The notes under the pieces: model-generated
The model's database searches: none
What the model was told of the DNA's origin: nothing
The model's input: the letters and a program-made list of their open reading frames with translations, nothing else
Position numbers and translations under genes: made by a program
Shown: positions 1 to 64,000 of the stretch, in pieces
Layout of the letters: each line of letters begins with the position of its first letter
Numbering within the stretch: the stretch's first letter is position 1
Origin: an uncultured bacterium
GTDB lineage: Bacteria > Bacteroidota > Ignavibacteria > OLB7
Reading direction: 5' to 3'
NCBI GenBank assembly: GCA_966250335.1
Contig: CBINGZ010000001.1
Location: 129,010-193,009 of the forward strand
Length of the DNA: 64,000 nucleotides

Positions 1-154
1 TCGTGCCAGGGCCGAGGAGGTCGCCCGCCGCGCCCTCAAACTCGATTCCAGAAACGACACGGCGCTGCGGGTTCTCAGTGCGATAGAAAAAGGGAAGCAT
101 AAACGGAACTCGGCCTCCTCGACACTCCCTGAAGCCCGGGGCCGGGCGACCCGT

Positions 155-1150
155 ATGGTCATGCTGATGCTGGCGATCGCTCTCCTCGGGGTCGGTCTGA
201 GCGTCTTCATGGTCTTCTCGGGTTCCGATACGCCGGAGCCCCTTCCGATGGAGACACAGCCGCCGATCGAAGCGCCTCCCGCTCCGCCGGCTCCTCCCGC
301 TCCGAAGCCTCCTTCCGACGAACGCCTGCTCAAACCGGTCATGAAGTTCGGGAGCGAGGGGATCGGTCCCGGCATGTTCACCGACGCCCGCAGTATCGCC
401 GTCGACGGCGCGGGGCATATCTATGTGGGGGAATACGGGAGCGGACGGATTCAGGTCTTCGATTCGCTCGGGGCGTTTATCACGCAGTGGAGCATCGGGA
501 CGAAGAAGTATCTGAAATCGCTCACGGCCGATCGTCGCGGGACGGTCTACGCGGTCCACAGCGGGCGTATCCATCGCTTCGAGGGGTTGACGGGGAAGCC
601 GCTGGGAGAACTCAGATACGGGGGAGGACCGGGGTTCACATTCGCCTCGGCGACGGCCGACGGCGGACTTGTGGCGGCATGGGACGGACACTGGCGCGGG
701 GGAATCCTGGTCAACGTCAAGAGCAAGGATGATATCATCCGCTTCGGAGCGGACGGGAAGGTGGTCAGGACGATCCGTACGGCGATCAGCTCGGCCAGCG
801 ACGAGCTGGAGATGGACGCACAGGTCGCCGCCGACGGCCTGGGGAACATCTACGCGCTCGGTCGCATGACCTCCGCCGTCTTCAGGTTCAGCCCCGAAGG
901 GAAATTCGCCAACCGCTTCGGCGGCAGAGGGAACCAGCCCGGACAGTTCAGGTTCCCCCAGGCGATCGCCGTCGACGGGAAGGGACGGGTGATCATCGCC
1001 GACAACGGTCTCAAGGTCTTCGATACCGACGGACGATTCATCGGCGAGATGGATATCCGCCCCTTCCCCTCCGGCATCGTCGTCAACGACCGGAACGAGG
1101 TACTGATCGTGGGACGGACGGAGGTGGCCAAATATCGAATAGGGATATAG
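155..1150 (+). CDS. NHL-repeat (six-bladed beta-propeller) protein with N-terminal membrane anchor; reading frame is open back to window start so true start may lie upstream
   Basis: Hydrophobic N-terminus MVMLMLAIALLGVGLSVFMVF, proline-rich linker, repeated motifs GHIYVGEYGSGRIQVFD / GNIYALGRMTSAVFRF / GRVIIADNGLKVFD typical of NHL repeats; same frame has no stop from nt 2. Confidence 0.6.
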   Translation: MVMLMLAIALLGVGLSVFMVFSGSDTPEPLPMETQPPIEAPPAPPAPPAPKPPSDERLLKPVMKFGSEGIGPGMFTDARSIAVDGAGHIYVGEYGSGRIQVFDSLGAFITQWSIGTKKYLKSLTADRRGTVYAVHSGRIHRFEGLTGKPLGELRYGGGPGFTFASATADGGLVAAWDGHWRGGILVNVKSKDDIIRFGADGKVVRTIRTAISSASDELEMDAQVAADGLGNIYALGRMTSAVFRFSPEGKFANRFGGRGNQPGQFRFPQAIAVDGKGRVIIADNGLKVFDTDGRFIGEMDIRPFPSGIVVNDRNEVLIVGRTEVAKYRIGI

Positions 1151-1287
1151 CCCTCACGGCGCGATCGGTGGGCGTGATGAGGAACGATCCGATCGGCGCA
1201 CGCGTTCTCCCGGCAGAACCGGTTGCCGGCGGGCGCCTCCATGAAACCGAGTGGAAGTGACCGCCCGGCGCCGCGCGGGAAGGCGCC

Positions 1288-2079
1288 ATGAGGACACGAG
1301 CCAGCATAAAGGGGCATCCGATCCATCAGATGCTCATCCCTTTTCCGATCGGATTTCTGATCGGGGCGCTGCTGTTCGATCTTCTCGGCCTCCTGCTCGA
1401 CAGCCCGGGCTTCTGGGTCACCGGATCGTATCTCGCCACGGCGGGGATCGTCGCCGGCCTGCTCGCGGCGATCCCGGGTCTCGTCGACTATCTTTTCACC
1501 GTCCCTCCCGGAAGCTCCGCCAGGTCACGCGGCACCAGGCACATGCTCACGATGATCGGTGTGCTGGTTCTCTTCGGCACGGCCCGAATCATACGGGGCG
1601 ATCCGGAGACGCGTCCCGAGACGGTCGTGATCATCCTCGAACTTCTCGCCGCAGGCGCGCTCGGGGGTGGGGCATGGCTGGGGGGAACGCTCGTGCTCCG
1701 CAACTTCATCGGCCCTGACCATCGCCATGCGGGAGCGGGAAAATGGAAGGAGGAGACCCTCTCCGCGACCGAAGGAGCGATCCGGGTCGCCGACTCCGAC
1801 GAACTCAAGCCGAACCAGATGAAGCTCGTCCACATCGGCGACCGACGCCTCGTGATAGGACGAAGCGACTCCGGATATGTCGCATTCGACGACGCCTGCA
1901 CCCACCGCGGCGGCTCGCTGGCCGACGGCGTGATGATCTGCGACACGGTCCACTGCCTCTGGCACGGATCGCAGTTCGATGTACGCACCGGTGTCCCCAA
2001 AGCCGGCCCGGCAAAGGAGAAGATCGGAACCTACCGGGTCGAGGAGAGGGAGGGCGGGGTGTTCGTGGTGCTGGGGTAG
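1288..2079 (+). CDS. Membrane domain (DUF2231-like) fused to C-terminal Rieske [2Fe-2S] domain
   Basis: Four predicted TM helices at N-terminus; C-terminal CTHRGGSL...CLWHGSQFDVRTG = CxH...CxxH Rieske motif. Confidence 0.65.
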   Translation: MRTRASIKGHPIHQMLIPFPIGFLIGALLFDLLGLLLDSPGFWVTGSYLATAGIVAGLLAAIPGLVDYLFTVPPGSSARSRGTRHMLTMIGVLVLFGTARIIRGDPETRPETVVIILELLAAGALGGGAWLGGTLVLRNFIGPDHRHAGAGKWKEETLSATEGAIRVADSDELKPNQMKLVHIGDRRLVIGRSDSGYVAFDDACTHRGGSLADGVMICDTVHCLWHGSQFDVRTGVPKAGPAKEKIGTYRVEEREGGVFVVLG

Positions 2080-2366
2080 GATTTCACCGCTTGATTCTCC
2101 AGAATCCATTATCGCTACTCCCGGTGGCTCGATCTTTGCGTCGCAATTGTACGGGCATGTTATGTACCTTTGGCTGTTTCTCGGACCGCCCGATCGAACG
2201 CTCCGCTTCCTTTAATCCACGTCTGTCGGCACTCCGAGCGATCTTCTATTCCATGCCGTATTCCGTCGTCGGCGGAACATCGGCTCACTCTTCTCCCGTT
2301 ACCGTTATGCGTTTCTCGATCACACATCACTGCTTCCTATCCTCGCGTTCGAAGCTCCGATACGGC

Positions 2367-4181
2367 ATGATGCACGAGGTCTTCATGCTCGCCGCGCTGT
2401 TGATCCTTGCAACCGCCGGAGCCACGGCACAGGCACAACAGCCTCAGTGGAAGATCTTCGGCCATCTGCTGGAAGCGCGCTCGCGCTTCTCCGTTGCCGC
2501 TCTGGGAGAAGGAAAGGTCCTGGTCATGGGAGGATTCGGAGTTACGAAACCTTGGAACACCGTACCGCTCAAGACATGCGAACTGATCGACATCAATGAG
2601 GGAACGATCACCCCCGCTCCGCCGATGCTTGGAGCACGAGCGGAGTTCGTGGCCCTTCATACGCCCGACTCGAACATCGTGATCATCGGCGGCAACAGCG
2701 GCACGTTCAACGGAGGTACCTCCGTCAAGACGGTCGATCTGTACGACAGGGTAAAGGAGGAGTGGCGAAATCTGGGGAATCTACTACTGCCGCGCCGGCA
2801 GCATGTCGCGGTCTTCATCAACGACCACGAAATTCTTGTCGCAGGAGGAAGGGATGTCGAGACCAGCACGACGAACGAGGCCGAGATCTTCGACATCGCC
2901 ACCGGGAAGAGTCGGAGGATCGAACCGTTCACCTTCCCCATCAATTCCGCCGTGGCAGGGCGGACAAGCAAGGGCGATATCATCGTCACGGCCGGCAGAG
3001 ACGGAGGCCCCAACGGCCAACGGAGCCGTACCGTCTATCGATTCACTCCCCCGAGCACATGGGATTCGGCAGCTACGCTCACTGCTCCGCTTCAGGGTCC
3101 CCACCTCCTCAGGCTCTGGGATGGGCGACTCCTCCTTTCAGGGGGCTCGCACCAGGAGGTACCGATCGATTTCAGCGACGAGGTGCAGATCGAGAACAGC
3201 GGCGTCTGGAGCACCCTGGCCCGCATGGCCAGCGAACGGCAGTGGGGCTCGGCTGCGCAATGGAACGGAGACACGATTATCACAATGGGGGGCTTCGATA
3301 ATAACGACGTCATACTCCGACAGACCGACTGGATCAACATCCGAACCGGCGAACGGACCCAAGGCCCGAGCCTCCTGCACGGACACAAATGGTTCGAGGC
3401 GATTTCGGTCCCTGTCGCGTTCGACCCCGAGTCGCCGGAGACCCCCACGGCGTCGGTCATTCTAGCCATCGGCGGCGAGAGCGACACGGTATCGCATACC
3501 ATGGCGGTGGAGATCCTGGAGACGGTCTGCACTCCCCTGACCGTTGCGTCCCCCCTCTCCGGAGGCTCGTTCACCCTCGATTCGATAGAAGTGCATCAGC
3601 CGCGCTGCGGGGAGATCCGCATCGCCAACAACGGCAGGACTCCGATGGTGATCTCGGACGGCGTTCTCGACAGGAACATGGCGTTCTTTACAGCCTCCGG
3701 TCAGTTTCCCATGACGATCGCGCCGGGAGAGGAGAAGAAGATCCGTCTCTGCTTTCTGCCGGAATCTCCGGGCGAATACCGGGATACTCTCCGTCTCATG
3801 ACCGAATGCAGCCCGACCGCACTGCCGCTCCTCTCCCATGGAACGGCGCCCCATACCAGCGGCACGAACGATGGACCGAACCGCTCTCCCATAGGAGTCA
3901 CGGCCGTCCTCTTTCCGAACCCCGCATCGAGCCGGATCACCATACAACTCCGACACCCGGAAAGCGGGCATCCCCTGGATGCCGAGTGTACTCTCCACGA
4001 TCTTCTCGGCAGTATCGTGGCGCGCGGCCGGTATGTAGCAGCAGCCTCTCCCGGCAACGGCGGAGGGTACACCGAAGGAGAATACAGGATCGATGTGGAG
4101 GGAATCCCCTCAGGCACGTATATCGTCTCGGTTGCCACCCGTCAGGGAACCGAGACCTTCTCCGTGGTCGTCTCGCACTAG
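2367..4181 (+). CDS. Kelch/galactose-oxidase-like beta-propeller protein, T9SS-secreted
   Basis: Signal peptide MMHEVFMLAALLILATAGATAQA; repeated Kelch-like blades (VLVMGGFG, IVIIGGNSG, ILVAGGRD); C-terminal T9SS sorting domain (VLFPNPASSRITIQL...YIVSVAT). The long upstream extension of the ORF (from 1743) is Arg-rich low-complexity and rejected. Confidence 0.6.
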   Translation: MMHEVFMLAALLILATAGATAQAQQPQWKIFGHLLEARSRFSVAALGEGKVLVMGGFGVTKPWNTVPLKTCELIDINEGTITPAPPMLGARAEFVALHTPDSNIVIIGGNSGTFNGGTSVKTVDLYDRVKEEWRNLGNLLLPRRQHVAVFINDHEILVAGGRDVETSTTNEAEIFDIATGKSRRIEPFTFPINSAVAGRTSKGDIIVTAGRDGGPNGQRSRTVYRFTPPSTWDSAATLTAPLQGPHLLRLWDGRLLLSGGSHQEVPIDFSDEVQIENSGVWSTLARMASERQWGSAAQWNGDTIITMGGFDNNDVILRQTDWINIRTGERTQGPSLLHGHKWFEAISVPVAFDPESPETPTASVILAIGGESDTVSHTMAVEILETVCTPLTVASPLSGGSFTLDSIEVHQPRCGEIRIANNGRTPMVISDGVLDRNMAFFTASGQFPMTIAPGEEKKIRLCFLPESPGEYRDTLRLMTECSPTALPLLSHGTAPHTSGTNDGPNRSPIGVTAVLFPNPASSRITIQLRHPESGHPLDAECTLHDLLGSIVARGRYVAAASPGNGGGYTEGEYRIDVEGIPSGTYIVSVATRQGTETFSVVVSH

Positions 4182-4357
4182 ATCCTCCGGGAAGTCGGAT
4201 ATTTGCCGGGCCGTTCGAGCTCGACCGGAACACTCCGGTCGGGCTCGAACCTTCGGGCCGGGAACCGATGGGCCAATCCGACGTCATCCATACGGCCCCG
4301 CTTCGCATCGGAGCGATCATCCACACATTATCGTTCAACGATATCCCCACAACCACC

Positions 4358-4909
4358 ATGGAGAACCAGGTAACGCAGGAGAAGGGCATGACCCATACGA
4401 TCCGGACCGGGTCGGACGAGATCGTCATCCGTCCCATATCGGACTCCGATTCGCTGGCCGAGCTGACCGATCTGCTCCACCGGGCCTACAAGCGGCTGGC
4501 GGATATGGGGCTCCGCTTCTTCGCCACCCATCAGACGGAGGAGCAGACGCGGGAACGGGTCGATGAGGGGGAATGCTTCGTGGCGACCCTGAAGGGAGCA
4601 GTGATCGGCACGATTGCCTACTACCCGAAGTCCCATCAGACCGTGGAGTGGTACGGTCGCCCGGACGTGGCCCATTTCGGACAGTTCGCCGTGGAGCCGG
4701 AACTGCAGCGGACGGGACTCGGGGCCGCGCTGCTGGAGTTCGTGGAACGGAAGGCCCGCGCCGACGGCTTCGCCGAGCTTGCTCTCGATACCGCCGAGGG
4801 GGCGACCCATCTTATCGCCTACTACAGCGGCCGGGGCTACCGCTTCATCGACTATACAAACTGGGACGTCACCAATTATCGGAGCGTGATCATGAGCAAG
4901 ACGCTTTGA
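4358..4909 (+). CDS. GNAT family N-acetyltransferase
   Basis: Motif QFAVEPELQRTGLGAALLEFVERKA (acetyl-CoA binding R/Q-x-x-G-x-G/A); N-terminal 320 codons of the ORF overlap the upstream Kelch gene and were rejected. Confidence 0.65.
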   Translation: MENQVTQEKGMTHTIRTGSDEIVIRPISDSDSLAELTDLLHRAYKRLADMGLRFFATHQTEEQTRERVDEGECFVATLKGAVIGTIAYYPKSHQTVEWYGRPDVAHFGQFAVEPELQRTGLGAALLEFVERKARADGFAELALDTAEGATHLIAYYSGRGYRFIDYTNWDVTNYRSVIMSKTL

Positions 4910-4982
4910 TCCGTTTGAATCCGATCGCGGTCTGGCTACATTACGCGCCTGCGGAGACTCCCTTCCAACCGATGGCCGAATC

Positions 4983-7775
4983 ATGAAACGAATCCTCTTC
5001 CCCCTGCTCCTTCTCCTGATCGCCGCCGTCGCCGGCACGGCGCAGACAGCTTCGATCCTCACGCTCCATCCGCCGCCGAAATCGGCGTTCCAGCGGAACG
5101 GACAGTTCACGCTGAACAAGAGCACGTCGCTCTTCATCTCCGATCATCCGGACGACGGAACGCTCCGCGCCATGGCCTGGCTCCAGGCCCGGTTGAAGGA
5201 ACGGATCGGCGACACCCTGAAGGTGATCACGGTGAAGGAGTTCAAGGGAGGACCGATCATGGCGGTGGGAACGCTCGCCGGCGCCGATTCGGCCATGATC
5301 TACCATATCCGGCGAATGATGCCGCCGGGCGAGACGATGCCGGAACATACCGGAGGATATATCCTCGATATCTCCCAGGGAGCCGTGGCGCTGATCGGCA
5401 CGGACGCGGAGGGAGCGTTCAACGGGGTTGCCACGCTCCTCCAGTTGATCGACCCGAAGGAGGGAACGGCCGTGCTCCGCGCGGCACATATCATGGACTA
5501 CCCGGACTACCCGATCCGCTGGGTCTTCTCGCAGCACAACCTGCGCGGGACGAACGCCATCACGGAGCTCCGATCGATCCAGGATACGATGGCCGCCTAC
5601 AAGCTCAACGGCCTTCAGCAGAACGATTTCAAGTACGCCATCCTCGGCGAACAGCCCGACTACTACTTCGACAGCGTCGCCCGGCTGAAGACCCTCTCCT
5701 CCGAACGGAACATCGAGATCATCCCCGGCGTCGCCGGCATCGGCTACAGCTCCGGGCTCCTCTGGCACGACCCGAACCTGGCCGAAGGGTTCCCGGCCTA
5801 CGCCGCCTACAGGATCGAAGGAGATACCGGCCGCCTTATCACCGATCCGCAGATGACCCTGCCGAACGGCGGGTTCGAGGCCGTGGACGGAAACGGGAAG
5901 TTCACCGGCTGGAGCTTCTACGACGGCCAGACCAACGACGCCAACGTCTTCGTCGACAAAACGATCTTCCGGTCGGGAACGGCCAGCGCCCGCTGCACGA
6001 ACTTCCGGTCGGGCGACCAGGCGGGGATCGGCAACTGCCGATTCTCCAGAAAGGTCGATTGCCAGCCGTTCGGCCATTATCTCCTCTCCGCCTGGGTCCG
6101 CACCAAGGATCTGAACGGAGGCGAGGTGCGCCTTCTGGCGATCGGCATGAACGACACGGGAGGAACGCGCGTCCTTACCTACACGGCGTTTTCGCTCCCC
6201 GCCACGACCTCCGACTGGACGAAGGTGGAAGTCCCGTTCAACACGCTCGACTTCCCCCAGGTACAACTCTACGCGGGGATCTGGGGGGGAGAGGAAGGGA
6301 CGATATGGTGGGACGACGTCACGGTGACCGCGGCGGGGCTGACCAACGTCCTCCGCCGTGACGGGACGCCGTTCACGCTGAAACAGGCAAAGGTGGGAGG
6401 AACGTCGTTTGCCGAGGGGATCGACTTCGCTCCGGTCGTCGACACCGTCATGGCGAAGAACCACGGCAGTTACGGTCCCTACCACCAGCCGCCGACGTTG
6501 CGCAGGCTTCCCGGCGGATCTCTCAAGAACGGCGACACGGTTCTCGCATCGTTCTATCATCCGTTGACGACCGTCGCGGATATCGAGGGGAACGGGTCGG
6601 TGATGGTCTGCCTCTCCGAGGATACCCTCTACACGCTCATCGCCGATCAGATCTCCCGCGTCGATGATCTCTACTCCCCCTCGCATTTCTTCCTGGGACA
6701 TGATGAGATCCGGGCGATGAACCACGACCTCGCCTGTACGTCGCGCGACATGACCCCGGCGGAGCTTCTCGCCGACAACCTGACGCGATCCCTTGCGATC
6801 GTCGATACGGTCCACCCCGACGCCTACACCTATGTATGGAGCGATATGTTCGACTCGCTCCACAACGCCCACGACGATTACTATCTGGTCAACGGCGATC
6901 TTACCGGTGTCTGGGACCTGATCCCCCGCTCGGTCACGATCGTCAACTGGAACAGCGCGGAGAGCTTCACCAGTCCCGAGTGGTTCGCCGGGCAGGGATT
7001 CAACCAGATCGTCACCCCCTTCTACGACAACCCGGCCCCCAGCGCGATCCACGCATGGCGCATGGGAGTGGAAGGGCTTCCCAACATCCACGGCATGATG
7101 TATACGACATGGCAGTCCGATTTCAGCCTGCTGAAGCCGTATGCCTACTATGCGTGGGGAGCGGGACCGTATATCGTCCACACGCCGCTCGACTCGGCGG
7201 GGATGATAAAGGTCGTGCCGGGAGATTCCGTAAGAATCGAGGCGATCATCCAGAGCGACCCGTACAGCACGCTCGACTACATCGACGAGGCGACCGCGAG
7301 AATCACTGTGGGAACGAACCTTCCCACACTTGAGGAGGTGAAACTGACCCGTGACACCGGGAATCTCTACATCGGCTACTCGCATCTGGCGGCCCAGCGG
7401 AAGACGTTCACCTATCATATCGAAGCCGCCGACTATTACGGCCTGACGCGCAGAACGCCGGAGTATCTCGTCTCGCTCGGCACCAGCGCCGCGCCTGAAA
7501 CGCCGGAAATCGCATCGCGATACAAGCTTGCGGTCTTCCCCAACCCCGCCTCCGGCGTCACGACGGTCAGGATCACGACCCCCGGCCCCGGCGCATGGGA
7601 GCTGAGCGTGGTCGATCTTCTGGGGCGCACGCTTCTTACCCGCATCGGAGAAAACGATCTGGCGGCCGAACGGAGCGTATCGATCGACGTCGGCGCGCTC
7701 CCTCCGGGGCTCTACCACTGCGTGCTGCGGACGGCCGACGTTACCATGGCACAACGCTTCACGGTGTCTCGGTAA
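4983..7775 (+). CDS. Secreted glycoside-hydrolase-like protein (GH20 beta-hexosaminidase-like N-terminal domain + CBM4/9-like module) with T9SS C-terminal domain
   Basis: Signal peptide MKRILFPLLLLLIAAVAGTAQT; GH20 domain-2-like GGYILDISQGAVALIGTDAEGAFNGVATLLQL; CBM-like GGFEAVDGNGKFTGWSFYDG; C-terminal LAVFPNPASGVTTVRI...LYHCVL T9SS CTD. The antisense 937-aa ORF 4941..7754 is judged a shadow. Confidence 0.6.
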   Translation: MKRILFPLLLLLIAAVAGTAQTASILTLHPPPKSAFQRNGQFTLNKSTSLFISDHPDDGTLRAMAWLQARLKERIGDTLKVITVKEFKGGPIMAVGTLAGADSAMIYHIRRMMPPGETMPEHTGGYILDISQGAVALIGTDAEGAFNGVATLLQLIDPKEGTAVLRAAHIMDYPDYPIRWVFSQHNLRGTNAITELRSIQDTMAAYKLNGLQQNDFKYAILGEQPDYYFDSVARLKTLSSERNIEIIPGVAGIGYSSGLLWHDPNLAEGFPAYAAYRIEGDTGRLITDPQMTLPNGGFEAVDGNGKFTGWSFYDGQTNDANVFVDKTIFRSGTASARCTNFRSGDQAGIGNCRFSRKVDCQPFGHYLLSAWVRTKDLNGGEVRLLAIGMNDTGGTRVLTYTAFSLPATTSDWTKVEVPFNTLDFPQVQLYAGIWGGEEGTIWWDDVTVTAAGLTNVLRRDGTPFTLKQAKVGGTSFAEGIDFAPVVDTVMAKNHGSYGPYHQPPTLRRLPGGSLKNGDTVLASFYHPLTTVADIEGNGSVMVCLSEDTLYTLIADQISRVDDLYSPSHFFLGHDEIRAMNHDLACTSRDMTPAELLADNLTRSLAIVDTVHPDAYTYVWSDMFDSLHNAHDDYYLVNGDLTGVWDLIPRSVTIVNWNSAESFTSPEWFAGQGFNQIVTPFYDNPAPSAIHAWRMGVEGLPNIHGMMYTTWQSDFSLLKPYAYYAWGAGPYIVHTPLDSAGMIKVVPGDSVRIEAIIQSDPYSTLDYIDEATARITVGTNLPTLEEVKLTRDTGNLYIGYSHLAAQRKTFTYHIEAADYYGLTRRTPEYLVSLGTSAAPETPEIASRYKLAVFPNPASGVTTVRITTPGPGAWELSVVDLLGRTLLTRIGENDLAAERSVSIDVGALPPGLYHCVLRTADVTMAQRFTVSR

Positions 7776-7990
7776 CGAAATGGGGGGTTCGCGTGTTTAT
7801 ATCTTCAGCCAACCCTCGTTCACGTCAGAACCAGCAGACGGCGGTCCATATACTCGCGCCCGGCATCCCTCCTTCGGGGAAGCCGGAAGAGCAGGGGAAG
7901 GAACGTGCATGAGGGTACGCCACCAGTGTCCACGCAGATCCGGCACCATGCCGGCGCGAACCATGAACCGGGAATCGGAGCAATTGAGGG

Positions 7991-8554
7991 ATGCGATATA
8001 TGAACATGATACGACGGAGATCGATCGGGGGAGCCCTCCTCCCGGCGCTCGTCGTGCTCGGAATGGTTTCCGGGTGCAGCGGCGTCGAGTGGGAGGAGTT
8101 CGAGTCGGGTGAGGGAGCGTTCATGGTGACGATGCCGGGAACTCCCTCCGTACAGACGAGCGTCCTCAACACGCCGGCGGGGGCTCTCGACCTTCACCTC
8201 TTTTCGGGTGAAGTAAACAGAATACGATATGTCGTCGGCTACTGCGACTACCCGGAGCGGGTGGCGCGGTTCGTGAACAACGAACGGCTGCTGGAGGATG
8301 TGCGGGAGGGAACCCTCTCCGCGGCGCGCGGCACGCTGATCGGTGAAGCGCCGGTAAGCCTGGGGACGCACCCGGGGAAGGAGATCCGGATGAAGCTGCC
8401 CGACAGCCTGATGGAAGGGGGAGGGGGATATCGCTCCCGTCTCTTCGTCGTCGGCCCCCGCCTCTACCAGATCGCCGTCTCGGCGCCGGACGACAGAGCG
8501 TTCACGGCCGAGGCCGATTCGTTCTTCAATTCGTTCAGACTGACCGACCGATAG
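7991..8554 (+). CDS. Hypothetical lipoprotein
   Basis: Signal + lipobox LVVLGMVSGCSG; antisense ORFs in region judged shadows. Confidence 0.4.
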   Translation: MRYMNMIRRRSIGGALLPALVVLGMVSGCSGVEWEEFESGEGAFMVTMPGTPSVQTSVLNTPAGALDLHLFSGEVNRIRYVVGYCDYPERVARFVNNERLLEDVREGTLSAARGTLIGEAPVSLGTHPGKEIRMKLPDSLMEGGGGYRSRLFVVGPRLYQIAVSAPDDRAFTAEADSFFNSFRLTDR

Positions 8555-8641
8555 GGGTCGGATATCCCGCAACGCCGACGACCGACGTTCGGGACCGACC
8601 CCGTTCACCCCATATCTCCAAGATTTATCGCGGCAATGTGA

Positions 8642-11532
<2,891 letters not shown>

Positions 11533-11666
11533 ACATCCCTCAAAAAAAGATGACGAAAACCTTCCGCGCCGGGAACTTCCCCCCCCGGGCGTTGGTTGTA
11601 TGTACTGAGATGAATGATGATGGTTGATTGAATGAACATTATGGTGATTGTGACGGAGAAACGATA

Positions 11667-11786
11667 ATGAGAAACCTTGTACGCGGCCTGATAGCAGGCT
11701 ACGGAGCAAAGAAGATTGGTGGTGGCTGTCTTGGAACGATAATTGTCTTCATAATTCTTTACTGGCTTCTTGGATATGTTTTCTAA
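11667..11786 (+). CDS. Small 39-aa hydrophobic ORF (MRNLVRGLIAGYGAKKIGGGCLGTIIVFIILYWLLGYVF) in AT-rich intergenic island
   Basis: ATG preceded by GGAG 10 nt upstream; single TM helix; lies in ~40% GC region; not in supplied ORF track (below length cutoff). Confidence 0.3.
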   Translation: MRNLVRGLIAGYGAKKIGGGCLGTIIVFIILYWLLGYVF

Positions 11787-11941
11787 TCCAGTGATGAGGA
11801 TGTCGAAGCGGGGTATAATCCAGGCAGAATATAGTATGACGCATGTGCTTCGAAGTGAAAGCACGAAGTATTGGAAGAATTGAATCGATAATTCAGACTT
11901 CTATTACGTAAAAAACGCTAACGATTCAACATTCGTATATA

Positions 11942-11970
11942 AACAAGGGGAGTGAGCAATCACTCCCCTT
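11942..11970. terminator. Perfect 11-bp stem hairpin AAGGGGAGTGA-gcaa-TCACTCCCCTT, likely bidirectional terminator (U-rich tract on minus-strand side)
   Basis: Seen directly; located between convergent Rieske gene/sORF (+) and SDR gene (-). Confidence 0.4.
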
Positions 11971-12147
11971 GGTCGTTCAGACAACTGCGGCACAGGACAC
12001 GACGGACCTTCAGCGAACAACCTGAAGACGTCCGGTACGGGACAAGGGAAACCCCCTCGACTTCGGATTACTCGGGCGAGGGGGTTTGCGCATCATATCG
12101 TGTCGGAGGAGTTACCCTCCGTCGTTCATGCCGGGAGTCGGAGGATA

Positions 12148-13053
12148 TCAATCCTCCTCTTCGCTCTCCACTTCCGATACGGTACGTCTGAGTTTTTCGT
12201 AGCCCTCAAGATTTGCGATCCAGAGCGGCTCCATCTTCAGTTCGGTACCTGCCTGGTCGTTCTCGTAGTCGCGGACCAGATCACGCGAGCCCGGATGGGT
12301 ATAAACCTCCGGAACCGGGGTAGCGATGGTTGCGGCGATGACGTCGGCAACCTGTTCGGGGGTGAGGACAGGGATGATCGGGGGAAGAGAACTTCCCCGT
12401 TCCTGGGCTATTTCCACGCCGCGGCGCGCCTCGTAGTCGAAGATGCCGGAGATCGGTCCCTCCTCGGTCGCTTCGGCCCAGCCGGTCGCCGTGCCGCCGG
12501 GGATCACCGCCGTGACGTAGACACCGGTCGGCGACAGCTCCGCGCGCAGAGCCCGTGTGAACCCGATCACCGCATGCTTCGCCGCGACGTAGGCCGCATT
12601 CCCCGGATAGCCGATCTTCCCGGCCATCGAGGCGACGTTGATGATATGTCCCCGACCGCGCGGCTTCATGTGCCGCAGAGCGGCGGCGGTTCCATACCAG
12701 AGCGAGAAGACGTTCACGGCGAAGACGCTCTCGAGCACCTCCGGAGGGGTATCCTCCACGTAGGAGAAATGTCCACGGCCGGCGTTGTTGACCAGCACGT
12801 GCAGATCGCCGAAATGTTCGATCGTCCGCTCGACGGCGGATTCGAACTGGGAGCGCTCGGTAATATCGCAGGCGATCGGGAGCGCTTCGCCGCCGAGTTT
12901 GTTCACTTCGGAGGCGACGGCGGCAAGCACGCTTTCTCGTCGGGCTATCAGAGCGACTCGTCCGCCGCGCTTCGCCAGTCGCAGAGCGAGGGCGCGTCCG
13001 ATGCCTGAGCTGGCGCCGGTAATAAGGATGACCGATTTATCTGAGATTTCCAT
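12148..13053 (-). CDS. Short-chain dehydrogenase/reductase (SDR) family oxidoreductase
   Basis: TGASSGIG Rossmann motif, NNAG, catalytic YxxxK (YVAAKHAV). Confidence 0.85.
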   Translation of the reverse strand: MEISDKSVILITGASSGIGRALALRLAKRGGRVALIARRESVLAAVASEVNKLGGEALPIACDITERSQFESAVERTIEHFGDLHVLVNNAGRGHFSYVEDTPPEVLESVFAVNVFSLWYGTAAALRHMKPRGRGHIINVASMAGKIGYPGNAAYVAAKHAVIGFTRALRAELSPTGVYVTAVIPGGTATGWAEATEEGPISGIFDYEARRGVEIAQERGSSLPPIIPVLTPEQVADVIAATIATPVPEVYTHPGSRDLVRDYENDQAGTELKMEPLWIANLEGYEKLRRTVSEVESEEED

Positions 13054-13196
13054 GAGATTGCTCGGAGCAGGATTATTGTAGTATGTTCGACGCCGGATGA
13101 AGAATCGCCCTCTGCTTACGCCTCAACCGCCGGCAGGGGCGGAAAATACGCTTGAACGGGAAACCCCATGCCGGAAACAAGAAGGAGGAGGTGGTC

Positions 13197-13685
13197 ATGT
13201 TGATCTACACCATCGGCCACTCCACGCGTACGCAGGATCAGTTGACTGCGCTGCTTCGCCTCTACGATATCCGAACACTGGTCGACATTCGTCGGGTTCC
13301 ATACTCGAGGCACAACCCCCAATTCAACCGCGAGGAGATGATGCGGACGATGCCGGAGGCGGGAATCCGCTACGAGCACCTGACCGAACTGGGAGGCGTC
13401 AAACCTTCCCAGGAGGTGATCGACCGCGCCCGCTCCTGCAGCGAACGCTCCCGCGGCTTCGCCGGATACATGCAGACCGAGACGTTCAAACAGGGCCTGC
13501 AGAGGGCGATCGACATGGCCCGTAACGAACAGATCGCCCTCATGTGCGCCGAGGCCGACCCATCGCACTGCCACCGGTTCTGGGTGGCCGATGCCCTGGC
13601 GGTGATTCCGGGTATCACGGTACAGCATATCGTGGCCGAGGGGGATGTACGGGAGCATCCGGCGAATTTGTTTACGTATCAGTGA
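13197..13685 (+). CDS. DUF488 family protein
   Basis: MLIYTIGHSTR...LVDIRRVPYSRHNPQF...GIRYEHLTELGG matches DUF488 consensus by memory; GGAGGAGG RBS 7 nt upstream of this ATG. Confidence 0.65.
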   Translation: MLIYTIGHSTRTQDQLTALLRLYDIRTLVDIRRVPYSRHNPQFNREEMMRTMPEAGIRYEHLTELGGVKPSQEVIDRARSCSERSRGFAGYMQTETFKQGLQRAIDMARNEQIALMCAEADPSHCHRFWVADALAVIPGITVQHIVAEGDVREHPANLFTYQ

Positions 13686-13838
13686 GGGGATGAGGGACAG
13701 GAAGGTGAGGGCGATTCCGTATCTTTTGCCGGGTTTGAGTGATGCAAGCTCGTCGTACCCTGCCTCAGCATCAACCAAAACTGCTAACTGTGTTTGAAGG
13801 GCATGTTGCCAGCCGCCTATCGATAGACTGGTATCTTC

Positions 13839-15134
13839 ATGAAGATCGTCAAGTTATCTGTAGACAACTATAAGTCGCTTAAGGGTTTTGAGATGAGCCC
13901 GGAGCAGCTTAGTGTGTTAGTAGGAGCAAATGCATCGGGGAAGAGCAACTTTGCGGATTGTCTCCATTTCCTATCAGAGGCATACCGATTAGGACTTGAG
14001 ATCGCAGTTGCTCGGAAGGGAGGGTATGACAACATTGTTTTTCGCGCGCACGGCAAACAAAAGGAACCAATACATATCGCTGTTACTGTCGAACTGGACC
14101 ATAGTGATACCGATTACTTCTCAGACCTTTGGGATAATTTCGCTGGAGTTCGTGTAGAACACAGTTTCTCCTTCGCGGCCTCAAAACAACTGATTCAATC
14201 CTCGATTCACATCCTAGATGAGGTGCTTACCATCAGCATTTCCGAGGCGGAAACGAAAGAAGAATTTCAGCACCTTGCAAGCATTGTGAGAAAAGGATCC
14301 GATATCCGAGTTGATATCTCAAACATTGCTCGGAGGAGCAAATTCCTTTCCGAACTTGAAATCCTAACGTACGTCTTTAAAGATTCCAGAGAAGTTCCAC
14401 GAACCGAACTACTCACCACTTATACTCGCAGTCTTCATCCTTTCATTTCTATATATGTCAGCACAATCTACCGTATCGGTGTATTCCAGCTCAACCCAAT
14501 GAGAACTCGGGAATCCGGTGTCACGGGGCCGGAATTGGAACTGGATCGCCATGGTGAGAACCTGCCAGCCGTTGTCAAAGGTCTCCAGGATCACTATCAT
14601 GAAGAATGGGAAGCGATAGAAGATGCTATGCGAGTGATTTTACCGGATCTTATGAATATCCATGTCGTTCAAGGCTCTCGAGGGGCGTTGGAATTATATT
14701 TTCAGGAATTTGGCTTTACACGTCCGTGGAACATCACTGAAGTTTCCGACGGAACAGTCCAGGCACTTGCGCTGTTGACCGCAGTCTACAGCCCGGTTTC
14801 TTCACCGCTTGTCATTGAAGAGCCTGAGAATTCCGTTCACCCGTGGATTGTGCGCAAAATCCTGGAGGCCTGCCGCGAGGCATCCCGTTACAAACAGATT
14901 GTCGTAACGACACATTCGCCTATTGTCATGAACCAGGCCCGCCCCGACGAGATCTGGGTGATATGGCGGGCGGAAGGTTTCTCACGGATCTCGCGCCTTG
15001 TGAGCCTCGATTCTGATTTTCTGAAGGGTTGGCAAGAAGGTGATTTCTCCGCATTCGATTTTATTGACAGCGGCATTGTTCGTGAGACCGTGCCACCATT
15101 TCCCTCGAATAAAAAATTATCGGAGGAAGAATGA
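13839..15134 (+). CDS. ABC-type/AAA_21-like ATPase (OLD/SMC-like) of a two-gene island
   Basis: Walker A GANASGKSN; Q/signature-like EVSDGTVQALALL; Walker B LVIEEPE; H-loop TTHSP; gene sits in ~45% GC island. Confidence 0.8.
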   Translation: MKIVKLSVDNYKSLKGFEMSPEQLSVLVGANASGKSNFADCLHFLSEAYRLGLEIAVARKGGYDNIVFRAHGKQKEPIHIAVTVELDHSDTDYFSDLWDNFAGVRVEHSFSFAASKQLIQSSIHILDEVLTISISEAETKEEFQHLASIVRKGSDIRVDISNIARRSKFLSELEILTYVFKDSREVPRTELLTTYTRSLHPFISIYVSTIYRIGVFQLNPMRTRESGVTGPELELDRHGENLPAVVKGLQDHYHEEWEAIEDAMRVILPDLMNIHVVQGSRGALELYFQEFGFTRPWNITEVSDGTVQALALLTAVYSPVSSPLVIEEPENSVHPWIVRKILEACREASRYKQIVVTTHSPIVMNQARPDEIWVIWRAEGFSRISRLVSLDSDFLKGWQEGDFSAFDFIDSGIVRETVPPFPSNKKLSEEE

Positions 15135-15751
15135 AAATCGGAATCATCGTTGATGGTGATGGGGAATTTCTATCTCTATCGAAATTGATTGATAAATTAG
15201 CAATCACCAACAAGGTTCTAGCCCCGATTAAAGCAGACATTCAGCCTAACGCCTCATTTCATCATATTGCGATGAAAACTGCCGTCGGCATCACCATTCT
15301 TCTAAGGAAGGAGGTCAATAGAATTATTGTTCTTATCGATCGTGAGCAAAGGCCAGAATGTCCAGGTGAGATTGCTGAAAAGATTCAAAAGAGAATCCAA
15401 GATAGCCATCTTAAGCATGGGAGCGTTGAGATTTTCGTCGTCCTTAAGGATCGGATGTTTGAGAACTGGCTGATAGCCGACCCTCATGCCTTCTCGAAGA
15501 TGCCCGCACGCTTCGAGCTTGAAGCAGGGTTAACGCGAGGGATTATCGGGAGAGCTGATAATCTTGATGCATTAACAATCTTAAAAAAGGCCGTGGTAAA
15601 AACGAAGTACAGCAAAACGCAGGACCCACCCAGAATACTATCCGTTGTTGACCCTCTAGAAATGGCCCGCAACTCGCGATCGTTCCGCCGATTTCTCCGA
15701 ATGCTCGACCATCCCGACTATCGCACCCGAAGCAAGACCGCAGCACCCTAA
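15131..15751 (+). CDS. DUF4276-like small protein (possible Toprim-like nuclease partner of the ATPase)
   Basis: 206 aa; start overlaps ATPase stop (ATGA); acidic motifs IIVDGDGE, IIVLIDRE, VLKDRMFENWLIADP; size and context match DUF4276 proteins that accompany AAA_21 ATPases (recalled, not searched). Confidence 0.5.
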   Translation: MKIGIIVDGDGEFLSLSKLIDKLAITNKVLAPIKADIQPNASFHHIAMKTAVGITILLRKEVNRIIVLIDREQRPECPGEIAEKIQKRIQDSHLKHGSVEIFVVLKDRMFENWLIADPHAFSKMPARFELEAGLTRGIIGRADNLDALTILKKAVVKTKYSKTQDPPRILSVVDPLEMARNSRSFRRFLRMLDHPDYRTRSKTAAP

Positions 15752-15768
15752 TGCTAGATACCCCTCTG

Positions 15769-16746
15769 CTACAGCCCCACCTTCGCCCCCGCACGCTCCA
15801 GCATATCCAACGCCTTCACATCCGTCGCCTGACGCGCCACCCATTCGTAGCCGCCGGCCAGTAATGCGTCATACTCCCCATCGCTCAGCCTGTCGATCCG
15901 GTTCAGCAGCTCATCGGCGCTGTTGTATGAGATGCAGTTGCCGGGACCGAGATCGTACGGGGGGCTGAGCGGAGGCCGCCTGTCGAGATCGCGGAAGCAG
16001 ATCACGGCGCCGTTGGCGGCTATTTCGTAGTGGCGCAGGCAGTCCCAGCCGCCGCGCCGCGCGGTGACCCCGAAACGGGAGGCGCGGAGATCGGCGTAGT
16101 AGCCGGCCTCCTCGGTGAACATGTAGGTCGTCGATCGCTCCCCCTGTACCCTGGGATGCGCCAGCAGCTCGGAGTCGACGATGTGCGAAGGGAAGGTCTG
16201 CCGTTTGTCGGCGCGGGTCACGCCGGGCGTAATCTTCTCCTTCGGGATCGCAAACGATATCGGCAGCACGTTGGCGTGCCGCGAACGCCGGTTGTAGTAG
16301 AAGGGAGGAATCAGCTTGTAGTTGTAGTAATATGACGCCTTGGGATGCAGCTCCCGCTTGAAATAGACGAAGTCGCGCGCAGCCAGCGGCAATTTGATGA
16401 AATCCTCACCGTCCAGAATGATCGTCTTCCGATAATCAAGACCCCCCCGATAGTAGCGGAAGAAGGGAAGCGTTCTGTAGTACGACCCGAAAATCACCCG
16501 GTCGTACCAGCCGCTCCGCAGCCGGTGCTCGATGTCGGTCCGGTCCACCGGAATATCGTCCAGCGTGCGCCAGAGGGTGAAGAGGTTGCCGTAAAGCTCC
16601 GTGGCGGGGCGCGCGGAGAACTCCCTGTACATCACATCCTTTTTCGGATAGTCGATGCAGTCGGCGCCGAAAAGGGAGCGGAGGCCGTGCAGATAGGCGT
16701 CCTCGAGGTTGTCGGGACCGGGGGATGTGAAGAAGAGGATCTTCAT
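15769..16746 (-). CDS. Hypothetical protein, possibly CgeB/glycosyltransferase-like
   Basis: Long clean ORF, normal GC; weak resemblance of C-terminal region (NSADELLNRIDRLSDGEYDALLAGGYEWV) to glycosyltransferase/CgeB-type proteins. Confidence 0.35.
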   Translation of the reverse strand: MKILFFTSPGPDNLEDAYLHGLRSLFGADCIDYPKKDVMYREFSARPATELYGNLFTLWRTLDDIPVDRTDIEHRLRSGWYDRVIFGSYYRTLPFFRYYRGGLDYRKTIILDGEDFIKLPLAARDFVYFKRELHPKASYYYNYKLIPPFYYNRRSRHANVLPISFAIPKEKITPGVTRADKRQTFPSHIVDSELLAHPRVQGERSTTYMFTEEAGYYADLRASRFGVTARRGGWDCLRHYEIAANGAVICFRDLDRRPPLSPPYDLGPGNCISYNSADELLNRIDRLSDGEYDALLAGGYEWVARQATDVKALDMLERAGAKVGL

Positions 16747-16786
16747 GGATCGAATACGGAATCGTCGTTGAGGAGAGAGATGCCCG

Positions 16787-18190
16787 TCACGCCTTCAGCA
16801 GCGTATATCCCTCCGACCTCGACACGTACGTCGCCGCGGTGATATCGCCGGCCACGTTCAGCGTGGTGCGGCACATATCCAGAATCCTGTCCACGCCGAG
16901 AATGATGGCGATCAGCGAGGGATCGACCCCGACCGTCGCCAGCACGCCGATGATGAAGGGGATCGAGCCCGAAGGAACCCCGGCCGTGCCGATCCCCCCG
17001 AGAATCGCCAGGTAGACCACCGTCAACTGCTCCACGAACGAAAGCTCCACCCCGGCAAGCTGCGCCAGAAAGAGGACGGTGACCCCTTCGTAGAGCGCCG
17101 TCCCGTTCTGGTTGGCGGTCGCCCCGACCGTCAGCACGAAGCTGGTGATCTCCGGAGGGGTCCCGAGGTTTTCCTCGGTGACCCTGATCGCGGTCGGAAG
17201 CGTGGCGTTGGAGGAGGAGGTGGAGAACGCCGTGAGAATCACCGTCTTGATCCGCCGGAAGAACTCGATCGGCGAGATATGGGAGAGGAGTTTCACGGAG
17301 AGGGAGTAGACCCCGAACATATGGAGCCCCAGCCCCAGCAGAACCGTGAGCACGAACCACCCCAGCGCCATCAGCAGGTCCACGCCGAACCGTGCGACGT
17401 TCGTGAAGAGAAGCGCGGCCACGGCGTACGGAGCGAATTTCATGATCATATCCACGATCTTCGCCGATACCTCGTACAATCCCTCCATCGTCCTGTGGAA
17501 CGGCTCGGTCAGCCGCGCCGGAGCGAGCGCCACGGCCACGCCGATGATCAGCGCGAAGAACATCAGATGGAGCATGTTCGGCGGATCGGCGGTCATGGAG
17601 GCGATCGGATTGGTCGGAACGATCGTCTTCACGGCGATCATCAGGGGGGAGTCGGTGACGGCCGCGTCCTTCGTGGCGCTCTCCACCCGTTTGGTGGCGT
17701 CGCCGCCGAACTTCTCCCGCATCAGCGTCGCGACCTCCGGATCGACCCGTGTGCCGGGGGCGATGGTGTTGGCAAGCCCCAGACCGATCACCACCGAGAT
17801 CGCCGAGATCAACAGCGTATAGATGAACGACTTCGCGGCCACCCGCCCCAGCTTCCCGATATCTCCGATCCCCGCCACCCCCACCACGAGCGATGAGAAG
17901 ACGAGCGGAATCACCACCATGAGGAGCATCCGCATGAAGAGGGTACCGACCGGACCGGTGATGTGGTAGATGATCCACTCGATCGTCGGATGCTCATCCC
18001 CCAGAATCCAGTTGACCAGAAGCCCGGCGACCGTCCCCACGGCCAGGCCGATCAGGATCCGGTTGTGAAGCGGCATCCGCTTCCTGCCGCCCGGGGCCGA
18101 GTCCGGCGTGGCGTCGTCGAGATCGGTCGCAAGCTCCCGCTCGTAATCGTCGGGATGGGGAACGTTGGGAACTAAACTGTTGTCTGCCAT
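16787..18190 (-). CDS. Dicarboxylate/amino acid:cation symporter (DAACS/GltP family)
   Basis: Multiple TM segments, conserved NATLPT and AxxNxNGTALYEG and IGTAGVPSGS motifs; start uncertain (alternatives at 18235 or 18076). Confidence 0.8.
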   Translation of the reverse strand: MADNSLVPNVPHPDDYERELATDLDDATPDSAPGGRKRMPLHNRILIGLAVGTVAGLLVNWILGDEHPTIEWIIYHITGPVGTLFMRMLLMVVIPLVFSSLVVGVAGIGDIGKLGRVAAKSFIYTLLISAISVVIGLGLANTIAPGTRVDPEVATLMREKFGGDATKRVESATKDAAVTDSPLMIAVKTIVPTNPIASMTADPPNMLHLMFFALIIGVAVALAPARLTEPFHRTMEGLYEVSAKIVDMIMKFAPYAVAALLFTNVARFGVDLLMALGWFVLTVLLGLGLHMFGVYSLSVKLLSHISPIEFFRRIKTVILTAFSTSSSNATLPTAIRVTEENLGTPPEITSFVLTVGATANQNGTALYEGVTVLFLAQLAGVELSFVEQLTVVYLAILGGIGTAGVPSGSIPFIIGVLATVGVDPSLIAIILGVDRILDMCRTTLNVAGDITAATYVSRSEGYTLLKA

Positions 18191-18257
18191 CGCCTCTGCC
18201 CGGCTCCTGATGTGTGAATGGACGCGCGCCTCCACCGGAGGCCGCGGAACAACGTCG

Positions 18258-19178
18258 CTACGGAGAGCGTCTCATCTCCCCATCCTCCCCGGGCTCCCAG
18301 GGGTTGCCGAACGTCTCCTCGAAGCAGTAGCTTCCGATCTCCTTCCGCTGCGTGCTGGACCAGTCGATCGTGGGACGTTTCGCATCGGGATCTACATACC
18401 CCAGCCGGAAGAGCGCGATCATCTCGAACTCCTCCGGCGGATTCACCATTCTCACGCACTCCTCCCAGTAGTCCCCCCCCGCCTCCATCGGCAGCGAGAT
18501 GAACTGCACGCCGACGCCGAGGGAGTTCGCCGTCAGCCAGATATTCTCGATCGCCATGCCGAGCGCCAGCATCGAGTAGATCGCGGAGAGTTCCCCTTTA
18601 CGATATTCCTCCTTCGTCAGCAGGACGGCGAGCACCAGGGGAGATGTCGAGATCAGCTTGCGCGAATCTATCGCCAGGATGTAGGGGACGCGGAGCCTGT
18701 TCATCACCTCCGCTCCCTTCTCGGAGAAGATCGCGCGGATGAAGGGACGCAGCACCGCCGGCATCGTGTCGATATGGATGCCGTCCCCCGCCCTGCCGGT
18801 CTCCTCGGCGCTGAACCGGAAGTAGCGGAGGTACCGCTTCCAGAAATGCCCCTTCCCCATCACCTCCACCATTGCTCTCCCTGCGATCTTTCCCAGTTCC
18901 TTCCGGCGCCCCGGATCGCGTATGAGCACGAAGCGCCACGGCTGGGAGTTGAAATGGCTCGGGGCGTGACGGGCGGCTTCCATGATCGTCCGGATATGCT
19001 CCTCGGAGATCGGCCTGTCGGCGAAACGTGAGTTGGTGGTCCGGCGGTTGCGAATTGCTTCGAGTAATTCCACGTCGTCTGTTGAGTTGTTGCCCGGAAG
19101 GAAGGCCCCGGGATGACGGCAGGGGAGCAGGTCGAACGATCGGAGCGCGCACGGAAACGGAATCGCTCCGGGACTCAC
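18258..19178 (-). CDS. Nitroreductase family protein
   Basis: Hallmark HAPSHFNSQPWRFVLIRD; C-terminal FRLGYVDP. Confidence 0.75.
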   Translation of the reverse strand: MSPGAIPFPCALRSFDLLPCRHPGAFLPGNNSTDDVELLEAIRNRRTTNSRFADRPISEEHIRTIMEAARHAPSHFNSQPWRFVLIRDPGRRKELGKIAGRAMVEVMGKGHFWKRYLRYFRFSAEETGRAGDGIHIDTMPAVLRPFIRAIFSEKGAEVMNRLRVPYILAIDSRKLISTSPLVLAVLLTKEEYRKGELSAIYSMLALGMAIENIWLTANSLGVGVQFISLPMEAGGDYWEECVRMVNPPEEFEMIALFRLGYVDPDAKRPTIDWSSTQRKEIGSYCFEETFGNPWEPGEDGEMRRSP

Positions 19179-19471
19179 AACATGACGACGACCGTGTAGA
19201 GAGCCAGACAGAACGACGCCCAGAGCGCATGTCCCCGGCCCCTTCCCCGGAATTTCGGCATCACCAGCAGCAGGGAGATCATACCGGCCGGAGCCCAGAA
19301 CCTCCCCCCCTGGACCGCCGTCACGATCACGGTCGCCGCAAGGCTGACGATCACCAGCAGATAGATCGCATGATGCACAAAACGGAACCGCGCGCTGTCG
19401 ATCAGTCCCGCACGAACCGAAAGCCCGAACGCGAAGTTAACCAGGAAGATGGAGTACGCGGTCACGAGCAT
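19175..19471 (-). CDS. Small integral membrane protein (3 TM), stop overlaps nitroreductase start (ATGA)
   Basis: Hydrophobic helices; translational-coupling overlap. Confidence 0.4.
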   Translation of the reverse strand: MLVTAYSIFLVNFAFGLSVRAGLIDSARFRFVHHAIYLLVIVSLAATVIVTAVQGGRFWAPAGMISLLLVMPKFRGRGRGHALWASFCLALYTVVVML

Positions 19472-19606
19472 GGCCGCCGAATATAACCGCGCGAAGAGGA
19501 GACCACCAACGCCGCCGCGCTCACTTCGTTACGTTCCGCGAATTACCTTTGGGAAAGCGACGGAATCATTCCGTGTGGAAACAGATTCTCCATTTCATCC
19601 GGAGCG

Positions 19607-19852
19607 ATGATGAACGGACGAAACCTTCTGAAAGGGATGGGAACACTCGGAGCGGCCGGCGCCGGCGCGATACTGCTGCCGGGAGGAACCGCGATCGCCG
19701 GAACGACCGGAACGCGTGCCGCTGCCACCGACTGCATCCTGATCCCGCAGGAGACCGAGGGACCGTACGGACTTGACCTCAGCGGAAACGCGACCATGTT
19801 CAGAAATGAGCTCGGGGTCTTCAGGCAGACGAAGGTGATGACGGCCGAATGA
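19607..19852 (+). pseudogene. Truncated Tat-signal intradiol-dioxygenase-like N-terminal fragment (81 codons)
   Basis: Tat-like RNLLKGMGTLGAAGAGAIL followed by ILIPQETEGPYGLD typical of intradiol ring-cleavage dioxygenase N-termini; stops after 81 aa with no catalytic domain. Confidence 0.35.
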
Positions 19853-19893
19853 TCGACGGCCTCAGAGAGTGATGATCGAGGGGAGACGCGGGA

Positions 19894-20562
19894 TCATCTG
19901 TGTCTCCCTACCCCCACCTGTCTGCACATGTCGAGCACGGGACAGGTGGAACAGCGGGGGAGGGCGCCGGTGCAGATATGCTTGCCGAACGGCACCAGCA
20001 GTCGATTGATCTCCACACGATATTCCATGGGGAGCTTCTCCTCCAGCGCAAGCATCGTCCTCTCCGGCGAGGCAGCGTGGACATATCCCCAGCGGTTGGT
20101 GACCCGGTGGACATGGATATCGACCCCGATGACCGACTCCCCGCAGGCGACCCCGAGCACCAGATTGGCGCATTTGGGTCCGACGCCCCGGAACGACATG
20201 AGCGTCGCCGCATCGCACGGGATCTCACCCCCATACTCCTCGACGGCCCGCCGCGCGATCTCCGCGATCTGCCCCGCCTTGGCCTCGTAGAAGGTCGAAG
20301 GGCGAATCATCGCCGCTATCTCCTCGACGGAGAGTCCCATCATCTCCTTCGGCGTCCGCGCCAGCTTGAAGAGACGGCGCGCGATCACCACCATCTCCTC
20401 ATCCCTGGTGCGGATCGAAATGATGCAGGCCATGAGCTGCTCGAACGGCGAGGTGTAGCCCTCGTCGGCGAGCTCGAACATCGCGGCCTTCGGAAACGGC
20501 TCCACGGCAACGCGTATCCGTTTCATCGCCTCGTGTATGTCGAACGGCTTCTTCGGTGTCAT
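19894..20562 (-). CDS. nth: Endonuclease III (DNA glycosylase/AP lyase)
   Basis: HhH-GPD region LMSFRGVGPKCANLVL; [4Fe-4S] CTGALPRCSTCPVLDMC. Confidence 0.9.
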   Translation of the reverse strand: MTPKKPFDIHEAMKRIRVAVEPFPKAAMFELADEGYTSPFEQLMACIISIRTRDEEMVVIARRLFKLARTPKEMMGLSVEEIAAMIRPSTFYEAKAGQIAEIARRAVEEYGGEIPCDAATLMSFRGVGPKCANLVLGVACGESVIGVDIHVHRVTNRWGYVHAASPERTMLALEEKLPMEYRVEINRLLVPFGKHICTGALPRCSTCPVLDMCRQVGVGRHR

Positions 20563-21701
20563 GAATATCGGGAAACGTCATTCGCTTCAACCGCATCGTC
20601 CGGCGATTGATTCCGTGCCCCCTGCTCCTCCCAGCGGAGGAGGAGGAGTTCGGCGGCGAACCCGGGCCCCAGCGCGCAGAGAATTCCATGCTCGGTCCCG
20701 TTCCGTTGCCGGTCGAGTTCCGCCATGAAGCGTTCCAGCACGAAAAGGACCGAACAGGCGGAGATGTTGCCGCAGTCGCGGAGCGTATCGCGCGTGTGGC
20801 GGAGCGCCCGGTCGTCCAGCCCCAGCGACTCGCGGTATGCCTGGATCACCTTGGCTCCGCCGGGATGCGCCACATAGTGATCGATCCTGTCGGAGGGGAT
20901 GCCGGTCTCCGCCAGGAAGGTATCGATCGACTCCCGCATGAACGTTCTGACGATCGTCGGAATATCGCGCGACATGACGATCTTGAACCCGGCGTCGGTG
21001 ATCTCCCATCCCATCACATCGAGCGAATCCTCCATCGTCGTCGTGCGCGACGCGATCAGTCGGGGCGATCCGGGAGCGACATCGGCCCCCGCCTCGTCGC
21101 CGCAGACGACCACCGCCGCCGCTCCGTCGCCGAAGAGGGAGCTGGCGATAAGCGCCGCCTTGGAGAGATCGTTCCGCATGAAGGTGAGCCCGCACAGCTC
21201 CACCACCACGACCAGGATCACGGCGTCGGGCAATGCGCGGGCGATATCCATGGCACGTGAGAGGGAGGATGCCCCTCCGGCGCAGCCGAGCCCCCAGATC
21301 GGAAGCCGCTTGATGTCGTTCCTGAAGGGGAGATCCCGGATCAGCCGGGCGTCGATGCTCGGGGTGGCGACTCCGGTGGTGGAGACGAAGAGGATGTAGT
21401 CGATATCGCCGTGGGTCATCCCGGCGCGGTCGAGCGCCGTCGCGATCGCCTCTTTGGAGAGTTCGAGCGCGTTCCGGATGTAGAGGTCGTTCTTTTCCCT
21501 GAACCCCCTGCCGGTTCTGAACCAGTCGAGCGGGACACAGAAATGGCGTCGTTCGATCTCCGAGTTGTCGTAGATCCCCATCAGTCGGTCGATATCGCCG
21601 TGGAAGGCGTCGCCGAAGATATCGTGGGCAAACCCCTTCACGTCGCTCTGTTCCAGGATGTGCGGAGGGAGAGCTGTGCCGACCGAAATGATTGCTGGCA
21701 T
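20559..21701 (-). CDS. Type III polyketide synthase (chalcone/stilbene synthase family)
   Basis: Active-site WGLGCAGGASSL, HPGGAKV, GNISACSVLFVL; stop overlaps nth start. Confidence 0.85.
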   Translation of the reverse strand: MPAIISVGTALPPHILEQSDVKGFAHDIFGDAFHGDIDRLMGIYDNSEIERRHFCVPLDWFRTGRGFREKNDLYIRNALELSKEAIATALDRAGMTHGDIDYILFVSTTGVATPSIDARLIRDLPFRNDIKRLPIWGLGCAGGASSLSRAMDIARALPDAVILVVVVELCGLTFMRNDLSKAALIASSLFGDGAAAVVVCGDEAGADVAPGSPRLIASRTTTMEDSLDVMGWEITDAGFKIVMSRDIPTIVRTFMRESIDTFLAETGIPSDRIDHYVAHPGGAKVIQAYRESLGLDDRALRHTRDTLRDCGNISACSVLFVLERFMAELDRQRNGTEHGILCALGPGFAAELLLLRWEEQGARNQSPDDAVEANDVSRYS

Positions 21702-21848
21702 AAGGAACGGTTCTCGACGAATGGAATGTCCGGGTTCGGTCTCCCCAATCGCCGGCTGCGGGGGAAAGTTCCCCGGGAAGCGAGGAGGGAGAAGTTGCTC
21801 GACCTACGATCTTTTCCTGCTTGCGGTTCTCTTCCCCTATTTTGCGGC

Positions 21849-22442
21849 ATGCACACAGTTCGATTCCTGGAAGTGAGCGATACGCAGCAGGTTCTCCGCT
21901 ATCACCGGAGGAATCACGATTTCCATCGTGACTGGTCGCCGATCCCCCCCCCCGCGTTCTTTACGGTCGACTTCCATCGCGCGCAGCTGGAGCGCACGGT
22001 GGAGTTGCGGGAACGGGAGGAGGAGTTCCGTTTCGGAATCTTCGCACAGGAGGATTCCGAGGAACTTCTGGTCGGCAGGATCAATCTGGTGGCGATAGAA
22101 CGGAACGCGTTTCAGAACGGACGTCTCGGCTACTCCATCGACGCCCGCCACCGGCACCGGGGATTGATGACCCGGATGCTGAAGAGCGTGATCGGGTTCG
22201 CCTTCGACTACGCCCGGCTTCATCGGGTCGAGGCGAACATCATGCCCAGAAATATCGCATCGAAACGTGTGCTTGAGAAATGCGGGTTCACGAAGATCGG
22301 GTTTTCGCCGCAGATGCTCTTCATCAACGGCAAATGGGAGGATCACGACATGTACATGCTCCTGGTCGACAACTTCCGGTATCAGCGCCAGATCGGCATG
22401 GACGCCGACCTGCAGGCGTTCGTGCCGCTGATCGGGAGGTAG
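21849..22442 (+). CDS. GNAT acetyltransferase (RimJ/RimL-like)
   Basis: NGRLGYSIDARHRHRGLMTRMLK, HRVEANIMPRNIASKRVLEKCGF; upstream part of ORF (from 21411) overlaps PKS and is rejected. Confidence 0.7.
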   Translation: MHTVRFLEVSDTQQVLRYHRRNHDFHRDWSPIPPPAFFTVDFHRAQLERTVELREREEEFRFGIFAQEDSEELLVGRINLVAIERNAFQNGRLGYSIDARHRHRGLMTRMLKSVIGFAFDYARLHRVEANIMPRNIASKRVLEKCGFTKIGFSPQMLFINGKWEDHDMYMLLVDNFRYQRQIGMDADLQAFVPLIGR

Positions 22443-22553
22443 CACACGCCGCCGTTATGCAGTGATATCCCGCTTCCGTAAGTTCGGTGAATCCGATTCC
22501 CGACCGCGGCCCACGACTCCATCCGTCGAAACATCTCCTCAGACTATCAATCT

Positions 22554-25364
22554 ATGTCGCCGCTTTTCCGCAGCCTTCACAGAGCATTCGAGCGCCACGC
22601 GCATCCGCGTCGTGTCGCGATCCTTCTCGTCATCTTCCTCGCCGCGGCCGCCGGCGCCCTTGCGCAGACCGGCACCCTCACCGGACGGGTGACCGAGGAG
22701 GGGACGGGAACGCCCCTCTCCGGCGCCACGATCCGCATCCTGGGGAGCGACGCCACCACCCGGCAGAGCGGCGCCATCAGCAGAACCGACGGCACCTATA
22801 CCGTCAGGGGGATCACGCCGGGACGGTACACGGTGCTGGTCACCTACATCAGCTACGCGTCGTTCGAGAAGAAGGATGTGGAGATCACGGCGGGAGGGAC
22901 CGTCACCGTCGACGCCGTTCTCCGTCCGCAGGTCCTGGGGGGGAACGAGATCGTGGTCTCGGCGTCGCGCCGTCCGGAGAAGGAGACCGAGGCTCCCGCC
23001 TCCGTTTCGGTGATCAGCGCGCGGGAGATCCAGGAGCGCCCCGCCCTCACGCCGATCGATCATGTGCGGGGGGTACAGGGGGTCGATATCGTGCAGTCCG
23101 GCCTGACACAGAACAATGTCGTGACGCGAGGATTCAACAACGTCTTCAGCGGCATGCTGACGACCCTTACCGACAACCGGACCGCCAGCGTCCCCTCGCT
23201 GCGGGTCAACGCCTACAACTTCATCCCGCTGGTCAACGAGGATATCCAGCAGATGGAGATCATCCGCGGGCCCGCCTCGGCGCTCTACGGACCGAACGCC
23301 TCCAACGGCGTGCTCCATATCATCACCCGTTCTCCCTTCTCCTCGGCCGGCACATGGCTCTCCCTGGCCGGCGGTGAACGGAGCGTGCTGCAGGGGATGT
23401 TCCGTCATGCCGGGACGATCGGCGACAACTTCGGCTACAAGATCTCCGGACAGTATATGAGCGGCGACGACTGGGAGTTCACCGATACCGCCGAGGTCTC
23501 CGCCCGGGCCGCCGCGCTCGCTGAACCGGGAGTGAACCCGGACACGCTGAAGATCGGTGTGCGAGACAACGCGATCCGACGGGCGGGAGGAGAGCTGCGG
23601 CTCGATTATATCCCGATGGAGGATATGACGGCGATCCTGGCGATCGGCCGGAACCAGGCGATCAACAACGTCGACCTCACCGGCGTCGGCGCGGCGCAGG
23701 TGAAGGACTGGAGCTACACCTACTATCAGCTCCGCCTTCTCTACAAGGATCTCTTCGTTCAGGGCTTCTTCAACCAGAGCGACGCGGGGAAGACCTACCT
23801 GCTCCGGACCGGCGCGCCGATCGTCGACAGGTCAAACCTCTTCGTGGCGCAGGCGCAGCATACCTACTCCCTGGCCGACGACGTGGCGCGGCTGACCTAC
23901 GGCCTCGACCTTCAGCTCACCAACCCCGTCACCGACTCCACGATCAACGGCTCCAACGAGGGGAAGGATGGGATCACGGAGATCGGCGCCTACGCGCAGG
24001 GAGATATCAAGCTGATCGCCGATCTGCTCAATCTGGTGGCGGCGGTCCGGGTCGACAAGCACAGCAGCCTGAGCGATCCGGTCCTCTCGCCGCGCGCCGC
24101 CCTGGTCTTCTCGCCGATCAAGGATCAGACGTTCCGCTTCACCTACAACCGCGCCTTCAGCGCCCCCACGACCAACGAACTCTTCATGGATATCGTGGCG
24201 CAGACGACGCCGGTCTTCGACGTGCGGGCGAGCGGCGTGCCGGAAACAGGCTTCTCCTTCAGGTTCGACCCGCAGGGGAACCCCTACATGCACTCGACGC
24301 TCGCCCCCGACCCGCGCGCTCCGCTCCCGATCGCCGACGTCCATCTGGCGTGGGAGGGGGTGAAACGGCTGATGAAGACGAGCCTCCCCGACTCTCTCCA
24401 TCCCTTCGTCGATCAGATTCCGGCTCCGCCGGCCGGGGTGGTGAGGCCGGAGCTGCGGATCGTCAACCCGGAGACGGGGCTCTTCGATCCCTACGACCTG
24501 AGAAGGCTCACGAGCCGCGAGCCGGTGGAACCGACCATCACCTCCACACTGGAGCTCGGCTACAAGGGGACGATCGCGGAGAGGATCTCTCTCAGCATCG
24601 ACCTTTACAGATCGCACTACGAGAATTTCGTCGGTCCGCTGGAGGTGATCACCCCCACGGTCTTCATGGAACAGTCGTCGCTCCAGGAATATCTTCGTCA
24701 GATATTGATCCAGGGAGGGATGACCGATTCGGCGGCGGCCCTGCAGGCTGCATACTTCGCGCCGAGAGTCTCCGGCATTCCCTCCTTCTCCTCCGAGTTC
24801 ATCGGCGTGCCGATCGGAACCGTCTCCGCGGAGCAGGCCGCCGACCCGACCGCCGTGATGCTGACGTTCCGCAACTACGGCGAGATCACCCTCTACGGCT
24901 ACGACATCGGCCTGCAGGTGGGGATCACCGAGGAGATCGGCGCCGGCGCAACGGTATCGTATGTCGATAAGAATTTCATCCCCGACCTGGACGGCATCTC
25001 CGATCTCTCCCTGAACGCCCCGAAATTCAAGTACGCTCTGATGGCCGAATACCGCAGCGCCGAGCATGGGCTTGCCGTCAACGCCCGCTTCCGCCATGTG
25101 GACGGGTTCAAGATCAACTCCGGCGTCTACATCGGGGGAGTCCCCGGGTTCTCCACGTTCGATCTCAACATCGACTATCGTATTCCGTTCGTGGAGGGAT
25201 TGAACTTCTCCCTCACCGCCCAGAACCTTCTCACATGGGTCGAGAAGAAGGAGCCGGGAGCGACCGAAAGCAGCTACGAGAGCGCCGACGGGCACGCGGA
25301 GTTCTTCGGCACGGCGGAGATCGGACGGCTGGTGCTGGGGCGGCTGTCGTATTCGTTCAGGTAG
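22554..25364 (+). CDS. TonB-dependent outer-membrane receptor with N-terminal carboxypeptidase-regulatory-like domain
   Basis: Signal peptide; CarboxypepD_reg-like GTLTGRVTEEGTGTPLSGATIRI; plug domain (TEAPASVSVISAREIQERPALTPIDHVRGVQGV); C-terminal barrel ending ...RLSYSFR. Confidence 0.8.
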   Translation: MSPLFRSLHRAFERHAHPRRVAILLVIFLAAAAGALAQTGTLTGRVTEEGTGTPLSGATIRILGSDATTRQSGAISRTDGTYTVRGITPGRYTVLVTYISYASFEKKDVEITAGGTVTVDAVLRPQVLGGNEIVVSASRRPEKETEAPASVSVISAREIQERPALTPIDHVRGVQGVDIVQSGLTQNNVVTRGFNNVFSGMLTTLTDNRTASVPSLRVNAYNFIPLVNEDIQQMEIIRGPASALYGPNASNGVLHIITRSPFSSAGTWLSLAGGERSVLQGMFRHAGTIGDNFGYKISGQYMSGDDWEFTDTAEVSARAAALAEPGVNPDTLKIGVRDNAIRRAGGELRLDYIPMEDMTAILAIGRNQAINNVDLTGVGAAQVKDWSYTYYQLRLLYKDLFVQGFFNQSDAGKTYLLRTGAPIVDRSNLFVAQAQHTYSLADDVARLTYGLDLQLTNPVTDSTINGSNEGKDGITEIGAYAQGDIKLIADLLNLVAAVRVDKHSSLSDPVLSPRAALVFSPIKDQTFRFTYNRAFSAPTTNELFMDIVAQTTPVFDVRASGVPETGFSFRFDPQGNPYMHSTLAPDPRAPLPIADVHLAWEGVKRLMKTSLPDSLHPFVDQIPAPPAGVVRPELRIVNPETGLFDPYDLRRLTSREPVEPTITSTLELGYKGTIAERISLSIDLYRSHYENFVGPLEVITPTVFMEQSSLQEYLRQILIQGGMTDSAAALQAAYFAPRVSGIPSFSSEFIGVPIGTVSAEQAADPTAVMLTFRNYGEITLYGYDIGLQVGITEEIGAGATVSYVDKNFIPDLDGISDLSLNAPKFKYALMAEYRSAEHGLAVNARFRHVDGFKINSGVYIGGVPGFSTFDLNIDYRIPFVEGLNFSLTAQNLLTWVEKKEPGATESSYESADGHAEFFGTAEIGRLVLGRLSYSFR

Positions 25365-25430
25365 GGGGGATGGGGATCGCGGCGACGCTTCGGGAATCTC
25401 GGCGACCTTCCGGCGGTTAGGATAATCGCT

Positions 25431-25748
25431 ATGTATTACTTCACATTCCTCGCGAAGCCGAAGCGGTCCAGTCCCAAGCGGTTCGATTACGGAGGAGCCT
25501 TCGTCCATTGCTGGGTGAACGTCCACAACCAGCTGGAGGCCGAGCAGTCCGCGCGCACGAACATCGACGGGTACGGATGGCAGGTAGAATCGCTCGAGAC
25601 ATCGGGCAATGTGTCGCGTGACCATTACGGCCATGACGACGAAGCGCTGCGTCACTTCACCCAGGCCGAGCACGACGGTCACTGCGTCGTCTTCGAGACC
25701 TGGTCTCCCGAAGCCGAAGAGGGGGTGGATCAGGCCGAAATGATATAA
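25431..25748 (+). CDS. Hypothetical small protein
   Basis: ORF only. Confidence 0.3.
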   Translation: MYYFTFLAKPKRSSPKRFDYGGAFVHCWVNVHNQLEAEQSARTNIDGYGWQVESLETSGNVSRDHYGHDDEALRHFTQAEHDGHCVVFETWSPEAEEGVDQAEMI

Positions 25749-25960
25749 TCGTCCGGGCACGCGGTTGTCGCTTCCACATCCGGTCGGTTTTGCTAGATTC
25801 GCCTCCCCCCCGTCGGGCCGATCCCCCCTGATGACCCGGAGCGGGCTCACATCGTTCATCCATCAGCAGCCGAGGGGACCGGCGTCATGCGTCAGCGATC
25901 GGATCGCGGCGGGACATCAGGCGGGATTTCGGAACCCAGGCGACATCAATAACCGGAACA

Positions 25961-26461
25961 ATGGCAGAAGAGCAACAGGACGGAGTCCTCATTCGATTCG
26001 ACTCGGTCGATACACTCATGTTCTCGGCGCGGCAGTTGTTTGACAACACCGCCGCCCAGGGTGAGTCGATCGGATTCAATCTCAACATGAAGATGGGGAT
26101 GCTGGACGAGCCGCGAAGCATCGTCCCGATCATCATCGAAGTGACGGCCAACGAGCCGAACGTCGCCGAGCCGCTGGCGAAGATCGCGGCGCGCTCCAAC
26201 TTTCAGATCACCGGCATCGAGCGGTTCAAGAGCGACGAGGGATACAGCATCCCCGGCGAACTGCTGGAACTGCTGATCACGAACGCCTACGCCACGACCC
26301 GCGGCCTCCTTCTGGCCCGCGGCGCCGGAACGGTGGTGGAGACCCTGATCCTTCCGATCCTCAGCTCGGCCCAGCTCATGGGAATCTTCACCGGCAACCA
26401 GCAGGGAGGCGAAGCCCCCGCGCCGGCTCCTCCTCCGGAGATCCCGACCTACGAAATCTGA
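25961..26461 (+). CDS. Hypothetical protein
   Basis: ORF only; antisense 238-aa ORF judged shadow. Confidence 0.3.
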   Translation: MAEEQQDGVLIRFDSVDTLMFSARQLFDNTAAQGESIGFNLNMKMGMLDEPRSIVPIIIEVTANEPNVAEPLAKIAARSNFQITGIERFKSDEGYSIPGELLELLITNAYATTRGLLLARGAGTVVETLILPILSSAQLMGIFTGNQQGGEAPAPAPPPEIPTYEI

Positions 26462-26664
26462 TCCGGCACACGCTCCCGCACCGGCTCGATCGGCCGGTGC
26501 GGGAACTGCCCTCCCTTCCCCGATTCTCCCCTCCCGCTTCCCGATCCGATTCCTTCCGTTCTCCCCGAAATAAATCTTCGGTCCCGGGTGAGAACTTTTC
26601 ACCGCTGTCGTGTCATTAGACACGGGGATGCACTGTTCCCGACGACTTCCCGGAGAACACACGC

Positions 26665-27240
26665 TTGATAGCGACGACCTTGCAACCGGCTACACAAGAC
26701 GACCGGACGCTCCTTGAACGAGCGAGTGCGGGTGATCATACCGCGTTCAGCGTTCTGTTCGAACGGTACAAGTCGGGCGTCTACCGCTTCTGCGTGCTGA
26801 TGCTGGGGGACAGGGCTTCCGCGGAGGATATCTATCAGGAGGTCTTCCTTAATTTCTACAAGGCCTGCCGCAACGGCGACCAGGTACGGAATGTGCGGAA
26901 CTACCTGATCACGGCCGCGCGCAACCGCTGCCTGAACTCGATCCGCCTGACGCGTCGCCACACGACCCTGGACGATTCTCCCGTCCTGTCGTACGATCAC
27001 GACGTTACTATCAGCGATACCGGAGAGCATCTCCAGAACGCGCTGATGCAGATTCATCCGCAGTATCGCGAGGCCTTCCTGCTGTTCGAGCTGGAGGGTT
27101 ATTCGTATGAAGAGATCTGCGAGCAGCTGCAGATAGGGAAAACGGTGGTACGAAACCGGATCTATCGCGCAAAACAGGCGCTCCAGAAGATTCTTCGTCC
27201 GCTGCTGCGGGACGACGACGACGAACAGGCGGTGAACTGA
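26665..27240 (+). CDS. RNA polymerase ECF-type sigma-70 factor
   Basis: Region 2 (YRFCVLMLGDRASAEDIYQEVFLNF) and region 4 (YREAFLLFELEGYSYEEICEQLQIGKTVVRNRIYRAKQAL). Confidence 0.85.
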   Translation: MIATTLQPATQDDRTLLERASAGDHTAFSVLFERYKSGVYRFCVLMLGDRASAEDIYQEVFLNFYKACRNGDQVRNVRNYLITAARNRCLNSIRLTRRHTTLDDSPVLSYDHDVTISDTGEHLQNALMQIHPQYREAFLLFELEGYSYEEICEQLQIGKTVVRNRIYRAKQALQKILRPLLRDDDDEQAVN

Positions 27241-27243
27241 AGA

Positions 27244-28518
27244 ATGAATATCCACGAACAGATCATAGCTCTCCTGAACGGAGAGATGACCGACGAGACG
27301 CAGGTATCGGAGCTGATGCACGTGCTGGCCGTCTCCCCGGAGAAGCGGGAGCTGCTGGTGGAGCAGGTGCGGATGACACGGGCATTCCAGAACATGGCGA
27401 CCGGCATCGCCCCTTCGCGCGCGGCCGACGCCGCGCTCTGGGAACAGATCGCCTCCGTCGACGCCGCCCTTCCGGCGCGGACTCCGGTCGCCCCGACACC
27501 TGTCGCCGGAACCCCGGCTCCGCTCCCCACGGGACTTCGCGCGGGAGCCGTGGGTCTGCTGGCCACGCTTCTTGTGGGGGCCGGAATCGGCGTCGGCTAC
27601 ATGATGTTCGGCGGGGATGGCTCGAACGCCCTTGCGGAGTCGACCCCGCGTCCCGCGGCCGTCGCCGCGCCGGTCGCTCCCGGTCTGAACGATTCGCTCC
27701 GCCTGCTCGGAACCCGCTACAGCGAACTGAACGGACGGTACGACCTCGCGATCCTGGAGATCGAGAAGCTGCGGAATCGTCCCGCCCCGAAGCCGGAGAT
27801 CCGCTACGTGACGATCGAGGTGCCGGTGGCAGCCGAACCCGCGGCGACCGTGACGGCGATGGAGACGGGACAGATCACGACGACCGACGAAGAGACGCCG
27901 GCACGTCTTCTGGCCGGACGCGACGCCACGACGCCGGCGATCGCTCCGCAGGAGACCCCCGTTTCGCTCCGGTCGCCGGGCCTCGACGCCGACGAGATGC
28001 GGGTGGAACGCGATCCGCTCTTCCAGGCGGGACTCCGGAACAATCTCCGCTATGCGGTCACCAAGGTCTACGGCCAGAACCGGCAGAACACCCTGACCGA
28101 CCGTGAGCTCTATCTCTCCATGAAGCTCTCGGGAGAGGGGAACGCCCTTTCGAACCTGAGGCTCGGGGTTGCGGGAGGTCAGACCGAATACTCCTTCATC
28201 GCCCACTCCAACACCGGCCAGGAGCGGAACGACACGATCTTCAAGCTGACCCGACTCCTCTGGTACGGACGCGGATACGTGGCGCCGCAGCTCTTCACAT
28301 GGGAACAGATGAACCTTGCGGGAGCGCTGGAGATAGGAGCGGGAGGGACGCAGATCGGGCCGTTCGGGACGGTCGGATTCAACCTGGAGTATATCCCCTC
28401 CGATTTCATCTCGGTCAATGTCGGCGTCTCCGCATGGCAGCTCTGGACGCAGATCCGGAATCAGACGAACACGAGCACGAACCTGAACGCATATTGGGGA
28501 GCAGCCGTCCGATTCTGA
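27244..28518 (+). CDS. Putative anti-sigma factor (single TM, large C-terminal domain)
   Basis: Begins 4 nt after sigma gene; N-terminal anti-sigma-like helix, TM AVGLLATLLVGAGIGVGYMMF, Pro/Ala-rich linker. Confidence 0.5.
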   Translation: MNIHEQIIALLNGEMTDETQVSELMHVLAVSPEKRELLVEQVRMTRAFQNMATGIAPSRAADAALWEQIASVDAALPARTPVAPTPVAGTPAPLPTGLRAGAVGLLATLLVGAGIGVGYMMFGGDGSNALAESTPRPAAVAAPVAPGLNDSLRLLGTRYSELNGRYDLAILEIEKLRNRPAPKPEIRYVTIEVPVAAEPAATVTAMETGQITTTDEETPARLLAGRDATTPAIAPQETPVSLRSPGLDADEMRVERDPLFQAGLRNNLRYAVTKVYGQNRQNTLTDRELYLSMKLSGEGNALSNLRLGVAGGQTEYSFIAHSNTGQERNDTIFKLTRLLWYGRGYVAPQLFTWEQMNLAGALEIGAGGTQIGPFGTVGFNLEYIPSDFISVNVGVSAWQLWTQIRNQTNTSTNLNAYWGAAVRF

Positions 28519-28655
28519 TGCAACTATATTTCGATCGATGTGTTATGTGAAACGATGTGACTAATCCGTAACTTGCCTCCCGGCTCCATCCATTTAGGAG
28601 CATCCTCCCGCACGGGCAGGGGGCATTCAACCTGTCGAACTGACGCAGGTGGTTT

Positions 28656-29276
28656 ATGAGGCTGTATCGACCTCACATACTCCTCGAGTGGTTCATCCTC
28701 GGCATCCTCTGCGCCGTGGGGTTGAGCGCGTGTGTAGATCCGCTGGACACCGGCGACGAGGTCACGGAGACCATAAGCCACGACGAGTGGGTACGAACCG
28801 ACACCAAGTTCATTGCCGGACGGACCGATTCCGTCTACGCCTCGGTGGGCGAACGCACCGTGGCGTTCGGGAGCATGGTCACCCGCCCCAATTACCACAA
28901 CGGCTGCATCGACGGCGGCTACTACATCACGATTCAGGCGACGCACGACATAGGGAACAACACCTATGAAAGCATGTCGCTCCGTCTGGACGACATCCGT
29001 GACACCGGGGTCTACAAGATCTACGGGCTCTTCACGGCCCCGAAGGACGGCATCGATACGACCGCCCCGGCCTACTACGGCGCCACCTACGAACGAAGGA
29101 TAGAGGGGTCGACGGAATCGTACGAGGCAAGGAATCTGCAGGGTGAAATCCATATCCTCAGCATCGATCGGGAGATCGGTCTGATCATCGGCACGTTCTG
29201 GTTCAGCGCCTACGACACCGTCAGCAACACGACGATCACCGTCAGCAAAGGCACCTTCCGCATTCGCATAAAGTAG
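28656..29276 (+). CDS. Hypothetical lipoprotein
   Basis: Lipobox ILCAVGLSAC; hairpin downstream (29279-29312). Confidence 0.4.
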   Translation: MRLYRPHILLEWFILGILCAVGLSACVDPLDTGDEVTETISHDEWVRTDTKFIAGRTDSVYASVGERTVAFGSMVTRPNYHNGCIDGGYYITIQATHDIGNNTYESMSLRLDDIRDTGVYKIYGLFTAPKDGIDTTAPAYYGATYERRIEGSTESYEARNLQGEIHILSIDREIGLIIGTFWFSAYDTVSNTTITVSKGTFRIRIK

Positions 29277-29540
29277 CGCCGAAGTCCGCCGCAGGGCGGA
29301 ATATCGGCATGCGACATCCCAGGTCCGCACAACCACCTATTTTCCGACCGAGCATACGCCGAGTGAGAACTAGCACGGATATTGTTGTCTTAGGGTAGTG
29401 GAGAGATTGTCAGGGTCGACACTCTCTCGTAAAGGTGACCAGCCTCCGTCTCGATGATATCCGCGAATGCTCCGATCCGTGAACGAACGTCCTTCCGGTC
29501 GTTTCGTCCCCCGGGCATACGTCATAATGCCTGTCGAATA

Positions 29541-31207
29541 ATGGTGAACACGAAGCGCAGAACGATCCGAACAGTGACCCGACTATTGAATATCATAGCC
29601 CGAACCGTTCTTCCCTCCGCACTCCGCGCGGTTCCCGCTCTTCTTGCCGTCGGGACGATTCTTCTTTCTTCCTCCGGCACGGCATGGGGGCAGGGGGATG
29701 CAGATTCCCTCAAGTCGAGCAGACTCAGCAACATCGATTTCGTCGTCACCAACAACGGCATCTTCGGATACGATACTGAACAGCATACGGCCGGATTCAA
29801 GGCGCGCGGAGCAGACAAGAAGCGGTACATGTTCGGCAGCGGCCTCTGGTTCGGCGCACGCAAGATCGTGCGCGACAGAATGCAGTCGCTTGTCTTCTAC
29901 ACCTACAACCCCTTCTCCAGCAACAGCTCGGCGACGCCGGGCGAACGGCTGACAAGCCATGACTACGGTCCGGCGACGGTCTATCATTCGGTGGAGCACG
30001 ACCGCTTCGACGGCTCGGCGCCGAACGACACCGGGTTCGGTCCGGCGTGGCCCCTCTGGCTCCTTCCCGACCAGTTCTACGCCAGCCCGCTCTCTCCCGG
30101 CACGTTCGAACCGCGCCTCCTGCGGCGGACGTTCAATCCCTACATAAAGCCCGCCTTCGTCGGGGAAGCGGACGAACAGTTCGTAACGCGATATCATGAC
30201 GGCGATCTCTCGCGCTATGAGATCGGTATGTCGGATGCGATCGCGCGCGGCTATCCGCTCGGCCTCCAGATCCAGCAGAATGTCTACTCGTGGGGAAGAG
30301 AGGGATTGCAGGATATCATCATCGTGCAGTACCAGATCATCAACACCTCCACCGATACCCTCTTCGACTGCGCGGCCGCCCAGTTGTCCGATCCCGATAT
30401 CGGCGAGAACAACAAGAACGACAACGCGACCTTCTACCACGGCGGCGAGGAGCTGCGGGCGGCATACGCATGGAGCAGTCCCGAAGGGGATACCCCCCTC
30501 GGAGCCCTCGCGATCATCCTCCTCGAAGCCCCGATGACCCGCCCCCCCGGCTGGGTCGACAACAGCCTGCGGAGGAACTACAAGATTCAGGGAAGAACCG
30601 GCACCTTCTCAACCTGGAAACGCCGCGACTCGCAGATCTACCCCGTCACCGATCAGGAACGATACGACCTCCTGACCAACGGAGAACTCGATGCCGACAG
30701 CGCCGAGGGGGATATGCATCTGCTGATGGCCTCCAGAACGTTCGACATGAAGCCGGGAGATACCGCCCACTTCGCGATCGCCTATGCCCTGCTCGATACC
30801 GTCCCCAGCCGGACGAACGGCGGCAGCTCCCATTCGGAGCTGGCGAAGGCAAGCGTGGAGCCGCAGCTTGCGACCCTCGTCTCGCTGATACGTGATCTCT
30901 ACTACTACACGGGCCCGATCATGAGCGATGCTCCCGAGGTCGAAACGGGAGGTCGTAAAACCTCGATCACCCCAACCCCGCGCGCGGCCAGACCGTGATC
31001 CGCTACGGAGTGGAGAGCCCCTCGCAGGTGACGGTCAGGGTCCGCAACACGCTCGGCGAGACCGTCGAGACGGTCGACGCCGGGATGCGCGAGACGGGCT
31101 CGCATGAGCTCCTTCTCGACGTAACATCCCTCGACTCAGGCGTGTATGTTGTCGAAGTGAATGCGGGAGAGGGACGAGAGATCATGAAACTTGTCGTGGC
31201 AAAATAG
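29541..31207 (+). pseudogene. T9SS-secreted hypothetical protein, frameshifted near 30957 (A4 homopolymer) so that the C-terminal sorting domain is in a different frame
   Basis: Signal peptide MVNTKRRTIRTVTRLLNIIARTVLPSALRAVPALLAVG; main frame stops at 30998; the -1 frame from 30959 reads NLDHPNPAAGQTVIRYGVESPSQVTVRV...KLVVAK = canonical T9SS CTD; rho-independent terminator follows at 31232. Confidence 0.55.
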
Positions 31208-31231
31208 CCGACCACCCACCGATCGGACTGA

Positions 31232-31265
31232 AAGCGCGCCTGAGAACGGGCGCGCTTTTTTTTGG
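31232..31265 (+). terminator. Rho-independent terminator (AGCGCGCC-tgagaac-GGGCGCGCT followed by T9)
   Basis: Seen directly. Confidence 0.7.
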
Positions 31266-31517
31266 CGGGTCGGGGGATCGAGGAAGGTCGCGGTCGGCTG
31301 CGGAGCCGTCGCAGCCCAGGGGACACGGCGGGCTCGTAACCTATCCCGGGCCTTGCGGCACTTCCAGTTGTACGGCGGCAGATCTGCACGCGTCGAGGTA
31401 GTGAAGGTCGGGGGTTTCCCGCTCTTCCTCCTCGACGCGCAATCCTGTTTCCTCTGCTCCGTCTTCCACGCCGATCCGCGAGTTACGCTCTTCAGAAACC
31501 TTGCAGCCCAGTTGCCC

Positions 31518-32294
31518 ATGAACCCCCGTTCCATTCTTACCGTTCTCTCGCTTGTCGTGGCCGGAATCTGGTCTTCCGGTTGTTCCGAGGATCCCTCGGA
31601 GCCGGCCGTTCCCGATACGACCCCCACGGCGCTTCATCTCAGATTCGTGCCGACCTTCGGCGCCGATTCGCTCAGGACCGACAGGTCCTACACAACCGTC
31701 GCCGGCGAAAGCGTGAAGTTCACAACCCTCCAGTGCTACATCTCAGGGATCGCCCTGGTCGCCGAGGATGGCACGGAAGTCCCGATCGACACGATCCGAC
31801 TGATCGATCTGCTGGAGCCGGACACCCAGACGACCCCGGTGATCTCCGACTCGGTCAAGCCCGGCACGTACAGGTCGATCCGCTTCCGTATCGGTGTTCC
31901 CGAAAGCGAGAACCACAAGGACGCGGCCACCCAGGACTACCCCCTGGGCCCCAACAGCGGCATGTACTGGTCATGGGCGACGGGATATATCTTCCATAAG
32001 ATCCATGGACGGGTCGATTCCGCCGGCACGGAGGTCTCCTTCGCCTATCATGTAGGCCAGGATGAGCGGATGGTGGAGATCACACTGGATAAGACCTTCA
32101 CCGTCAAGGCGAGGGAAGCGCACACGGTGAGAGTAAACGTCGACTACGCGAAACTCTTCACGACCGGATTGAACGGAACCGACCCGCTGAAGCCCGGCGC
32201 GGTCCCGTCGGAACGGATGCATCATGTAGGCCCCAAGGAGCTGGCCGACCGCATCTCGGCGAACACCAGGCTTATGTACAACCCAGGGAACTGA
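31518..32294 (+). CDS. MbnP-like lipoprotein (partner of MbnH-like di-heme peroxidase; 'metallo-mystery pair' type)
   Basis: Lipobox GIWSSGCS; motif GMYWSWATGYIFHKIHG resembling the conserved Trp-rich copper-site region of MbnP; immediately upstream of di-heme CCP gene. Confidence 0.45.
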   Translation: MNPRSILTVLSLVVAGIWSSGCSEDPSEPAVPDTTPTALHLRFVPTFGADSLRTDRSYTTVAGESVKFTTLQCYISGIALVAEDGTEVPIDTIRLIDLLEPDTQTTPVISDSVKPGTYRSIRFRIGVPESENHKDAATQDYPLGPNSGMYWSWATGYIFHKIHGRVDSAGTEVSFAYHVGQDERMVEITLDKTFTVKAREAHTVRVNVDYAKLFTTGLNGTDPLKPGAVPSERMHHVGPKELADRISANTRLMYNPGN

Positions 32295-32311
32295 GCGGGG
32301 ATCGTATCGCA

Positions 32312-33343
32312 ATGCTGACCTTTCGTTCCATCATCGCCTCCCTCTTCGCTCTGGCGCTCCTGTCGGGGTGCTCCGATGTTTCGGGCGTCGTCGAAAACCC
32401 CGACGACGTCCTGAAGCCCCCGGCAGGGTTCCCCGCGATCGCCGTTCCCGCCGACAATCCCTACAGCGCGGCAAAGGCCGAGCTCGGACGACGTCTCTTC
32501 TACGATACACGCCTCAGCCGCGACTACTCGGTCTCGTGCGGATCGTGCCACCGGCAGGAACATGCCTTCACCGACGCCTCGGCGCTCAGCAGCGGGTTCG
32601 AGGGACGTATCGGATCGCGCAACGCCATGACCCTGACGAACGTCGCCTACAACACCTCGTTCTTCTGGGACGGCGGCGTGCCGACCCTGGAACAGCAGGC
32701 GATCGCCCCGATCATCCATCCCGACGAGATGAACATGCACACCGACACACTGGTCACCCGGCTCCGGTCGGCGCCGGTCTATGCCGAGCTCTTCGCGAAG
32801 GCATGGGGGACGTCGGACATCTCGCTCGAGCGGATCACCAGGTCGATCGCGACCTTCGAGCGCCGCCTGCTCAGCTCCGAATCAGGGTACGACAAATGGA
32901 AGCGGGGAGACTGGGACGCCATGTCGGGAGCGGCCGTGCGCGGCTCCGAGCTCTTCTTCGGGGAGAAGGGGGATTGCTTCCACTGCCATGGAAGCTTCAA
33001 CTTCTCCGACAACATGTTCCACAACAATGCGATAGATTCCATATCGACCGGCGACGAGGGACGATTCAAACTGACTCAGCGCTCCTCCGATATGGGAAGC
33101 TTCCGCACGCCGACCCTGCGCAACGTGGCGCTGACCGGCCCCTACATGCATGACGGACGCTTCGCGACGCTGGAGGAGGTGGTGCGTCATTACAACTCCG
33201 GGGGAAAACCTCATCCCAGCCGTGACGCGCTGATGCGTCCTCTTGGGCTTACCCCCCGGGAGGAGGAGGATCTGGTGGAGTTCCTGAAGGCGCTGACCGA
33301 CCCTGCCTTCCTTTCCGACACATCACTCTCCGATCCATGGTAG
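32312..33343 (+). CDS. Di-heme cytochrome c peroxidase family protein (MbnH/MauG-like)
   Basis: Two CxxCH haem motifs (CGSCH, CFHCH); lipobox LLSGCS; CCP-family conserved RTPTLRNVALTGPYMHDGRF. Confidence 0.8.
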   Translation: MLTFRSIIASLFALALLSGCSDVSGVVENPDDVLKPPAGFPAIAVPADNPYSAAKAELGRRLFYDTRLSRDYSVSCGSCHRQEHAFTDASALSSGFEGRIGSRNAMTLTNVAYNTSFFWDGGVPTLEQQAIAPIIHPDEMNMHTDTLVTRLRSAPVYAELFAKAWGTSDISLERITRSIATFERRLLSSESGYDKWKRGDWDAMSGAAVRGSELFFGEKGDCFHCHGSFNFSDNMFHNNAIDSISTGDEGRFKLTQRSSDMGSFRTPTLRNVALTGPYMHDGRFATLEEVVRHYNSGGKPHPSRDALMRPLGLTPREEEDLVEFLKALTDPAFLSDTSLSDPW

Positions 33344-33414
33344 GCGCGGAACAGACCCGCGCCTCCGGATCACGGCCCGCTTCAACAACCATTCCCACAA
33401 GGATTCACAGCACG

Positions 33415-33750
33415 ATGTCTCATTACTACGAGTCGAACGACCTTGGCCGTTTCGCCGACGTCGGCACGCACAACAGGGAACTGATGGACAAGTTCTTCGA
33501 GTACTACGGCATGGCGACCGGCGGCGACGGCGCCATCAGCAGGCGCGAGAAGCAGCTGATCGGCCTTGCCGTCGCCCACACCATCCAGTGCCCCTACTGC
33601 ATCGACGCCTACACCACCGGTTGCCTGGAAGCGGGCGCAGACCCCGCGCAGATGACCGAGGCGCTCCACGTGGCGGCGGCGGTTCGCGGCGGCTCGTCGC
33701 TCGTCCACGGCGTTCAGATGATCAACGTGCTGGAGAAGGTCGGCGCCTGA
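33415..33750 (+). CDS. AhpD-like/carboxymuconolactone decarboxylase family protein (arsenosugar-biosynthesis-associated peroxidase-like type)
   Basis: CMD-family signature GLAVAHTIQCPYCIDAYT (CxxC). Confidence 0.6.
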   Translation: MSHYYESNDLGRFADVGTHNRELMDKFFEYYGMATGGDGAISRREKQLIGLAVAHTIQCPYCIDAYTTGCLEAGADPAQMTEALHVAAAVRGGSSLVHGVQMINVLEKVGA

Positions 33751-33889
33751 TTCAACTCCCCGATCTCCACTCGATCCCGGCCTCTCGATAACACCGGCGA
33801 GGTCATATCCGTCAGTACATTCACGTCCGTCGGCGCGGACTCCCAACGGAGGCGACGGCGGACGTGTATCTCTACAGCATCCGAATCAG

Positions 33890-34930
33890 ATGGAACTACA
33901 GGTCGTGGAGCCGGCAACGGCAGGTTCATGGAAGGGGGACGCTCCGGCGGTCACCCACCGGTTCGATTTCAGGGAGCGTGTGAAACGGCACGAGCTCGAT
34001 CTGCGCCCCATCTCGGTCGACACGCTCCAGGTGAACGTGGGGAAGCTCTGCAATCAGGCATGCCTCCACTGTCACGTGGACGCATCCCCGAAACGAACCG
34101 AGCAGATGGACCGTCCCACGGCCGAACGGTGCATCGAGGTGCTGGCGGCCCACCCGCAGATCTCGAAGCTCGACATCACCGGAGGCGCCCCGGAGCTCAA
34201 CCCGAACTTCGCCTGGATGGTGACCGAGGCGCGCAGGCTCGGTCGGCATGTCATGGTGCGACACAACCTGACGGTACAGCTCGACGGCAACCCGGTCACC
34301 GGTGAGACGATGGAGCATCTCCCCGCGTTCTTCGCCGAACATGGCTGCGAGGTGATCTCCTCGCTCCCCTACTACGCCCAATATTTCACCGACAAGCAGC
34401 GGGGACGAGGGGTGTTCGAGAAGTCGGTGGAGGGGATGCGCCGTCTGAACGCCGTCGGCTACGGCGTTCCCGGTTCCGGGCTGACACTGAACCTGGTCTA
34501 CAACCCGGCGGGGGCGTTCCTTCCGGCGCCCCAGTCGTCGCTGGAGGCCGATTTCAAGCGGGAGCTGGCGGCGAAGTTCGGGCTCACGTTCAACAGCCTC
34601 TACACGATCACCAACATGCCGATCCATCGGTTCCGGGAGGACCTGCTGCGGCACGGCGGCTACGAGGCGTACATGGAGAAGCTGATCACCGCCTTCAACC
34701 CGGCCGCGGCCGAGGGGATCATGTGCCGTTCCCTCGTAAGCGTCGATTACAACGGACGCCTGAGCGATTGTGATTTCAATCAGATGCTCGATCTTCCCCT
34801 CTCCGGCAGATCGGGGACGATCTTCGACTTCGATCTGGAGGCGCTGCTGGCCCGCAGGATCGTCTTCGCCGACCACTGCTTCGGCTGCACCGCGGGAGCC
34901 GGCAGCTCGTGCGGCGGAGCCACCGCGTAG
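33890..34930 (+). CDS. Radical SAM protein of the ArsS (arsenosugar biosynthesis) type, Cys variant
   Basis: CX3CX2C radical SAM motif in VNVGKLCNQACLHCHV; C-terminal FADHCFGCTAGAGSSCGG tail characteristic of ArsS-like proteins (Cys at the position that is Sec in selenoprotein versions). Confidence 0.6.
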   Translation: MELQVVEPATAGSWKGDAPAVTHRFDFRERVKRHELDLRPISVDTLQVNVGKLCNQACLHCHVDASPKRTEQMDRPTAERCIEVLAAHPQISKLDITGGAPELNPNFAWMVTEARRLGRHVMVRHNLTVQLDGNPVTGETMEHLPAFFAEHGCEVISSLPYYAQYFTDKQRGRGVFEKSVEGMRRLNAVGYGVPGSGLTLNLVYNPAGAFLPAPQSSLEADFKRELAAKFGLTFNSLYTITNMPIHRFREDLLRHGGYEAYMEKLITAFNPAAAEGIMCRSLVSVDYNGRLSDCDFNQMLDLPLSGRSGTIFDFDLEALLARRIVFADHCFGCTAGAGSSCGGATA

Positions 34931-35047
34931 GCGCGGCACGAAAGAGAGGGGAAGTGGGTTGGAAAGGAAGCCGGGCAACAGACGCGCAACTCATCAATAC
35001 ACGATATACTGCTCCCGCGGGAGCATACATCTCCAGGAGAATCAACC

Positions 35048-35650
35048 ATGATGAACGACGCAACCGGAGCCACGAACGAAGCGGGGGATGGAGCGGGGGA
35101 CGCCGCCCAGACCGAACGCGAGACGGCCACGCTGGGGGGGGGCTGCTTCTGGTGCGTGGAGGCGGTGTTCGACAAGGTGAAAGGAGTCTCGTCGGTCGTC
35201 TCCGGCTATTCGGGAGGTTCGACCGGTGATCCCCACTACAACGAGGTCTGCTCGGGGATGACGGGGCACGCGGAGGTGATCCAGGTCACGTTCGATCCCG
35301 AGGTCATCACCTTTCGCGATATTCTTGAGATCTTCTTCACCGTTCATGACCCCACCACGCTCAACCGGCAGGGGGGAGACGTGGGGACACAGTATCGGTC
35401 GGTGATATTCTACAACTCCCCCGAACAGAAGAGGATCGCCGAGGAGACGATCGCGGAGCTGAACGCCGGGGGGATCTTCGACGCGCCGATCGTGACGGAG
35501 GTGACCCCCCTCTCGATATTCTATCGCGCCGAGGCATATCACCAGGGCTACTACGAGCGCAACCTGGACCAGCCCTACTGCAGCGTGGTGATCTCGCCGA
35601 AGGTCGCCAAGTTCCGCAAGCGCTTCGCCGAACGGTTGAAGCGGCCGTAG
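35048..35650 (+). CDS. msrA: Peptide methionine sulfoxide reductase A
   Basis: Active-site GGGCFWC; full MsrA fold motifs. Confidence 0.9.
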   Translation: MMNDATGATNEAGDGAGDAAQTERETATLGGGCFWCVEAVFDKVKGVSSVVSGYSGGSTGDPHYNEVCSGMTGHAEVIQVTFDPEVITFRDILEIFFTVHDPTTLNRQGGDVGTQYRSVIFYNSPEQKRIAEETIAELNAGGIFDAPIVTEVTPLSIFYRAEAYHQGYYERNLDQPYCSVVISPKVAKFRKRFAERLKRP

Positions 35651-35662
35651 AGACCCGCGCAC

Positions 35663-35690
35663 GGAGGGAGCGGCATGCGATCGCTCCCTC
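35663..35690. terminator. Bidirectional hairpin GGAGGGAGCG-gcatgcgat-CGCTCCCTC between convergent msrA and esterase genes
   Basis: Seen directly. Confidence 0.5.
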
Positions 35691-36344
35691 TCACACCTCC
35701 TGCACGTCGGCGAGAAACCGCAGGATCCTTGAATCGAGCCGGTGCCCGCCGTTGAATTCGATCAGGTCGGAATCGAGACCGTGGCGCGAGAGGAGAAACC
35801 GCTGTTCGGTCAGGATATCACGGTTCACGAGCGTATCGCTCATCCCGAGGACGAAGATGATCCTCACCGATTCCAGGGTCCGCACATCCTCCTCCAGCCC
35901 GATGTCGGGGGGGAGCACTCCTCCCCAGAGGACCAGCCGCTTCGGGCGCACCATCCCGTATCGTACCCACCGTGCCACGGTCGCCGTCCCCTGCGAGAAC
36001 CCGAGAAGGGTCGTGGAAACATCGGCTCCCGCCGTGATCTTCTGATGGAGCGCGTCGAGATAGTTCACATAATCGTCGATCTCCGTCAGCCTGTCCTCAC
36101 GGGTCATCCAGGAGGCGCCGACCGTCCCTTCGCTCCCCTGCACATACATGCGTGAGAGCGCCTCCGGAGCGACCACCAGCCGATCCTTCCCCTCCACCAC
36201 CTCGAAGTTCCCGATGAATCGTTGCGCGAGCTGCCCGTAGCCGTGACAGACATACCAGATATGGGGGGCGCCCGATTCGGGGCCGAGGGTGTAGTAACGG
36301 GCCGTGCGTCGGACCGCGATATGGTGTTCATGGGGGGCGTTCAT
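35691..36344 (-). CDS. Alpha/beta hydrolase (phospholipase/carboxylesterase family)
   Basis: GxSxG nucleophile elbow LGFSQG; C-terminal His region. Confidence 0.7.
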   Translation of the reverse strand: MNAPHEHHIAVRRTARYYTLGPESGAPHIWYVCHGYGQLAQRFIGNFEVVEGKDRLVVAPEALSRMYVQGSEGTVGASWMTREDRLTEIDDYVNYLDALHQKITAGADVSTTLLGFSQGTATVARWVRYGMVRPKRLVLWGGVLPPDIGLEEDVRTLESVRIIFVLGMSDTLVNRDILTEQRFLLSRHGLDSDLIEFNGGHRLDSRILRFLADVQEV

Positions 36345-36582
36345 ACCGGCTGTCGAAATATCTTCTGTCTGAAATGATCCGCTCCGCGGAAGTTACCTCA
36401 TGTGCCGGAGAAAACACCCGGCGCGCCGAACAGTTCCGCGGCGACCGCCGAAAGATAGGCCGACCGCGACGGGAATCATCCCCACCCCTTGCTCATCATG
36501 AGGAGTTTTGCAGTTTGCGCCGATTCATCGCGCGGCGCGGCCCGCGCATGAACCTTCCCACACCGATATGGTTCACACACCG

Positions 36583-38136
36583 ATGAAATCCCGACCGACC
36601 CGATTCTCAACAACGATCATCACACTGATCGCCCTTCTCCTCCTTTCACCCGTCGTCGCCGGCGCGCAGACGTCGACACGTCGCGACGCGCAACGGGCCC
36701 GCGAAACAAGAACAGCACGCTATTTCGATTCGATCCGGGCGCATCCGCTGCTGCTGGCCGCCTTCCTGCGTGAGATGCCGAAAGGGGCGGATCTCCACAA
36801 TCACCTGAGCGGCGCCATCTACGCCGAAAGCTTTCTCCGCTGGGCGGCGGAGGCCGACATCTGCATCGACCAGACATCGCTTTCCGCAGTTCCATGCTCG
36901 GGAGGCGATCCGGCCGCGAAGCCGATACCGGCCGATCAGGTTCTGAACAACCCGGTCATGTACAGAAGCGTGGTCGACGCCTGGTCGATGCGCAACTGGG
37001 ATCTTTCAGGTCAGAGCGGCCACGATCATTTCTTCGACACCTTCGGCAGGTTCGGCTACGCGGGCTACAACCGGACGAGCGACATGCTCGCCGAGGCGGT
37101 GAAGCGCGCGACCCGCGACAGGATCAGCTATCTGGAGCTGATGCTCACCCCGGACAACGGACGAAGCTCCGCGCTGGGACGGAAGCTGGGGTGGAACGAC
37201 GACTTCGCGAAGATGCGCGACGCCCTGCTGGCGAACGGTCTGCGCGATTCCCTCATGCTCGCCGTGACGGCGCTCGACTCCGCCGAGGCGGGGATGAGAC
37301 GTCTCCTCGGCTGCTCCCCGACGGAGAGCGGCGCGAACTGCGGCATGCCGATCCGCTATCTCTTCCAGGTCGGTCGCGGCGGGGCGCCGGAATCGGTCTT
37401 CGCGCAGATCCTGGCGGGGTTCGAGATGGCCGACATCGATCCCCGGATGGTGGGGTTCAATCTGGTGCAGCCGGAGGACTATCCCGTCCCCCTTCGCGAT
37501 TTCGACCTTCAGATGCGGATGATCGATTTTCTCCGCCCCCTCTATCGCAACGCCCATATATCGCTTCATGCCGGTGAGCTGGCACCCGGTCTGGTTCCGC
37601 CGGAGGAGCTCTGCTGCCATATCCGCAGGTCGATCGAGCTGGGGCACGCCGAGCGGATCGGCCACGGCGTCGATATCGCCTACGAGGATGATCCCTTCGG
37701 CCTGCTCAGGTTGATGGCGGAACGAAACGTGATGGTGGAGATCTGCCTGACCAGCAACGACGTGATCCTCGGCGTGCGCGGGAACCATCACCCCCTCAGC
37801 CTCTACCGTCAGTACAACGTCCCGATGGCCCTTGCCACCGACGACGAGGGAGTATCGCGGATCGATCTGACCAACGAGTTCGTGAAGGCGGCGATGGAGC
37901 AGGGGGTCGGCTACCTGGAGCTGAAACGGATGGCGCGCAACAGCCTCCACTACTCCTTCCTGCCGGGAAAAAGCCTCTGGAGCAACCCCGCCACGTTCGA
38001 GATGACGCGGGACTGCTCCGGCGCGATCCCCCTGGAGCCGTCGACCCCGTGCCGGGCGTTCCTGAACGCCAACCCGAAGGCGAAGCTCCAGTGGGAGCTG
38101 GAAGAGGCGTTCGTGCGGTTCGAGGGGGCGTACTAG
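36583..38136 (+). CDS. Secreted adenosine/AMP-deaminase-family amidohydrolase
   Basis: Signal peptide MKSRPTRFSTTIITLIALLLLSPVVAGAQT; motifs DLHNHLSGA, SLHAGE, RIGHGVDI, ATDDEGVS. Confidence 0.7.
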   Translation: MKSRPTRFSTTIITLIALLLLSPVVAGAQTSTRRDAQRARETRTARYFDSIRAHPLLLAAFLREMPKGADLHNHLSGAIYAESFLRWAAEADICIDQTSLSAVPCSGGDPAAKPIPADQVLNNPVMYRSVVDAWSMRNWDLSGQSGHDHFFDTFGRFGYAGYNRTSDMLAEAVKRATRDRISYLELMLTPDNGRSSALGRKLGWNDDFAKMRDALLANGLRDSLMLAVTALDSAEAGMRRLLGCSPTESGANCGMPIRYLFQVGRGGAPESVFAQILAGFEMADIDPRMVGFNLVQPEDYPVPLRDFDLQMRMIDFLRPLYRNAHISLHAGELAPGLVPPEELCCHIRRSIELGHAERIGHGVDIAYEDDPFGLLRLMAERNVMVEICLTSNDVILGVRGNHHPLSLYRQYNVPMALATDDEGVSRIDLTNEFVKAAMEQGVGYLELKRMARNSLHYSFLPGKSLWSNPATFEMTRDCSGAIPLEPSTPCRAFLNANPKAKLQWELEEAFVRFEGAY

Positions 38137-38146
38137 GCCCCCCGCC

Positions 38147-38455
38147 TCACGCGGGCTTCCGCTCCGGCTCGCGCAGGATCCTGTCGAACATGACCATCCC
38201 GAACGGGATCAGCGACGTGCCGATCACCCGCATCATCCGCCCGGTCGACCATCCCTGCTCGATCTTCGCCTGAACCGTGTTGAGGGTGAAGAGGACGAAA
38301 AGGAGACCGTGGACCATGCCGGAGTACTTGACCATCGCCGGCTGGTCCGCGATATATTTCAGCGGCATCGCCACGAACAGAAGGTAGAGATAGGAAAGAC
38401 CTTCCAGCCACGCGACGATGCGAAGCAGCCTGAGACGCTTGTCGAATGAGTTCAT
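38147..38455 (-). CDS. DUF3817-like small membrane protein (102 aa)
   Basis: Two-three TM helices; LRIVAWLEGLSYLYLLFVAMPLKY pattern; occupies C-terminal part of a longer listed ORF whose upstream part is rejected. Confidence 0.5.
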   Translation of the reverse strand: MNSFDKRLRLLRIVAWLEGLSYLYLLFVAMPLKYIADQPAMVKYSGMVHGLLFVLFTLNTVQAKIEQGWSTGRMMRVIGTSLIPFGMVMFDRILREPERKPA

Positions 38456-38475
38456 CGTTGGATGATATGTAGGGT

Positions 38476-38940
38476 TCAGAACGGACGCCACAGCGGGCGC
38501 TGGGCCAGCGGCGAGAAGGGCCACGGGATCAGCAGGAGGATCAGAACGACGGCGATCGTCCAGTAGATCGCGATCGACCGGAATTTGCGCCGGTCGTCGT
38601 CGGCGCGCTTCGCCATCGACGAACCGACCGACATCAGCACCACCGACGTGACCATGCCGAGTATATGGATCACGCTGAAGAAGAGCAACTGCCGATTCGC
38701 TGCACCCGCCCCCGGTTCCCCCCAGAAGAACTTCACGAACGGACTGGAGAAATAGAGCGCCATCCCGAGCAGCAGCTGCGTATGGCTGGCGGTGGTCCCC
38801 AGCATGAGGGCAAGCCTGTCCCCCCTTGTGAACCGCCGCGGCCGGAGCAGACCCCAGTATGTTCTTCCCAGCACGGTCGCCATCCCGAGCAGGACCAGCC
38901 AGCGAACCGAGGAATGAATCTGAAGCAGAGAGCCGTACAT
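38476..38940 (-). CDS. Hypothetical 4-TM membrane protein
   Basis: Hydrophobicity pattern; same strand as DUF3817 and AraC genes. Confidence 0.45.
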   Translation of the reverse strand: MYGSLLQIHSSVRWLVLLGMATVLGRTYWGLLRPRRFTRGDRLALMLGTTASHTQLLLGMALYFSSPFVKFFWGEPGAGAANRQLLFFSVIHILGMVTSVVLMSVGSSMAKRADDDRRKFRSIAIYWTIAVVLILLLIPWPFSPLAQRPLWRPF

Positions 38941-39008
38941 GCGAATATCCTGTAGTGCCCCCCAACTTACACCCCGGGGCGCCTCCTGAACTAGAACGGA
39001 TGCTGCGA

Positions 39009-39920
39009 TTATTCGGACGAATCCTGCGCAGGTATTGTTCTGAAGGTTCTAGGGGACATCCCGAACCGCCGCCTGAAGAGACGGCCGAAGTAGGAGGGAT
39101 CATCGAACCCCGCCCGGGCCGCGACCTCGGCGACCGTCGCGTCGGTGGTCCGCAGAAGTTTCCGCGCCTCCATCAGCCGCACGTCGAGAATCCACTCCTT
39201 CGGCGAACGCCCGGAGCTCTTCCTGACGCAACGGAGGAGATAGTTCTCCGAAACGTTCAGTCGCCCCGCGTAGAACCCGACGGAGCCTTCGGTCGTCGCG
39301 TGCTCGAAGAGGAGACGGCGGAACCGGCGATCGAGCGACTCGGTTCTGTCGATACGCCGGGGCGGGGGGGCGGGCCCCTCGGCGAGAAGCCGTTCCACAA
39401 GCGCGCCGAAAAGATGCTCGGAGACCGGCTGATCTCCCGTCGCCTCGATCCGCGTCTCCTCCTCCAGCAGCAGACAGAGCTTCTCCAGCCACTCCAGCGC
39501 CTTCGCCGGGAGGGGAATCGGCGTCCGCTGACCGACGACCTGCTCCACCGCTTCCGGCCGGAGCGCGCGTGAGAGGATCGCGTCGTCGTACTGGATCATC
39601 CATCCGGTCGTCGAGGGATGGAGCGCCCTGAGCGACACGACGCTCCCCTGATTGACGAAGATCGCCCCCCGCGACCGTATCAGGACCGACTCGCCGTTGA
39701 TCTGCACCGTGCCGCTCCCCTTCCGCTGCAGGATCAGATAGCTGAACGAGGCGACGTTCAACGGCGTCGGCACGCGAAGGAAGGGGAGGAAGTAGGCGAT
39801 CGGTCGGATCGCGAGACGTGTCGGCTCGAAACGATAGTCCGGAGGGACGTCCCGAAGGAACGAACCGAGAAGGCCGTCGAGCGAATCGACCGCCACGAAC
39901 CTCTTGCGTGATGCCGGCAT
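39009..39920 (-). CDS. AraC family transcriptional regulator
   Basis: C-terminal double HTH (SPKEWILDVRLMEARKLL...VAEVAARAGFDDPSYFGRLFRRRFGMSP). Confidence 0.8.
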   Translation of the reverse strand: MPASRKRFVAVDSLDGLLGSFLRDVPPDYRFEPTRLAIRPIAYFLPFLRVPTPLNVASFSYLILQRKGSGTVQINGESVLIRSRGAIFVNQGSVVSLRALHPSTTGWMIQYDDAILSRALRPEAVEQVVGQRTPIPLPAKALEWLEKLCLLLEEETRIEATGDQPVSEHLFGALVERLLAEGPAPPPRRIDRTESLDRRFRRLLFEHATTEGSVGFYAGRLNVSENYLLRCVRKSSGRSPKEWILDVRLMEARKLLRTTDATVAEVAARAGFDDPSYFGRLFRRRFGMSPRTFRTIPAQDSSE

Positions 39921-39974
39921 GGGGTCAAGTTAAGAATCCGATCACCCTCCGCGTATGGGGCGTCCCTTCGTAAT

Positions 39975-40964
39975 TTGTCGACCGTTATGGATCGTCTTGA
40001 ACGTCTCGTCGCCATCGTCCTCCACCTCCAGAGCCGCCGCGTGATCCGCGCGGAGGATCTGGCGGAGCATTTCGACGTGAGCGTCAGAACGGTATATCGT
40101 GATCTGCGGGCACTGGAGGAGGCGGGGGTGCCGGTCTCGGCGGAGGCGGGAAAGGGATACAGTCTCGTGGAGGGATATCATCTCCCCCCGGTCATGTTCA
40201 CCGAGGAGGAGGCGAGCGCCCTCTTCATGGGGGGTGAATTCGCCGACCTTCTCGCCGACGCCTCCCTGAAGAAACACGCGCGATCCGCCCTCATGAAGAT
40301 CCGGGCCGTGCTCCCGGCCGACAGGCGCGAGTTCGTCGAACGGCTCCAGGAGGCGACCGCCATCCGCATCCGCCGCGCCTCCTACCCGGACAGGGAGAAC
40401 CAGAACCTCGATGAGATCCAGCACGCCATCGCATATCGCAAGGTGATGCGTATAGTCTACAGGGGAGGCTCCACCGACGAGGTGACGACGCGCGAGGTGG
40501 AGCCGCTCGGGCTCGTCTACTACGCCGACCACTGGCACATGATCGGCCATTGCCGGCTGCGCGACGGGATCCGCGATTTCCGCACCGACAGAGTCGGCGG
40601 GATGGACATTCTCGACGAAACCTTCCCCGATCGACACGAGTTCTCGATCCGCGCCCATCTGGAAGGGATCGATCGTGGCGGAGACGCGACCACACCGGTC
40701 GTCATCCGGTTCCGAAAGAACGCGGCGAAGTTCACCACCGACCGCCATTTCTTCGGGTTCGTGGAGGAGACCGCGGTGGAGGAAGGGGTGGAGATGCGGT
40801 TCGAGGCCCCTTCGTTCATCAGGATCGTCGGCTGGGTGATGTCGTTCGGCACCGCCGCCGAGATCATCTCCCCGCCCGAGCTTCGCCGGATGGTGCGCGA
40901 CATCTCGACGGCGATCGCCGACCGCTACAACGCCACCGAATCTTCCCCCCGGAATTTCTCCTGA
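39975..40964 (+). CDS. YafY-family transcriptional regulator (HTH + WYL domain)
   Basis: N-terminal HTH RVIRAEDLAEHFDVSVRTVYRDLRALEEAGVPV; WYL-like VEPLGLVYYADHWHMIGHC. Confidence 0.75.
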   Translation: MSTVMDRLERLVAIVLHLQSRRVIRAEDLAEHFDVSVRTVYRDLRALEEAGVPVSAEAGKGYSLVEGYHLPPVMFTEEEASALFMGGEFADLLADASLKKHARSALMKIRAVLPADRREFVERLQEATAIRIRRASYPDRENQNLDEIQHAIAYRKVMRIVYRGGSTDEVTTREVEPLGLVYYADHWHMIGHCRLRDGIRDFRTDRVGGMDILDETFPDRHEFSIRAHLEGIDRGGDATTPVVIRFRKNAAKFTTDRHFFGFVEETAVEEGVEMRFEAPSFIRIVGWVMSFGTAAEIISPPELRRMVRDISTAIADRYNATESSPRNFS

Positions 40965-41127
40965 CATACGGCTGTCACATCCCCTCCGTAGGTTGCGGCA
41001 CGTCGACGGATGAGGCGCGGCATACCGATCCCCCACTCCTTCTCCGGTGGAATCGGAGGGATCGTACTCCGTAGCGTCGCCGGCGGTCGAGCATCATCGT
41101 CCACTCTCACAACATATCGAGGAATCG

Positions 41128-41493
41128 ATGTTTCAGGGATTACGCACCGTCATCTACAGCACGCCCGATCTGGAGCGGGGGAAGTCGTGGTACGCAGAGA
41201 TCCTGGGCACGCAGCCCTATTTCGATCAACCCTTCTATGTCGGTTTCAATGTGGGAGGCTACGAGCTGGGGCTCGATCCCAACGGCTCGAACACGGGAGT
41301 GGGAGGGGTCCAGCCCTACTGGGGGGTTCCCGACGCCGACGCGGCGTTCGCCCGGCTCGTGGAGCTCGGGGCGACCCCGCATACGCCGATCCAGGATGTG
41401 GGAGAGGGGATCAGGGTGGCGACGCTGCTCGATCCCTTCGGCAATATCATCGGCATCATCGAGAACCCCCACTTCTCGCTTCCGAAGGAATGA
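41128..41493 (+). CDS. VOC/glyoxalase-bleomycin-resistance family protein
   Basis: ~120 aa, beta-alpha-beta-beta-beta pattern with HTPIQDVGEGIRVATLLDPFGNIIGIIE. Confidence 0.6.
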   Translation: MFQGLRTVIYSTPDLERGKSWYAEILGTQPYFDQPFYVGFNVGGYELGLDPNGSNTGVGGVQPYWGVPDADAAFARLVELGATPHTPIQDVGEGIRVATLLDPFGNIIGIIENPHFSLPKE

Positions 41494-41649
41494 AGAAGGA
41501 AGGGGCGCTGCGCGACATCCGCTTCGACCTGCTTCCCCGCTCGCTCAAGGATGAGCTCAAGCGGGAGGCGCGGGGACGGCTCAAGGTCATATCACGATAG
41601 AAGAATATCGCATTCAACCATCCTATCAATCAGCACAAGGGAGAGATCA

Positions 41650-42156
41650 ATGTATCGCACGATCGAGGATTTCATCAACGACTGGAACTACGAGTCGGAG
41701 GCGACGCTCAAGGTGTTCGGCAACGTGACCGACGAGGCAATGGAGCAGCGTGTCACGCCGGAGGGGAGGTCGCTCGGCTTCCTGATGTGGCATATCACGC
41801 TGACGCCGATCGAGATGCTCGGCGGGCAGGCGAAGATTCCGGTCGACGGACCGGCGCTGGGAACACCGGCGCCGCAGACGGCGGCGGAGATCACGGCGAC
41901 CTATGCCCGCGTCGCCGAGGCGACGATCGACGGCGTGAAGGGAGCGCTGACCGACGAGAAGCTGACCGAGATGATCCCGATGTACGGCGGCGAGATGTGG
42001 TCGTACGGCGCCACGCTGCAGGCGCTGGTCCATCACCAGGCGCACCATCGCGGCCAGATCACGGTGCTGATGCGCCAGGCGGGGCTGCCGGTGCCCGGTG
42101 TCTACGGCCCCTCGCGCGAGGAATGGATCGCGTACGGCATGGAGGCACACCCCTGA
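41650..42156 (+). CDS. DinB/YfiT-like (DUF664) metal-dependent hydrolase-fold protein
   Basis: Conserved His triad positions (WHITL..., HHQAHHRGQI). Confidence 0.7.
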   Translation: MYRTIEDFINDWNYESEATLKVFGNVTDEAMEQRVTPEGRSLGFLMWHITLTPIEMLGGQAKIPVDGPALGTPAPQTAAEITATYARVAEATIDGVKGALTDEKLTEMIPMYGGEMWSYGATLQALVHHQAHHRGQITVLMRQAGLPVPGVYGPSREEWIAYGMEAHP

Positions 42157-42184
42157 GATCGCATCAGGATATATCATAACGGAT

Positions 42185-42217
42185 GCGCGGCGCATCGATC
42201 GAATCGATGCGCCGCGC
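42185..42217. terminator. Perfect 15-bp-stem palindrome GCGCGGCGCATCGAT-cga-ATCGATGCGCCGCGC, followed by second hairpin GGAGTCT-n10-AGACTCC (42224-42247); convergent-gene terminators
   Basis: Seen directly; between DinB (+) stop and giant gene (-) stop. Confidence 0.4.
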
Positions 42218-42271
42218 TCTGTCTGGAGTCTCCCATCTCTTAGACTCCATACTCGCATGGTCCGGGAGCGG

Positions 42272-45200
42272 CTACTGCGCCGCCGCGTACCAGAGACCTG
42301 TCGATGCACGATAGACCAGCGGGAGGCTTCTCCCCGCGTTCACCGTCACCGACGACCCGCCGAGCGACCCGCCGGAGACCGTGATACCGGCGCCCGACGT
42401 GTTCACGATCCACATCTGCTGTCCGTTTCTGACGCCGCCCGCGTTGAGGGCCACGTTCCCCCCCGCCAGGATCATCGCTTCCGATACGGTTCCGATATTT
42501 CCCGACGCGACGACCCGCTCCGAGCTCGGGGCGAGCGTCGCCGGATCGATCCAGCCGAGCTGCGCCGTCATGTTCGGCGACGCGCCGCTTGTGGAGACGA
42601 TGCCGAGCACCCGGTTGGCCGGGGAGGCGCTGAGGGTTTCAGGAAGCGTATAGGTGATGTTGTCGATCGTCTGCGATGCCGAGGCCGCAAAGCCGGAATA
42701 CCGCTGCGTCGCGGCCGTCCCGCCGACGAACTGAAGCTGCGACGGCGCGCCCCCTGCCGTGGCGCCGCTCAGCATCAGGCGCACCTTGCCGATCGCGTTG
42801 ATCGCATAGTCGCCCGAGGCCGTCCCCGGAGTGTAGGCGAACACGCCCGAGTTCACCCCCTGAACCTGCGGGATCAGACCGAGCACCTGCAGCGTCGACG
42901 CGTTCGCCGCCGCCACGATACCGATGTTCGAGAAGAGCGAGCCGGTCCCCTGACCGAACATGCCGACGTTCGGCAGGAAGTTCGTGCTCTGCGCCTGACC
43001 CAGCGTGCCGATCGCCGTCACCGAGGCATTGGTCGAGGGGATGATCGCCGCTCCGGCCGCGCCGGTGATCGACGCCGTCTGGCTGGGAGCAGTGAAGCCC
43101 GAGACCGACACGCCGTTGACGCCGATACCGGAAGCGAAGCCCGCCGTGGGGTTGGAACTGGAGATCGTGGTGCCGGAGACACCGGCGATCTGTCGCGTCC
43201 CTCCCGTGACCGACGTTACCACGTCGAGGCCGTAGGAAGGTGTCCCCGCCGTCGTCGCGTTGGTGGCGACATTGACACGACCGAAGTTGGAGGTCGTGGT
43301 GCCGATCATCACGACGCCGTCCTTATCGATCCGAGCGCGCTCCGCTCCGGAGGTGCCGAGCACCAGCGGCTGCGTGTTGCCTGCCGAGGTCCCCAGGAAC
43401 TGCTCTCCTGCCCCGGTGCCTCCCGTTCCGATATTATTACCTCCCAGCCCCCATGCGAACGTGCTGGCGTCGATCCAGTCGAGCTGCGCCGTCATGTTCG
43501 GCGACGTACCGGACGAGGAGGAGACTCCGAGGAGTTTTCCGGCCGGAGCCGCGCCGATCGAGGCCGGAAGCGTATAGCTGATGTTATCGCTCTGCGATGT
43601 GGACGCCGCGAAGCCGGAATACCGCTGCGCCGCGGCCGTCCCGCCGACGAACTGAAGCTGCGACGGCGCGCCCCCTGCCGTGGCGCCGCTCAGCATCAGG
43701 CGCATCTTGCCGATCGCGTTGATCGAGTAGTCCCCCGCCGCCGTCCCCGGAGTGTAGGCGAAGACGCCCGTATTGACACCCTGAACCTGCGGGATCAGTC
43801 CCATCACCTGAAGCGTCGACGCGTTCGCCGCCGCAACCATACCGATGTTGGAGAAGAACGAGCCGCTTCCCTGGCCGAACATGCCGACGTTCGGCAGGAA
43901 GTTCGCGTTCTGCGCCTGCCCCAGGGTGCCGATCGCCGTCACCGAGGCATTGGTCGAGGGAACGATCGCCATGCCGACGACGCCGGAGATCGAGGCGGTC
44001 TGGTTTGGAGCGGCGAAGTCGGAGTAGGTCTGGCCTATGACACCGATGCCGGAGGAGACTCCCGCCGTCGGGTTCGAGCTCGTAAAGACGGTCCCCATGA
44101 TACCGCTCACCTGCCGCGTGCCGCCGGCGGCGGTCGTCAGCACATCGATACCGGTTCCCGGGGCGCCCGTTGCGCTCGCGTTGGTGACCACGTTCAGGCG
44201 GCCGTAGTTCGCGGTGGTGCTGCCGAGCATCATGACCCCATCCTTGTCGATGCGCGCGCGCTCCGTCCCGGAGGTGCCGAGCACCAGCGGCTGCGTGTTG
44301 CCTGCCGAGGTCCCCAGGAACTGCTCTCCTGCCCCGGTGCCTCCCGTTCCGATATTATTACCTCCCAGCCCCCATGCGAACGTGCTGGCGTCGATCCAGT
44401 CGAGCTGCGCCGTCATGTTCGGCGACGTGCCGGATGAGGAGGAAACTCCAAGGAGCTTTCCGGCAGGAGCCGCACCGATCGAGGCCGGGAGGGTGTAGCT
44501 GATGTTATCGCTCTGCGATGCGGATGCCGCGAAGCCGGAATACCGCTGCGCCGCCGACGTCCCGCCGACGAACTGAAGCTGCGACGGAGCGCCGCTTGCC
44601 GTTGCGCCGCTCAGCATCAGACGCATCTTCCCGACCGCGTTGATCGAGTAATCGCCCGCCGCCGTCCCCGGGGTGTAGGCGAACACGCCCGAGTTCACCC
44701 CCTGGACCTGCGGGATCAGACCAAGAATCTGGAGCGTGGAAGCGTTCCCCGCTCCGACCACGCCGATGTTCGAGAAGAGGGAGCCGGCGCTCTGGCCGAG
44801 GGCGCCGACGTTCGGCAGGAAGTTCGTGCTCTGCGCCTGCCCCAGGGTGCCGATGGCGGTTACCGAGGCATTGGTCGAAGGGATGATCGCCGCTCCGGCC
44901 GAGCCGGTGATCGACGCCGTCTGGCTGGGAGCGGTGAAGCCGGAGTAGGAGAAGCCCATGACGCCGATACCGGAGGCAAGGCCGGCCGCGGGGCTGGAAC
45001 TGGAGAAGGTGGTGCCGGAGATGCCGGCGATCTGCCGCGTTCCTCCCGTCACCGACGCCACCGCATCAATGGCGTACGGAGGAGTCCCCGCCGTCGTCGC
45101 ATTGGTGGCGACGTTGACCCGACCGACGGTGGAGGTCGTGGTGCCGACCATCACGACGCCGTCCTTGTCGACACGGGCGCGCTCGGCGCCGGAAGTAGCG

Positions 45201-46369
45201 ATGACGAGAGGCTGCGTGTTCCCGGCCGAGGTGCCGAGGAACTGCTGCCCGGCGCCGGTACCTCCGGTCGTGATATTGTTACCCCCCAGTCCCCACGAGT
45301 TGTCGCTGGAGGGAATCCACTGCGAGCCGTTCCAGCGGAGCGCCTGTCCCGCCTGGGCCCCCATGCCGCTCAGTTTGTCGCCGGTCACGGCGCCGTTCTC
45401 GATCGATCGGTTCTGGACCACGCCGTCGCCGAGCTCCTGGGCGCCGATGCTCCGATCCAGAATCCTGGGACCGTCGACGGCGTCGGCCGCGATCTGGCTC
45501 GATCCGACGGCCGAGAAGGCGATCTTGTCGCGCGTGACGGCCCCTCCGGCGATCTTCGCCGTGCTCACCGACCCGTCGGCGATCATCGTGGAGATGATCC
45601 CGCCGCTCGCCACTTCGAGCCGTGCGTCGCCGGAGGTCGCTCCCCCGGTGAGGCCGGGCCCGGCCGTGACGCTCGTAATATCTCCCGACGATGTGATCGA
45701 CTGCCACGAGGCGGTCGTGCCGTTGGAGGTGAGCACCTGTCCGGCGCCGGAACCGGTCGCGCCGATCTTGGCGACCGTCACCGAGCCGTCGGCGATCTTC
45801 GCCGATGTGATCGCCCCATCGGCGATCTTCGCGCCGTTGACCGCGTTGTTCATCAGGTCGGCGGTGGAGACCGCGCCGTCGGCGATCTTGGCGCTGGTGA
45901 TCGCGTTGTCGGCCACATCCTCCGCCATTTCCGCCACATCCGAACGAAGGCTGTAGGGGGCCGAGGTGAGCTCGGTGCGTGGAAGCTCCGACCCGGCGTC
46001 GATCGTGACGCCCAGATAGTACGGCTTGTCGAACGTCAGGGCGCCGAACGGCGTGGCGCTCCCGAGGTTCACGTTGAAGAGCCCGCGGGTGACCTGCACG
46101 CTCTGCGTCTCGCTCCAGACGGGGGCGCCGCCGGTTGCCGCATCGTAGAGGCGAAGGACCATGGAGTAGGTGCCGTCGTTGACCGGCACGACCCCGTCGG
46201 GACCGGTCACGACCCCCTGGTAGCTGATGAGTTCCGGAACCTGACCGGCGGCGCCGGCTCCCCCGGCCATCATTCCAACAAGAACGCAGAGCCCTGCAAG
46301 CGAACGGGAGCGCGCAGCCGTACGGTTCGGCGCGAGCGGTCCCTTCACGATACGATGTATCATGTTCAT
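42272..46369 (-). CDS. Large (1365 aa) secreted Gly/Ser/Thr/Ala-rich repetitive surface protein with three near-identical ~305-aa internal repeats
   Basis: Signal peptide; N-terminal module PELISYQGVVT...WSETQSVQVTRGLFNVNLG; repeated AxxSAKIADGAV units; three copies of WGLGGNNIxTGGTGAGxQFLGTSAGNTQPLV...; overlapping +-strand ORF 42098..44437 is Arg-rich shadow. Confidence 0.6.
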   Translation of the reverse strand: MNMIHRIVKGPLAPNRTAARSRSLAGLCVLVGMMAGGAGAAGQVPELISYQGVVTGPDGVVPVNDGTYSMVLRLYDAATGGAPVWSETQSVQVTRGLFNVNLGSATPFGALTFDKPYYLGVTIDAGSELPRTELTSAPYSLRSDVAEMAEDVADNAITSAKIADGAVSTADLMNNAVNGAKIADGAITSAKIADGSVTVAKIGATGSGAGQVLTSNGTTASWQSITSSGDITSVTAGPGLTGGATSGDARLEVASGGIISTMIADGSVSTAKIAGGAVTRDKIAFSAVGSSQIAADAVDGPRILDRSIGAQELGDGVVQNRSIENGAVTGDKLSGMGAQAGQALRWNGSQWIPSSDNSWGLGGNNITTGGTGAGQQFLGTSAGNTQPLVIATSGAERARVDKDGVVMVGTTTSTVGRVNVATNATTAGTPPYAIDAVASVTGGTRQIAGISGTTFSSSSPAAGLASGIGVMGFSYSGFTAPSQTASITGSAGAAIIPSTNASVTAIGTLGQAQSTNFLPNVGALGQSAGSLFSNIGVVGAGNASTLQILGLIPQVQGVNSGVFAYTPGTAAGDYSINAVGKMRLMLSGATASGAPSQLQFVGGTSAAQRYSGFAASASQSDNISYTLPASIGAAPAGKLLGVSSSSGTSPNMTAQLDWIDASTFAWGLGGNNIGTGGTGAGEQFLGTSAGNTQPLVLGTSGTERARIDKDGVMMLGSTTANYGRLNVVTNASATGAPGTGIDVLTTAAGGTRQVSGIMGTVFTSSNPTAGVSSGIGVIGQTYSDFAAPNQTASISGVVGMAIVPSTNASVTAIGTLGQAQNANFLPNVGMFGQGSGSFFSNIGMVAAANASTLQVMGLIPQVQGVNTGVFAYTPGTAAGDYSINAIGKMRLMLSGATAGGAPSQLQFVGGTAAAQRYSGFAASTSQSDNISYTLPASIGAAPAGKLLGVSSSSGTSPNMTAQLDWIDASTFAWGLGGNNIGTGGTGAGEQFLGTSAGNTQPLVLGTSGAERARIDKDGVVMIGTTTSNFGRVNVATNATTAGTPSYGLDVVTSVTGGTRQIAGVSGTTISSSNPTAGFASGIGVNGVSVSGFTAPSQTASITGAAGAAIIPSTNASVTAIGTLGQAQSTNFLPNVGMFGQGTGSLFSNIGIVAAANASTLQVLGLIPQVQGVNSGVFAYTPGTASGDYAINAIGKVRLMLSGATAGGAPSQLQFVGGTAATQRYSGFAASASQTIDNITYTLPETLSASPANRVLGIVSTSGASPNMTAQLGWIDPATLAPSSERVVASGNIGTVSEAMILAGGNVALNAGGVRNGQQMWIVNTSGAGITVSGGSLGGSSVTVNAGRSLPLVYRASTGLWYAAAQ
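42550..45300. repeat. Three tandem DNA repeats, period ~920 bp, >90% identical, internal to the giant gene
   Basis: Near-identical motifs are seen at 42547–42590 and 44389–44440 (first at 43469–43510 not re-checked); the long gcc..ccgcgaagccggaataccgctgcg..ctgcgacgg block recurs at 42680/43600/44515. Confidence 0.7.
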
Positions 46370-46434
46370 GATGATTCCTGTGAGATTATTATGAAGAAGC
46401 TGTAGTCTGCTGTGCTGGTAGTTCCCTCTTCGAC

Positions 46435-47001
46435 CTAGCGGAGGAGCTGCAGGAGCAGTGTCCGCGTTATCGGACGTCCTCCAACCGGGCGGATCTCCAC
46501 GCGGCAGAGATATTCACCGGCGGCCGCCCGATTTCCCCCCGCGTCTCGACCGTCCCATTCGGCGCCGTGGCGCCCCTTCTCCACACGTCCCGCCTCGAGC
46601 GTCCTAAGCTCACGTCCGAGCATATCGTAGACCGCTATTCGTACGTCGGAGGGGGCCGTCGCCGTGTAGCCGATCGTCGTGCTGATGCTGAAGGGGTTCG
46701 GATGACCGGCGACCGCCGAGCCCTCCGTACGCTCCCCGGCGACTCCGGAGACGGGGGAGACCGGCAGCCAGAATCCCTGCATCGCACCGATCGCACCCCC
46801 CGATGCCGGGCCGATGATCGCCTGGCCGACGGTGGAGGAGACCTTATGCGTACCGTCGCCGACGCCTGTCGATCCGCCGCTCCCGACGACCTGACGGGTT
46901 ATCCGCATCTGGCCCCGCGCCTCCGTCGCTGCAAGCGCGACGATCAGAACCGCCGCCGCGACGGCGATCATGATCCGGCCGACTCTATCGAGTGTTTCCA
47001 T
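46435..47001 (-). CDS. Small T9SS-secreted protein (signal peptide + C-terminal sorting domain only)
   Basis: METLDRVGRIMIAVAAAVLIVALAATEARGQ signal; HPNPFSISTTIGYTA...EYLCRVEI CTD. Confidence 0.55.
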   Translation of the reverse strand: METLDRVGRIMIAVAAAVLIVALAATEARGQMRITRQVVGSGGSTGVGDGTHKVSSTVGQAIIGPASGGAIGAMQGFWLPVSPVSGVAGERTEGSAVAGHPNPFSISTTIGYTATAPSDVRIAVYDMLGRELRTLEAGRVEKGRHGAEWDGRDAGGNRAAAGEYLCRVEIRPVGGRPITRTLLLQLLR

Positions 47002-47143
47002 CTCTGGAAGTCCTGATGTTGGAATGTTGGCGTTGAGGCGGCGTGCCCGGCATTGGAAGAGCGGCGCCTGCTCAACCAATGCCGTGACAACGGACCGCCG
47101 TTGTTCTGTGCTGCAAAACTACGGCGTCCAGTAGGGGGCTGTC

Positions 47144-47275
47144 ACCAGGACAAAACCCGGACAGGAATGGCCGGCATATCACGCCGGCAGCGCTTCCCGC
47201 CACTATCAACCGGGGAGCAGCCGGATGCAACCGACAGCCACCCGGACAAAACCCGGACAAAACCCGGACAATCAG
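47144..47275. promoter_or_regulatory. Direct-repeat array: CCCGGACAAAA x3 in tandem (11-bp period, 47243-47275) plus a fourth copy GGACAAAACCCGGACA at 47148-47163; candidate operator upstream of the small T9SS cargo gene and just downstream of the TPR-LuxR regulator
   Basis: Seen directly. Confidence 0.45.
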
Positions 47276-47313
47276 GGGGGAGGAGGGGGTGAACGATACA
47301 AAACGGGGATCGG

Positions 47314-49104
47314 TCACCGCATCGCGATGAGAAACGCTCCAAGATTTTCGTCCTGCGCCAGATCGAGCTTCTTCCGTATCCGCTGACGATATTTCTCGAT
47401 GCTCCTGGGATCGGTGTTCAGAATCTGCGCGATCTCCTTCGTCGACACATTGATCTTGATCAGCGCGCAGACCTTCAGCTCCGTCGGCGTCAGCTTCGGG
47501 TATCGCTCCGCCAGCACCTCCAGGTATCCCGCATGCACCTGATGAAACTGCTTCTCGAACGTCGACCAGTGCTGCTCCGATTCCACCGTCTCGTCGATAT
47601 CCGACATCACCTGCTCCAGACTCCCCTTCACCTCCGGCGGGATCGTATCGCGACAGATCTCCTCCACCCGTCGCCGCAGCTTCCGCAGAAACTCGTTCTT
47701 CTGTGTCAGGTACATTGCCGTCGACGTCAGCTCCTTCTTCCGAAACTCCGCTTCCTGTTCCAGCCGCTCGTTGTTGAGGCGAAGGATCTTCGCTTCCTTC
47801 TCCATCTGCTCCACCTCGTAGGCGATCGTCATGTTCCGCAGGCGCCGGTCGGTCTCCTCGCTGTAGATCTCCCGGTCGAGCCGGATATACTCGTCGTAGT
47901 GTTCAATCGCTCCGCGATAGTCTCCCCGCTGCTTCAGCACCACGGCAAGCTCATGGTGGATGTCGCGAACGTCGAGGCGCGCCCCCGTCTCCCGTGCCAG
48001 GTCGAGCGCCTTCTCGAACGTCTCGACCGCCTCTCTGTACTCTCCCGTCGCTCCCAGGGTCGCGGCAATCGTGGTGAGGGAGGCGACGAGCGACGGTCTG
48101 CTGCCGAGCCGTTCGGAGATCTCGGCGCTTCGTCGGCAGCAGCGCAGCGCCTCGTCGTGCTCTCCCAGACCGAGGTGGATACGTCCTATGCCGTTCAGTC
48201 CGCTGGCGCTTCCGGCCATGTCCCCCATCTCCTCATGCAGCGCGACCCCCTGTCGGAAGTAGTCGAGGGCGATCAGCGGCTCGTTCCGGGCGACATAGGT
48301 GTTGCCGAGGTTCATGAGCGCCTTGGAGACGCTCCGTCCCACTCCGACACGTCTTCCCATCTCCAGGCTCCGCTCCAGCACGGCGAGCGCACGGTCGTAG
48401 TCGTGGATATGCTGATAGAGGATGCCGAGATTGTTGAGACATGCCACCACCTCCGCCTCCTCTTCCATCTCCTCGCGCAGGGCAAGGCTTCGCTGCAGGT
48501 ACCCGAGAGCGTGGTCGTAGATGCCGAGTTCCATCAGGACGATGGCAATGGCGTTGAGCTCGCGGGCGATTCCCCGGCGGGCGCCCAGCTCCTCGCAGAT
48601 CGCGAGAGCCTCCCGCAGATGGCGGAGCGCGGCCGCGTGGTCCCCCATCTCGCTGTGGATGATGCCGATCTTGGAAAGCGCTCCCGCCATTCCGTGCCGA
48701 CTTTCGCCGGCGCGCCAGTATTCCAGGCTCCGCCGGCCATAGTCGAGCGCCCCCCGATAGTCCCCCGCCCCCCAGAGCGCGCTGCAGAGATGGAAACAGA
48801 CGTGCGCCTCTCCCTCCCGGTCATCTATATCGCGATACAGCTCCAGCGCCCGCTCGGCGGTTTCCGTGGAGTAGCCCACCCCCCGGAAGAGGCGCGCAAT
48901 CGCCATGACCGTGTGGACGCGGGCGAGCAGCCCCCTCTCACGACGCTCCGACGGAATCTCGGCATATCGATGCAGGTGCGCGTCGAGCGAGTCACCCTCA
49001 ATAGGTCCTATCGCGGCAAGATATCGGAGCAGGAGATCGATCCGTTCCCGGTCGTCGGTCGTCTCGATCAGCTGTTCGCCCAGTTCCGGAATCGTCTGTT
49101 GCAT
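47314..49104 (-). CDS. TPR-repeat transcriptional regulator with C-terminal LuxR-type HTH
   Basis: Multiple TPR-like helices (AxxLxNLGxxY patterns); coiled-coil; C-terminal LTPTELKVCALIKINVSTKEIAQILNTDPRSIEKYRQRIRKKL. Confidence 0.8.
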   Translation of the reverse strand: MQQTIPELGEQLIETTDDRERIDLLLRYLAAIGPIEGDSLDAHLHRYAEIPSERRERGLLARVHTVMAIARLFRGVGYSTETAERALELYRDIDDREGEAHVCFHLCSALWGAGDYRGALDYGRRSLEYWRAGESRHGMAGALSKIGIIHSEMGDHAAALRHLREALAICEELGARRGIARELNAIAIVLMELGIYDHALGYLQRSLALREEMEEEAEVVACLNNLGILYQHIHDYDRALAVLERSLEMGRRVGVGRSVSKALMNLGNTYVARNEPLIALDYFRQGVALHEEMGDMAGSASGLNGIGRIHLGLGEHDEALRCCRRSAEISERLGSRPSLVASLTTIAATLGATGEYREAVETFEKALDLARETGARLDVRDIHHELAVVLKQRGDYRGAIEHYDEYIRLDREIYSEETDRRLRNMTIAYEVEQMEKEAKILRLNNERLEQEAEFRKKELTSTAMYLTQKNEFLRKLRRRVEEICRDTIPPEVKGSLEQVMSDIDETVESEQHWSTFEKQFHQVHAGYLEVLAERYPKLTPTELKVCALIKINVSTKEIAQILNTDPRSIEKYRQRIRKKLDLAQDENLGAFLIAMR

Positions 49105-49141
49105 CTGTGCGGCAGGTTCAGAAAAGGAGAGGGGAAAGAAG

Positions 49142-50959
49142 TCAGGCGTTCTCGACCGGGGCTTCCCTCTGCCGCCCCAGCGCCGTCAGGAAGGCTCCCA
49201 GGTTCTCATCCTGCGCCAGTTCGAGCTTCTTCCGTATCCGTTGACGATATTTCTCGACGCTTCTCGGCTCGGTGTTCAGGATCTGCGCGATCTCCTTCGT
49301 CGACACGTTGATCTTGATCAGCGCGCAGACCTTCAGCTCCGTCGGCGTCAGCTTCGGGTATCGCTCCGCCAGTATCTCAAGGTATCCGGCATGCACCTGA
49401 TGGAACTGCTTCTCGAACGTCGACCAGTGCTGTTCCGACGCCACCGCCTCGTCGATATCCTCCATGATCGAACGCAGATGCTCCGTCACTTCCGGCAGCA
49501 TCGCATCCCGACCTATCTCCTCCACGCGCCGCCGCAGCTTCCGCAGAAACTCGTTCTTCTGCGTCAGGTAGATCGCCGTCGACGTCAGCTCCTTCTTCCG
49601 AAACTCCGCCTCCTGCTCCAGTCGCTCGTTGTTGAGGCGAAGGATCTTCGCCTCCTTCTCCATCTGCTCCACCTCATAGGCGATCGTCATGTTCCGCAGG
49701 CGCCGGTTCGTCTCCTCGCTGTAGATCTCCCGATCGAGCCGGATATATTCCTCGCAATGTTCAATCGCTCCACGATAATCTCCCCGCCGCTTCAGCACCT
49801 CGGCAAGCTCGAAATGTATCTGGCGCATATCGGACTTGACACCCATTTCCCCGACGATGGCGAGCGCGCGGTTGAGCGTTTCGACGGCGGCGGCGAAATC
49901 ACCCCGAAGTCCCTGGATATTACCGAGCCGATGCAGAGCGGCCGCAATGCCGGGGCGCAACCCGATCTCCTCGCGTATCTCGGCGCTCCGCGTCGCATAC
50001 CGGAGAGCTTCATCGTACTCTTCCAGCTCGCAGCAGATCCAGGCGATACCGTTCAGCGACGAAGCCATTCCGACCCGATCCTCCAGCTCCTCCTTGATCG
50101 CCAGAGACTCCTTGTAGCATGCCAGCGCGGCGGCGCGGTCGCCGAGCCCCATATAATGGACCGCGAGATTCTGCAGCGCCTTGGCCTCGCTCCGTCGCAT
50201 GCCGATCTGCCTGCTCATCTCCAGCGCGCGCGTCACCACGCTGCAGCCGCGCTCGAAATCGGAGATTTTGTGATAGAGGAGACCGATGTTGAGAAGCGAC
50301 GAGATCATATCCTGCTCGTCACCGTTCTCCTCCCTGAGGGAAAGGCTCCGCTGATGGTATTCGAGAGCGCGATCGAAGATGCCGAAGTTGGTGAAAACAA
50401 GACCGAGAGAACTGAGTTCCCGAGCGACCATCCGCGGGTTGCCGGAGGTCTCTCCCAGGGCAAGCGCCTCGCGGAGCATACGGAGCGCGACGGCGTAGTC
50501 CCCCTGATCGTGATGGATCATCGCCATCTTGTTCAGCACCCCCGTCACACCGGCGATGTTTCCCTCGGCCCGCCACAGTTCCATGCAGCGGGGAAGGTAC
50601 TCCAGCGCCTCCGCTAAGCGCCCCTGACCCCAGTAGACGCTGGCGAGATGATAGAGCGCATGCGCCTCTCCATCCCTCTCTCCAAGCTCCCTGTAGAGGG
50701 CGACCGACCTGTTGCCGATCTCCACTCTGCTGCGGCCGTCGCCGCTGAAGATGCTGCTCAGGAGAATGATGTTGAGGGCGCGGGCGAGCGCGCCGCGCCG
50801 CAGCTCGTCGGGAGGAAGATCGAGAACGGTCTGGACGTGTCGGTCGATCGGCCTCCCCTGAGCGAGCAGCGGGGCATGTCGGAGCAGCGTATCGATCCGT
50901 TCGTCGTCCGATTCGATCCCCCCCAGCAGAAATCCCAGCTCGATGGTAGTAAGGGTCAT
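49142..50959 (-). CDS. TPR-repeat / LuxR-HTH regulator, tandem paralog of the preceding gene
   Basis: Same architecture; C-terminal ~200 aa nearly identical to 47314..49104 product. Confidence 0.8.
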   Translation of the reverse strand: MTLTTIELGFLLGGIESDDERIDTLLRHAPLLAQGRPIDRHVQTVLDLPPDELRRGALARALNIILLSSIFSGDGRSRVEIGNRSVALYRELGERDGEAHALYHLASVYWGQGRLAEALEYLPRCMELWRAEGNIAGVTGVLNKMAMIHHDQGDYAVALRMLREALALGETSGNPRMVARELSSLGLVFTNFGIFDRALEYHQRSLSLREENGDEQDMISSLLNIGLLYHKISDFERGCSVVTRALEMSRQIGMRRSEAKALQNLAVHYMGLGDRAAALACYKESLAIKEELEDRVGMASSLNGIAWICCELEEYDEALRYATRSAEIREEIGLRPGIAAALHRLGNIQGLRGDFAAAVETLNRALAIVGEMGVKSDMRQIHFELAEVLKRRGDYRGAIEHCEEYIRLDREIYSEETNRRLRNMTIAYEVEQMEKEAKILRLNNERLEQEAEFRKKELTSTAIYLTQKNEFLRKLRRRVEEIGRDAMLPEVTEHLRSIMEDIDEAVASEQHWSTFEKQFHQVHAGYLEILAERYPKLTPTELKVCALIKINVSTKEIAQILNTEPRSVEKYRQRIRKKLELAQDENLGAFLTALGRQREAPVENA

Positions 50960-51159
50960 GAGTCTGTTCCGCCAAACGCAACGGCAGGACGTGAAGCCAC
51001 GCCCTGCCGCAATATCGCAGACCGAACCGTCGACCGAACCGAACTCGATCGCATGTGCCTGGCTTCGCCGTCGCGGGTAAACCTACGAAAGCGACGCCGA
51101 TGGGGGAAGCATCATCGCGTAACCGCGGTTCTCCGTGCCGCGGGTTCCGCGGCGGGCTC

Positions 51160-53427
51160 TCAGCGGACGGCGCCGAGCGTCTCCCCTGCGCCGGCGATCC
51201 GCCGCGCGTCGGTCGCAAGGGTCACGAACTCCTTGCGGTATCCCTCCGCATCGCTCCCGGCGGCGCCGGAGGCGAGCCTGATGACATCGTCGTACGATGC
51301 GGTTCCGGCGTAGGAGGAGTTCCTGAGAAGCAGTCCGAGTTCCGCGACGGCCGCCGAGAACCGGAAGTTCTCGCTCGCCTTCTCCACCGAACGCTTCTCG
51401 TTCTTGACGACCGCCCCCATCAGATTGCTGACGCTGTCGGCCGGGTGCTTGTAGCGTAGGCGGACCTCCATCAGATCTCCCTCGCCGTAGGCGGCCGGGC
51501 GCATCGACTCCAGCCTGTGCTTCGAGGGGTCCTTCGGCTTCTCGATATCGTACTTCACCTCGGCGCCGGTCGGGATGATCTCGTAGAGAGCGGTGACGGA
51601 GTGTCCGGCGCCCAGTTCCCCGGCGTCCTTCCCGTCGTCGTCGAAGTCACGCGCGGCAAGGGCGCGGTTCTCGTAGCCGATCAGACGGTAGGCGGCCACC
51701 ATCTTCGGGTTGAACTCGACCTGGATCTTCACATCCTTGGCGATCGCATAGAGCGTTCCGGTCAGTTCCGTGGCGAGCACCTTGCGCGCTTCCTCGATAT
51801 TGTCGAGGAAGAAGAAGTTCCCGTTGCCGTTGTCGGCGAGCCCTTCCATGTTGGCGTCCTGATAATGTTCGGTGCCGACGCCGAGGACGGAGAGGAAGAT
51901 CCCCTCCTTGCGCTTCGCCTCGATGATCGAGACAAGTCCATCGTAATCCGACGTGCCGATATTGAAGTCGCCGTCGGTGGCAAGGACCACGCGGTTGTTC
52001 CCCCCGGGACGGAAGTTCTCACGCGCCATCCTGTACGCCAGCTCGATCCCGTCGCCGCCGGCCGTCGATCCCCCGGCATCCAGGCTCTCGATCGCCGCCA
52101 TGATCTTCTCCTTCTTGATGCCCGAAGTGGGGGGAAGCACCACCCGCGCGGCGCCGGCGTAGGCTACTATCGAAACGCGATCCTTTTCCCGGAGATTGTC
52201 GACCAGCAGTTTGAACGACTTCTTCAGGAGGGGGAGGCATTCCTCCGGGTCCATCGATCCGGAGACGTCGATCAGGAAGACCAGGTTGCTCGCGGGGGCC
52301 TCCGCGGGGTCCATCACGCGCCCCTGCAGACCGACGTGGACGAGACGGTGGTCCGAATTCCAGGGACAGTCGGCGGTCTCGGTAATGATCGCAAACGGAT
52401 CCGTTCCCTTCGGCGCCGGATAATCGTAGGTGAAGTAGTTCACCATCTCCTCGATTCTCACCGCGTCGACGGGGGGAAGCTCGCCGCCGTTGATATGGCG
52501 CCGCGTATTGCTGTACGAGGCGGCGTCCACATCGATGGAGAAGGTGGAGAGAGGGCTGGAGGAAGGGGCCAGGAAGTTGTTCTCGACGACGGGACGGTAG
52601 CGGGTGGGGCGCACCGGCTCCTCGACGACCTCACGCACATTGACCGAATCGGAGATCGTGCCGGGGGAGGGGAGATCCTTGATCGGCTTCAGCATGTTCT
52701 CCAGGGGACGGCCGCCCCGTATGGAGAGACCGTTGCCCGCGGTGGCGACCGCCGTACCGGAAGCCGTTATCGAGGAGAAGGTGACGACGTCCCCATCGAT
52801 GATGTCGGCGCTCGCTACCGGACCGTCGACGATCTCGGCGCCGGCAACGGAGTTGTCGGTAATGTCGGCGCTTGCTATGGAGTTGTCGAGAAGATCGACG
52901 CTCAGCGCGGCGCCGTCGGCAACCGCATTGGCGACGGTCGTCGCCGAGTAGCCGAGGGTCATCGGGCTCTCGATGATTTCGTTGGAGCCGATGGTCTTAT
53001 CGCCGAGATCATCGACAGTGATCGTTGCGTCGATAATGTCTATCCGGTTGATGGCGTCGTTGGCTATATCCTCACGGCTATATTCTCCGCCGTCGCTGTC
53101 GGCCCGTATATCGGCCGAGGTGACCGAATTATCCATCAGTTCTATCCCGTCGACCCTCACTCTCTCGGTCGTCTTTCGCGAGCCGCGGATATCCCGTGCG
53201 ACGCTCGCCTTCTTCTCCCTCCTGGCAGAGGTCACGACGACCTTCTCCGGCATCACGGCCGGAGCCGGAGCTGCAACCGTTCCCGACGACGGTGAAAGGG
53301 GACTGCTGTCGAGGGCCTCTTCCCGCTTCTTCGCGCTCTCCTGCGGGGAGCTGCATGAAGCGAGAACGGCGACGAGAAGCGAGCCGAGAACGACGTGACC
53401 CGACGTTTTGTTGAATGGTGCGCGCAT
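51160..53427 (-). CDS. von Willebrand factor A domain lipoprotein (YfbK-like: N-terminal DUF3520-like + VWA)
   Basis: Lipobox LVAVLASCSS; LSTFSIDVDAASYSN; VWA MIDAS motif LIDVSGSM...ATDGDFN; start chosen at MRAPFNKTSG with GGAGGAGG RBS. Confidence 0.75.
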   Translation of the reverse strand: MRAPFNKTSGHVVLGSLLVAVLASCSSPQESAKKREEALDSSPLSPSSGTVAAPAPAVMPEKVVVTSARREKKASVARDIRGSRKTTERVRVDGIELMDNSVTSADIRADSDGGEYSREDIANDAINRIDIIDATITVDDLGDKTIGSNEIIESPMTLGYSATTVANAVADGAALSVDLLDNSIASADITDNSVAGAEIVDGPVASADIIDGDVVTFSSITASGTAVATAGNGLSIRGGRPLENMLKPIKDLPSPGTISDSVNVREVVEEPVRPTRYRPVVENNFLAPSSSPLSTFSIDVDAASYSNTRRHINGGELPPVDAVRIEEMVNYFTYDYPAPKGTDPFAIITETADCPWNSDHRLVHVGLQGRVMDPAEAPASNLVFLIDVSGSMDPEECLPLLKKSFKLLVDNLREKDRVSIVAYAGAARVVLPPTSGIKKEKIMAAIESLDAGGSTAGGDGIELAYRMARENFRPGGNNRVVLATDGDFNIGTSDYDGLVSIIEAKRKEGIFLSVLGVGTEHYQDANMEGLADNGNGNFFFLDNIEEARKVLATELTGTLYAIAKDVKIQVEFNPKMVAAYRLIGYENRALAARDFDDDGKDAGELGAGHSVTALYEIIPTGAEVKYDIEKPKDPSKHRLESMRPAAYGEGDLMEVRLRYKHPADSVSNLMGAVVKNEKRSVEKASENFRFSAAVAELGLLLRNSSYAGTASYDDVIRLASGAAGSDAEGYRKEFVTLATDARRIAGAGETLGAVR

Positions 53428-53659
53428 GGCGGCATCCTCCTCCCTTGTATATTGAACGGAAGTTTCTGTACGGAATCTCTTCTGTACTGAGTGTCTGAAG
53501 TCTCGGCGTTCGAACGACCGAGGCAAGGACGATGAGGGATACGCGATGTAACATCCCCCCCGTGGCGGCCGTCGGGTCCCGAACGGGAACATGGTCGGAA
53601 GGGAGGAAGAGAAGCGGCGATCCTAACAATCAACTACATCGAATTTCAGCGAAGCGAAT

Positions 53660-54031
53660 ATGGCGGACCAGACAAGCAAGGCGATTCTCATCAGCAACAC
53701 CGCGGATCAGACGGCGAACGGCGTCGAGCCGCTGAACGAGCTGCTGGCGCAGAAATGGAAGATCGTGGAGTCGATCCGGGTGGGGAACGAGAAGACCGAG
53801 AACGGCTCCATGCTCCTGATTCTGGAGGAAGGGGGAACGGTCGATCAGCGCGCCGTGCTGATAAAGAGCACCACCGGAGAGCGGAACGGCGTGGCGACGG
53901 TGAACCAGCTTCTGATCGACGGATGGTCGGAAAAACAGCTCGCGCTCGCGATCAACGACCAGTCGACACTCCTGGTGCTGGCGCGCCGCGATACGAAGCA
54001 TGTCGGCTTCGCGGCCGACAAGTGGAAGTAG
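53660..54031 (+). CDS. Hypothetical protein
   Basis: ORF followed by strong hairpin. Confidence 0.35.
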   Translation: MADQTSKAILISNTADQTANGVEPLNELLAQKWKIVESIRVGNEKTENGSMLLILEEGGTVDQRAVLIKSTTGERNGVATVNQLLIDGWSEKQLALAINDQSTLLVLARRDTKHVGFAADKWK

Positions 54032-54045
54032 AAGATATACGCGAA

Positions 54046-54075
54046 GGGGGGCCGGACGATATGTTCCGGCCCCCC
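54046..54075 (+). terminator. GC-rich hairpin GGGGGGCCGGA-cgatatgt-TCCGGCCCCCC
   Basis: Seen directly, 15 nt after stop of 53660..54031. Confidence 0.5.
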
Positions 54076-54190
54076 TTCGACCTCTTGAGCAGTCCGATAT
54101 AATCTCGACGCAGCATGTAGCCGCTGTGCCGTGTTACGATATATTTAATTCGCAGTCCCGTCGACTCCGCCCATCTATCTGGTTCAACAG

Positions 54191-54796
54191 ATGGAACAGT
54201 TCCCTCCCTCCTCGTCGCATCCCCCGCGAAACGTATCGATCGCCGATAGAATCGTTTCCCGCACATGGAAACGGGTCTGGACTTCGTTCGTCGTCGCGAT
54301 CTTCTTTCCCGGCAACAGCTTCCCGATAGGGACGTTGTTGAACTTCCTGATACCGGTGGAGGGAGAGGAGTCGAGACCGCCGGCCCTGCTTCCCTGGACC
54401 ATCCTGATGATTCTCTGCACGGCGCATCGCATCTGGCGGGAACGGGGACTGCGGAGAATAGTCTCGACCGTCGAGTTCGACGACGAGAAGAGTCTGCTCG
54501 TGCTGCGAAGCATTGCTGGAAAGCTCGCGGCGCGACCGATCGAGCTTACCTACGAAGGGCTGAGCTGGCGCGTCGAAATACCGAAGGGAGTCTACGCGAA
54601 ACCGCTCACGGCGCTACATATATCGCATAACGGCAGACTCGTCGCCACGCTCCACAACCGTTCGGAGGAATGGTGGGGGCAGGATCTGAAAAACCTGCGC
54701 GAGATCCTCGAATCGCTTCCTACACCCCCTCCTCGGAGATCAGATATGCCAGAAGCGCCATCGCGGCAGCCCCGAGCTCAAGCTCTCGCTCGTTGA
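54191..54796 (+). CDS. Hypothetical membrane protein
   Basis: ORF with two hydrophobic segments; 3' end overlaps convergent M28 gene by ~76 nt, so boundaries doubtful. Confidence 0.3.
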   Translation: MEQFPPSSSHPPRNVSIADRIVSRTWKRVWTSFVVAIFFPGNSFPIGTLLNFLIPVEGEESRPPALLPWTILMILCTAHRIWRERGLRRIVSTVEFDDEKSLLVLRSIAGKLAARPIELTYEGLSWRVEIPKGVYAKPLTALHISHNGRLVATLHNRSEEWWGQDLKNLREILESLPTPPPRRSDMPEAPSRQPRAQALAR

Positions 54797-56138
54797 CCTT
54801 CTCGAAGGTGTCGATCTCCGTGTGGTGGTAGTCGAAATAGCGGTGCGACTCCACGGAGAGACCGATATTGAGCGTCCCATGCTTCTTCAACGGGCCGATA
54901 TCCGCCCCTCCGCCTCCAGCCTCGAACCTCTCGGCCCCCATCGCCGCGAAGAGGCTGCGCCAGCGCCCGAGCGACGCCACCGTGTCAGCCCCCGCCTCCA
55001 CGTAGAAACCTCGCGGTGCGAACCCTCCGCGGTCGCTCTCGATGGCGGCGACATGGCGCGGTCCCTGCCGGCCCACCTCGTCGGCATAGGCGTGCCCGCC
55101 GCGGAGACCGTTCTCCTCGTTCATGTAGAGGACGGCCCGGATCGTCCGCTTCGGTCGTATGCCGAGATGCTTCAGCAGCCGGAGCGCCTCGATCGCCTGG
55201 ACGCATCCCGCGCCGTCGTCGTGCGCCCCTTCTCCCACGTCCCAGCTGTCCAGATGCCCGGCGATCAGCACGACTTCGTCCGGCAGCTCGCTTCCGGTGA
55301 TCTCCCCGACCACGTTGTGCGACTCGGCATCCGGCAGCGTCCGGCAGTGGGTCGTCAGCTTCACGCGGAGGGGAGAGGATCCCTTCAGCATCCCGCTCAA
55401 CCGCTCGGCGCTCTCGATGCCGAGCGTCACGCCGGGAATCTTCGGTTTCGACTCGTCATATCGCAACATGCCGGTATGGGGAACGTCGTCGCGCGCCGTC
55501 GTCATCGAACGGACCAGCACCGCGGCGGCGCCGACTCCCGCCGCCGTGCTCGCCCCGGCCACCCGCTGATCGACCGCCCCGCCGTAGGCATCGAACGTGC
55601 TGACCAGCGAACGGTCCATCGGGCGGTTGAAGAAGATGATCCTGCCGCGAGCCTTCTCGCCGAGCCCCCTCGCTTCCTCCAGACTGTGAACCTCGATCAC
55701 CTCCCCCTCGATCCCCTCGGCCGGGGTGGCGACGCTTCCCCCCAGAGCAAGGACCCGGAACGGTGATCCGTTCTGCGTCCCGCCGACCACGACCAGCTCT
55801 TCGGGCGCTCCCCGTTCCCAGTGCGGAACCGTCACCGGCTGCAGCATGACCTTCTCCAGCCCCTTCTTCTCCATCGCTCTCCGGCCCCAGTCGACGGCGC
55901 GTGCAGCCTGGGGGGAACCGCTGAGCCGGGCGCCGACGAACTTCGTCAGATCGTAGAGCATCTGGTGGGCTTCACCGGCGGAGAGGGCCGAATCGAGAAT
56001 CGCGGCCGCCACTTCGCGGTAACGGTCCGGTATGACGGTCTCCCGTCCGGTCGTCTGGGCTTCGGTCGATAGATGCAGCGTGAAGAGAGCAGGGAGGGTG
56101 AGGAGGAGAGCGCGGTATCGGATCATGTCACGGATCAA
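54720..56138 (-). CDS. M28 family peptidase with PA domain
   Basis: Signal peptide; zinc ligands HxD...D...EE...H pattern (IAGHLDSWDVGEGAHDDGAG, MNEENGLRGG). Confidence 0.8.
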   Translation of the reverse strand: MIRDMIRYRALLLTLPALFTLHLSTEAQTTGRETVIPDRYREVAAAILDSALSAGEAHQMLYDLTKFVGARLSGSPQAARAVDWGRRAMEKKGLEKVMLQPVTVPHWERGAPEELVVVGGTQNGSPFRVLALGGSVATPAEGIEGEVIEVHSLEEARGLGEKARGRIIFFNRPMDRSLVSTFDAYGGAVDQRVAGASTAAGVGAAAVLVRSMTTARDDVPHTGMLRYDESKPKIPGVTLGIESAERLSGMLKGSSPLRVKLTTHCRTLPDAESHNVVGEITGSELPDEVVLIAGHLDSWDVGEGAHDDGAGCVQAIEALRLLKHLGIRPKRTIRAVLYMNEENGLRGGHAYADEVGRQGPRHVAAIESDRGGFAPRGFYVEAGADTVASLGRWRSLFAAMGAERFEAGGGGADIGPLKKHGTLNIGLSVESHRYFDYHHTEIDTFEKVNERELELGAAAMALLAYLISEEGV

Positions 56139-56348
56139 TCTGTGGAACGATTATGCAGACGGCAAAGATACTCAGATCGTAGTGAGCGGCGATACCGAAC
56201 CGACGGCGTTTAGGACTTCCCCTCCCAGCCCGATAGCCGTACCTTTATCGCCGGACAGGGAAACTATTCCCGTTCCTCTCCGTCTCTGCATGTCGCCCTC
56301 TGCCGGCGACCTTCGGGACCCGTCGGGCATTCACGCGACATCGATGTT

Positions 56349-58955
56349 ATGGGCTTCATATCCTCTTCGCTGTCGGAGCGCTTCGGGCGCCTGACCGACA
56401 ATCATTTCCGGATCATCTACTCGATCATCGTCGTCCTGACGCTGGGCTCGATCGCGTTCGCCTCGATCCGTATCCTCAGCGACAACCTCGTCAACTCCGA
56501 CGACACGCTCTGGACGACGAGGGAGATCGACGGAAAGACCGCGCTCGTCGTCGATTCGGTGCTGAAGGGGGGGGGAGCGGAGAAGGGGGGGGTTCTGAAG
56601 GGGGATGAGGTCGTGGCGATCAACGACGTCCCGATCACGAACCCCGACCCGAACGCCGCGCAGGTCATTCTCAACCAGGCTCCGACCGACCGGGAGATCC
56701 CCTACGTCGTGAGGCGGGACGGAATCATACACCACCTGAAGATCCGCCTCACCGGGCAGCTCATCTTCGTCCGCGCGGTCATCCCGCTGGTGGCGCTTCT
56801 CTGGCTGGTGATCGGGGCGATGGTCGCCTTCGCGCGACCGCAGGGGGTCGTGCAGCGGCGGTTCTTCCTGACGGGGGCGCTGATGCTCTTCGCGTTCGTC
56901 TCGCCGGCGCGGCTGCAGGGGGGTGGGATCTCCGAGCAGATCCTTGCGTACGCCTGGGGATTTCTCTCCATCATGTTCTATCCCCTCTGGCTCCATTTCT
57001 GCACGATCTTCCCGGTCGACCAGCGGATCTTCAACACGCGCGGCCGCCGGTTCGCTCTCTACTCGATCGTCTGGGCCTATCTGCTGCTGACCGCGGTCCG
57101 GTTCCTGCTGAGCTGGCTCTACAGCGACGGCCAGATCAGCAGACCGACGGCGATCCTCATCTTCCAGATCATCGGCGCCGCCTTCGTCATCGGCGCCGCG
57201 CTCTATTTCATCGCGGGGATCTGGTTCCTCTTCAGGGCCTACGCCCGGATGCCGATCGGCTCCAGCCGTCGGCCGATGCGGGTGCTGCTGGCGGGCGCGG
57301 TGCTCGCCGGTCTCTCCTACGCCTATTTCGCCGTGGTGCAGACGAGCAACCTGGGGCTGACCCTGATCGTCAATCCCTACCTGCTCCTTCCGATGCTCCT
57401 CCTCCTGGCGCTGCCGACCTCGTTCGCCTACGGCATCTTCTTCTATCAGCTGATGGATTTCCGGATGGTGGTGCAGACCACGCTGGTCTACACCGCCACC
57501 ATGGCGCTGATCGGCGCCCTCACCCTTGGAGTCGCCTACGGCTTCGGCAATGCGATCGGGTCGCTGACCGGGGAATCGATGGAGACGACGGTGACCTGGA
57601 TCGCGGTCGTCGTCTTCCTTCTCCTCTTCGAGCCGATCAAATGGCAGGTACAGACGACGATCGAGAACAGGTTCTTCCCGCAGTACCGCGACTTCACCGA
57701 CCAGATCGCCGCCTATTCGGAGCAGATCTCCGAGACCGTCGGCACCCGCGCCGTCGCCGAGCTGATGGCCTTCACGATGAAGCACGGGCTGCAGCTCCGC
57801 GGGGTCTACGTGCTGGTGGAGCCGAGGGAGAAGGAGCTGGAACTGCTCGCCAAGGCGACCGACTTCCCGCCGCTGGAGGTCCAGTACGCGTCGATCATGA
57901 GGCTGCGGGGGCTGCTGCACGAGGCGCACGACATCATTTCGCTGGAAACCGTCAACGACCCAGCGCTCGCCTCCATCCAGGAATGGTTCTCCTACGTGGT
58001 CGGCCTCTTCGCGCAGGGACGAGTGATCGGCATGGTCCTTCTGACCCGTCCGGCCGACGGCGCCGCGCTGAGCGGACGGCAGCTTCAGTTCATCTCCGGC
58101 GTGGCGCGCCAGGGGGCCGGGGCGATCGAGGCCGCGCGGCTCTACGGCGAGGAGCTGGAACGCCAGCGATACCGAGAGGAGCTTGCCACGGCACGACGCA
58201 TCCAGGAGAGCCTGCTCCCCTCCGCGATGCCGAAATTTCCCGGCATCTCCATCTGCGCCATGGCGCGCTCGGCGCAGGCGGTCGGCGGGGACTATCATGA
58301 CGTGATACAGCTGGAGGAGGGACGCTTCCTCGTGATCATCGCCGACGTCTCCGGCAAGGGGCTCCCCGCGTCTCTCTACATGGCCGAATTCCACGGCATG
58401 GTCAGGATCGCCAGCGCGACCAGAGGGACGCCGAAGGAGATTCTCTCGATGCTGAACGAACACCTGAGCGCGATCATCGCGCGCGGATCGTTCATCACGG
58501 CGACCATGCTCCTTTTCGATACCCGGCGCAGGAGCGTGGGGATGGCGCGGGCGGGGCACACCCCGATCATCCGCCGCCAGGGCTCGGAGGTCGACACGCT
58601 GATCCCCGGAGGGATCGCCCTGGGACTCGGCTCGCGCGATATCTTCACGCGGTCGCTCCAGGAATACACGGTCCGGTACGAGCCGGGGGAGACCTTCATC
58701 CTCTACAGCGACGGCGTTTCGGAGGCGATGAACGCCTCCCGCGATGAATTCGGCGAGGGGCGGCTGATGGATGTCGTCTCCTCCATGTCCGACGACGGCG
58801 CCGATGCGATCTGCGGCGGCATCGCCCGCCGGGTGGATGAGTTCAGAGGGGGGGCCGAGCAGAACGACGACGTCACGATCGTGGTGATCCGGATCGAGAA
58901 GGAGGTGGGGGAGACGACCGAGAACGTGAGATCGGCTCCGGCGCGGAGTCGATAG
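56349..58955 (+). CDS. Membrane sensor phosphatase: PDZ domain + polytopic membrane region + SpoIIE/PP2C serine phosphatase domain
   Basis: PDZ-like GGVLKGDEVVAINDVPI; ~8 TM helices; PP2C motifs AVGGDYHDV...VIIADVSGKGLPASLYMAEF...LYSDGVSEA. Confidence 0.75.
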   Translation: MGFISSSLSERFGRLTDNHFRIIYSIIVVLTLGSIAFASIRILSDNLVNSDDTLWTTREIDGKTALVVDSVLKGGGAEKGGVLKGDEVVAINDVPITNPDPNAAQVILNQAPTDREIPYVVRRDGIIHHLKIRLTGQLIFVRAVIPLVALLWLVIGAMVAFARPQGVVQRRFFLTGALMLFAFVSPARLQGGGISEQILAYAWGFLSIMFYPLWLHFCTIFPVDQRIFNTRGRRFALYSIVWAYLLLTAVRFLLSWLYSDGQISRPTAILIFQIIGAAFVIGAALYFIAGIWFLFRAYARMPIGSSRRPMRVLLAGAVLAGLSYAYFAVVQTSNLGLTLIVNPYLLLPMLLLLALPTSFAYGIFFYQLMDFRMVVQTTLVYTATMALIGALTLGVAYGFGNAIGSLTGESMETTVTWIAVVVFLLLFEPIKWQVQTTIENRFFPQYRDFTDQIAAYSEQISETVGTRAVAELMAFTMKHGLQLRGVYVLVEPREKELELLAKATDFPPLEVQYASIMRLRGLLHEAHDIISLETVNDPALASIQEWFSYVVGLFAQGRVIGMVLLTRPADGAALSGRQLQFISGVARQGAGAIEAARLYGEELERQRYREELATARRIQESLLPSAMPKFPGISICAMARSAQAVGGDYHDVIQLEEGRFLVIIADVSGKGLPASLYMAEFHGMVRIASATRGTPKEILSMLNEHLSAIIARGSFITATMLLFDTRRRSVGMARAGHTPIIRRQGSEVDTLIPGGIALGLGSRDIFTRSLQEYTVRYEPGETFILYSDGVSEAMNASRDEFGEGRLMDVVSSMSDDGADAICGGIARRVDEFRGGAEQNDDVTIVVIRIEKEVGETTENVRSAPARSR

Positions 58956-59056
58956 AGGCCCGGCGGGATCACACCCGGCGCGCCGCCGGAGATACCGGTC
59001 CGGCGCGGGGCATGACCATACCTTACTTTGTGATTTTTCGCGTACTTTCGGCCTCC

Positions 59057-61750
59057 ATGATCCGACCTTTCTCAGCACTGGCCGACCGATTCCGAGGGCT
59101 CTCCGACACCGGATTACGGATCGTTTTTTCCGTGATCGCCGTCACGTCGCTCTCCTGGATCATCCTTTCCGCCACCTTCTTCATCAGGGGACCGGAGAGC
59201 GACACCCCGCGCGTACTCCATACCGACGATCTCCTCTGGGGAGCACGGAAGACCGACGGGAAGCCGTCGCTCTACGTCGAATCGACCGTCACCGGCGGAA
59301 GAGCCGAGCAGGCGGGGATCAGGGTGGGGGACAGGATCGTGGCGATCAACGGCCGTGTGGTCTCCGGAGCGGACGGGAACGCGCTCTCGCGCAACGCCCA
59401 GAATTCGCTCGATTCCGCACCGGTCGATGTGCCGATCCCCTATGTCATCGAACGTAGCGGGAAGATCCACGAACTCTCCATCCGCCTGCGGGAAGAGTCG
59501 AAAAAGGGGATCCAGCGCCCGGCCAGCCATCGCTACATCTTCCTGGTCTTCCCTCTCTTCGCCACGGTCTGGCTGATCGTGGGGACGATGGTGGCGCTGG
59601 CGCAGCCGCGAGGGACGGTGCAGCGGAAGTTCTTCTTCACGGCGGCCACGGTCATCTTCGCCTTCTCGCTGCCGGGGGCGATCTCCACCGATTCGTCGGC
59701 GACCATCATGGTGGGATCGACCACCAAGGGGATCGTGGTTTTCCTTCAGTTCCTTCTGGGGGTGACCTTCTATCCGCTCTGGCTCCGCTTCTGCACGACC
59801 TATCCGGTCGACCAGCAGATCTTTTCCACACGAGTCCGGCGGATCTTCCTCTTCAGCCCCGTCTATCTCTATCTCACCGCCGCCGCCTTCTTCGGCTTCC
59901 TGGTTCTTACCACATCGGGGAATCTGGGGACTCCGGGCCCGGCGATGATGCTCCTCGGGATCGCCTTCGTGGGAGGGCTGGGGCTCTGCTTCCTCTATTT
60001 CTACGGCGGGATCTTCTTCCTCTACCTCGGCTACCGTCGTCTGCCGAAGGAGGTGAACCGGCGTCCGATGCGGCTGATTCTGCTGGGGGCCTGTCTTACC
60101 GGGTTCGCGCTGATCTACTTCATCGTGGTGATCGTCCTCGACTCGCTGGGACGGAACATCATCTCCAGCCTCGCCTTCTTCTATCCGGTCGTGCTCCTGC
60201 TGGCGCTCCCGATCGCGTTCGGGTATGCGATCTTCAAATATCAGGTGATGGATTTCAGGCTGGTGATCAAGACCACCATGGTCTATACCGCCACCATGAT
60301 CCTGATCGCCGGGCTCTATCTGGCGCTCGGATATGCGATCGGCCAGGCGTTCGATCTCATGTTCGGAAGAAGGTTCGAGGGGGTGATCGGCGTGATCGGC
60401 TTCGTCCTCTTCATCATGCTCTTCGATCCGGTCAAGCGGCAGATACAGACGGCGATCGAGAACAGATTCTTCCCGCAGCGGCGCAATTACGGACATCATC
60501 TGGCCGCCTACACCGCGCAGCTCTCGGAGACGCTCGGAGAAAAGGGGATTGCCCGGCTGACGGCCCGGACGCTCCGTCTGGCGCTCGATCTGGACGAGGT
60601 CCGCGTCATCATCGACGACAGGATCTTCGCCGACCGGCACACGGAGACGCAGGGGACGGTCGAGCCGTTGAGCGAGGAGGAGCTGGAGGCGCTCCGACGG
60701 GTCGTCCTGGAATCGCGCACGGCCGTTCAGCTCGCCACGGTCGACGCTCCGGAGCTGGAGAGTCTGCGCCGGACGTTCCCGTACGCCGTGGGGCTCCACG
60801 CGCAGGGAAGAATCGTCGGCATGGCGCTGATGAGCGCTCCGCGGGGGGGCGATTCGATCAGCGGGAGTCAGACGCCCTTCATCACAGGGGTGGCGGGACA
60901 GGGAGCGGCGGCGCTCGAGGTGGCCCGGCTCTACGAGCAGGAGATCGCCCGACTCCGCTACCAGGAGGATCTCGCGACCGCCAGAAGAATCCAGGAGAGC
61001 CTCCTCCCCGGCGTCATGCCCGATGTCGCCGGTCTCTCGATCAGCGCGATCTCGAAGCCGGCCCAGGCGGTCGGCGGAGATTACTACGAGGTGATCCGCC
61101 TCGGCCCCCACCGGCTGCTGGTGCTGGTCGCCGACGTCTCCGGGAAGGGACTTCCCGCCTCCCTCTACATGGCGGAGCTGCACGGCATGGTAAGGATCGC
61201 CGGTACGCAGTGCGATACTCCCAGGGAGATCCTTTCCACCATCAACCAGCATCTCTACGAAGGGATGTCGAGAGGGACTTTCGTCACCGCCGGCGTGGCG
61301 CTCTTCGACACGGCGGCCGGCACCGTGAACGTGGTACGGGCGGGACATACGCCGCTCCTCCGGAAGCACAACGGGAACGTCGATTCCATCGTTCCACGAG
61401 GAATGGGACTCGGTCTCTGCGGCAACGGTCTCTTCTCCAATACGCTCCAGCAGCAGACGATTCCGCTCCGTCCCGGCAACTCCTTCATCCTCTACAGCGA
61501 CGGCGTCTCGGAGGCGATGAACGCGCGGAGCGAGGAGTTCGGCGATCAGCGGCTGCAGGATCTGGTCGCCGGAGCGCATCGGGCCGACCCGGTAACCCTG
61601 AGGGACGATATCCTTCAGGCGATCGACAGCTTCCGCGGCGACGCCGAGCAGAACGACGATATTACGATCGTGGTGGTCAGAGTGGAGGAGATTCTGGAGG
61701 AAGCCGCGGGGGAGATGATCCCGACCGCGGCCGTGACGGCGACCTCCTGA
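59057..61750 (+). CDS. Tandem paralog: PDZ + polytopic membrane + SpoIIE/PP2C phosphatase
   Basis: Same motif set (AGIRVGDRIVAINGRVV; AVGGDYYEVI...LVADVSGKGLPASLYMAEL...LYSDGVSEAMNA). Confidence 0.75.
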   Translation: MIRPFSALADRFRGLSDTGLRIVFSVIAVTSLSWIILSATFFIRGPESDTPRVLHTDDLLWGARKTDGKPSLYVESTVTGGRAEQAGIRVGDRIVAINGRVVSGADGNALSRNAQNSLDSAPVDVPIPYVIERSGKIHELSIRLREESKKGIQRPASHRYIFLVFPLFATVWLIVGTMVALAQPRGTVQRKFFFTAATVIFAFSLPGAISTDSSATIMVGSTTKGIVVFLQFLLGVTFYPLWLRFCTTYPVDQQIFSTRVRRIFLFSPVYLYLTAAAFFGFLVLTTSGNLGTPGPAMMLLGIAFVGGLGLCFLYFYGGIFFLYLGYRRLPKEVNRRPMRLILLGACLTGFALIYFIVVIVLDSLGRNIISSLAFFYPVVLLLALPIAFGYAIFKYQVMDFRLVIKTTMVYTATMILIAGLYLALGYAIGQAFDLMFGRRFEGVIGVIGFVLFIMLFDPVKRQIQTAIENRFFPQRRNYGHHLAAYTAQLSETLGEKGIARLTARTLRLALDLDEVRVIIDDRIFADRHTETQGTVEPLSEEELEALRRVVLESRTAVQLATVDAPELESLRRTFPYAVGLHAQGRIVGMALMSAPRGGDSISGSQTPFITGVAGQGAAALEVARLYEQEIARLRYQEDLATARRIQESLLPGVMPDVAGLSISAISKPAQAVGGDYYEVIRLGPHRLLVLVADVSGKGLPASLYMAELHGMVRIAGTQCDTPREILSTINQHLYEGMSRGTFVTAGVALFDTAAGTVNVVRAGHTPLLRKHNGNVDSIVPRGMGLGLCGNGLFSNTLQQQTIPLRPGNSFILYSDGVSEAMNARSEEFGDQRLQDLVAGAHRADPVTLRDDILQAIDSFRGDAEQNDDITIVVVRVEEILEEAAGEMIPTAAVTATS

Positions 61751-61780
61751 GTCGTCTCGAACGTTCGGAACCGGGCGGAA

Positions 61781-63751
61781 TTACCTGCCGCCCGGAACCC
61801 GCCGGAAATCGACCTGGATACGGCGCTTCTGCGAAAGATCGCCGCCGGTGGCGTCATCCACGCTGCCGCTGACGGCGCGCCAGCGAATCAGCCCCTGGTC
61901 CATCATGGAGGCATAGCCGGCCTCGCCGGAGGGGGAGAGCTCACGAAGCCTTTTGTCCAGATATTGCGCCGCATAGTGGGCGCGGAGTCCGGCCAGCTTG
62001 AAATTGTCCAGCGCTTCCCCCGTCGCCACCGTCGTCTGCTTCCCCTGTGCATCGTAGAACGATGCGGACGGCTCCATGTAATTGCCGATGATCGGGCGCG
62101 GGTCGGCAAATCCGTGGACGCTCACCTCCAGGATTTCTCCCGGCGCCCGAACCTTCATGAAGGAGGGGAAATACTCCTTCGTGCACCGCTCCAGAAACTC
62201 CTCCAGCGTCTTGTTCACCGAGCGGGCCATCGTGGCATACTGCCTGTAGCCCGCGTCGGAGGTGACGTCGGCGATGTAGGTCAGCCCCTTCAGATCTCCT
62301 TCCTTCTGCCGTCCGCGCAGATCGTCCAGCAGCACCGGCGTGTTCAGCCTGTAGTAGCCGCTGACGTAGAGGGGGACGTTGATCCCCTCGATATTGAAGA
62401 CCATCGGAGGGGGAGGAGGAGGAGGCGGAAGAGGGGCGCCGAAGTTGATCGCCACGGTGATCGTGGTGTCGGGGGGAACGGCCGGGATCGCGATCCGCTT
62501 CGCGCCGGTATATCCGGGCGCGAGCCCTTCCACCAGATAGCCGATACCGGAGGCCACCGGCATCTCCGCCGGACGTCCCGGTTCCGCGGCGCGATTCCCC
62601 ACGCCGCGCCCCAGCGTCGTCTCCTTGAAGGTCACATGCCCCTCGATCTCCCGTCCGGTCACGGAGTCGCGCAGGATCACGCGAAGCGCGGAGAAACCTC
62701 CGGCAAAGATGTTCGGGGCCGATTCGTAGATGTCGAAGCCGCCGCTCCCTCCGTCGCGGTCGCTCACGAAGAAGCAGCGCTCCCTGCCGACGCCGAAGAA
62801 GAAAAGCTCGTTGGCCGATGTGTTGACCAGCGGGCCAAGGTTCTTCGGTTCCCCCCAGCGGCCGGCGGCGTCCATCTTGGAGACGTAGATGTCGGCCTCG
62901 CCGAATCCCCCGGCGCGGTCGCTCGAAAAGAAGAGCGTTTTGCCGTCCGGGGCGATGAAGGGGGAGATCTCCCTGGCCGGGCTGTTGACCGGACCCTCGA
63001 TCGGAACGGCGGGCTGGAAGGCTCCGTCGGAGCCTCGGCGTGCGATATAGAGATCCTTCAGGTCGTCGCCGTTGGAACGGTCGGCCACGAAGATGATGAA
63101 GCTTCCATCGGGAGAGATCGTCGGCTGCGACTCCATGTCGCGCGTGTTCAGCTCGCTGATCGGTCTGACGTTGGTGATCTCCGAGGCGTCGCGCGTGAGG
63201 TCGAAGAGGTAGAGGTCGGCGTCGAGCAGGTCGGCGTTGGCGGCGATATCTCTCTTGCCGCTCGCCATCACGCCGAGCGTCGGGATAGTGAGCTTCGCGA
63301 GAGCTTCGTCGTCCAGCGCGTACAACTGCGCCAGCGGATGGACCGGAGCGCTGAAGACGCCGTCATCCACATCGCTGTTCACCCCGGCTCCCGGCGCCGT
63401 GACAGGTTCACCCCACATCCCCCCCTCTCTGAGACTCCTCACGAGCTTCGCCCGTCCCGTGCGTGACGTGGTGAAGTAGAGCCACTTCCCGTTGCTGGTC
63501 AGAAACGGCGCGTAGTCATCCTCGGAGGAGTTGATCCCCTCCAGGTTCCTGATCTTGAAGTTCGCCGCCTCGGGATCGGTGTACGGCTGCGAGCGCAGGC
63601 CGGCCGCCGGGATCATGAGAACGACCGCCAGGGCGCAGCATCGCGCGGCAAGGTCGAGGATGCGGACCGGTCCCACGGCGGGCCCGCGCGCCGGAAGGGT
63701 TGCCTCTGTTGTCGGGAGGGTCGATCTATGATATCGCAGCATGATATGCAA
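61781..63751 (-). CDS. TolB-like WD40/PD40 beta-propeller protein with C-terminal OmpA-like domain
   Basis: Repeated PD40-like units (SPDGSFIIFVADRSNG, APDGKTLFFSSDRAGGFGEADIYVS, VSDRDGGSGGFDIY); poly-Pro linker; C-terminal NFKLAGLRAHYAAQYL OmpA-like. Confidence 0.65.
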   Translation of the reverse strand: MHIMLRYHRSTLPTTEATLPARGPAVGPVRILDLAARCCALAVVLMIPAAGLRSQPYTDPEAANFKIRNLEGINSSEDDYAPFLTSNGKWLYFTTSRTGRAKLVRSLREGGMWGEPVTAPGAGVNSDVDDGVFSAPVHPLAQLYALDDEALAKLTIPTLGVMASGKRDIAANADLLDADLYLFDLTRDASEITNVRPISELNTRDMESQPTISPDGSFIIFVADRSNGDDLKDLYIARRGSDGAFQPAVPIEGPVNSPAREISPFIAPDGKTLFFSSDRAGGFGEADIYVSKMDAAGRWGEPKNLGPLVNTSANELFFFGVGRERCFFVSDRDGGSGGFDIYESAPNIFAGGFSALRVILRDSVTGREIEGHVTFKETTLGRGVGNRAAEPGRPAEMPVASGIGYLVEGLAPGYTGAKRIAIPAVPPDTTITVAINFGAPLPPPPPPPPMVFNIEGINVPLYVSGYYRLNTPVLLDDLRGRQKEGDLKGLTYIADVTSDAGYRQYATMARSVNKTLEEFLERCTKEYFPSFMKVRAPGEILEVSVHGFADPRPIIGNYMEPSASFYDAQGKQTTVATGEALDNFKLAGLRAHYAAQYLDKRLRELSPSGEAGYASMMDQGLIRWRAVSGSVDDATGGDLSQKRRIQVDFRRVPGGR

Positions 63752-63770
63752 TAACGTGTCGTGGGAACGC

Positions 63771-64000
63771 TTACTCGCCGAAGTTGTAGAGGATGCTGAA
63801 GGTGCCGAGCATCCCGGTCTGCGTCATTTCGTCCGGAGAGGCGAGGGACGAGGTGAGGGGATAGCTGTAGAAGAACTCCGGATTGAAGCCCCAGCGCCCC
63901 AGACGGAAGAGGTAGCCGAGTCCTCCACGAAGGTCGAACGCAAACTGGTTGTAGGTGGGAAACGATTCCCCCCGCACAAGCAGCTGCTCCGTCTCCCCGG
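63771..64000 (-). CDS. C-terminal end of an outer-membrane beta-barrel protein (partial, continues past window)
   Basis: Alternating aromatic/hydrophilic beta-strand pattern ending ...FSILYNFGE. Confidence 0.3.
   Translation of the reverse strand, partial: GETEQLLVRGESFPTYNQFAFDLRGGLGYLFRLGRWGFNPEFFYSYPLTSSLASPDEMTQTGMLGTFSILYNFGE

Follow-up and report, generated by a model that had tools for sequence, protein, structure and literature searches.

The closest described relative of the locus reported here is HEC-01 (Hma-embedded candidate 01), an ABC ATPase paired with a TOPRIM protein that has its metal site in common with BpOLD (Payne et al., 10.1101/2024.01.29.577857). The same study counted non-embedded copies as well and found HEC-01 mostly apart from other defence systems, and its HEC-01 representative gave no protection in E. 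coli K-12 against any phage tried (10.1101/2024.01.29.577857). A second report, which gives few details, describes a cold-seep HEC-01 that shielded E. coli B from one or more of T7, T5 and T4 (10.1101/2024.09.26.614923). A homologous pair is found in MADS of Pseudomonas aeruginosa, where the AAA_15/21 ABC ATPase Mad3 likewise precedes a DUF4276 protein, Mad4. Mad3-Mad4 has been grouped with AbiL under ABC ATPase + TOPRIM systems (PMC11464382), and Mad4 has been named a DUF4276 homologue (PMC12065111). Deletion of mad3 or mad4 impairs MADS defence, deletion of mad5 is feasible only when mad2 or mad3 is removed as well, and mad6-8 are mandatory in the authors' model (10.1101/2023.03.30.534895). 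PARIS and P2 Old are ATPase-controlled Toprim tRNases (PMC11464382; 10.64898/2026.07.10.737580). DUF4276 has been placed in Toprim, and RloB is also in the Toprim superfamily (PMC12065111).

The initial annotation of our locus called it a candidate split OLD-like defence module and, by implication, a new one. The first describes the architecture fairly and has the support of Pfam, PADLOC, predicted fold and composition. The implied novelty is unsupported because HEC-01 already covers pairs of an ATPase with DUF4276, the family has a place in Toprim, and Mad3-Mad4 appears among the ABC ATPase + TOPRIM systems.

A HEC-01-type gene pair

The cassette spans positions 13686-15768 (about 2.07 kb) of the window, which is the whole 64-kb stretch of DNA analysed, and holds two co-oriented ORFs on the plus strand, the strand of all features given below. 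Gene 1 (13839-15134) encodes a HEC-01A-type ABC ATPase of 431 aa that belongs to the SMC/Rad50/OLD clade and is without a long coiled coil. Gene 2 (15131-15751) encodes a HEC-01B-type DUF4276 protein of 206 aa, predicted to be a Toprim-fold metal-dependent nuclease. As first annotated, both ORFs lie on the same strand and overlap by ATGA at 15131-15134, which contains the stop of gene 1 and the start of gene 2; GGAGG at 15122-15126 and a 4-nt spacer precede it, completing a translational-coupling junction (15122-15134). The 153-nt leader (13686-13838), a putative promoter region, has intermediate GC (0.49-0.56) that falls from 0.65 to 0.45 across its length. It has no Shine-Dalgarno sequence ahead of gene 1 and no consensus sigma-70 promoter, and promoter and terminator scans gave chance-level results. 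Its RNA fold is nothing unusual (the 153 nt fold worse than shuffled controls, z +1.8), and a search for a hidden RNA component gave nothing but noise in Rfam up to E 1.

PADLOC profiles, a check proposed with the initial annotation, identify the pair as HEC-01A + HEC-01B. Gene 1 matches the HEC-01A model PDLC04178 over nearly its full length (aa 2-388, 3.3e-56, 189 bits), and ten HEC-01A models outscore the model of every other system. Gene 2 matches the HEC-01B model PDLC04196 (aa 1-192 of 206, 3.7e-17, 61 bits) and no PADLOC models other than those of HEC-01. These best matches are far above those to AriA, AbiLi, mad3, GajA and Old. The Pfam families anticipated for both proteins were also recovered above their cut-offs, with PF13304 (AAA_21, 3.2e-31) and PF13175 (AAA_15, 5.2e-19) for gene 1 and PF14103 (DUF4276, 1.1e-11, 45.8 bits at a gathering cut-off of 30.2) for gene 2. 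Identity to any other database sequence is 47% or less for gene 1 and 49% or less for gene 2.

All motifs named in the initial annotation are present, and in gene 1 they form a complete ABC set whose columns are invariant or at least 90% conserved in 45 homologues. The Walker A/P-loop GANASGKSN (aa 29-37, 13923-13949) has G29, N31, G34, K35 and N37 invariant, and in the Q-loop region VFQLNP (14481-14498) V215 and Q217 reach 90% conservation or more. The signature-like SDGTVQALALL (aa 303-313, 14745-14777) keeps S303, D304, G305 and T306 invariant. Walker B, LVIEEPE (aa 324-330, 14808-14828), is followed by a D-loop-like NS; here E328, E330, N331 and S332 are invariant, with E327 and P329 at 90% or more. 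In the H-loop TTHSP (aa 357-361, 14907-14921), T357, H359 and S360 are invariant. The predicted model has an ABC head fold like those of SMC, Rad50, PtuA and AriA, although a sequence search of the PDB with gene 1 returned just weak P-loop-level matches. Between Walker A and the Q-loop lies a hypervariable insert (aa ~81-200, 14079-14438), beta-rich and then helical, which has a column conservation of 0.26-0.53 compared with 0.70-0.83 in the ATPase core. We propose that this insert is a sensor or partner surface.

Gene 2 is predicted to adopt a three-layer alpha/beta Toprim/OLD-like fold resembling BpOLD 6NK8, in line with the nuclease-like fold expected of it; by sequence, its profile had no match in the PDB. 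DUF4276 is matched by each of the 51 aligned homologues as well. The motif IIVDGDGE (aa 5-12) ends in E12 (15164-15166), the candidate Toprim catalytic glutamate, which is invariant in the 51 homologues and marks the end of strand 1 (E2-7), after which comes helix H10-22. After strand 3 (E64-70) comes the acidic pair D70-R-E72 (15338-15346), with D70 invariant and E72 conserved in at least 90%; the motif is thus DxE where canonical Toprim has DxD, both gene 2 residues being acidic. An acidic/aromatic cluster, FENWL (15458-15472), follows strand 4, with E111 and W113 invariant and N112 and L114 at 90% or more. The best-conserved block of the protein (0.77) is a C-terminal basic helix, NSRSFRRFLR (aa 181-190, 15671-15700; helix H183-191), in which S182, R183, S184 and R186 are invariant, and which we propose contacts nucleic acid or the ATPase.

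Gene order, orientation and two-gene architecture are those of HEC-01, as are a predicted ABC ATPase with an insert that extends its beta-sheet and a Toprim partner resembling BpOLD 6NK8. In seven of seven homologous loci, from other phyla (Bacteroidia, Geomonas, Actinomycetota and others), an ATPase homologue lies directly upstream of the gene 2 homologue, full length and at 29-45% identity, and most of these loci have an NTGA-type 4-nt overlap or near abutment. Their contexts are unrelated and often include transposases, an integrase, a TA antitoxin or a restriction enzyme, and in all seven the pair stands alone, without Hma or MADS genes around it. That the two genes keep together in every case, whatever the phylum and the surroundings, marks them as a functional unit.

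Foreign composition and native flanks

The cassette is the sole strong low-GC dip within the window. Its GC is 0.477, compared with 0.629 +/- 0.019 (z = -8.1) for non-overlapping segments of the same length, the lowest of which has 0.572. GC3 is 0.488 and 0.483 in the two genes and 0.74-0.87 in eight neighbouring genes. Both comparisons bear out the initial view of a compositionally foreign pair. The drop from ~67% to ~45% GC given at the time was right in describing an abrupt dip over two genes, but the background is about 62-63% and the cassette averages about 47-48%, with 300-bp minima of 41%. Homologous pairs are also AT-richer than their own flanks, in seven of seven loci. The foreign composition marks the cassette as probably horizontally acquired.

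The flanks end where annotated: a DUF488 gene at 13685 on the left and a convergent minus-strand gene of 325 aa at 15769 on the right. Their description as unrelated housekeeping genes is largely right, except that the DUF488 gene matches the PADLOC candidate components PDC-M45B and PDC-M19A. Its linkage to the pair is not recurrent elsewhere, and we rejected it as a third component because its GC3 is native, it is missing from the seven other pair loci and 15 DUF488 loci have no pair. The statement that no integrase or transposase is adjacent holds for every substantial ORF over about 13 kb on each side, and methyltransferase, helicase and other defence genes are likewise absent within about 13 kb of the pair.

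The search for an empty site gave none: relatives of the right-flank gene among 185k reference genomes (best 65% identity, in Kapaibacterium/Chlorobiota MAGs) share no neighbour genes with the window, and the DUF488 flank has relatives of at most 47% identity in JGI metagenomes. Exact copies of the proteins are confined to contigs of the same population. As for insertion signatures, we found no tRNA, nor were there direct or inverted repeats that convincingly flank both cassette borders. The motif GAGGGCGAT occurs near both borders, with one copy in the leader (13707-13715), and was not taken as an att site because the right-hand copy is weak. PARIS and Old travel on prophages and satellites. 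By contrast, relatives of gene 2 were not found on phages or satellites: searches of INPHARED phages, PLSDB plasmids and IMG/VR were empty, and BFVD gave no significant match to a viral structure.

Comparison with related ATPase-Toprim systems

HEC-01 was found embedded in Hma, whereas the copy described here stands alone, with no hma-like helicase, methylase or ATPase genes within about 13 kb. The same contrast applies to MADS, in which Mad3-Mad4 act inside an eight-gene methylation-associated system. We rejected MADS membership: gene 1 scores 122.8 bits with NCBIfam MAD3 against an equivalog cut-off of 420, its PADLOC mad3 score is 69 bits against 189 for HEC-01A, and the remaining mad genes (methyltransferase, mad6-8) have no counterpart within about 13 kb.

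PARIS joins the AriA ABC ATPase to AriB, a DUF4435 Toprim ("class 4 OLD") of about 300 aa, whereas the effector of the cassette is a DUF4276 protein of 206 aa. Gene 2 is without a DUF4435/AriB match at E 0.1, and the 113 bits of the AriA model on gene 1 come from a generic AAA_21 profile and are weaker than the HEC-01A match. In OLD classes 1-3 (P2 Old, Thermus/Burkholderia OLD, GajA and the retron Eco8 effector) ATPase and Toprim are fused, as opposed to the two separate ORFs of the cassette, each of which has its own start and stop codon, and the Old and GajA models match gene 1 weakly (51-53 bits). No GajB-type UvrD/PcrA-like helicase of class 2/Gabija is nearby; neither is an RT domain of class 3/retron systems, for which the leader also has no Rfam match and is unstructured. 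Septu does not fit either, with PtuA at 43.7 bits where the cut-off is 500 and a DUF4276 partner instead of an HNH protein (PtuB), nor does AbiL, with AbiLi at 106 bits, well below HEC-01A, and gene 2 without an AbiLii match. RloA/RloB-type pairs have a link to gene 2's DUF4276 subfamily, 16 of whose 51 members also match Pfam RloB (best 1.3e-08), but gene 2 itself falls short of RloB at E 0.05, and such pairs are linked to type I restriction-modification whereas the cassette has no adjacent R-M genes.

Working model, rival explanations and significance

We read the cassette as a horizontally acquired HEC-01-type pair, an ABC ATPase translationally coupled to a DUF4276 Toprim (OLD-like) nuclease-fold protein, which works in defence in the way proposed below, and give this reading a probability of roughly 70%. 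The model is drawn by analogy with OLD, Gabija, PARIS and MADS Mad3-Mad4. The ATGA overlap would supply both proteins in fixed proportion for assembly into a complex, within which the ATPase would hold the nuclease inactive. The hypervariable insert of the ATPase (aa ~81-200) may sense an invader-derived protein or nucleic-acid structure, upon which ATP binding or hydrolysis at the site formed by Walker A, Q-loop, signature, Walker B and H-loop would license or release the nuclease. Through E12, D70/E72, E111 and D143, the nuclease would then carry out metal-dependent cleavage of nucleic acid, possibly phage or host DNA or tRNA, and the pair, presumed active in its host, would thereby block phage replication, be it directly or through abortive infection. 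Several observations count against this reading. The HEC-01 representative of Payne et al. did not protect (10.1101/2024.01.29.577857), and the positive report is short on detail (10.1101/2024.09.26.614923). Mad3-Mad4, the sole homologues to have been dissected genetically, operate in an eight-gene methylation-associated system, and the cassette has no methyltransferase, helicase or other defence gene within about 13 kb. The acidic motif is DxE and not the canonical DxD, searches of sequenced phages, plasmids, IMG/VR and viral structures gave no relatives, and no empty site came to light to confirm the insertion.

Since a TA-like design is common among abortive-infection systems, a reading of the pair as a selfish addiction module is compatible with defence. 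In its strict form, a DUF4276 nuclease toxin is curbed by the ATPase, and loss of the module kills the cell with no anti-phage benefit. A translationally coupled, tightly stoichiometric pair of sporadic distribution and foreign composition, often beside transposases and TA genes, is what such a module would look like; Pfam describes AAA_21 as "putative AbiEii toxin, Type IV TA system", and one HEC-01 was without phage protection (10.1101/2024.01.29.577857). We nevertheless consider it unlikely: a hypervariable ATPase insert beside a conserved effector is the pattern of a diversifying sensor, superfluous for pure addiction, another HEC-01 did protect (10.1101/2024.09.26.614923), and mad3 and mad4 are required in MADS (10.1101/2023.03.30.534895). 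That the cassette is an orphaned effector sub-module of a larger MADS/Hma/type I R-M-like system, which needs a methyltransferase or helicase partner and so is silent or decaying here, seems quite improbable to us. The two ORFs are full length and keep all invariant family residues, the pair also stands alone in seven of seven homologous loci, the NCBIfam MAD3 score is 122.8 bits against a cut-off of 420, and HEC-01 is mostly apart from other defence systems (10.1101/2024.01.29.577857). These points outweigh the absence of partner genes within about 13 kb, the first sighting of HEC-01 embedded in Hma systems (10.1101/2024.01.29.577857), the action of Mad3-Mad4 within MADS, where mad5 deletion depends on mad2/mad3 deletion (10.1101/2023.03.30.534895), and the tie of RloB-type relatives to type I R-M (PMC12065111). 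Finally, an SMC/Rad50/RecF-like ATPase next to a nuclease could be a housekeeping DNA-repair or recombination pair, an SbcCD analogue and not an immune system, but it has neither a coiled coil nor an Mre11/SbcD-type phosphoesterase. Its GC3 is 0.35 lower than that of host genes, it is missing from the neighbourhoods in the host's nearest available relatives, it is patchy across phyla and beside mobile-element genes, and its best profile matches are to defence-system models, which makes this reading highly implausible.

Within the preferred reading of a HEC-01-type defence pair, a more specific proposal, which we put forward tentatively and regard as possible though doubtful, is that stand-alone HEC-01 pairs of the DxE + NSRSFRRFLR subfamily are a distinct, self-sufficient abortive-infection system, in which the insert would sense a phage factor directly and set free a small Toprim effector whose target would be RNA or tRNA and not DNA.

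The cassette is a real but ordinary example and not a new kind of system, and a routine PADLOC run would label the pair. What it adds is a divergent, intact HEC-01-type pair, with less than 50% identity to any known sequence and carried by an uncultured Kapaibacteria/Chlorobiota-like bacterium, in the form of an unusually clean minimal defence-type cassette that lies between two convergent housekeeping genes and brings no mobility gene with it. The mapped residues (K35 in the ATPase, and E12, D70/E72, E111 and D143 in the nuclease-fold protein), together with the NSRSFRRFLR helix and the hypervariable ATPase insert, are targets for mutagenesis. If the self-sufficient proposal were true, these pairs would follow a PARIS-like logic with a different effector family and no need of a methylation partner, and the cassette, 2 kb long and with clean limits, would offer a minimal case in which to work out the mechanism of HEC-01.

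Layout, composition and borders of the gene pair

The island (13686-15768) holds two plus-strand genes, gene 1 (13839..15134, 431 aa) and gene 2 (15131..15751, 206 aa), which share ATGA at 15131-15134 as the stop of the former and the start of the latter, with GGAGG four bases 5' of the ATGA as a strong Shine-Dalgarno for gene 2. On its left side the DUF488 gene (13197-13685) ends at 13685, and on its right a convergent minus-strand gene for a 325-aa protein (15769-16746) ends at 15769, 17 bp past the gene 2 stop. The GC content of the island is 0.477 vs 0.629 +/- 0.019 for all other same-length windows (minimum 0.572; z = -8.1), by far the deepest dip in a kilobase-scale scan of the whole 64-kb window. 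Third-position GC is 0.488 in gene 1 and 0.483 in gene 2, compared with 0.74-0.87 in eight neighbouring genes. The background of about 67% GC given in the initial annotation was too high (measured, about 62-63%); the rest of its observation was exact when checked in the sequence, every quoted motif included.

The strong deficit in third-position GC means that the cassette is not yet adapted to host composition; this implies that the DNA came in recently, from a donor with a GC content of about 45-50%. The C-terminus of gene 2 still fits the family consensus, which places the right border of the cassette within 15737-15768. We found no tRNA as an insertion signature, no clear flanking repeat at the island borders, no Rfam element at the island and no mobility gene within about 13 kb of it. 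Nor did an empty site turn up among the relatives available for comparison, all of which are too distant.

Some smaller features were seen at the same place. The gene 1 start (13839) has no Shine-Dalgarno 5' of it (…ctggtatcttcATG); a strong one, at 13180-13199, precedes the native DUF488 gene (aaggaggaggtggtcATG). The ATPase may be translated weakly or in a leaderless-like way, which could keep expression of the pair low. Five exact copies of the 9-mer GAGGGCGAT are present in the 64-kb window, four of them inside 612 bp around the DUF488 gene, at 13104(-), 13502(+), 13533(-) and 13707(+), and this gene is bracketed by a perfect 11-bp inverted repeat, GAATCGCCCTC/GAGGGCGATTC (13102-13112 / 13707-13717). 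The longer 13-mer GCAGAGGGCGATC, allowing up to 2 mismatches, has 16 matches vs 5.5 +/- 2.2 expected, and the 17-bp gap at the right border of the island contains a copy with 2 mismatches (15757-15769). These motifs may serve as operators or in recombination, or may reflect codon bias together with chance.

Neighbouring genes

Over about 13 kb, the upstream genes encode NHL and Kelch beta-propellers with type IX secretion tails, a GNAT protein, a GH20 glycosidase and PGI, and further a Rieske oxygenase, an SDR and DUF488. Downstream, over the same distance, are the 325-aa protein, a dicarboxylate symporter, a nitroreductase and endonuclease III, and further a type III PKS, a TonB receptor and an ECF sigma factor. 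Over this range, about 13 kb to each side, there is no methyltransferase, helicase, integrase, transposase or known defence gene, and the initial annotation's statement that no integrase or transposase is adjacent holds.

The DUF488 protein matches PADLOC candidate components (PDC-M45B 3.5e-36, PDC-M19A 7e-21, PDC-M45C 9e-12), but we count it among the neighbours rather than as a component, given its native GC3 and codon composition and the lack of recurrent linkage with HEC-01-like pairs. The 325-aa protein has no Pfam or PADLOC match and 260 confirmed relatives at 35-65% identity across many phyla (Kapaibacteria, Ignavibacteria, Bacteroidota, cyanobacteria, Solirubrobacteraceae and others), and represents a widespread unannotated family. 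To judge from the best relatives of this flank gene and from the type IX secretion tails, the host appears to belong, as an uncultured member, to the Kapaibacteria/Chlorobiota/Ignavibacteria group. Next to the ECF sigma factor gene, a 166-aa protein (25961-26461) without Pfam match weakly matches the PADLOC candidate component PDC-M64C (2.1e-07). A second low-GC stretch (11533-12147, 615 bp, GC 0.476) between the Rieske oxygenase and SDR genes contains a very hydrophobic 39-aa ORF (11667-11786, MRNLVRGLIAGYGAKKIGGGCLGTIIVFIILYWLLGYVF), a gene call on a metagenome contig with no Pfam match, and a hairpin with a perfect 11-bp stem (11945-11970); the stretch may encode a small membrane peptide or carry a toxin-like gene.

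Protein families and homologous loci

The families expected in the initial annotation were all matched in Pfam: AAA_21 (3.2e-31) and AAA_15 (5.2e-19) by gene 1, and DUF4276 (1.1e-11, 45.8 bits, cut-off 30.2) by gene 2. The PADLOC comparison that it had called for gave ten HEC-01A models for gene 1 (best 3.3e-56, 189 bits), well ahead of AriA (113 bits), AbiLi (106), mad3 (69), GajA (53) and Old (51), and HEC-01 models only for gene 2, with HEC-01B at the top (3.7e-17, aa 1-192). In gene 2, E12 after strand 1 and D70-x-E72 after strand 3 occupy the Toprim Glu and DxD positions, the acidic motif being a DxE variant of DxD. All 51 members of the gene 2 subfamily alignment match DUF4276, and 16/51 match RloB. 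The nearest non-self sequences have 49% (gene 2) and 47% (gene 1) identity, and sequence search found no solved relatives of either protein beyond the generic ABC head. When 1.84 billion cluster representatives were searched with the gene 2 profile, 257 clusters matched at E <= 1e-30, rising to 1,513 with the threshold at E <= 1e-3; among the matches listed (150 clusters), all are stand-alone proteins of about 190-236 aa.

We compared seven loci in which the gene 2 homologue lies on a long contig; they come from Bacteroidia, Geomonas oryzisoli, Actinomycetota and several MAGs. A gene 1 homologue (29-45% identity) lies directly upstream in 7/7, full-length except on one low-coverage contig, and the 4-nt overlap recurs in most. 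The pair is AT-richer than its own flanks in all seven, by 0.05-0.20. The neighbourhoods bear no likeness to one another, with no Hma or MADS genes around any of the seven pairs; frequent in them are transposases, an integrase/resolvase/IS21/ArdC island, a Phd antitoxin, a KAP NTPase or a DpnII-type restriction enzyme. Conservation is even in the nuclease partner (identity to the window protein 40-44%), and the ATPase is more variable, its insert at aa ~81-200 being hypervariable (column conservation 0.26-0.53 vs 0.70-0.83 in the core).

Two loci deserve separate description. In Geomonas oryzisoli (CP076723.1, 1543198-1559809; L086, 1-16612) an ATPase + DUF4276/RloB pair sits inside an obvious mobile element with IS21 transposase/IstB, an HNH protein, ArdC, a serine recombinase, RadC and a tyrosine integrase, which suggests one travel route for such pairs. 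On the low-coverage contig (L107, 2253-3555) the ATPase partner is two ORFs (281 + 111 aa), with a DpnII/MboI-type restriction enzyme immediately 5'; the split reflects either decay of this copy or an error in its 4x-coverage assembly.

Predicted mechanism and relation to known systems

The best-supported reading, by analogy, is a predicted OLD-like Toprim nuclease under ATPase control, its two parts on separate polypeptides. The initial annotation had proposed a split OLD-like defence module, and the Pfam and HEC-01 matches, the Toprim/OLD-like fold of the gene 2 model and the foreign composition support it. The reading also has backing from published relatives. HEC-01 is defined as a pair of ABC ATPase and TOPRIM proteins whose metal site is shared with BpOLD, and gave no protection in E. 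coli K-12 (Payne et al., 10.1101/2024.01.29.577857); in E. coli B, a cold-seep HEC-01 conferred protection from at least one phage among T7, T5 and T4 (10.1101/2024.09.26.614923). DUF4276 has been placed in Toprim, with Mad4 among its members (PMC12065111), and the PARIS study counts MADS3-4 and AbiL among ABC ATPase + TOPRIM systems (PMC11464382). For the tRNases AriB and P2 Old, it is their own ATPase that releases or opens the enzyme (PMC11464382; 10.64898/2026.07.10.737580).

MADS defence needs both mad3 and mad4, and mad5, an R-M component homologue in the authors' model, is deletable only when mad2 or mad3 is also deleted (10.1101/2023.03.30.534895), which points to Mad3-dependent toxicity. 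That the pair is purely an addiction module seems unlikely to us, and we give slightly less weight still to an orphaned sub-module dependent on a partner system. A housekeeping repair pair is very improbable, as composition, patchy distribution and the profile matches all speak against it.

The pair shows every sequence and architecture feature of PADLOC HEC-01. It differs from OLD classes 1-3 in that its two domains are unfused and come without helicase, RT or ncRNA, from PARIS in having no DUF4435, and from MADS in its NCBIfam MAD3 equivalog score (122.8 bits, cut-off 420) and the absence of mad6-8. Septu and AbiL were rejected on their defining features (PtuA 43.7 against a cut-off of 500; AbiLi 106 bits against 189 for HEC-01A). 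With the HEC-01 features present and those of the other systems failing, the pair would, by analogy, work like an OLD/PARIS-type system yet belong to the HEC-01/DUF4276 branch. It is a divergent new member of that branch and, since the branch is already catalogued, not a new kind; any remaining novelty lies in how HEC-01 works, and in the DxE motif and invariant C-terminal basic helix of this subfamily.

Follow-up and report, generated by a model that had tools for sequence, protein, structure and literature searches.

We propose that positions 31518 to 34930 of the window (the whole 64-kb stretch of DNA analysed here) hold two independent and already described two-gene modules, which a lineage-specific rearrangement has made neighbours, a reading to which we assign a probability of roughly 0.8. 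Both modules have been described and curated before, the first as the MbnP/MbnH 'metallo-mystery pair' and the second as the ArsS/TIGR04169 arsenosugar core, and the two pairs adjoin only in this one organism. The locus is of little value as a discovery; its analysis removes a tempting false lead, namely the reading of a single-genome adjacency as a pathway.

Four ORFs were confirmed on the forward strand, and the same four genes are called on independent contigs that encode identical proteins. They encode, in order, an MbnP-family lipoprotein (258 aa, 31518..32294); an MbnH-like (MauG-type) di-haem cytochrome c peroxidase (CCP) lipoprotein (343 aa, 32312..33343); an AhpD-like CxxC protein (111 aa, 33415..33750); and the radical SAM enzyme ArsS (346 aa, 33890..34930). 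A forward-strand msrA gene (35048..35650; PF01625, 219.6 bits) comes next, and these five co-directional genes are separated by gaps of 17, 71, 139 and 117 nt. The gene assignments bear out those of the earlier note: its WxW lipoprotein 17 nt upstream of a lipobox-containing di-haem CCP with two CxxCH motifs is present in the ORFs; profile searches agree with its MbnP/MbnH-type pair (PF20243 and PF03150, with TIGR04039 as the best NCBIfam model); its AhpD-like CxxC protein and the ArsS that follows score above the cutoffs of TIGR04169 and TIGR04167, with the CNQACLHC and CFGC...SSCGG motifs in place; and no match was obtained to the imelysin or generic SPASM families, which it had named as the contrary outcomes.

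In the second module (33415-34930), the AhpD-like protein scores 154 bits against TIGR04169 (arsenosugar biosynthesis-associated peroxidase-like; cutoff 120) and shows no notable difference from that family of the AhpD/CMD fold: it lies immediately upstream of ArsS, carries a CPYC motif that is invariant among its homologues and is 83-87% identical to its counterparts in the closest relatives. Its longest ORF starts at 33337 and includes a 26-residue N-terminal extension that is probably not translated; five close homologues are called as 111-aa proteins beginning MSxYYES, and the extra N-terminal residues of the three longer calls, one of them the window's, show no conservation. Translation most likely begins at 33415, and with this start a 71-nt gap, not an overlap, follows the CCP gene; the overlap with the CCP stop described in the earlier note thus holds for the longest ORF and is lost with the conserved start.

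The ArsS protein scores 414.1 bits against the TIGR04167 equivalog (cutoff 300) and also matches PF04055 and PF12345. It has the CX3CX2C cluster motif (C54-N-Q-A-C58-L-H-C61) and, at its C-terminus, CFGC...SSCGG (C330, C333 and C341), the DUF3641 Cys motif, and represents the Cys rather than the selenocysteine form of the enzyme. Homologues in other phyla are 65-80% identical, and all residues invariant in the family alignment are kept. CX3CX2C, DUF3641 and the C-terminal CxxC...CGG are common to this protein and the cyanobacterial ArsS of arsenosugar biosynthesis (TIGR04167); in contrast, the host here, to judge by best hits and T9SS domains, is non-photosynthetic and of the Bacteroidota/Ignavibacteriota type, and tblastn with a limit of E <= 1e-3 detected no ArsM, TIGR04282 or TIGR04283 homologue across the 64 kb of the window. 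By analogy with characterised ArsS, the cytoplasmic module would work as follows: ArsS would cleave SAM reductively, and the 5'-deoxyadenosyl radical would be added to dimethylarsenite to give 5'-deoxy-5'-dimethylarsinoyl-adenosine, with the AhpD-like CxxC protein, conserved and biochemically uncharacterised, as the thiol-redox partner of ArsS; any ArsM or TIGR04282/TIGR04283 transferase that the organism possesses would lie outside the window. ArsS is known to adenosylate DMAs(III) (PMC13598754), and it is family membership that points to arsenic as the substrate in this organism.

A survey of 80 ArsS loci from 80 species, 65 of them with at least 2 kb of upstream sequence, provides counts, on a small scale, for the neighbourhoods of ArsS. 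The AhpD-like gene adjoins ArsS in 62 of the 80, as it does here, TIGR04282 is linked in 27 and TIGR04283 in 17, and an ArsM-like gene lies within 6 kb in only 17. The earlier note correctly reported msrA as the next gene and no methyltransferase, but its treatment of the missing arsM as an anomaly does not survive these counts: it is normal for an ArsS locus to have no arsM alongside. One might still suppose, because no ArsM, TIGR04282 or TIGR04283 gene is linked, that the adjacency of the two pairs is accidental while the AhpD-like/ArsS pair here uses some compound other than dimethylarsenite as its substrate. The lack of all three homologues from the window, the 63 of 80 loci without ArsM within 6 kb, and the high identity of ArsS between phyla, consistent with a widely required function, speak for such a substrate. 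Against it stand the score well over the equivalog cutoff with all invariant family residues kept; the linkage of ArsM and of the two arsenosugar-type transferases in the numbers of loci just given; and NF041537, a curated ArsM/AhpD-domain fusion family that connects the AhpD-like domain with arsenic methylation and that the window protein matches weakly (E 1.5e-4). Further, ArsM may simply sit elsewhere in the genome, and we consider a different substrate unlikely.

The neighbourhoods of the two pairs bear directly on the proposed rearrangement. No ArsS locus in the survey adjoins an MbnP-MbnH pair, and the arrangement of the window, with MbnP or the CCP next to the ArsS pair, is not repeated in any of these 80 loci of other organisms. 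A CCP homologue is present in two of them, at least 4.3 kb off, and an MbnP homologue in two, a count to be read with the point that one MbnP query by tblastn could miss very divergent MbnP in ArsS loci, whereas the CCP is easily detected. One cluster from this survey ('c5') was set aside as an alternative-frame artefact overlapping ArsS. Conversely, among 31 MbnP-like loci, of which 14 have at least 1.5 kb of sequence past MbnH, MbnH is the next gene after MbnP in 25, most of the exceptions being truncated contigs, and no AhpD-like, ArsS or MsrA gene was found within 6 kb in any of the 31. MsrA homologues are likewise missing from all 80 ArsS loci; MsrA is a conserved partner of neither pair and represents a further unrelated neighbour.

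The closest relatives of each pair place the seam. The six closest ArsS relatives (73-80% identity) keep their own pair among different neighbours, in the order HAD - a 249-259-aa protein - (DUF2064) - CMD - ArsS - SpoIIE, or with WYL - DinB downstream. The 249-259-aa protein is DUF6503-like in the one case tested; the conserved protein of about 255 aa upstream of CMD-ArsS was considered as a hidden MbnP and rejected (BLASTP E 3.8, no NCBIfam match, a weak DUF6503 match). The four closest MbnP relatives (44-51%) similarly keep MbnP - MbnH among different neighbours, three of them with a conserved third gene of 300-366 aa after MbnH and the fourth on a contig that ends early. The window shares the right flank of one locus, L095 (WYL 49%, DinB 42%, M28 64% and SpoIIE 49%), and contains neither the left-flank genes of the ArsS relatives nor the conserved third gene of the MbnP/MbnH relatives. 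With the right flank kept and these genes missing, the breakpoint therefore falls exactly between MbnH and the AhpD-like gene, so that synteny breaks for both pairs at the 71-nt junction (33344..33414). The predicted compartments also part here: MbnP and MbnH begin with hydrophobic signal sequences that end in a lipobox Cys, and no signal sequence was found on the AhpD-like protein, ArsS or MsrA, which suggests that the first pair acts in the cell envelope and the AhpD-like/ArsS pair in the cytoplasm.

As regards transcription, the intrinsic terminator of the upstream T9SS-tail gene (31230..31262, forward strand) consists of a G+C-rich stem of 13 bp and a U8 tract. Its minimum free energy of -22.5 kcal/mol (z = -3.77) was equalled by 0 of 200 shuffles, and it delimits a new transcription unit beginning ahead of the MbnP-like gene. 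A convergent gene lies 3' of the five-gene block. No U-tract terminator was found inside the block, the 71-nt junction included; when the intergenic gaps were folded, the hairpins in 33751-33889 and 34931-35047 proved no more stable than shuffles and were without U-tracts. Neither sigma-70-like promoter sites between the genes of the block nor a Bacteroidetes-type TAnnTTTG promoter between 31000 and 35100 were detected, both results being uninformative on co-transcription, and scans of the entire window for Rfam families and tRNAs gave no matches. Co-transcription is hence possible, given the co-direction of the genes, the terminator before the block, the convergent gene after it and the lack of an internal U-tract terminator; the five genes may share a transcript without forming a pathway, and their co-regulation, for instance by oxidative stress, is possible. 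That the rearrangement went further and made a real five-gene transcription unit, with both modules under one promoter, possibly an oxidative-stress or metal-responsive one, and with the ArsS pair perhaps recruited to a non-arsenic substrate, strikes us as improbable; if true, it would join envelope copper-handling to a cytoplasmic organoarsenical or redox module.

We regard as decidedly improbable the proposal of one operon, made up of the four or five genes, for a new metal(loid) or organo-sulfur/selenium modification pathway in which both pairs cooperate. This is close to the functional fusion of the Cu/haem pair with the ArsS pair put forward in the earlier note, and it can draw on the single strand, the short gaps, the terminator before the block with no U-tract terminator inside it, and a loose redox or oxidative theme common to all the products. 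However, the adjacency is seen in none of the 80 ArsS and 31 MbnP loci nor in the closest relatives of either pair, elsewhere each pair keeps conserved partners of its own, synteny breaks at the junction, and the predicted compartments differ; the idea of a fusion goes unsupported on these same grounds, and two independent modules brought together by rearrangement remain our preferred reading.

For the first of these modules (31518-33343), the assignment of the lipoprotein, whose N-terminus reads MNPRSILTVLSLVVAGIWSSGC, to the MbnP family comes from several lines of comparison. It matches PF20243 (MbnP) with 138.6 bits (cutoff 27) over profile positions 3-178 of 189, and reaches 74.6 bits against TIGR04052 (the MbnP_like_WxW equivalog, 'four-Cys motif protein'), under the cutoff of 140; its only Cys residues are C22, in the lipobox, and C73, which is not conserved, and the four-Cys motif is absent. 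Its motif GMYWSWATGY contains W151-S-W153, which is invariant in 24 homologues; a profile built from these matches PDB 7L6G (MbnP) with E 2.2e-8, with GMxWxW aligned and W151-S-W153 set against the WNW of that structure. M149, H133 and H178 are conserved and aligned with 7L6G as well and are candidates for the Met and His copper ligands. A phmmer search of the PDB with the single sequence gave nothing relevant, 7L6G being reached only by the 24-sequence profile and by fold search: the AF2 model (pLDDT 86.8) matches six 7L6G chains in Foldseek (E 1e-10, probability 1.00, TM 0.54), and these are its only significant PDB fold matches (E <= 0.001). Judged by its sequence, the protein belongs to a divergent Cys-poor subgroup of the MbnP family, in which H133, M149, W151-x-W153, H178 and H236 are invariant. 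This lipoprotein subgroup is thereby documented in FCB-type bacteria as one that falls under the NCBIfam cutoffs while keeping the fold and GMxWxW.

The gene for its di-haem partner starts 17 nt downstream. The CCP has the lipobox LLSGC and the haem motifs CGSCH (residue 76) and CFHCH (residue 222), and matches PF03150 (CCP_MauG domain) with 191.8 bits; its best NCBIfam model is TIGR04039 (MbnH; 311 bits, under the cutoff of 362.85), followed by MauG (250.5). Its best PDB match, over the full length, is 6E1C (E 3.5e-59), which we take to be M. trichosporium MbnH, followed by canonical bCcPs at about 1e-46 and, much more weakly, MauG at about 1e-21. Tyr294 (VVRHYNS) aligns with the Tyr of IDIYSEG in 6E1C and with the Met of KIMSS in 2C1U, presumably the E-haem ligand to judge by the P. 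aeruginosa enzyme, and corresponds by register to residue 275 of 1EB7. The predicted sixth-ligand position of the E haem is thus occupied by Tyr and not Met, and His-Tyr ligation of the E haem defines MauG-type enzymes (PMC11892367). Hardly credible, then, is the suggestion that this is an ordinary H2O2-detoxifying bacterial CCP beside an unrelated beta-sandwich lipoprotein, as the scores under the TIGR04039 and TIGR04052 cutoffs and the strong matches to canonical bCcPs might hint, when the best full-length match is 6E1C, the E-haem Met of canonical enzymes is replaced by a Tyr, Pfam assigns the partner to MbnP, 7L6G is the partner's sole significant PDB match by profile and by fold, and 25 of 31 loci keep the two genes together.

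The closest known counterpart is the MbnP/MbnH pair of Methylosinus trichosporium OB3b (7L6G; TIGR04052/TIGR04039), with the same order of MbnP followed by the di-haem enzyme, the same MbnP fold, the aligned GMxWxW with the flanking NH and H conserved, and the shared Tyr at the E-haem ligand position. The differences are that the MbnP-like protein is only 17% identical to 7L6G, that both window proteins are lipoproteins under the equivalog cutoffs, and that no methanobactin operon is present here. By analogy with that pair, in the cell envelope the MauG-type di-haem MbnH would be driven by H2O2 into a high-valent bis-Fe(IV) state and would oxidise a Trp of W151-x-W153 in MbnP to kynurenine, which, with a Met and a His, would complete the copper site of MbnP. 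In the characterised system the WxW motif of MbnP acquires its Kyn through MbnH, and the Cu site is made of His, Met and Kyn (PMC11951088, a review). A comparable logic links MauG and pre-methylamine dehydrogenase, where a di-haem enzyme of the bCcP family likewise oxidises a Trp in its protein partner; MADH genes are absent here. Kynurenine also stands in the copper sites of MopE and CorA (CorA-CorB) (PMC11951088, PMC11892367, PMC3621798), proteins whose folds differ from that of MbnP (PMC11951088).

Finally, the MbnP/MbnH pair is conserved far beyond methanobactin producers, and isolated pairs are found near MbnT-like TonB-dependent receptors with MbnI/MbnR homologues adjoining (PMC3621798). 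Upstream of the pair in the window lie, on the forward strand, a TonB-dependent receptor (22554-25364) and an ECF sigma factor (26665-27240), both assigned by Pfam, and, where an anti-sigma factor would be expected, a 424-aa protein (27244-28518) that matches no family. This set resembles the known context of isolated pairs and may be linked to the one here, from which two further genes and one terminator separate it.

The five co-directional genes on the + strand of the window (31518-35650) comprise an MbnP/MbnH pair, an AhpD-like/ArsS pair and msrA, and each of the two pairs is a new and moderately divergent representative of a system already known; they lie side by side by chance. The sequence-level description in the earlier note was borne out: the same ORF coordinates are called on three independent metagenomic contigs with identical proteins; Pfam and NCBIfam searches return the family proposed for each of the four genes; and all the quoted motifs are present (GMYWSWATGY, two CxxCH, the lipobox LLSGC, CPYC, CNQACLHC and CFGC...SSCGG). 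The MbnP-like protein (31518-32294, +) scores 138.6 bits with Pfam MbnP (cutoff 27). Its score with the NCBIfam equivalog TIGR04052 (74.6 bits) lies under the cutoff of 140, probably because the 'four-Cys' feature is absent: it is a divergent, Cys-poor lipoprotein form of MbnP. The MbnH-like di-haem protein (32312-33343, +) matches CCP_MauG with 191.8 bits and has as its top NCBIfam match TIGR04039, 'MbnH family di-heme enzyme' (311 bits, below the cutoff of 362.85), with MauG at 250.5. The AhpD-like protein (33337/33415-33750, +) belongs to TIGR04169 (154 bits, cutoff 120), named 'arsenosugar biosynthesis-associated peroxidase-like protein', and ArsS (33890-34930, +) to TIGR04167 (414 bits against 300), with further matches to PF04055 and PF12345; MsrA (35048-35650, +) was recognized by family search. 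An overlap of the di-haem gene's stop with the following ORF had also been claimed; this holds for the longest ORF, starting at 33337, but not for the likely start. Five close AhpD-like homologues are called as 111 aa beginning with MSxYYES, and the N-terminal extensions of three longer calls, including that of the window, have no mutual similarity. Judged from these alignments, translation likely begins at 33415, giving a 71-nt spacer after the MbnH-like gene.

Comparisons with PDB entries support the assignment of the first pair. A PDB search with the single MbnP-like sequence did not find MbnP; a profile of 24 homologues had as its sole match 7L6G (E 2.2e-8), Methylosinus trichosporium MbnP, the alignment taking in GMxWxW together with its flanking NH and H. 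The AlphaFold model of the protein (pLDDT 86.8) likewise retrieves all six 7L6G chains (E ~1e-10, TM 0.54) and nothing else in the PDB at E <= 0.001. The best PDB match of the di-haem protein is full-length to 6E1C (E 3.5e-59), deposited under the name 'Di-heme enzyme' and presumably M. trichosporium MbnH, followed by canonical peroxidases (~1e-46) and MauG (~1e-21). Its Tyr294 aligns with a Tyr of 6E1C and with a Met of the canonical enzymes, which we take to be their E-haem ligand. MauG-type enzymes are set apart from canonical bCcPs by His-Tyr instead of His-Met ligation (PMC11892367).

The central proposal of the earlier note, a novel pathway uniting both pairs, is not supported by gene neighborhoods. 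ArsS loci were queried with the proteins of the window, and every neighboring ORF in them was clustered. At least 598 stretches encode a relative (598 of the 600 listed); hence, the family is widespread. Among the matches listed, we surveyed 80 loci from 80 species, in none of which the window's gene arrangement is reproduced or MsrA is seen; a CCP homologue occurs in only two, at least 4.3 kb distant, and an MbnP homologue in two. The AhpD-like gene adjoins ArsS in 62 of these 80 listed loci, followed in frequency by TIGR04282 (27), TIGR04283 (17) and an ArsM-like methyltransferase (17), with purine nucleoside phosphorylase (6) and rhodanese (5) being rarer. Thus, while arsM is indeed not adjacent in the window, as had been pointed out, there is nothing unusual in this, its absence being the rule among the listed loci (63/80). 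Six loci (L012, L023, L042, L053, L061, L063) have an ArsM-like gene directly upstream of ArsS (1.2-1.8 kb) and no separate AhpD-like gene detected despite ample flanking sequence, which suggests either one of two alternative neighborhood types or ArsM-AhpD fusions as in the curated family NF041537.

The converse survey covered 31 MbnP-like loci, drawn from the contexts of the best protein matches and a metagenome scan. MbnH directly follows MbnP in 25, the exceptions being mostly contigs that end early, and ArsS, AhpD-like and MsrA genes are found within 6 kb in none. Three loci (L109, L110, L111) have the MbnP-MbnH pair tandemly duplicated, with two consecutive pairs each. All four closest MbnP relatives (44-51% identity) retain the pair, and in three of them a conserved 300-366-aa protein, 40-50% identical between copies, is encoded directly 3' of MbnH (L090:3442-4431; L091:10050-10952; L092:2725-3825), the contig of the fourth ending early. 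These proteins have no Pfam match in precomputed annotation, nor do the two tested directly; they may be a third partner in this subgroup of MbnPH systems. The gene is missing from the window.

ArsS relatives at 73-80% identity show two contexts: KdsC-like HAD - 249-259-aa protein - (DUF2064/TIGR04282) - CMD - ArsS - SpoIIE, and CMD - ArsS - WYL - DinB - M28 - SpoIIE, CMD being the AhpD-like gene. The window's right flank of ArsS keeps the latter order, with insertions (WYL 49%, DinB 42%, M28 peptidase 64% and SpoIIE 49% identical), and none of the left-flank genes of these relatives is in the window. As the third gene of the MbnPH subgroup is also absent, the 71-nt spacer between the MbnH-like and AhpD-like genes marks a break in synteny for both modules, as predicted by lineage-specific rearrangement. 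The 249-259-aa protein (L085:4938-5717; L086:6587-7336; L088:5263-6018; L093:8652-9419), of which the L093 copy weakly matches DUF6503 and the other three have no NCBIfam match, consistently precedes CMD-ArsS together with the KdsC-like HAD phosphatase, and both may be further lineage-specific partners of that pair.

Predicted compartments also separate the two modules. Both MbnP-like and MbnH-like proteins have an N-terminal signal sequence and lipobox Cys; no signal sequence was found in the AhpD-like protein, ArsS or MsrA, and we expect the radical SAM enzyme to work in the reducing cytoplasm. Hence, the pairs are unlikely to pass substrate directly to each other. Co-transcription of the five genes appears possible from the sequence, given a strong intrinsic terminator upstream of mbnP (31230-31262; -22.5 kcal/mol, z = -3.8), the lack of any terminator with a U-tract within the block, and a gene after msrA that runs convergently. 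Promoter scans detected no sigma-70-like sites in the gaps of the block and no Bacteroidetes-type TAnnTTTG between 31000 and 35100, results that bear neither way on co-transcription. A long, imperfect hairpin (33821-33866, +), without a U-tract 3' of it, lies within the 139-nt AhpD-like/ArsS spacer, which as a whole is no stabler than shuffled sequence (z = -1.44); the hairpin could conceivably be regulatory, though this is unsupported.

We advance the following inferred mechanisms for the two modules. MbnH is believed to form kynurenine from the Trp in MbnP's WxW motif, completing a His/Met/Kyn copper site (PMC11951088). By analogy with characterised homologues, the window's MbnH, driven by H2O2 to bis-Fe(IV), would turn the WxW Trp of the MbnP lipoprotein into kynurenine, creating a copper site in the envelope. 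This pair may act with a TonB-dependent receptor and an ECF sigma factor encoded 3-9 kb upstream, the latter accompanied by a 424-aa protein placed where an anti-sigma factor would lie; such a context has been described for isolated MbnPH pairs (PMC3621798). In the second module, ArsS would adenosylate DMAs(III), as described for characterised ArsS (PMC13598754), to yield 5'-deoxy-5'-dimethylarsinoyl-adenosine, with the AhpD-like CxxC protein as its putative thiol-redox helper. The ArsM/AhpD-domain fusions of NF041537, which the window's AhpD-like protein matches weakly (E 1.5e-4), tie this domain to arsenic methylation.

Elsewhere in the window, a C-run at ~30970 is one base shorter than in two otherwise identical metagenomic contigs (L001, L002), splitting a T9SS-tail (Por_Secre_tail) protein, a single 555-aa gene in both, into ORFs 29454-30998 and 30995-31207; the shorter run reflects an assembly error in the homopolymer, or else the gene has recently become a pseudogene. 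A 1365-aa ORF at ~42270-46370 (-) has no Pfam match. Tandem paralogues occur as one pair of TPR + LuxR-type HTH regulators (596 and 605 aa; 47314-50959, -) and one pair of PDZ + SpoIIE phosphatases (868 and 912 aa; 56349-61750, +). Finally, a low-GC island (13839-15751, +; ~0.49 against ~0.63 for the window) encodes an AAA_21/AAA_15 ATPase (431 aa) and a DUF4276 protein (206 aa) in + strand ORFs overlapping by 4 nt; with PADLOC matches to HEC-01A (E 3e-56) and HEC-01B (E 4e-17), they probably represent a candidate anti-phage pair gained by horizontal transfer.
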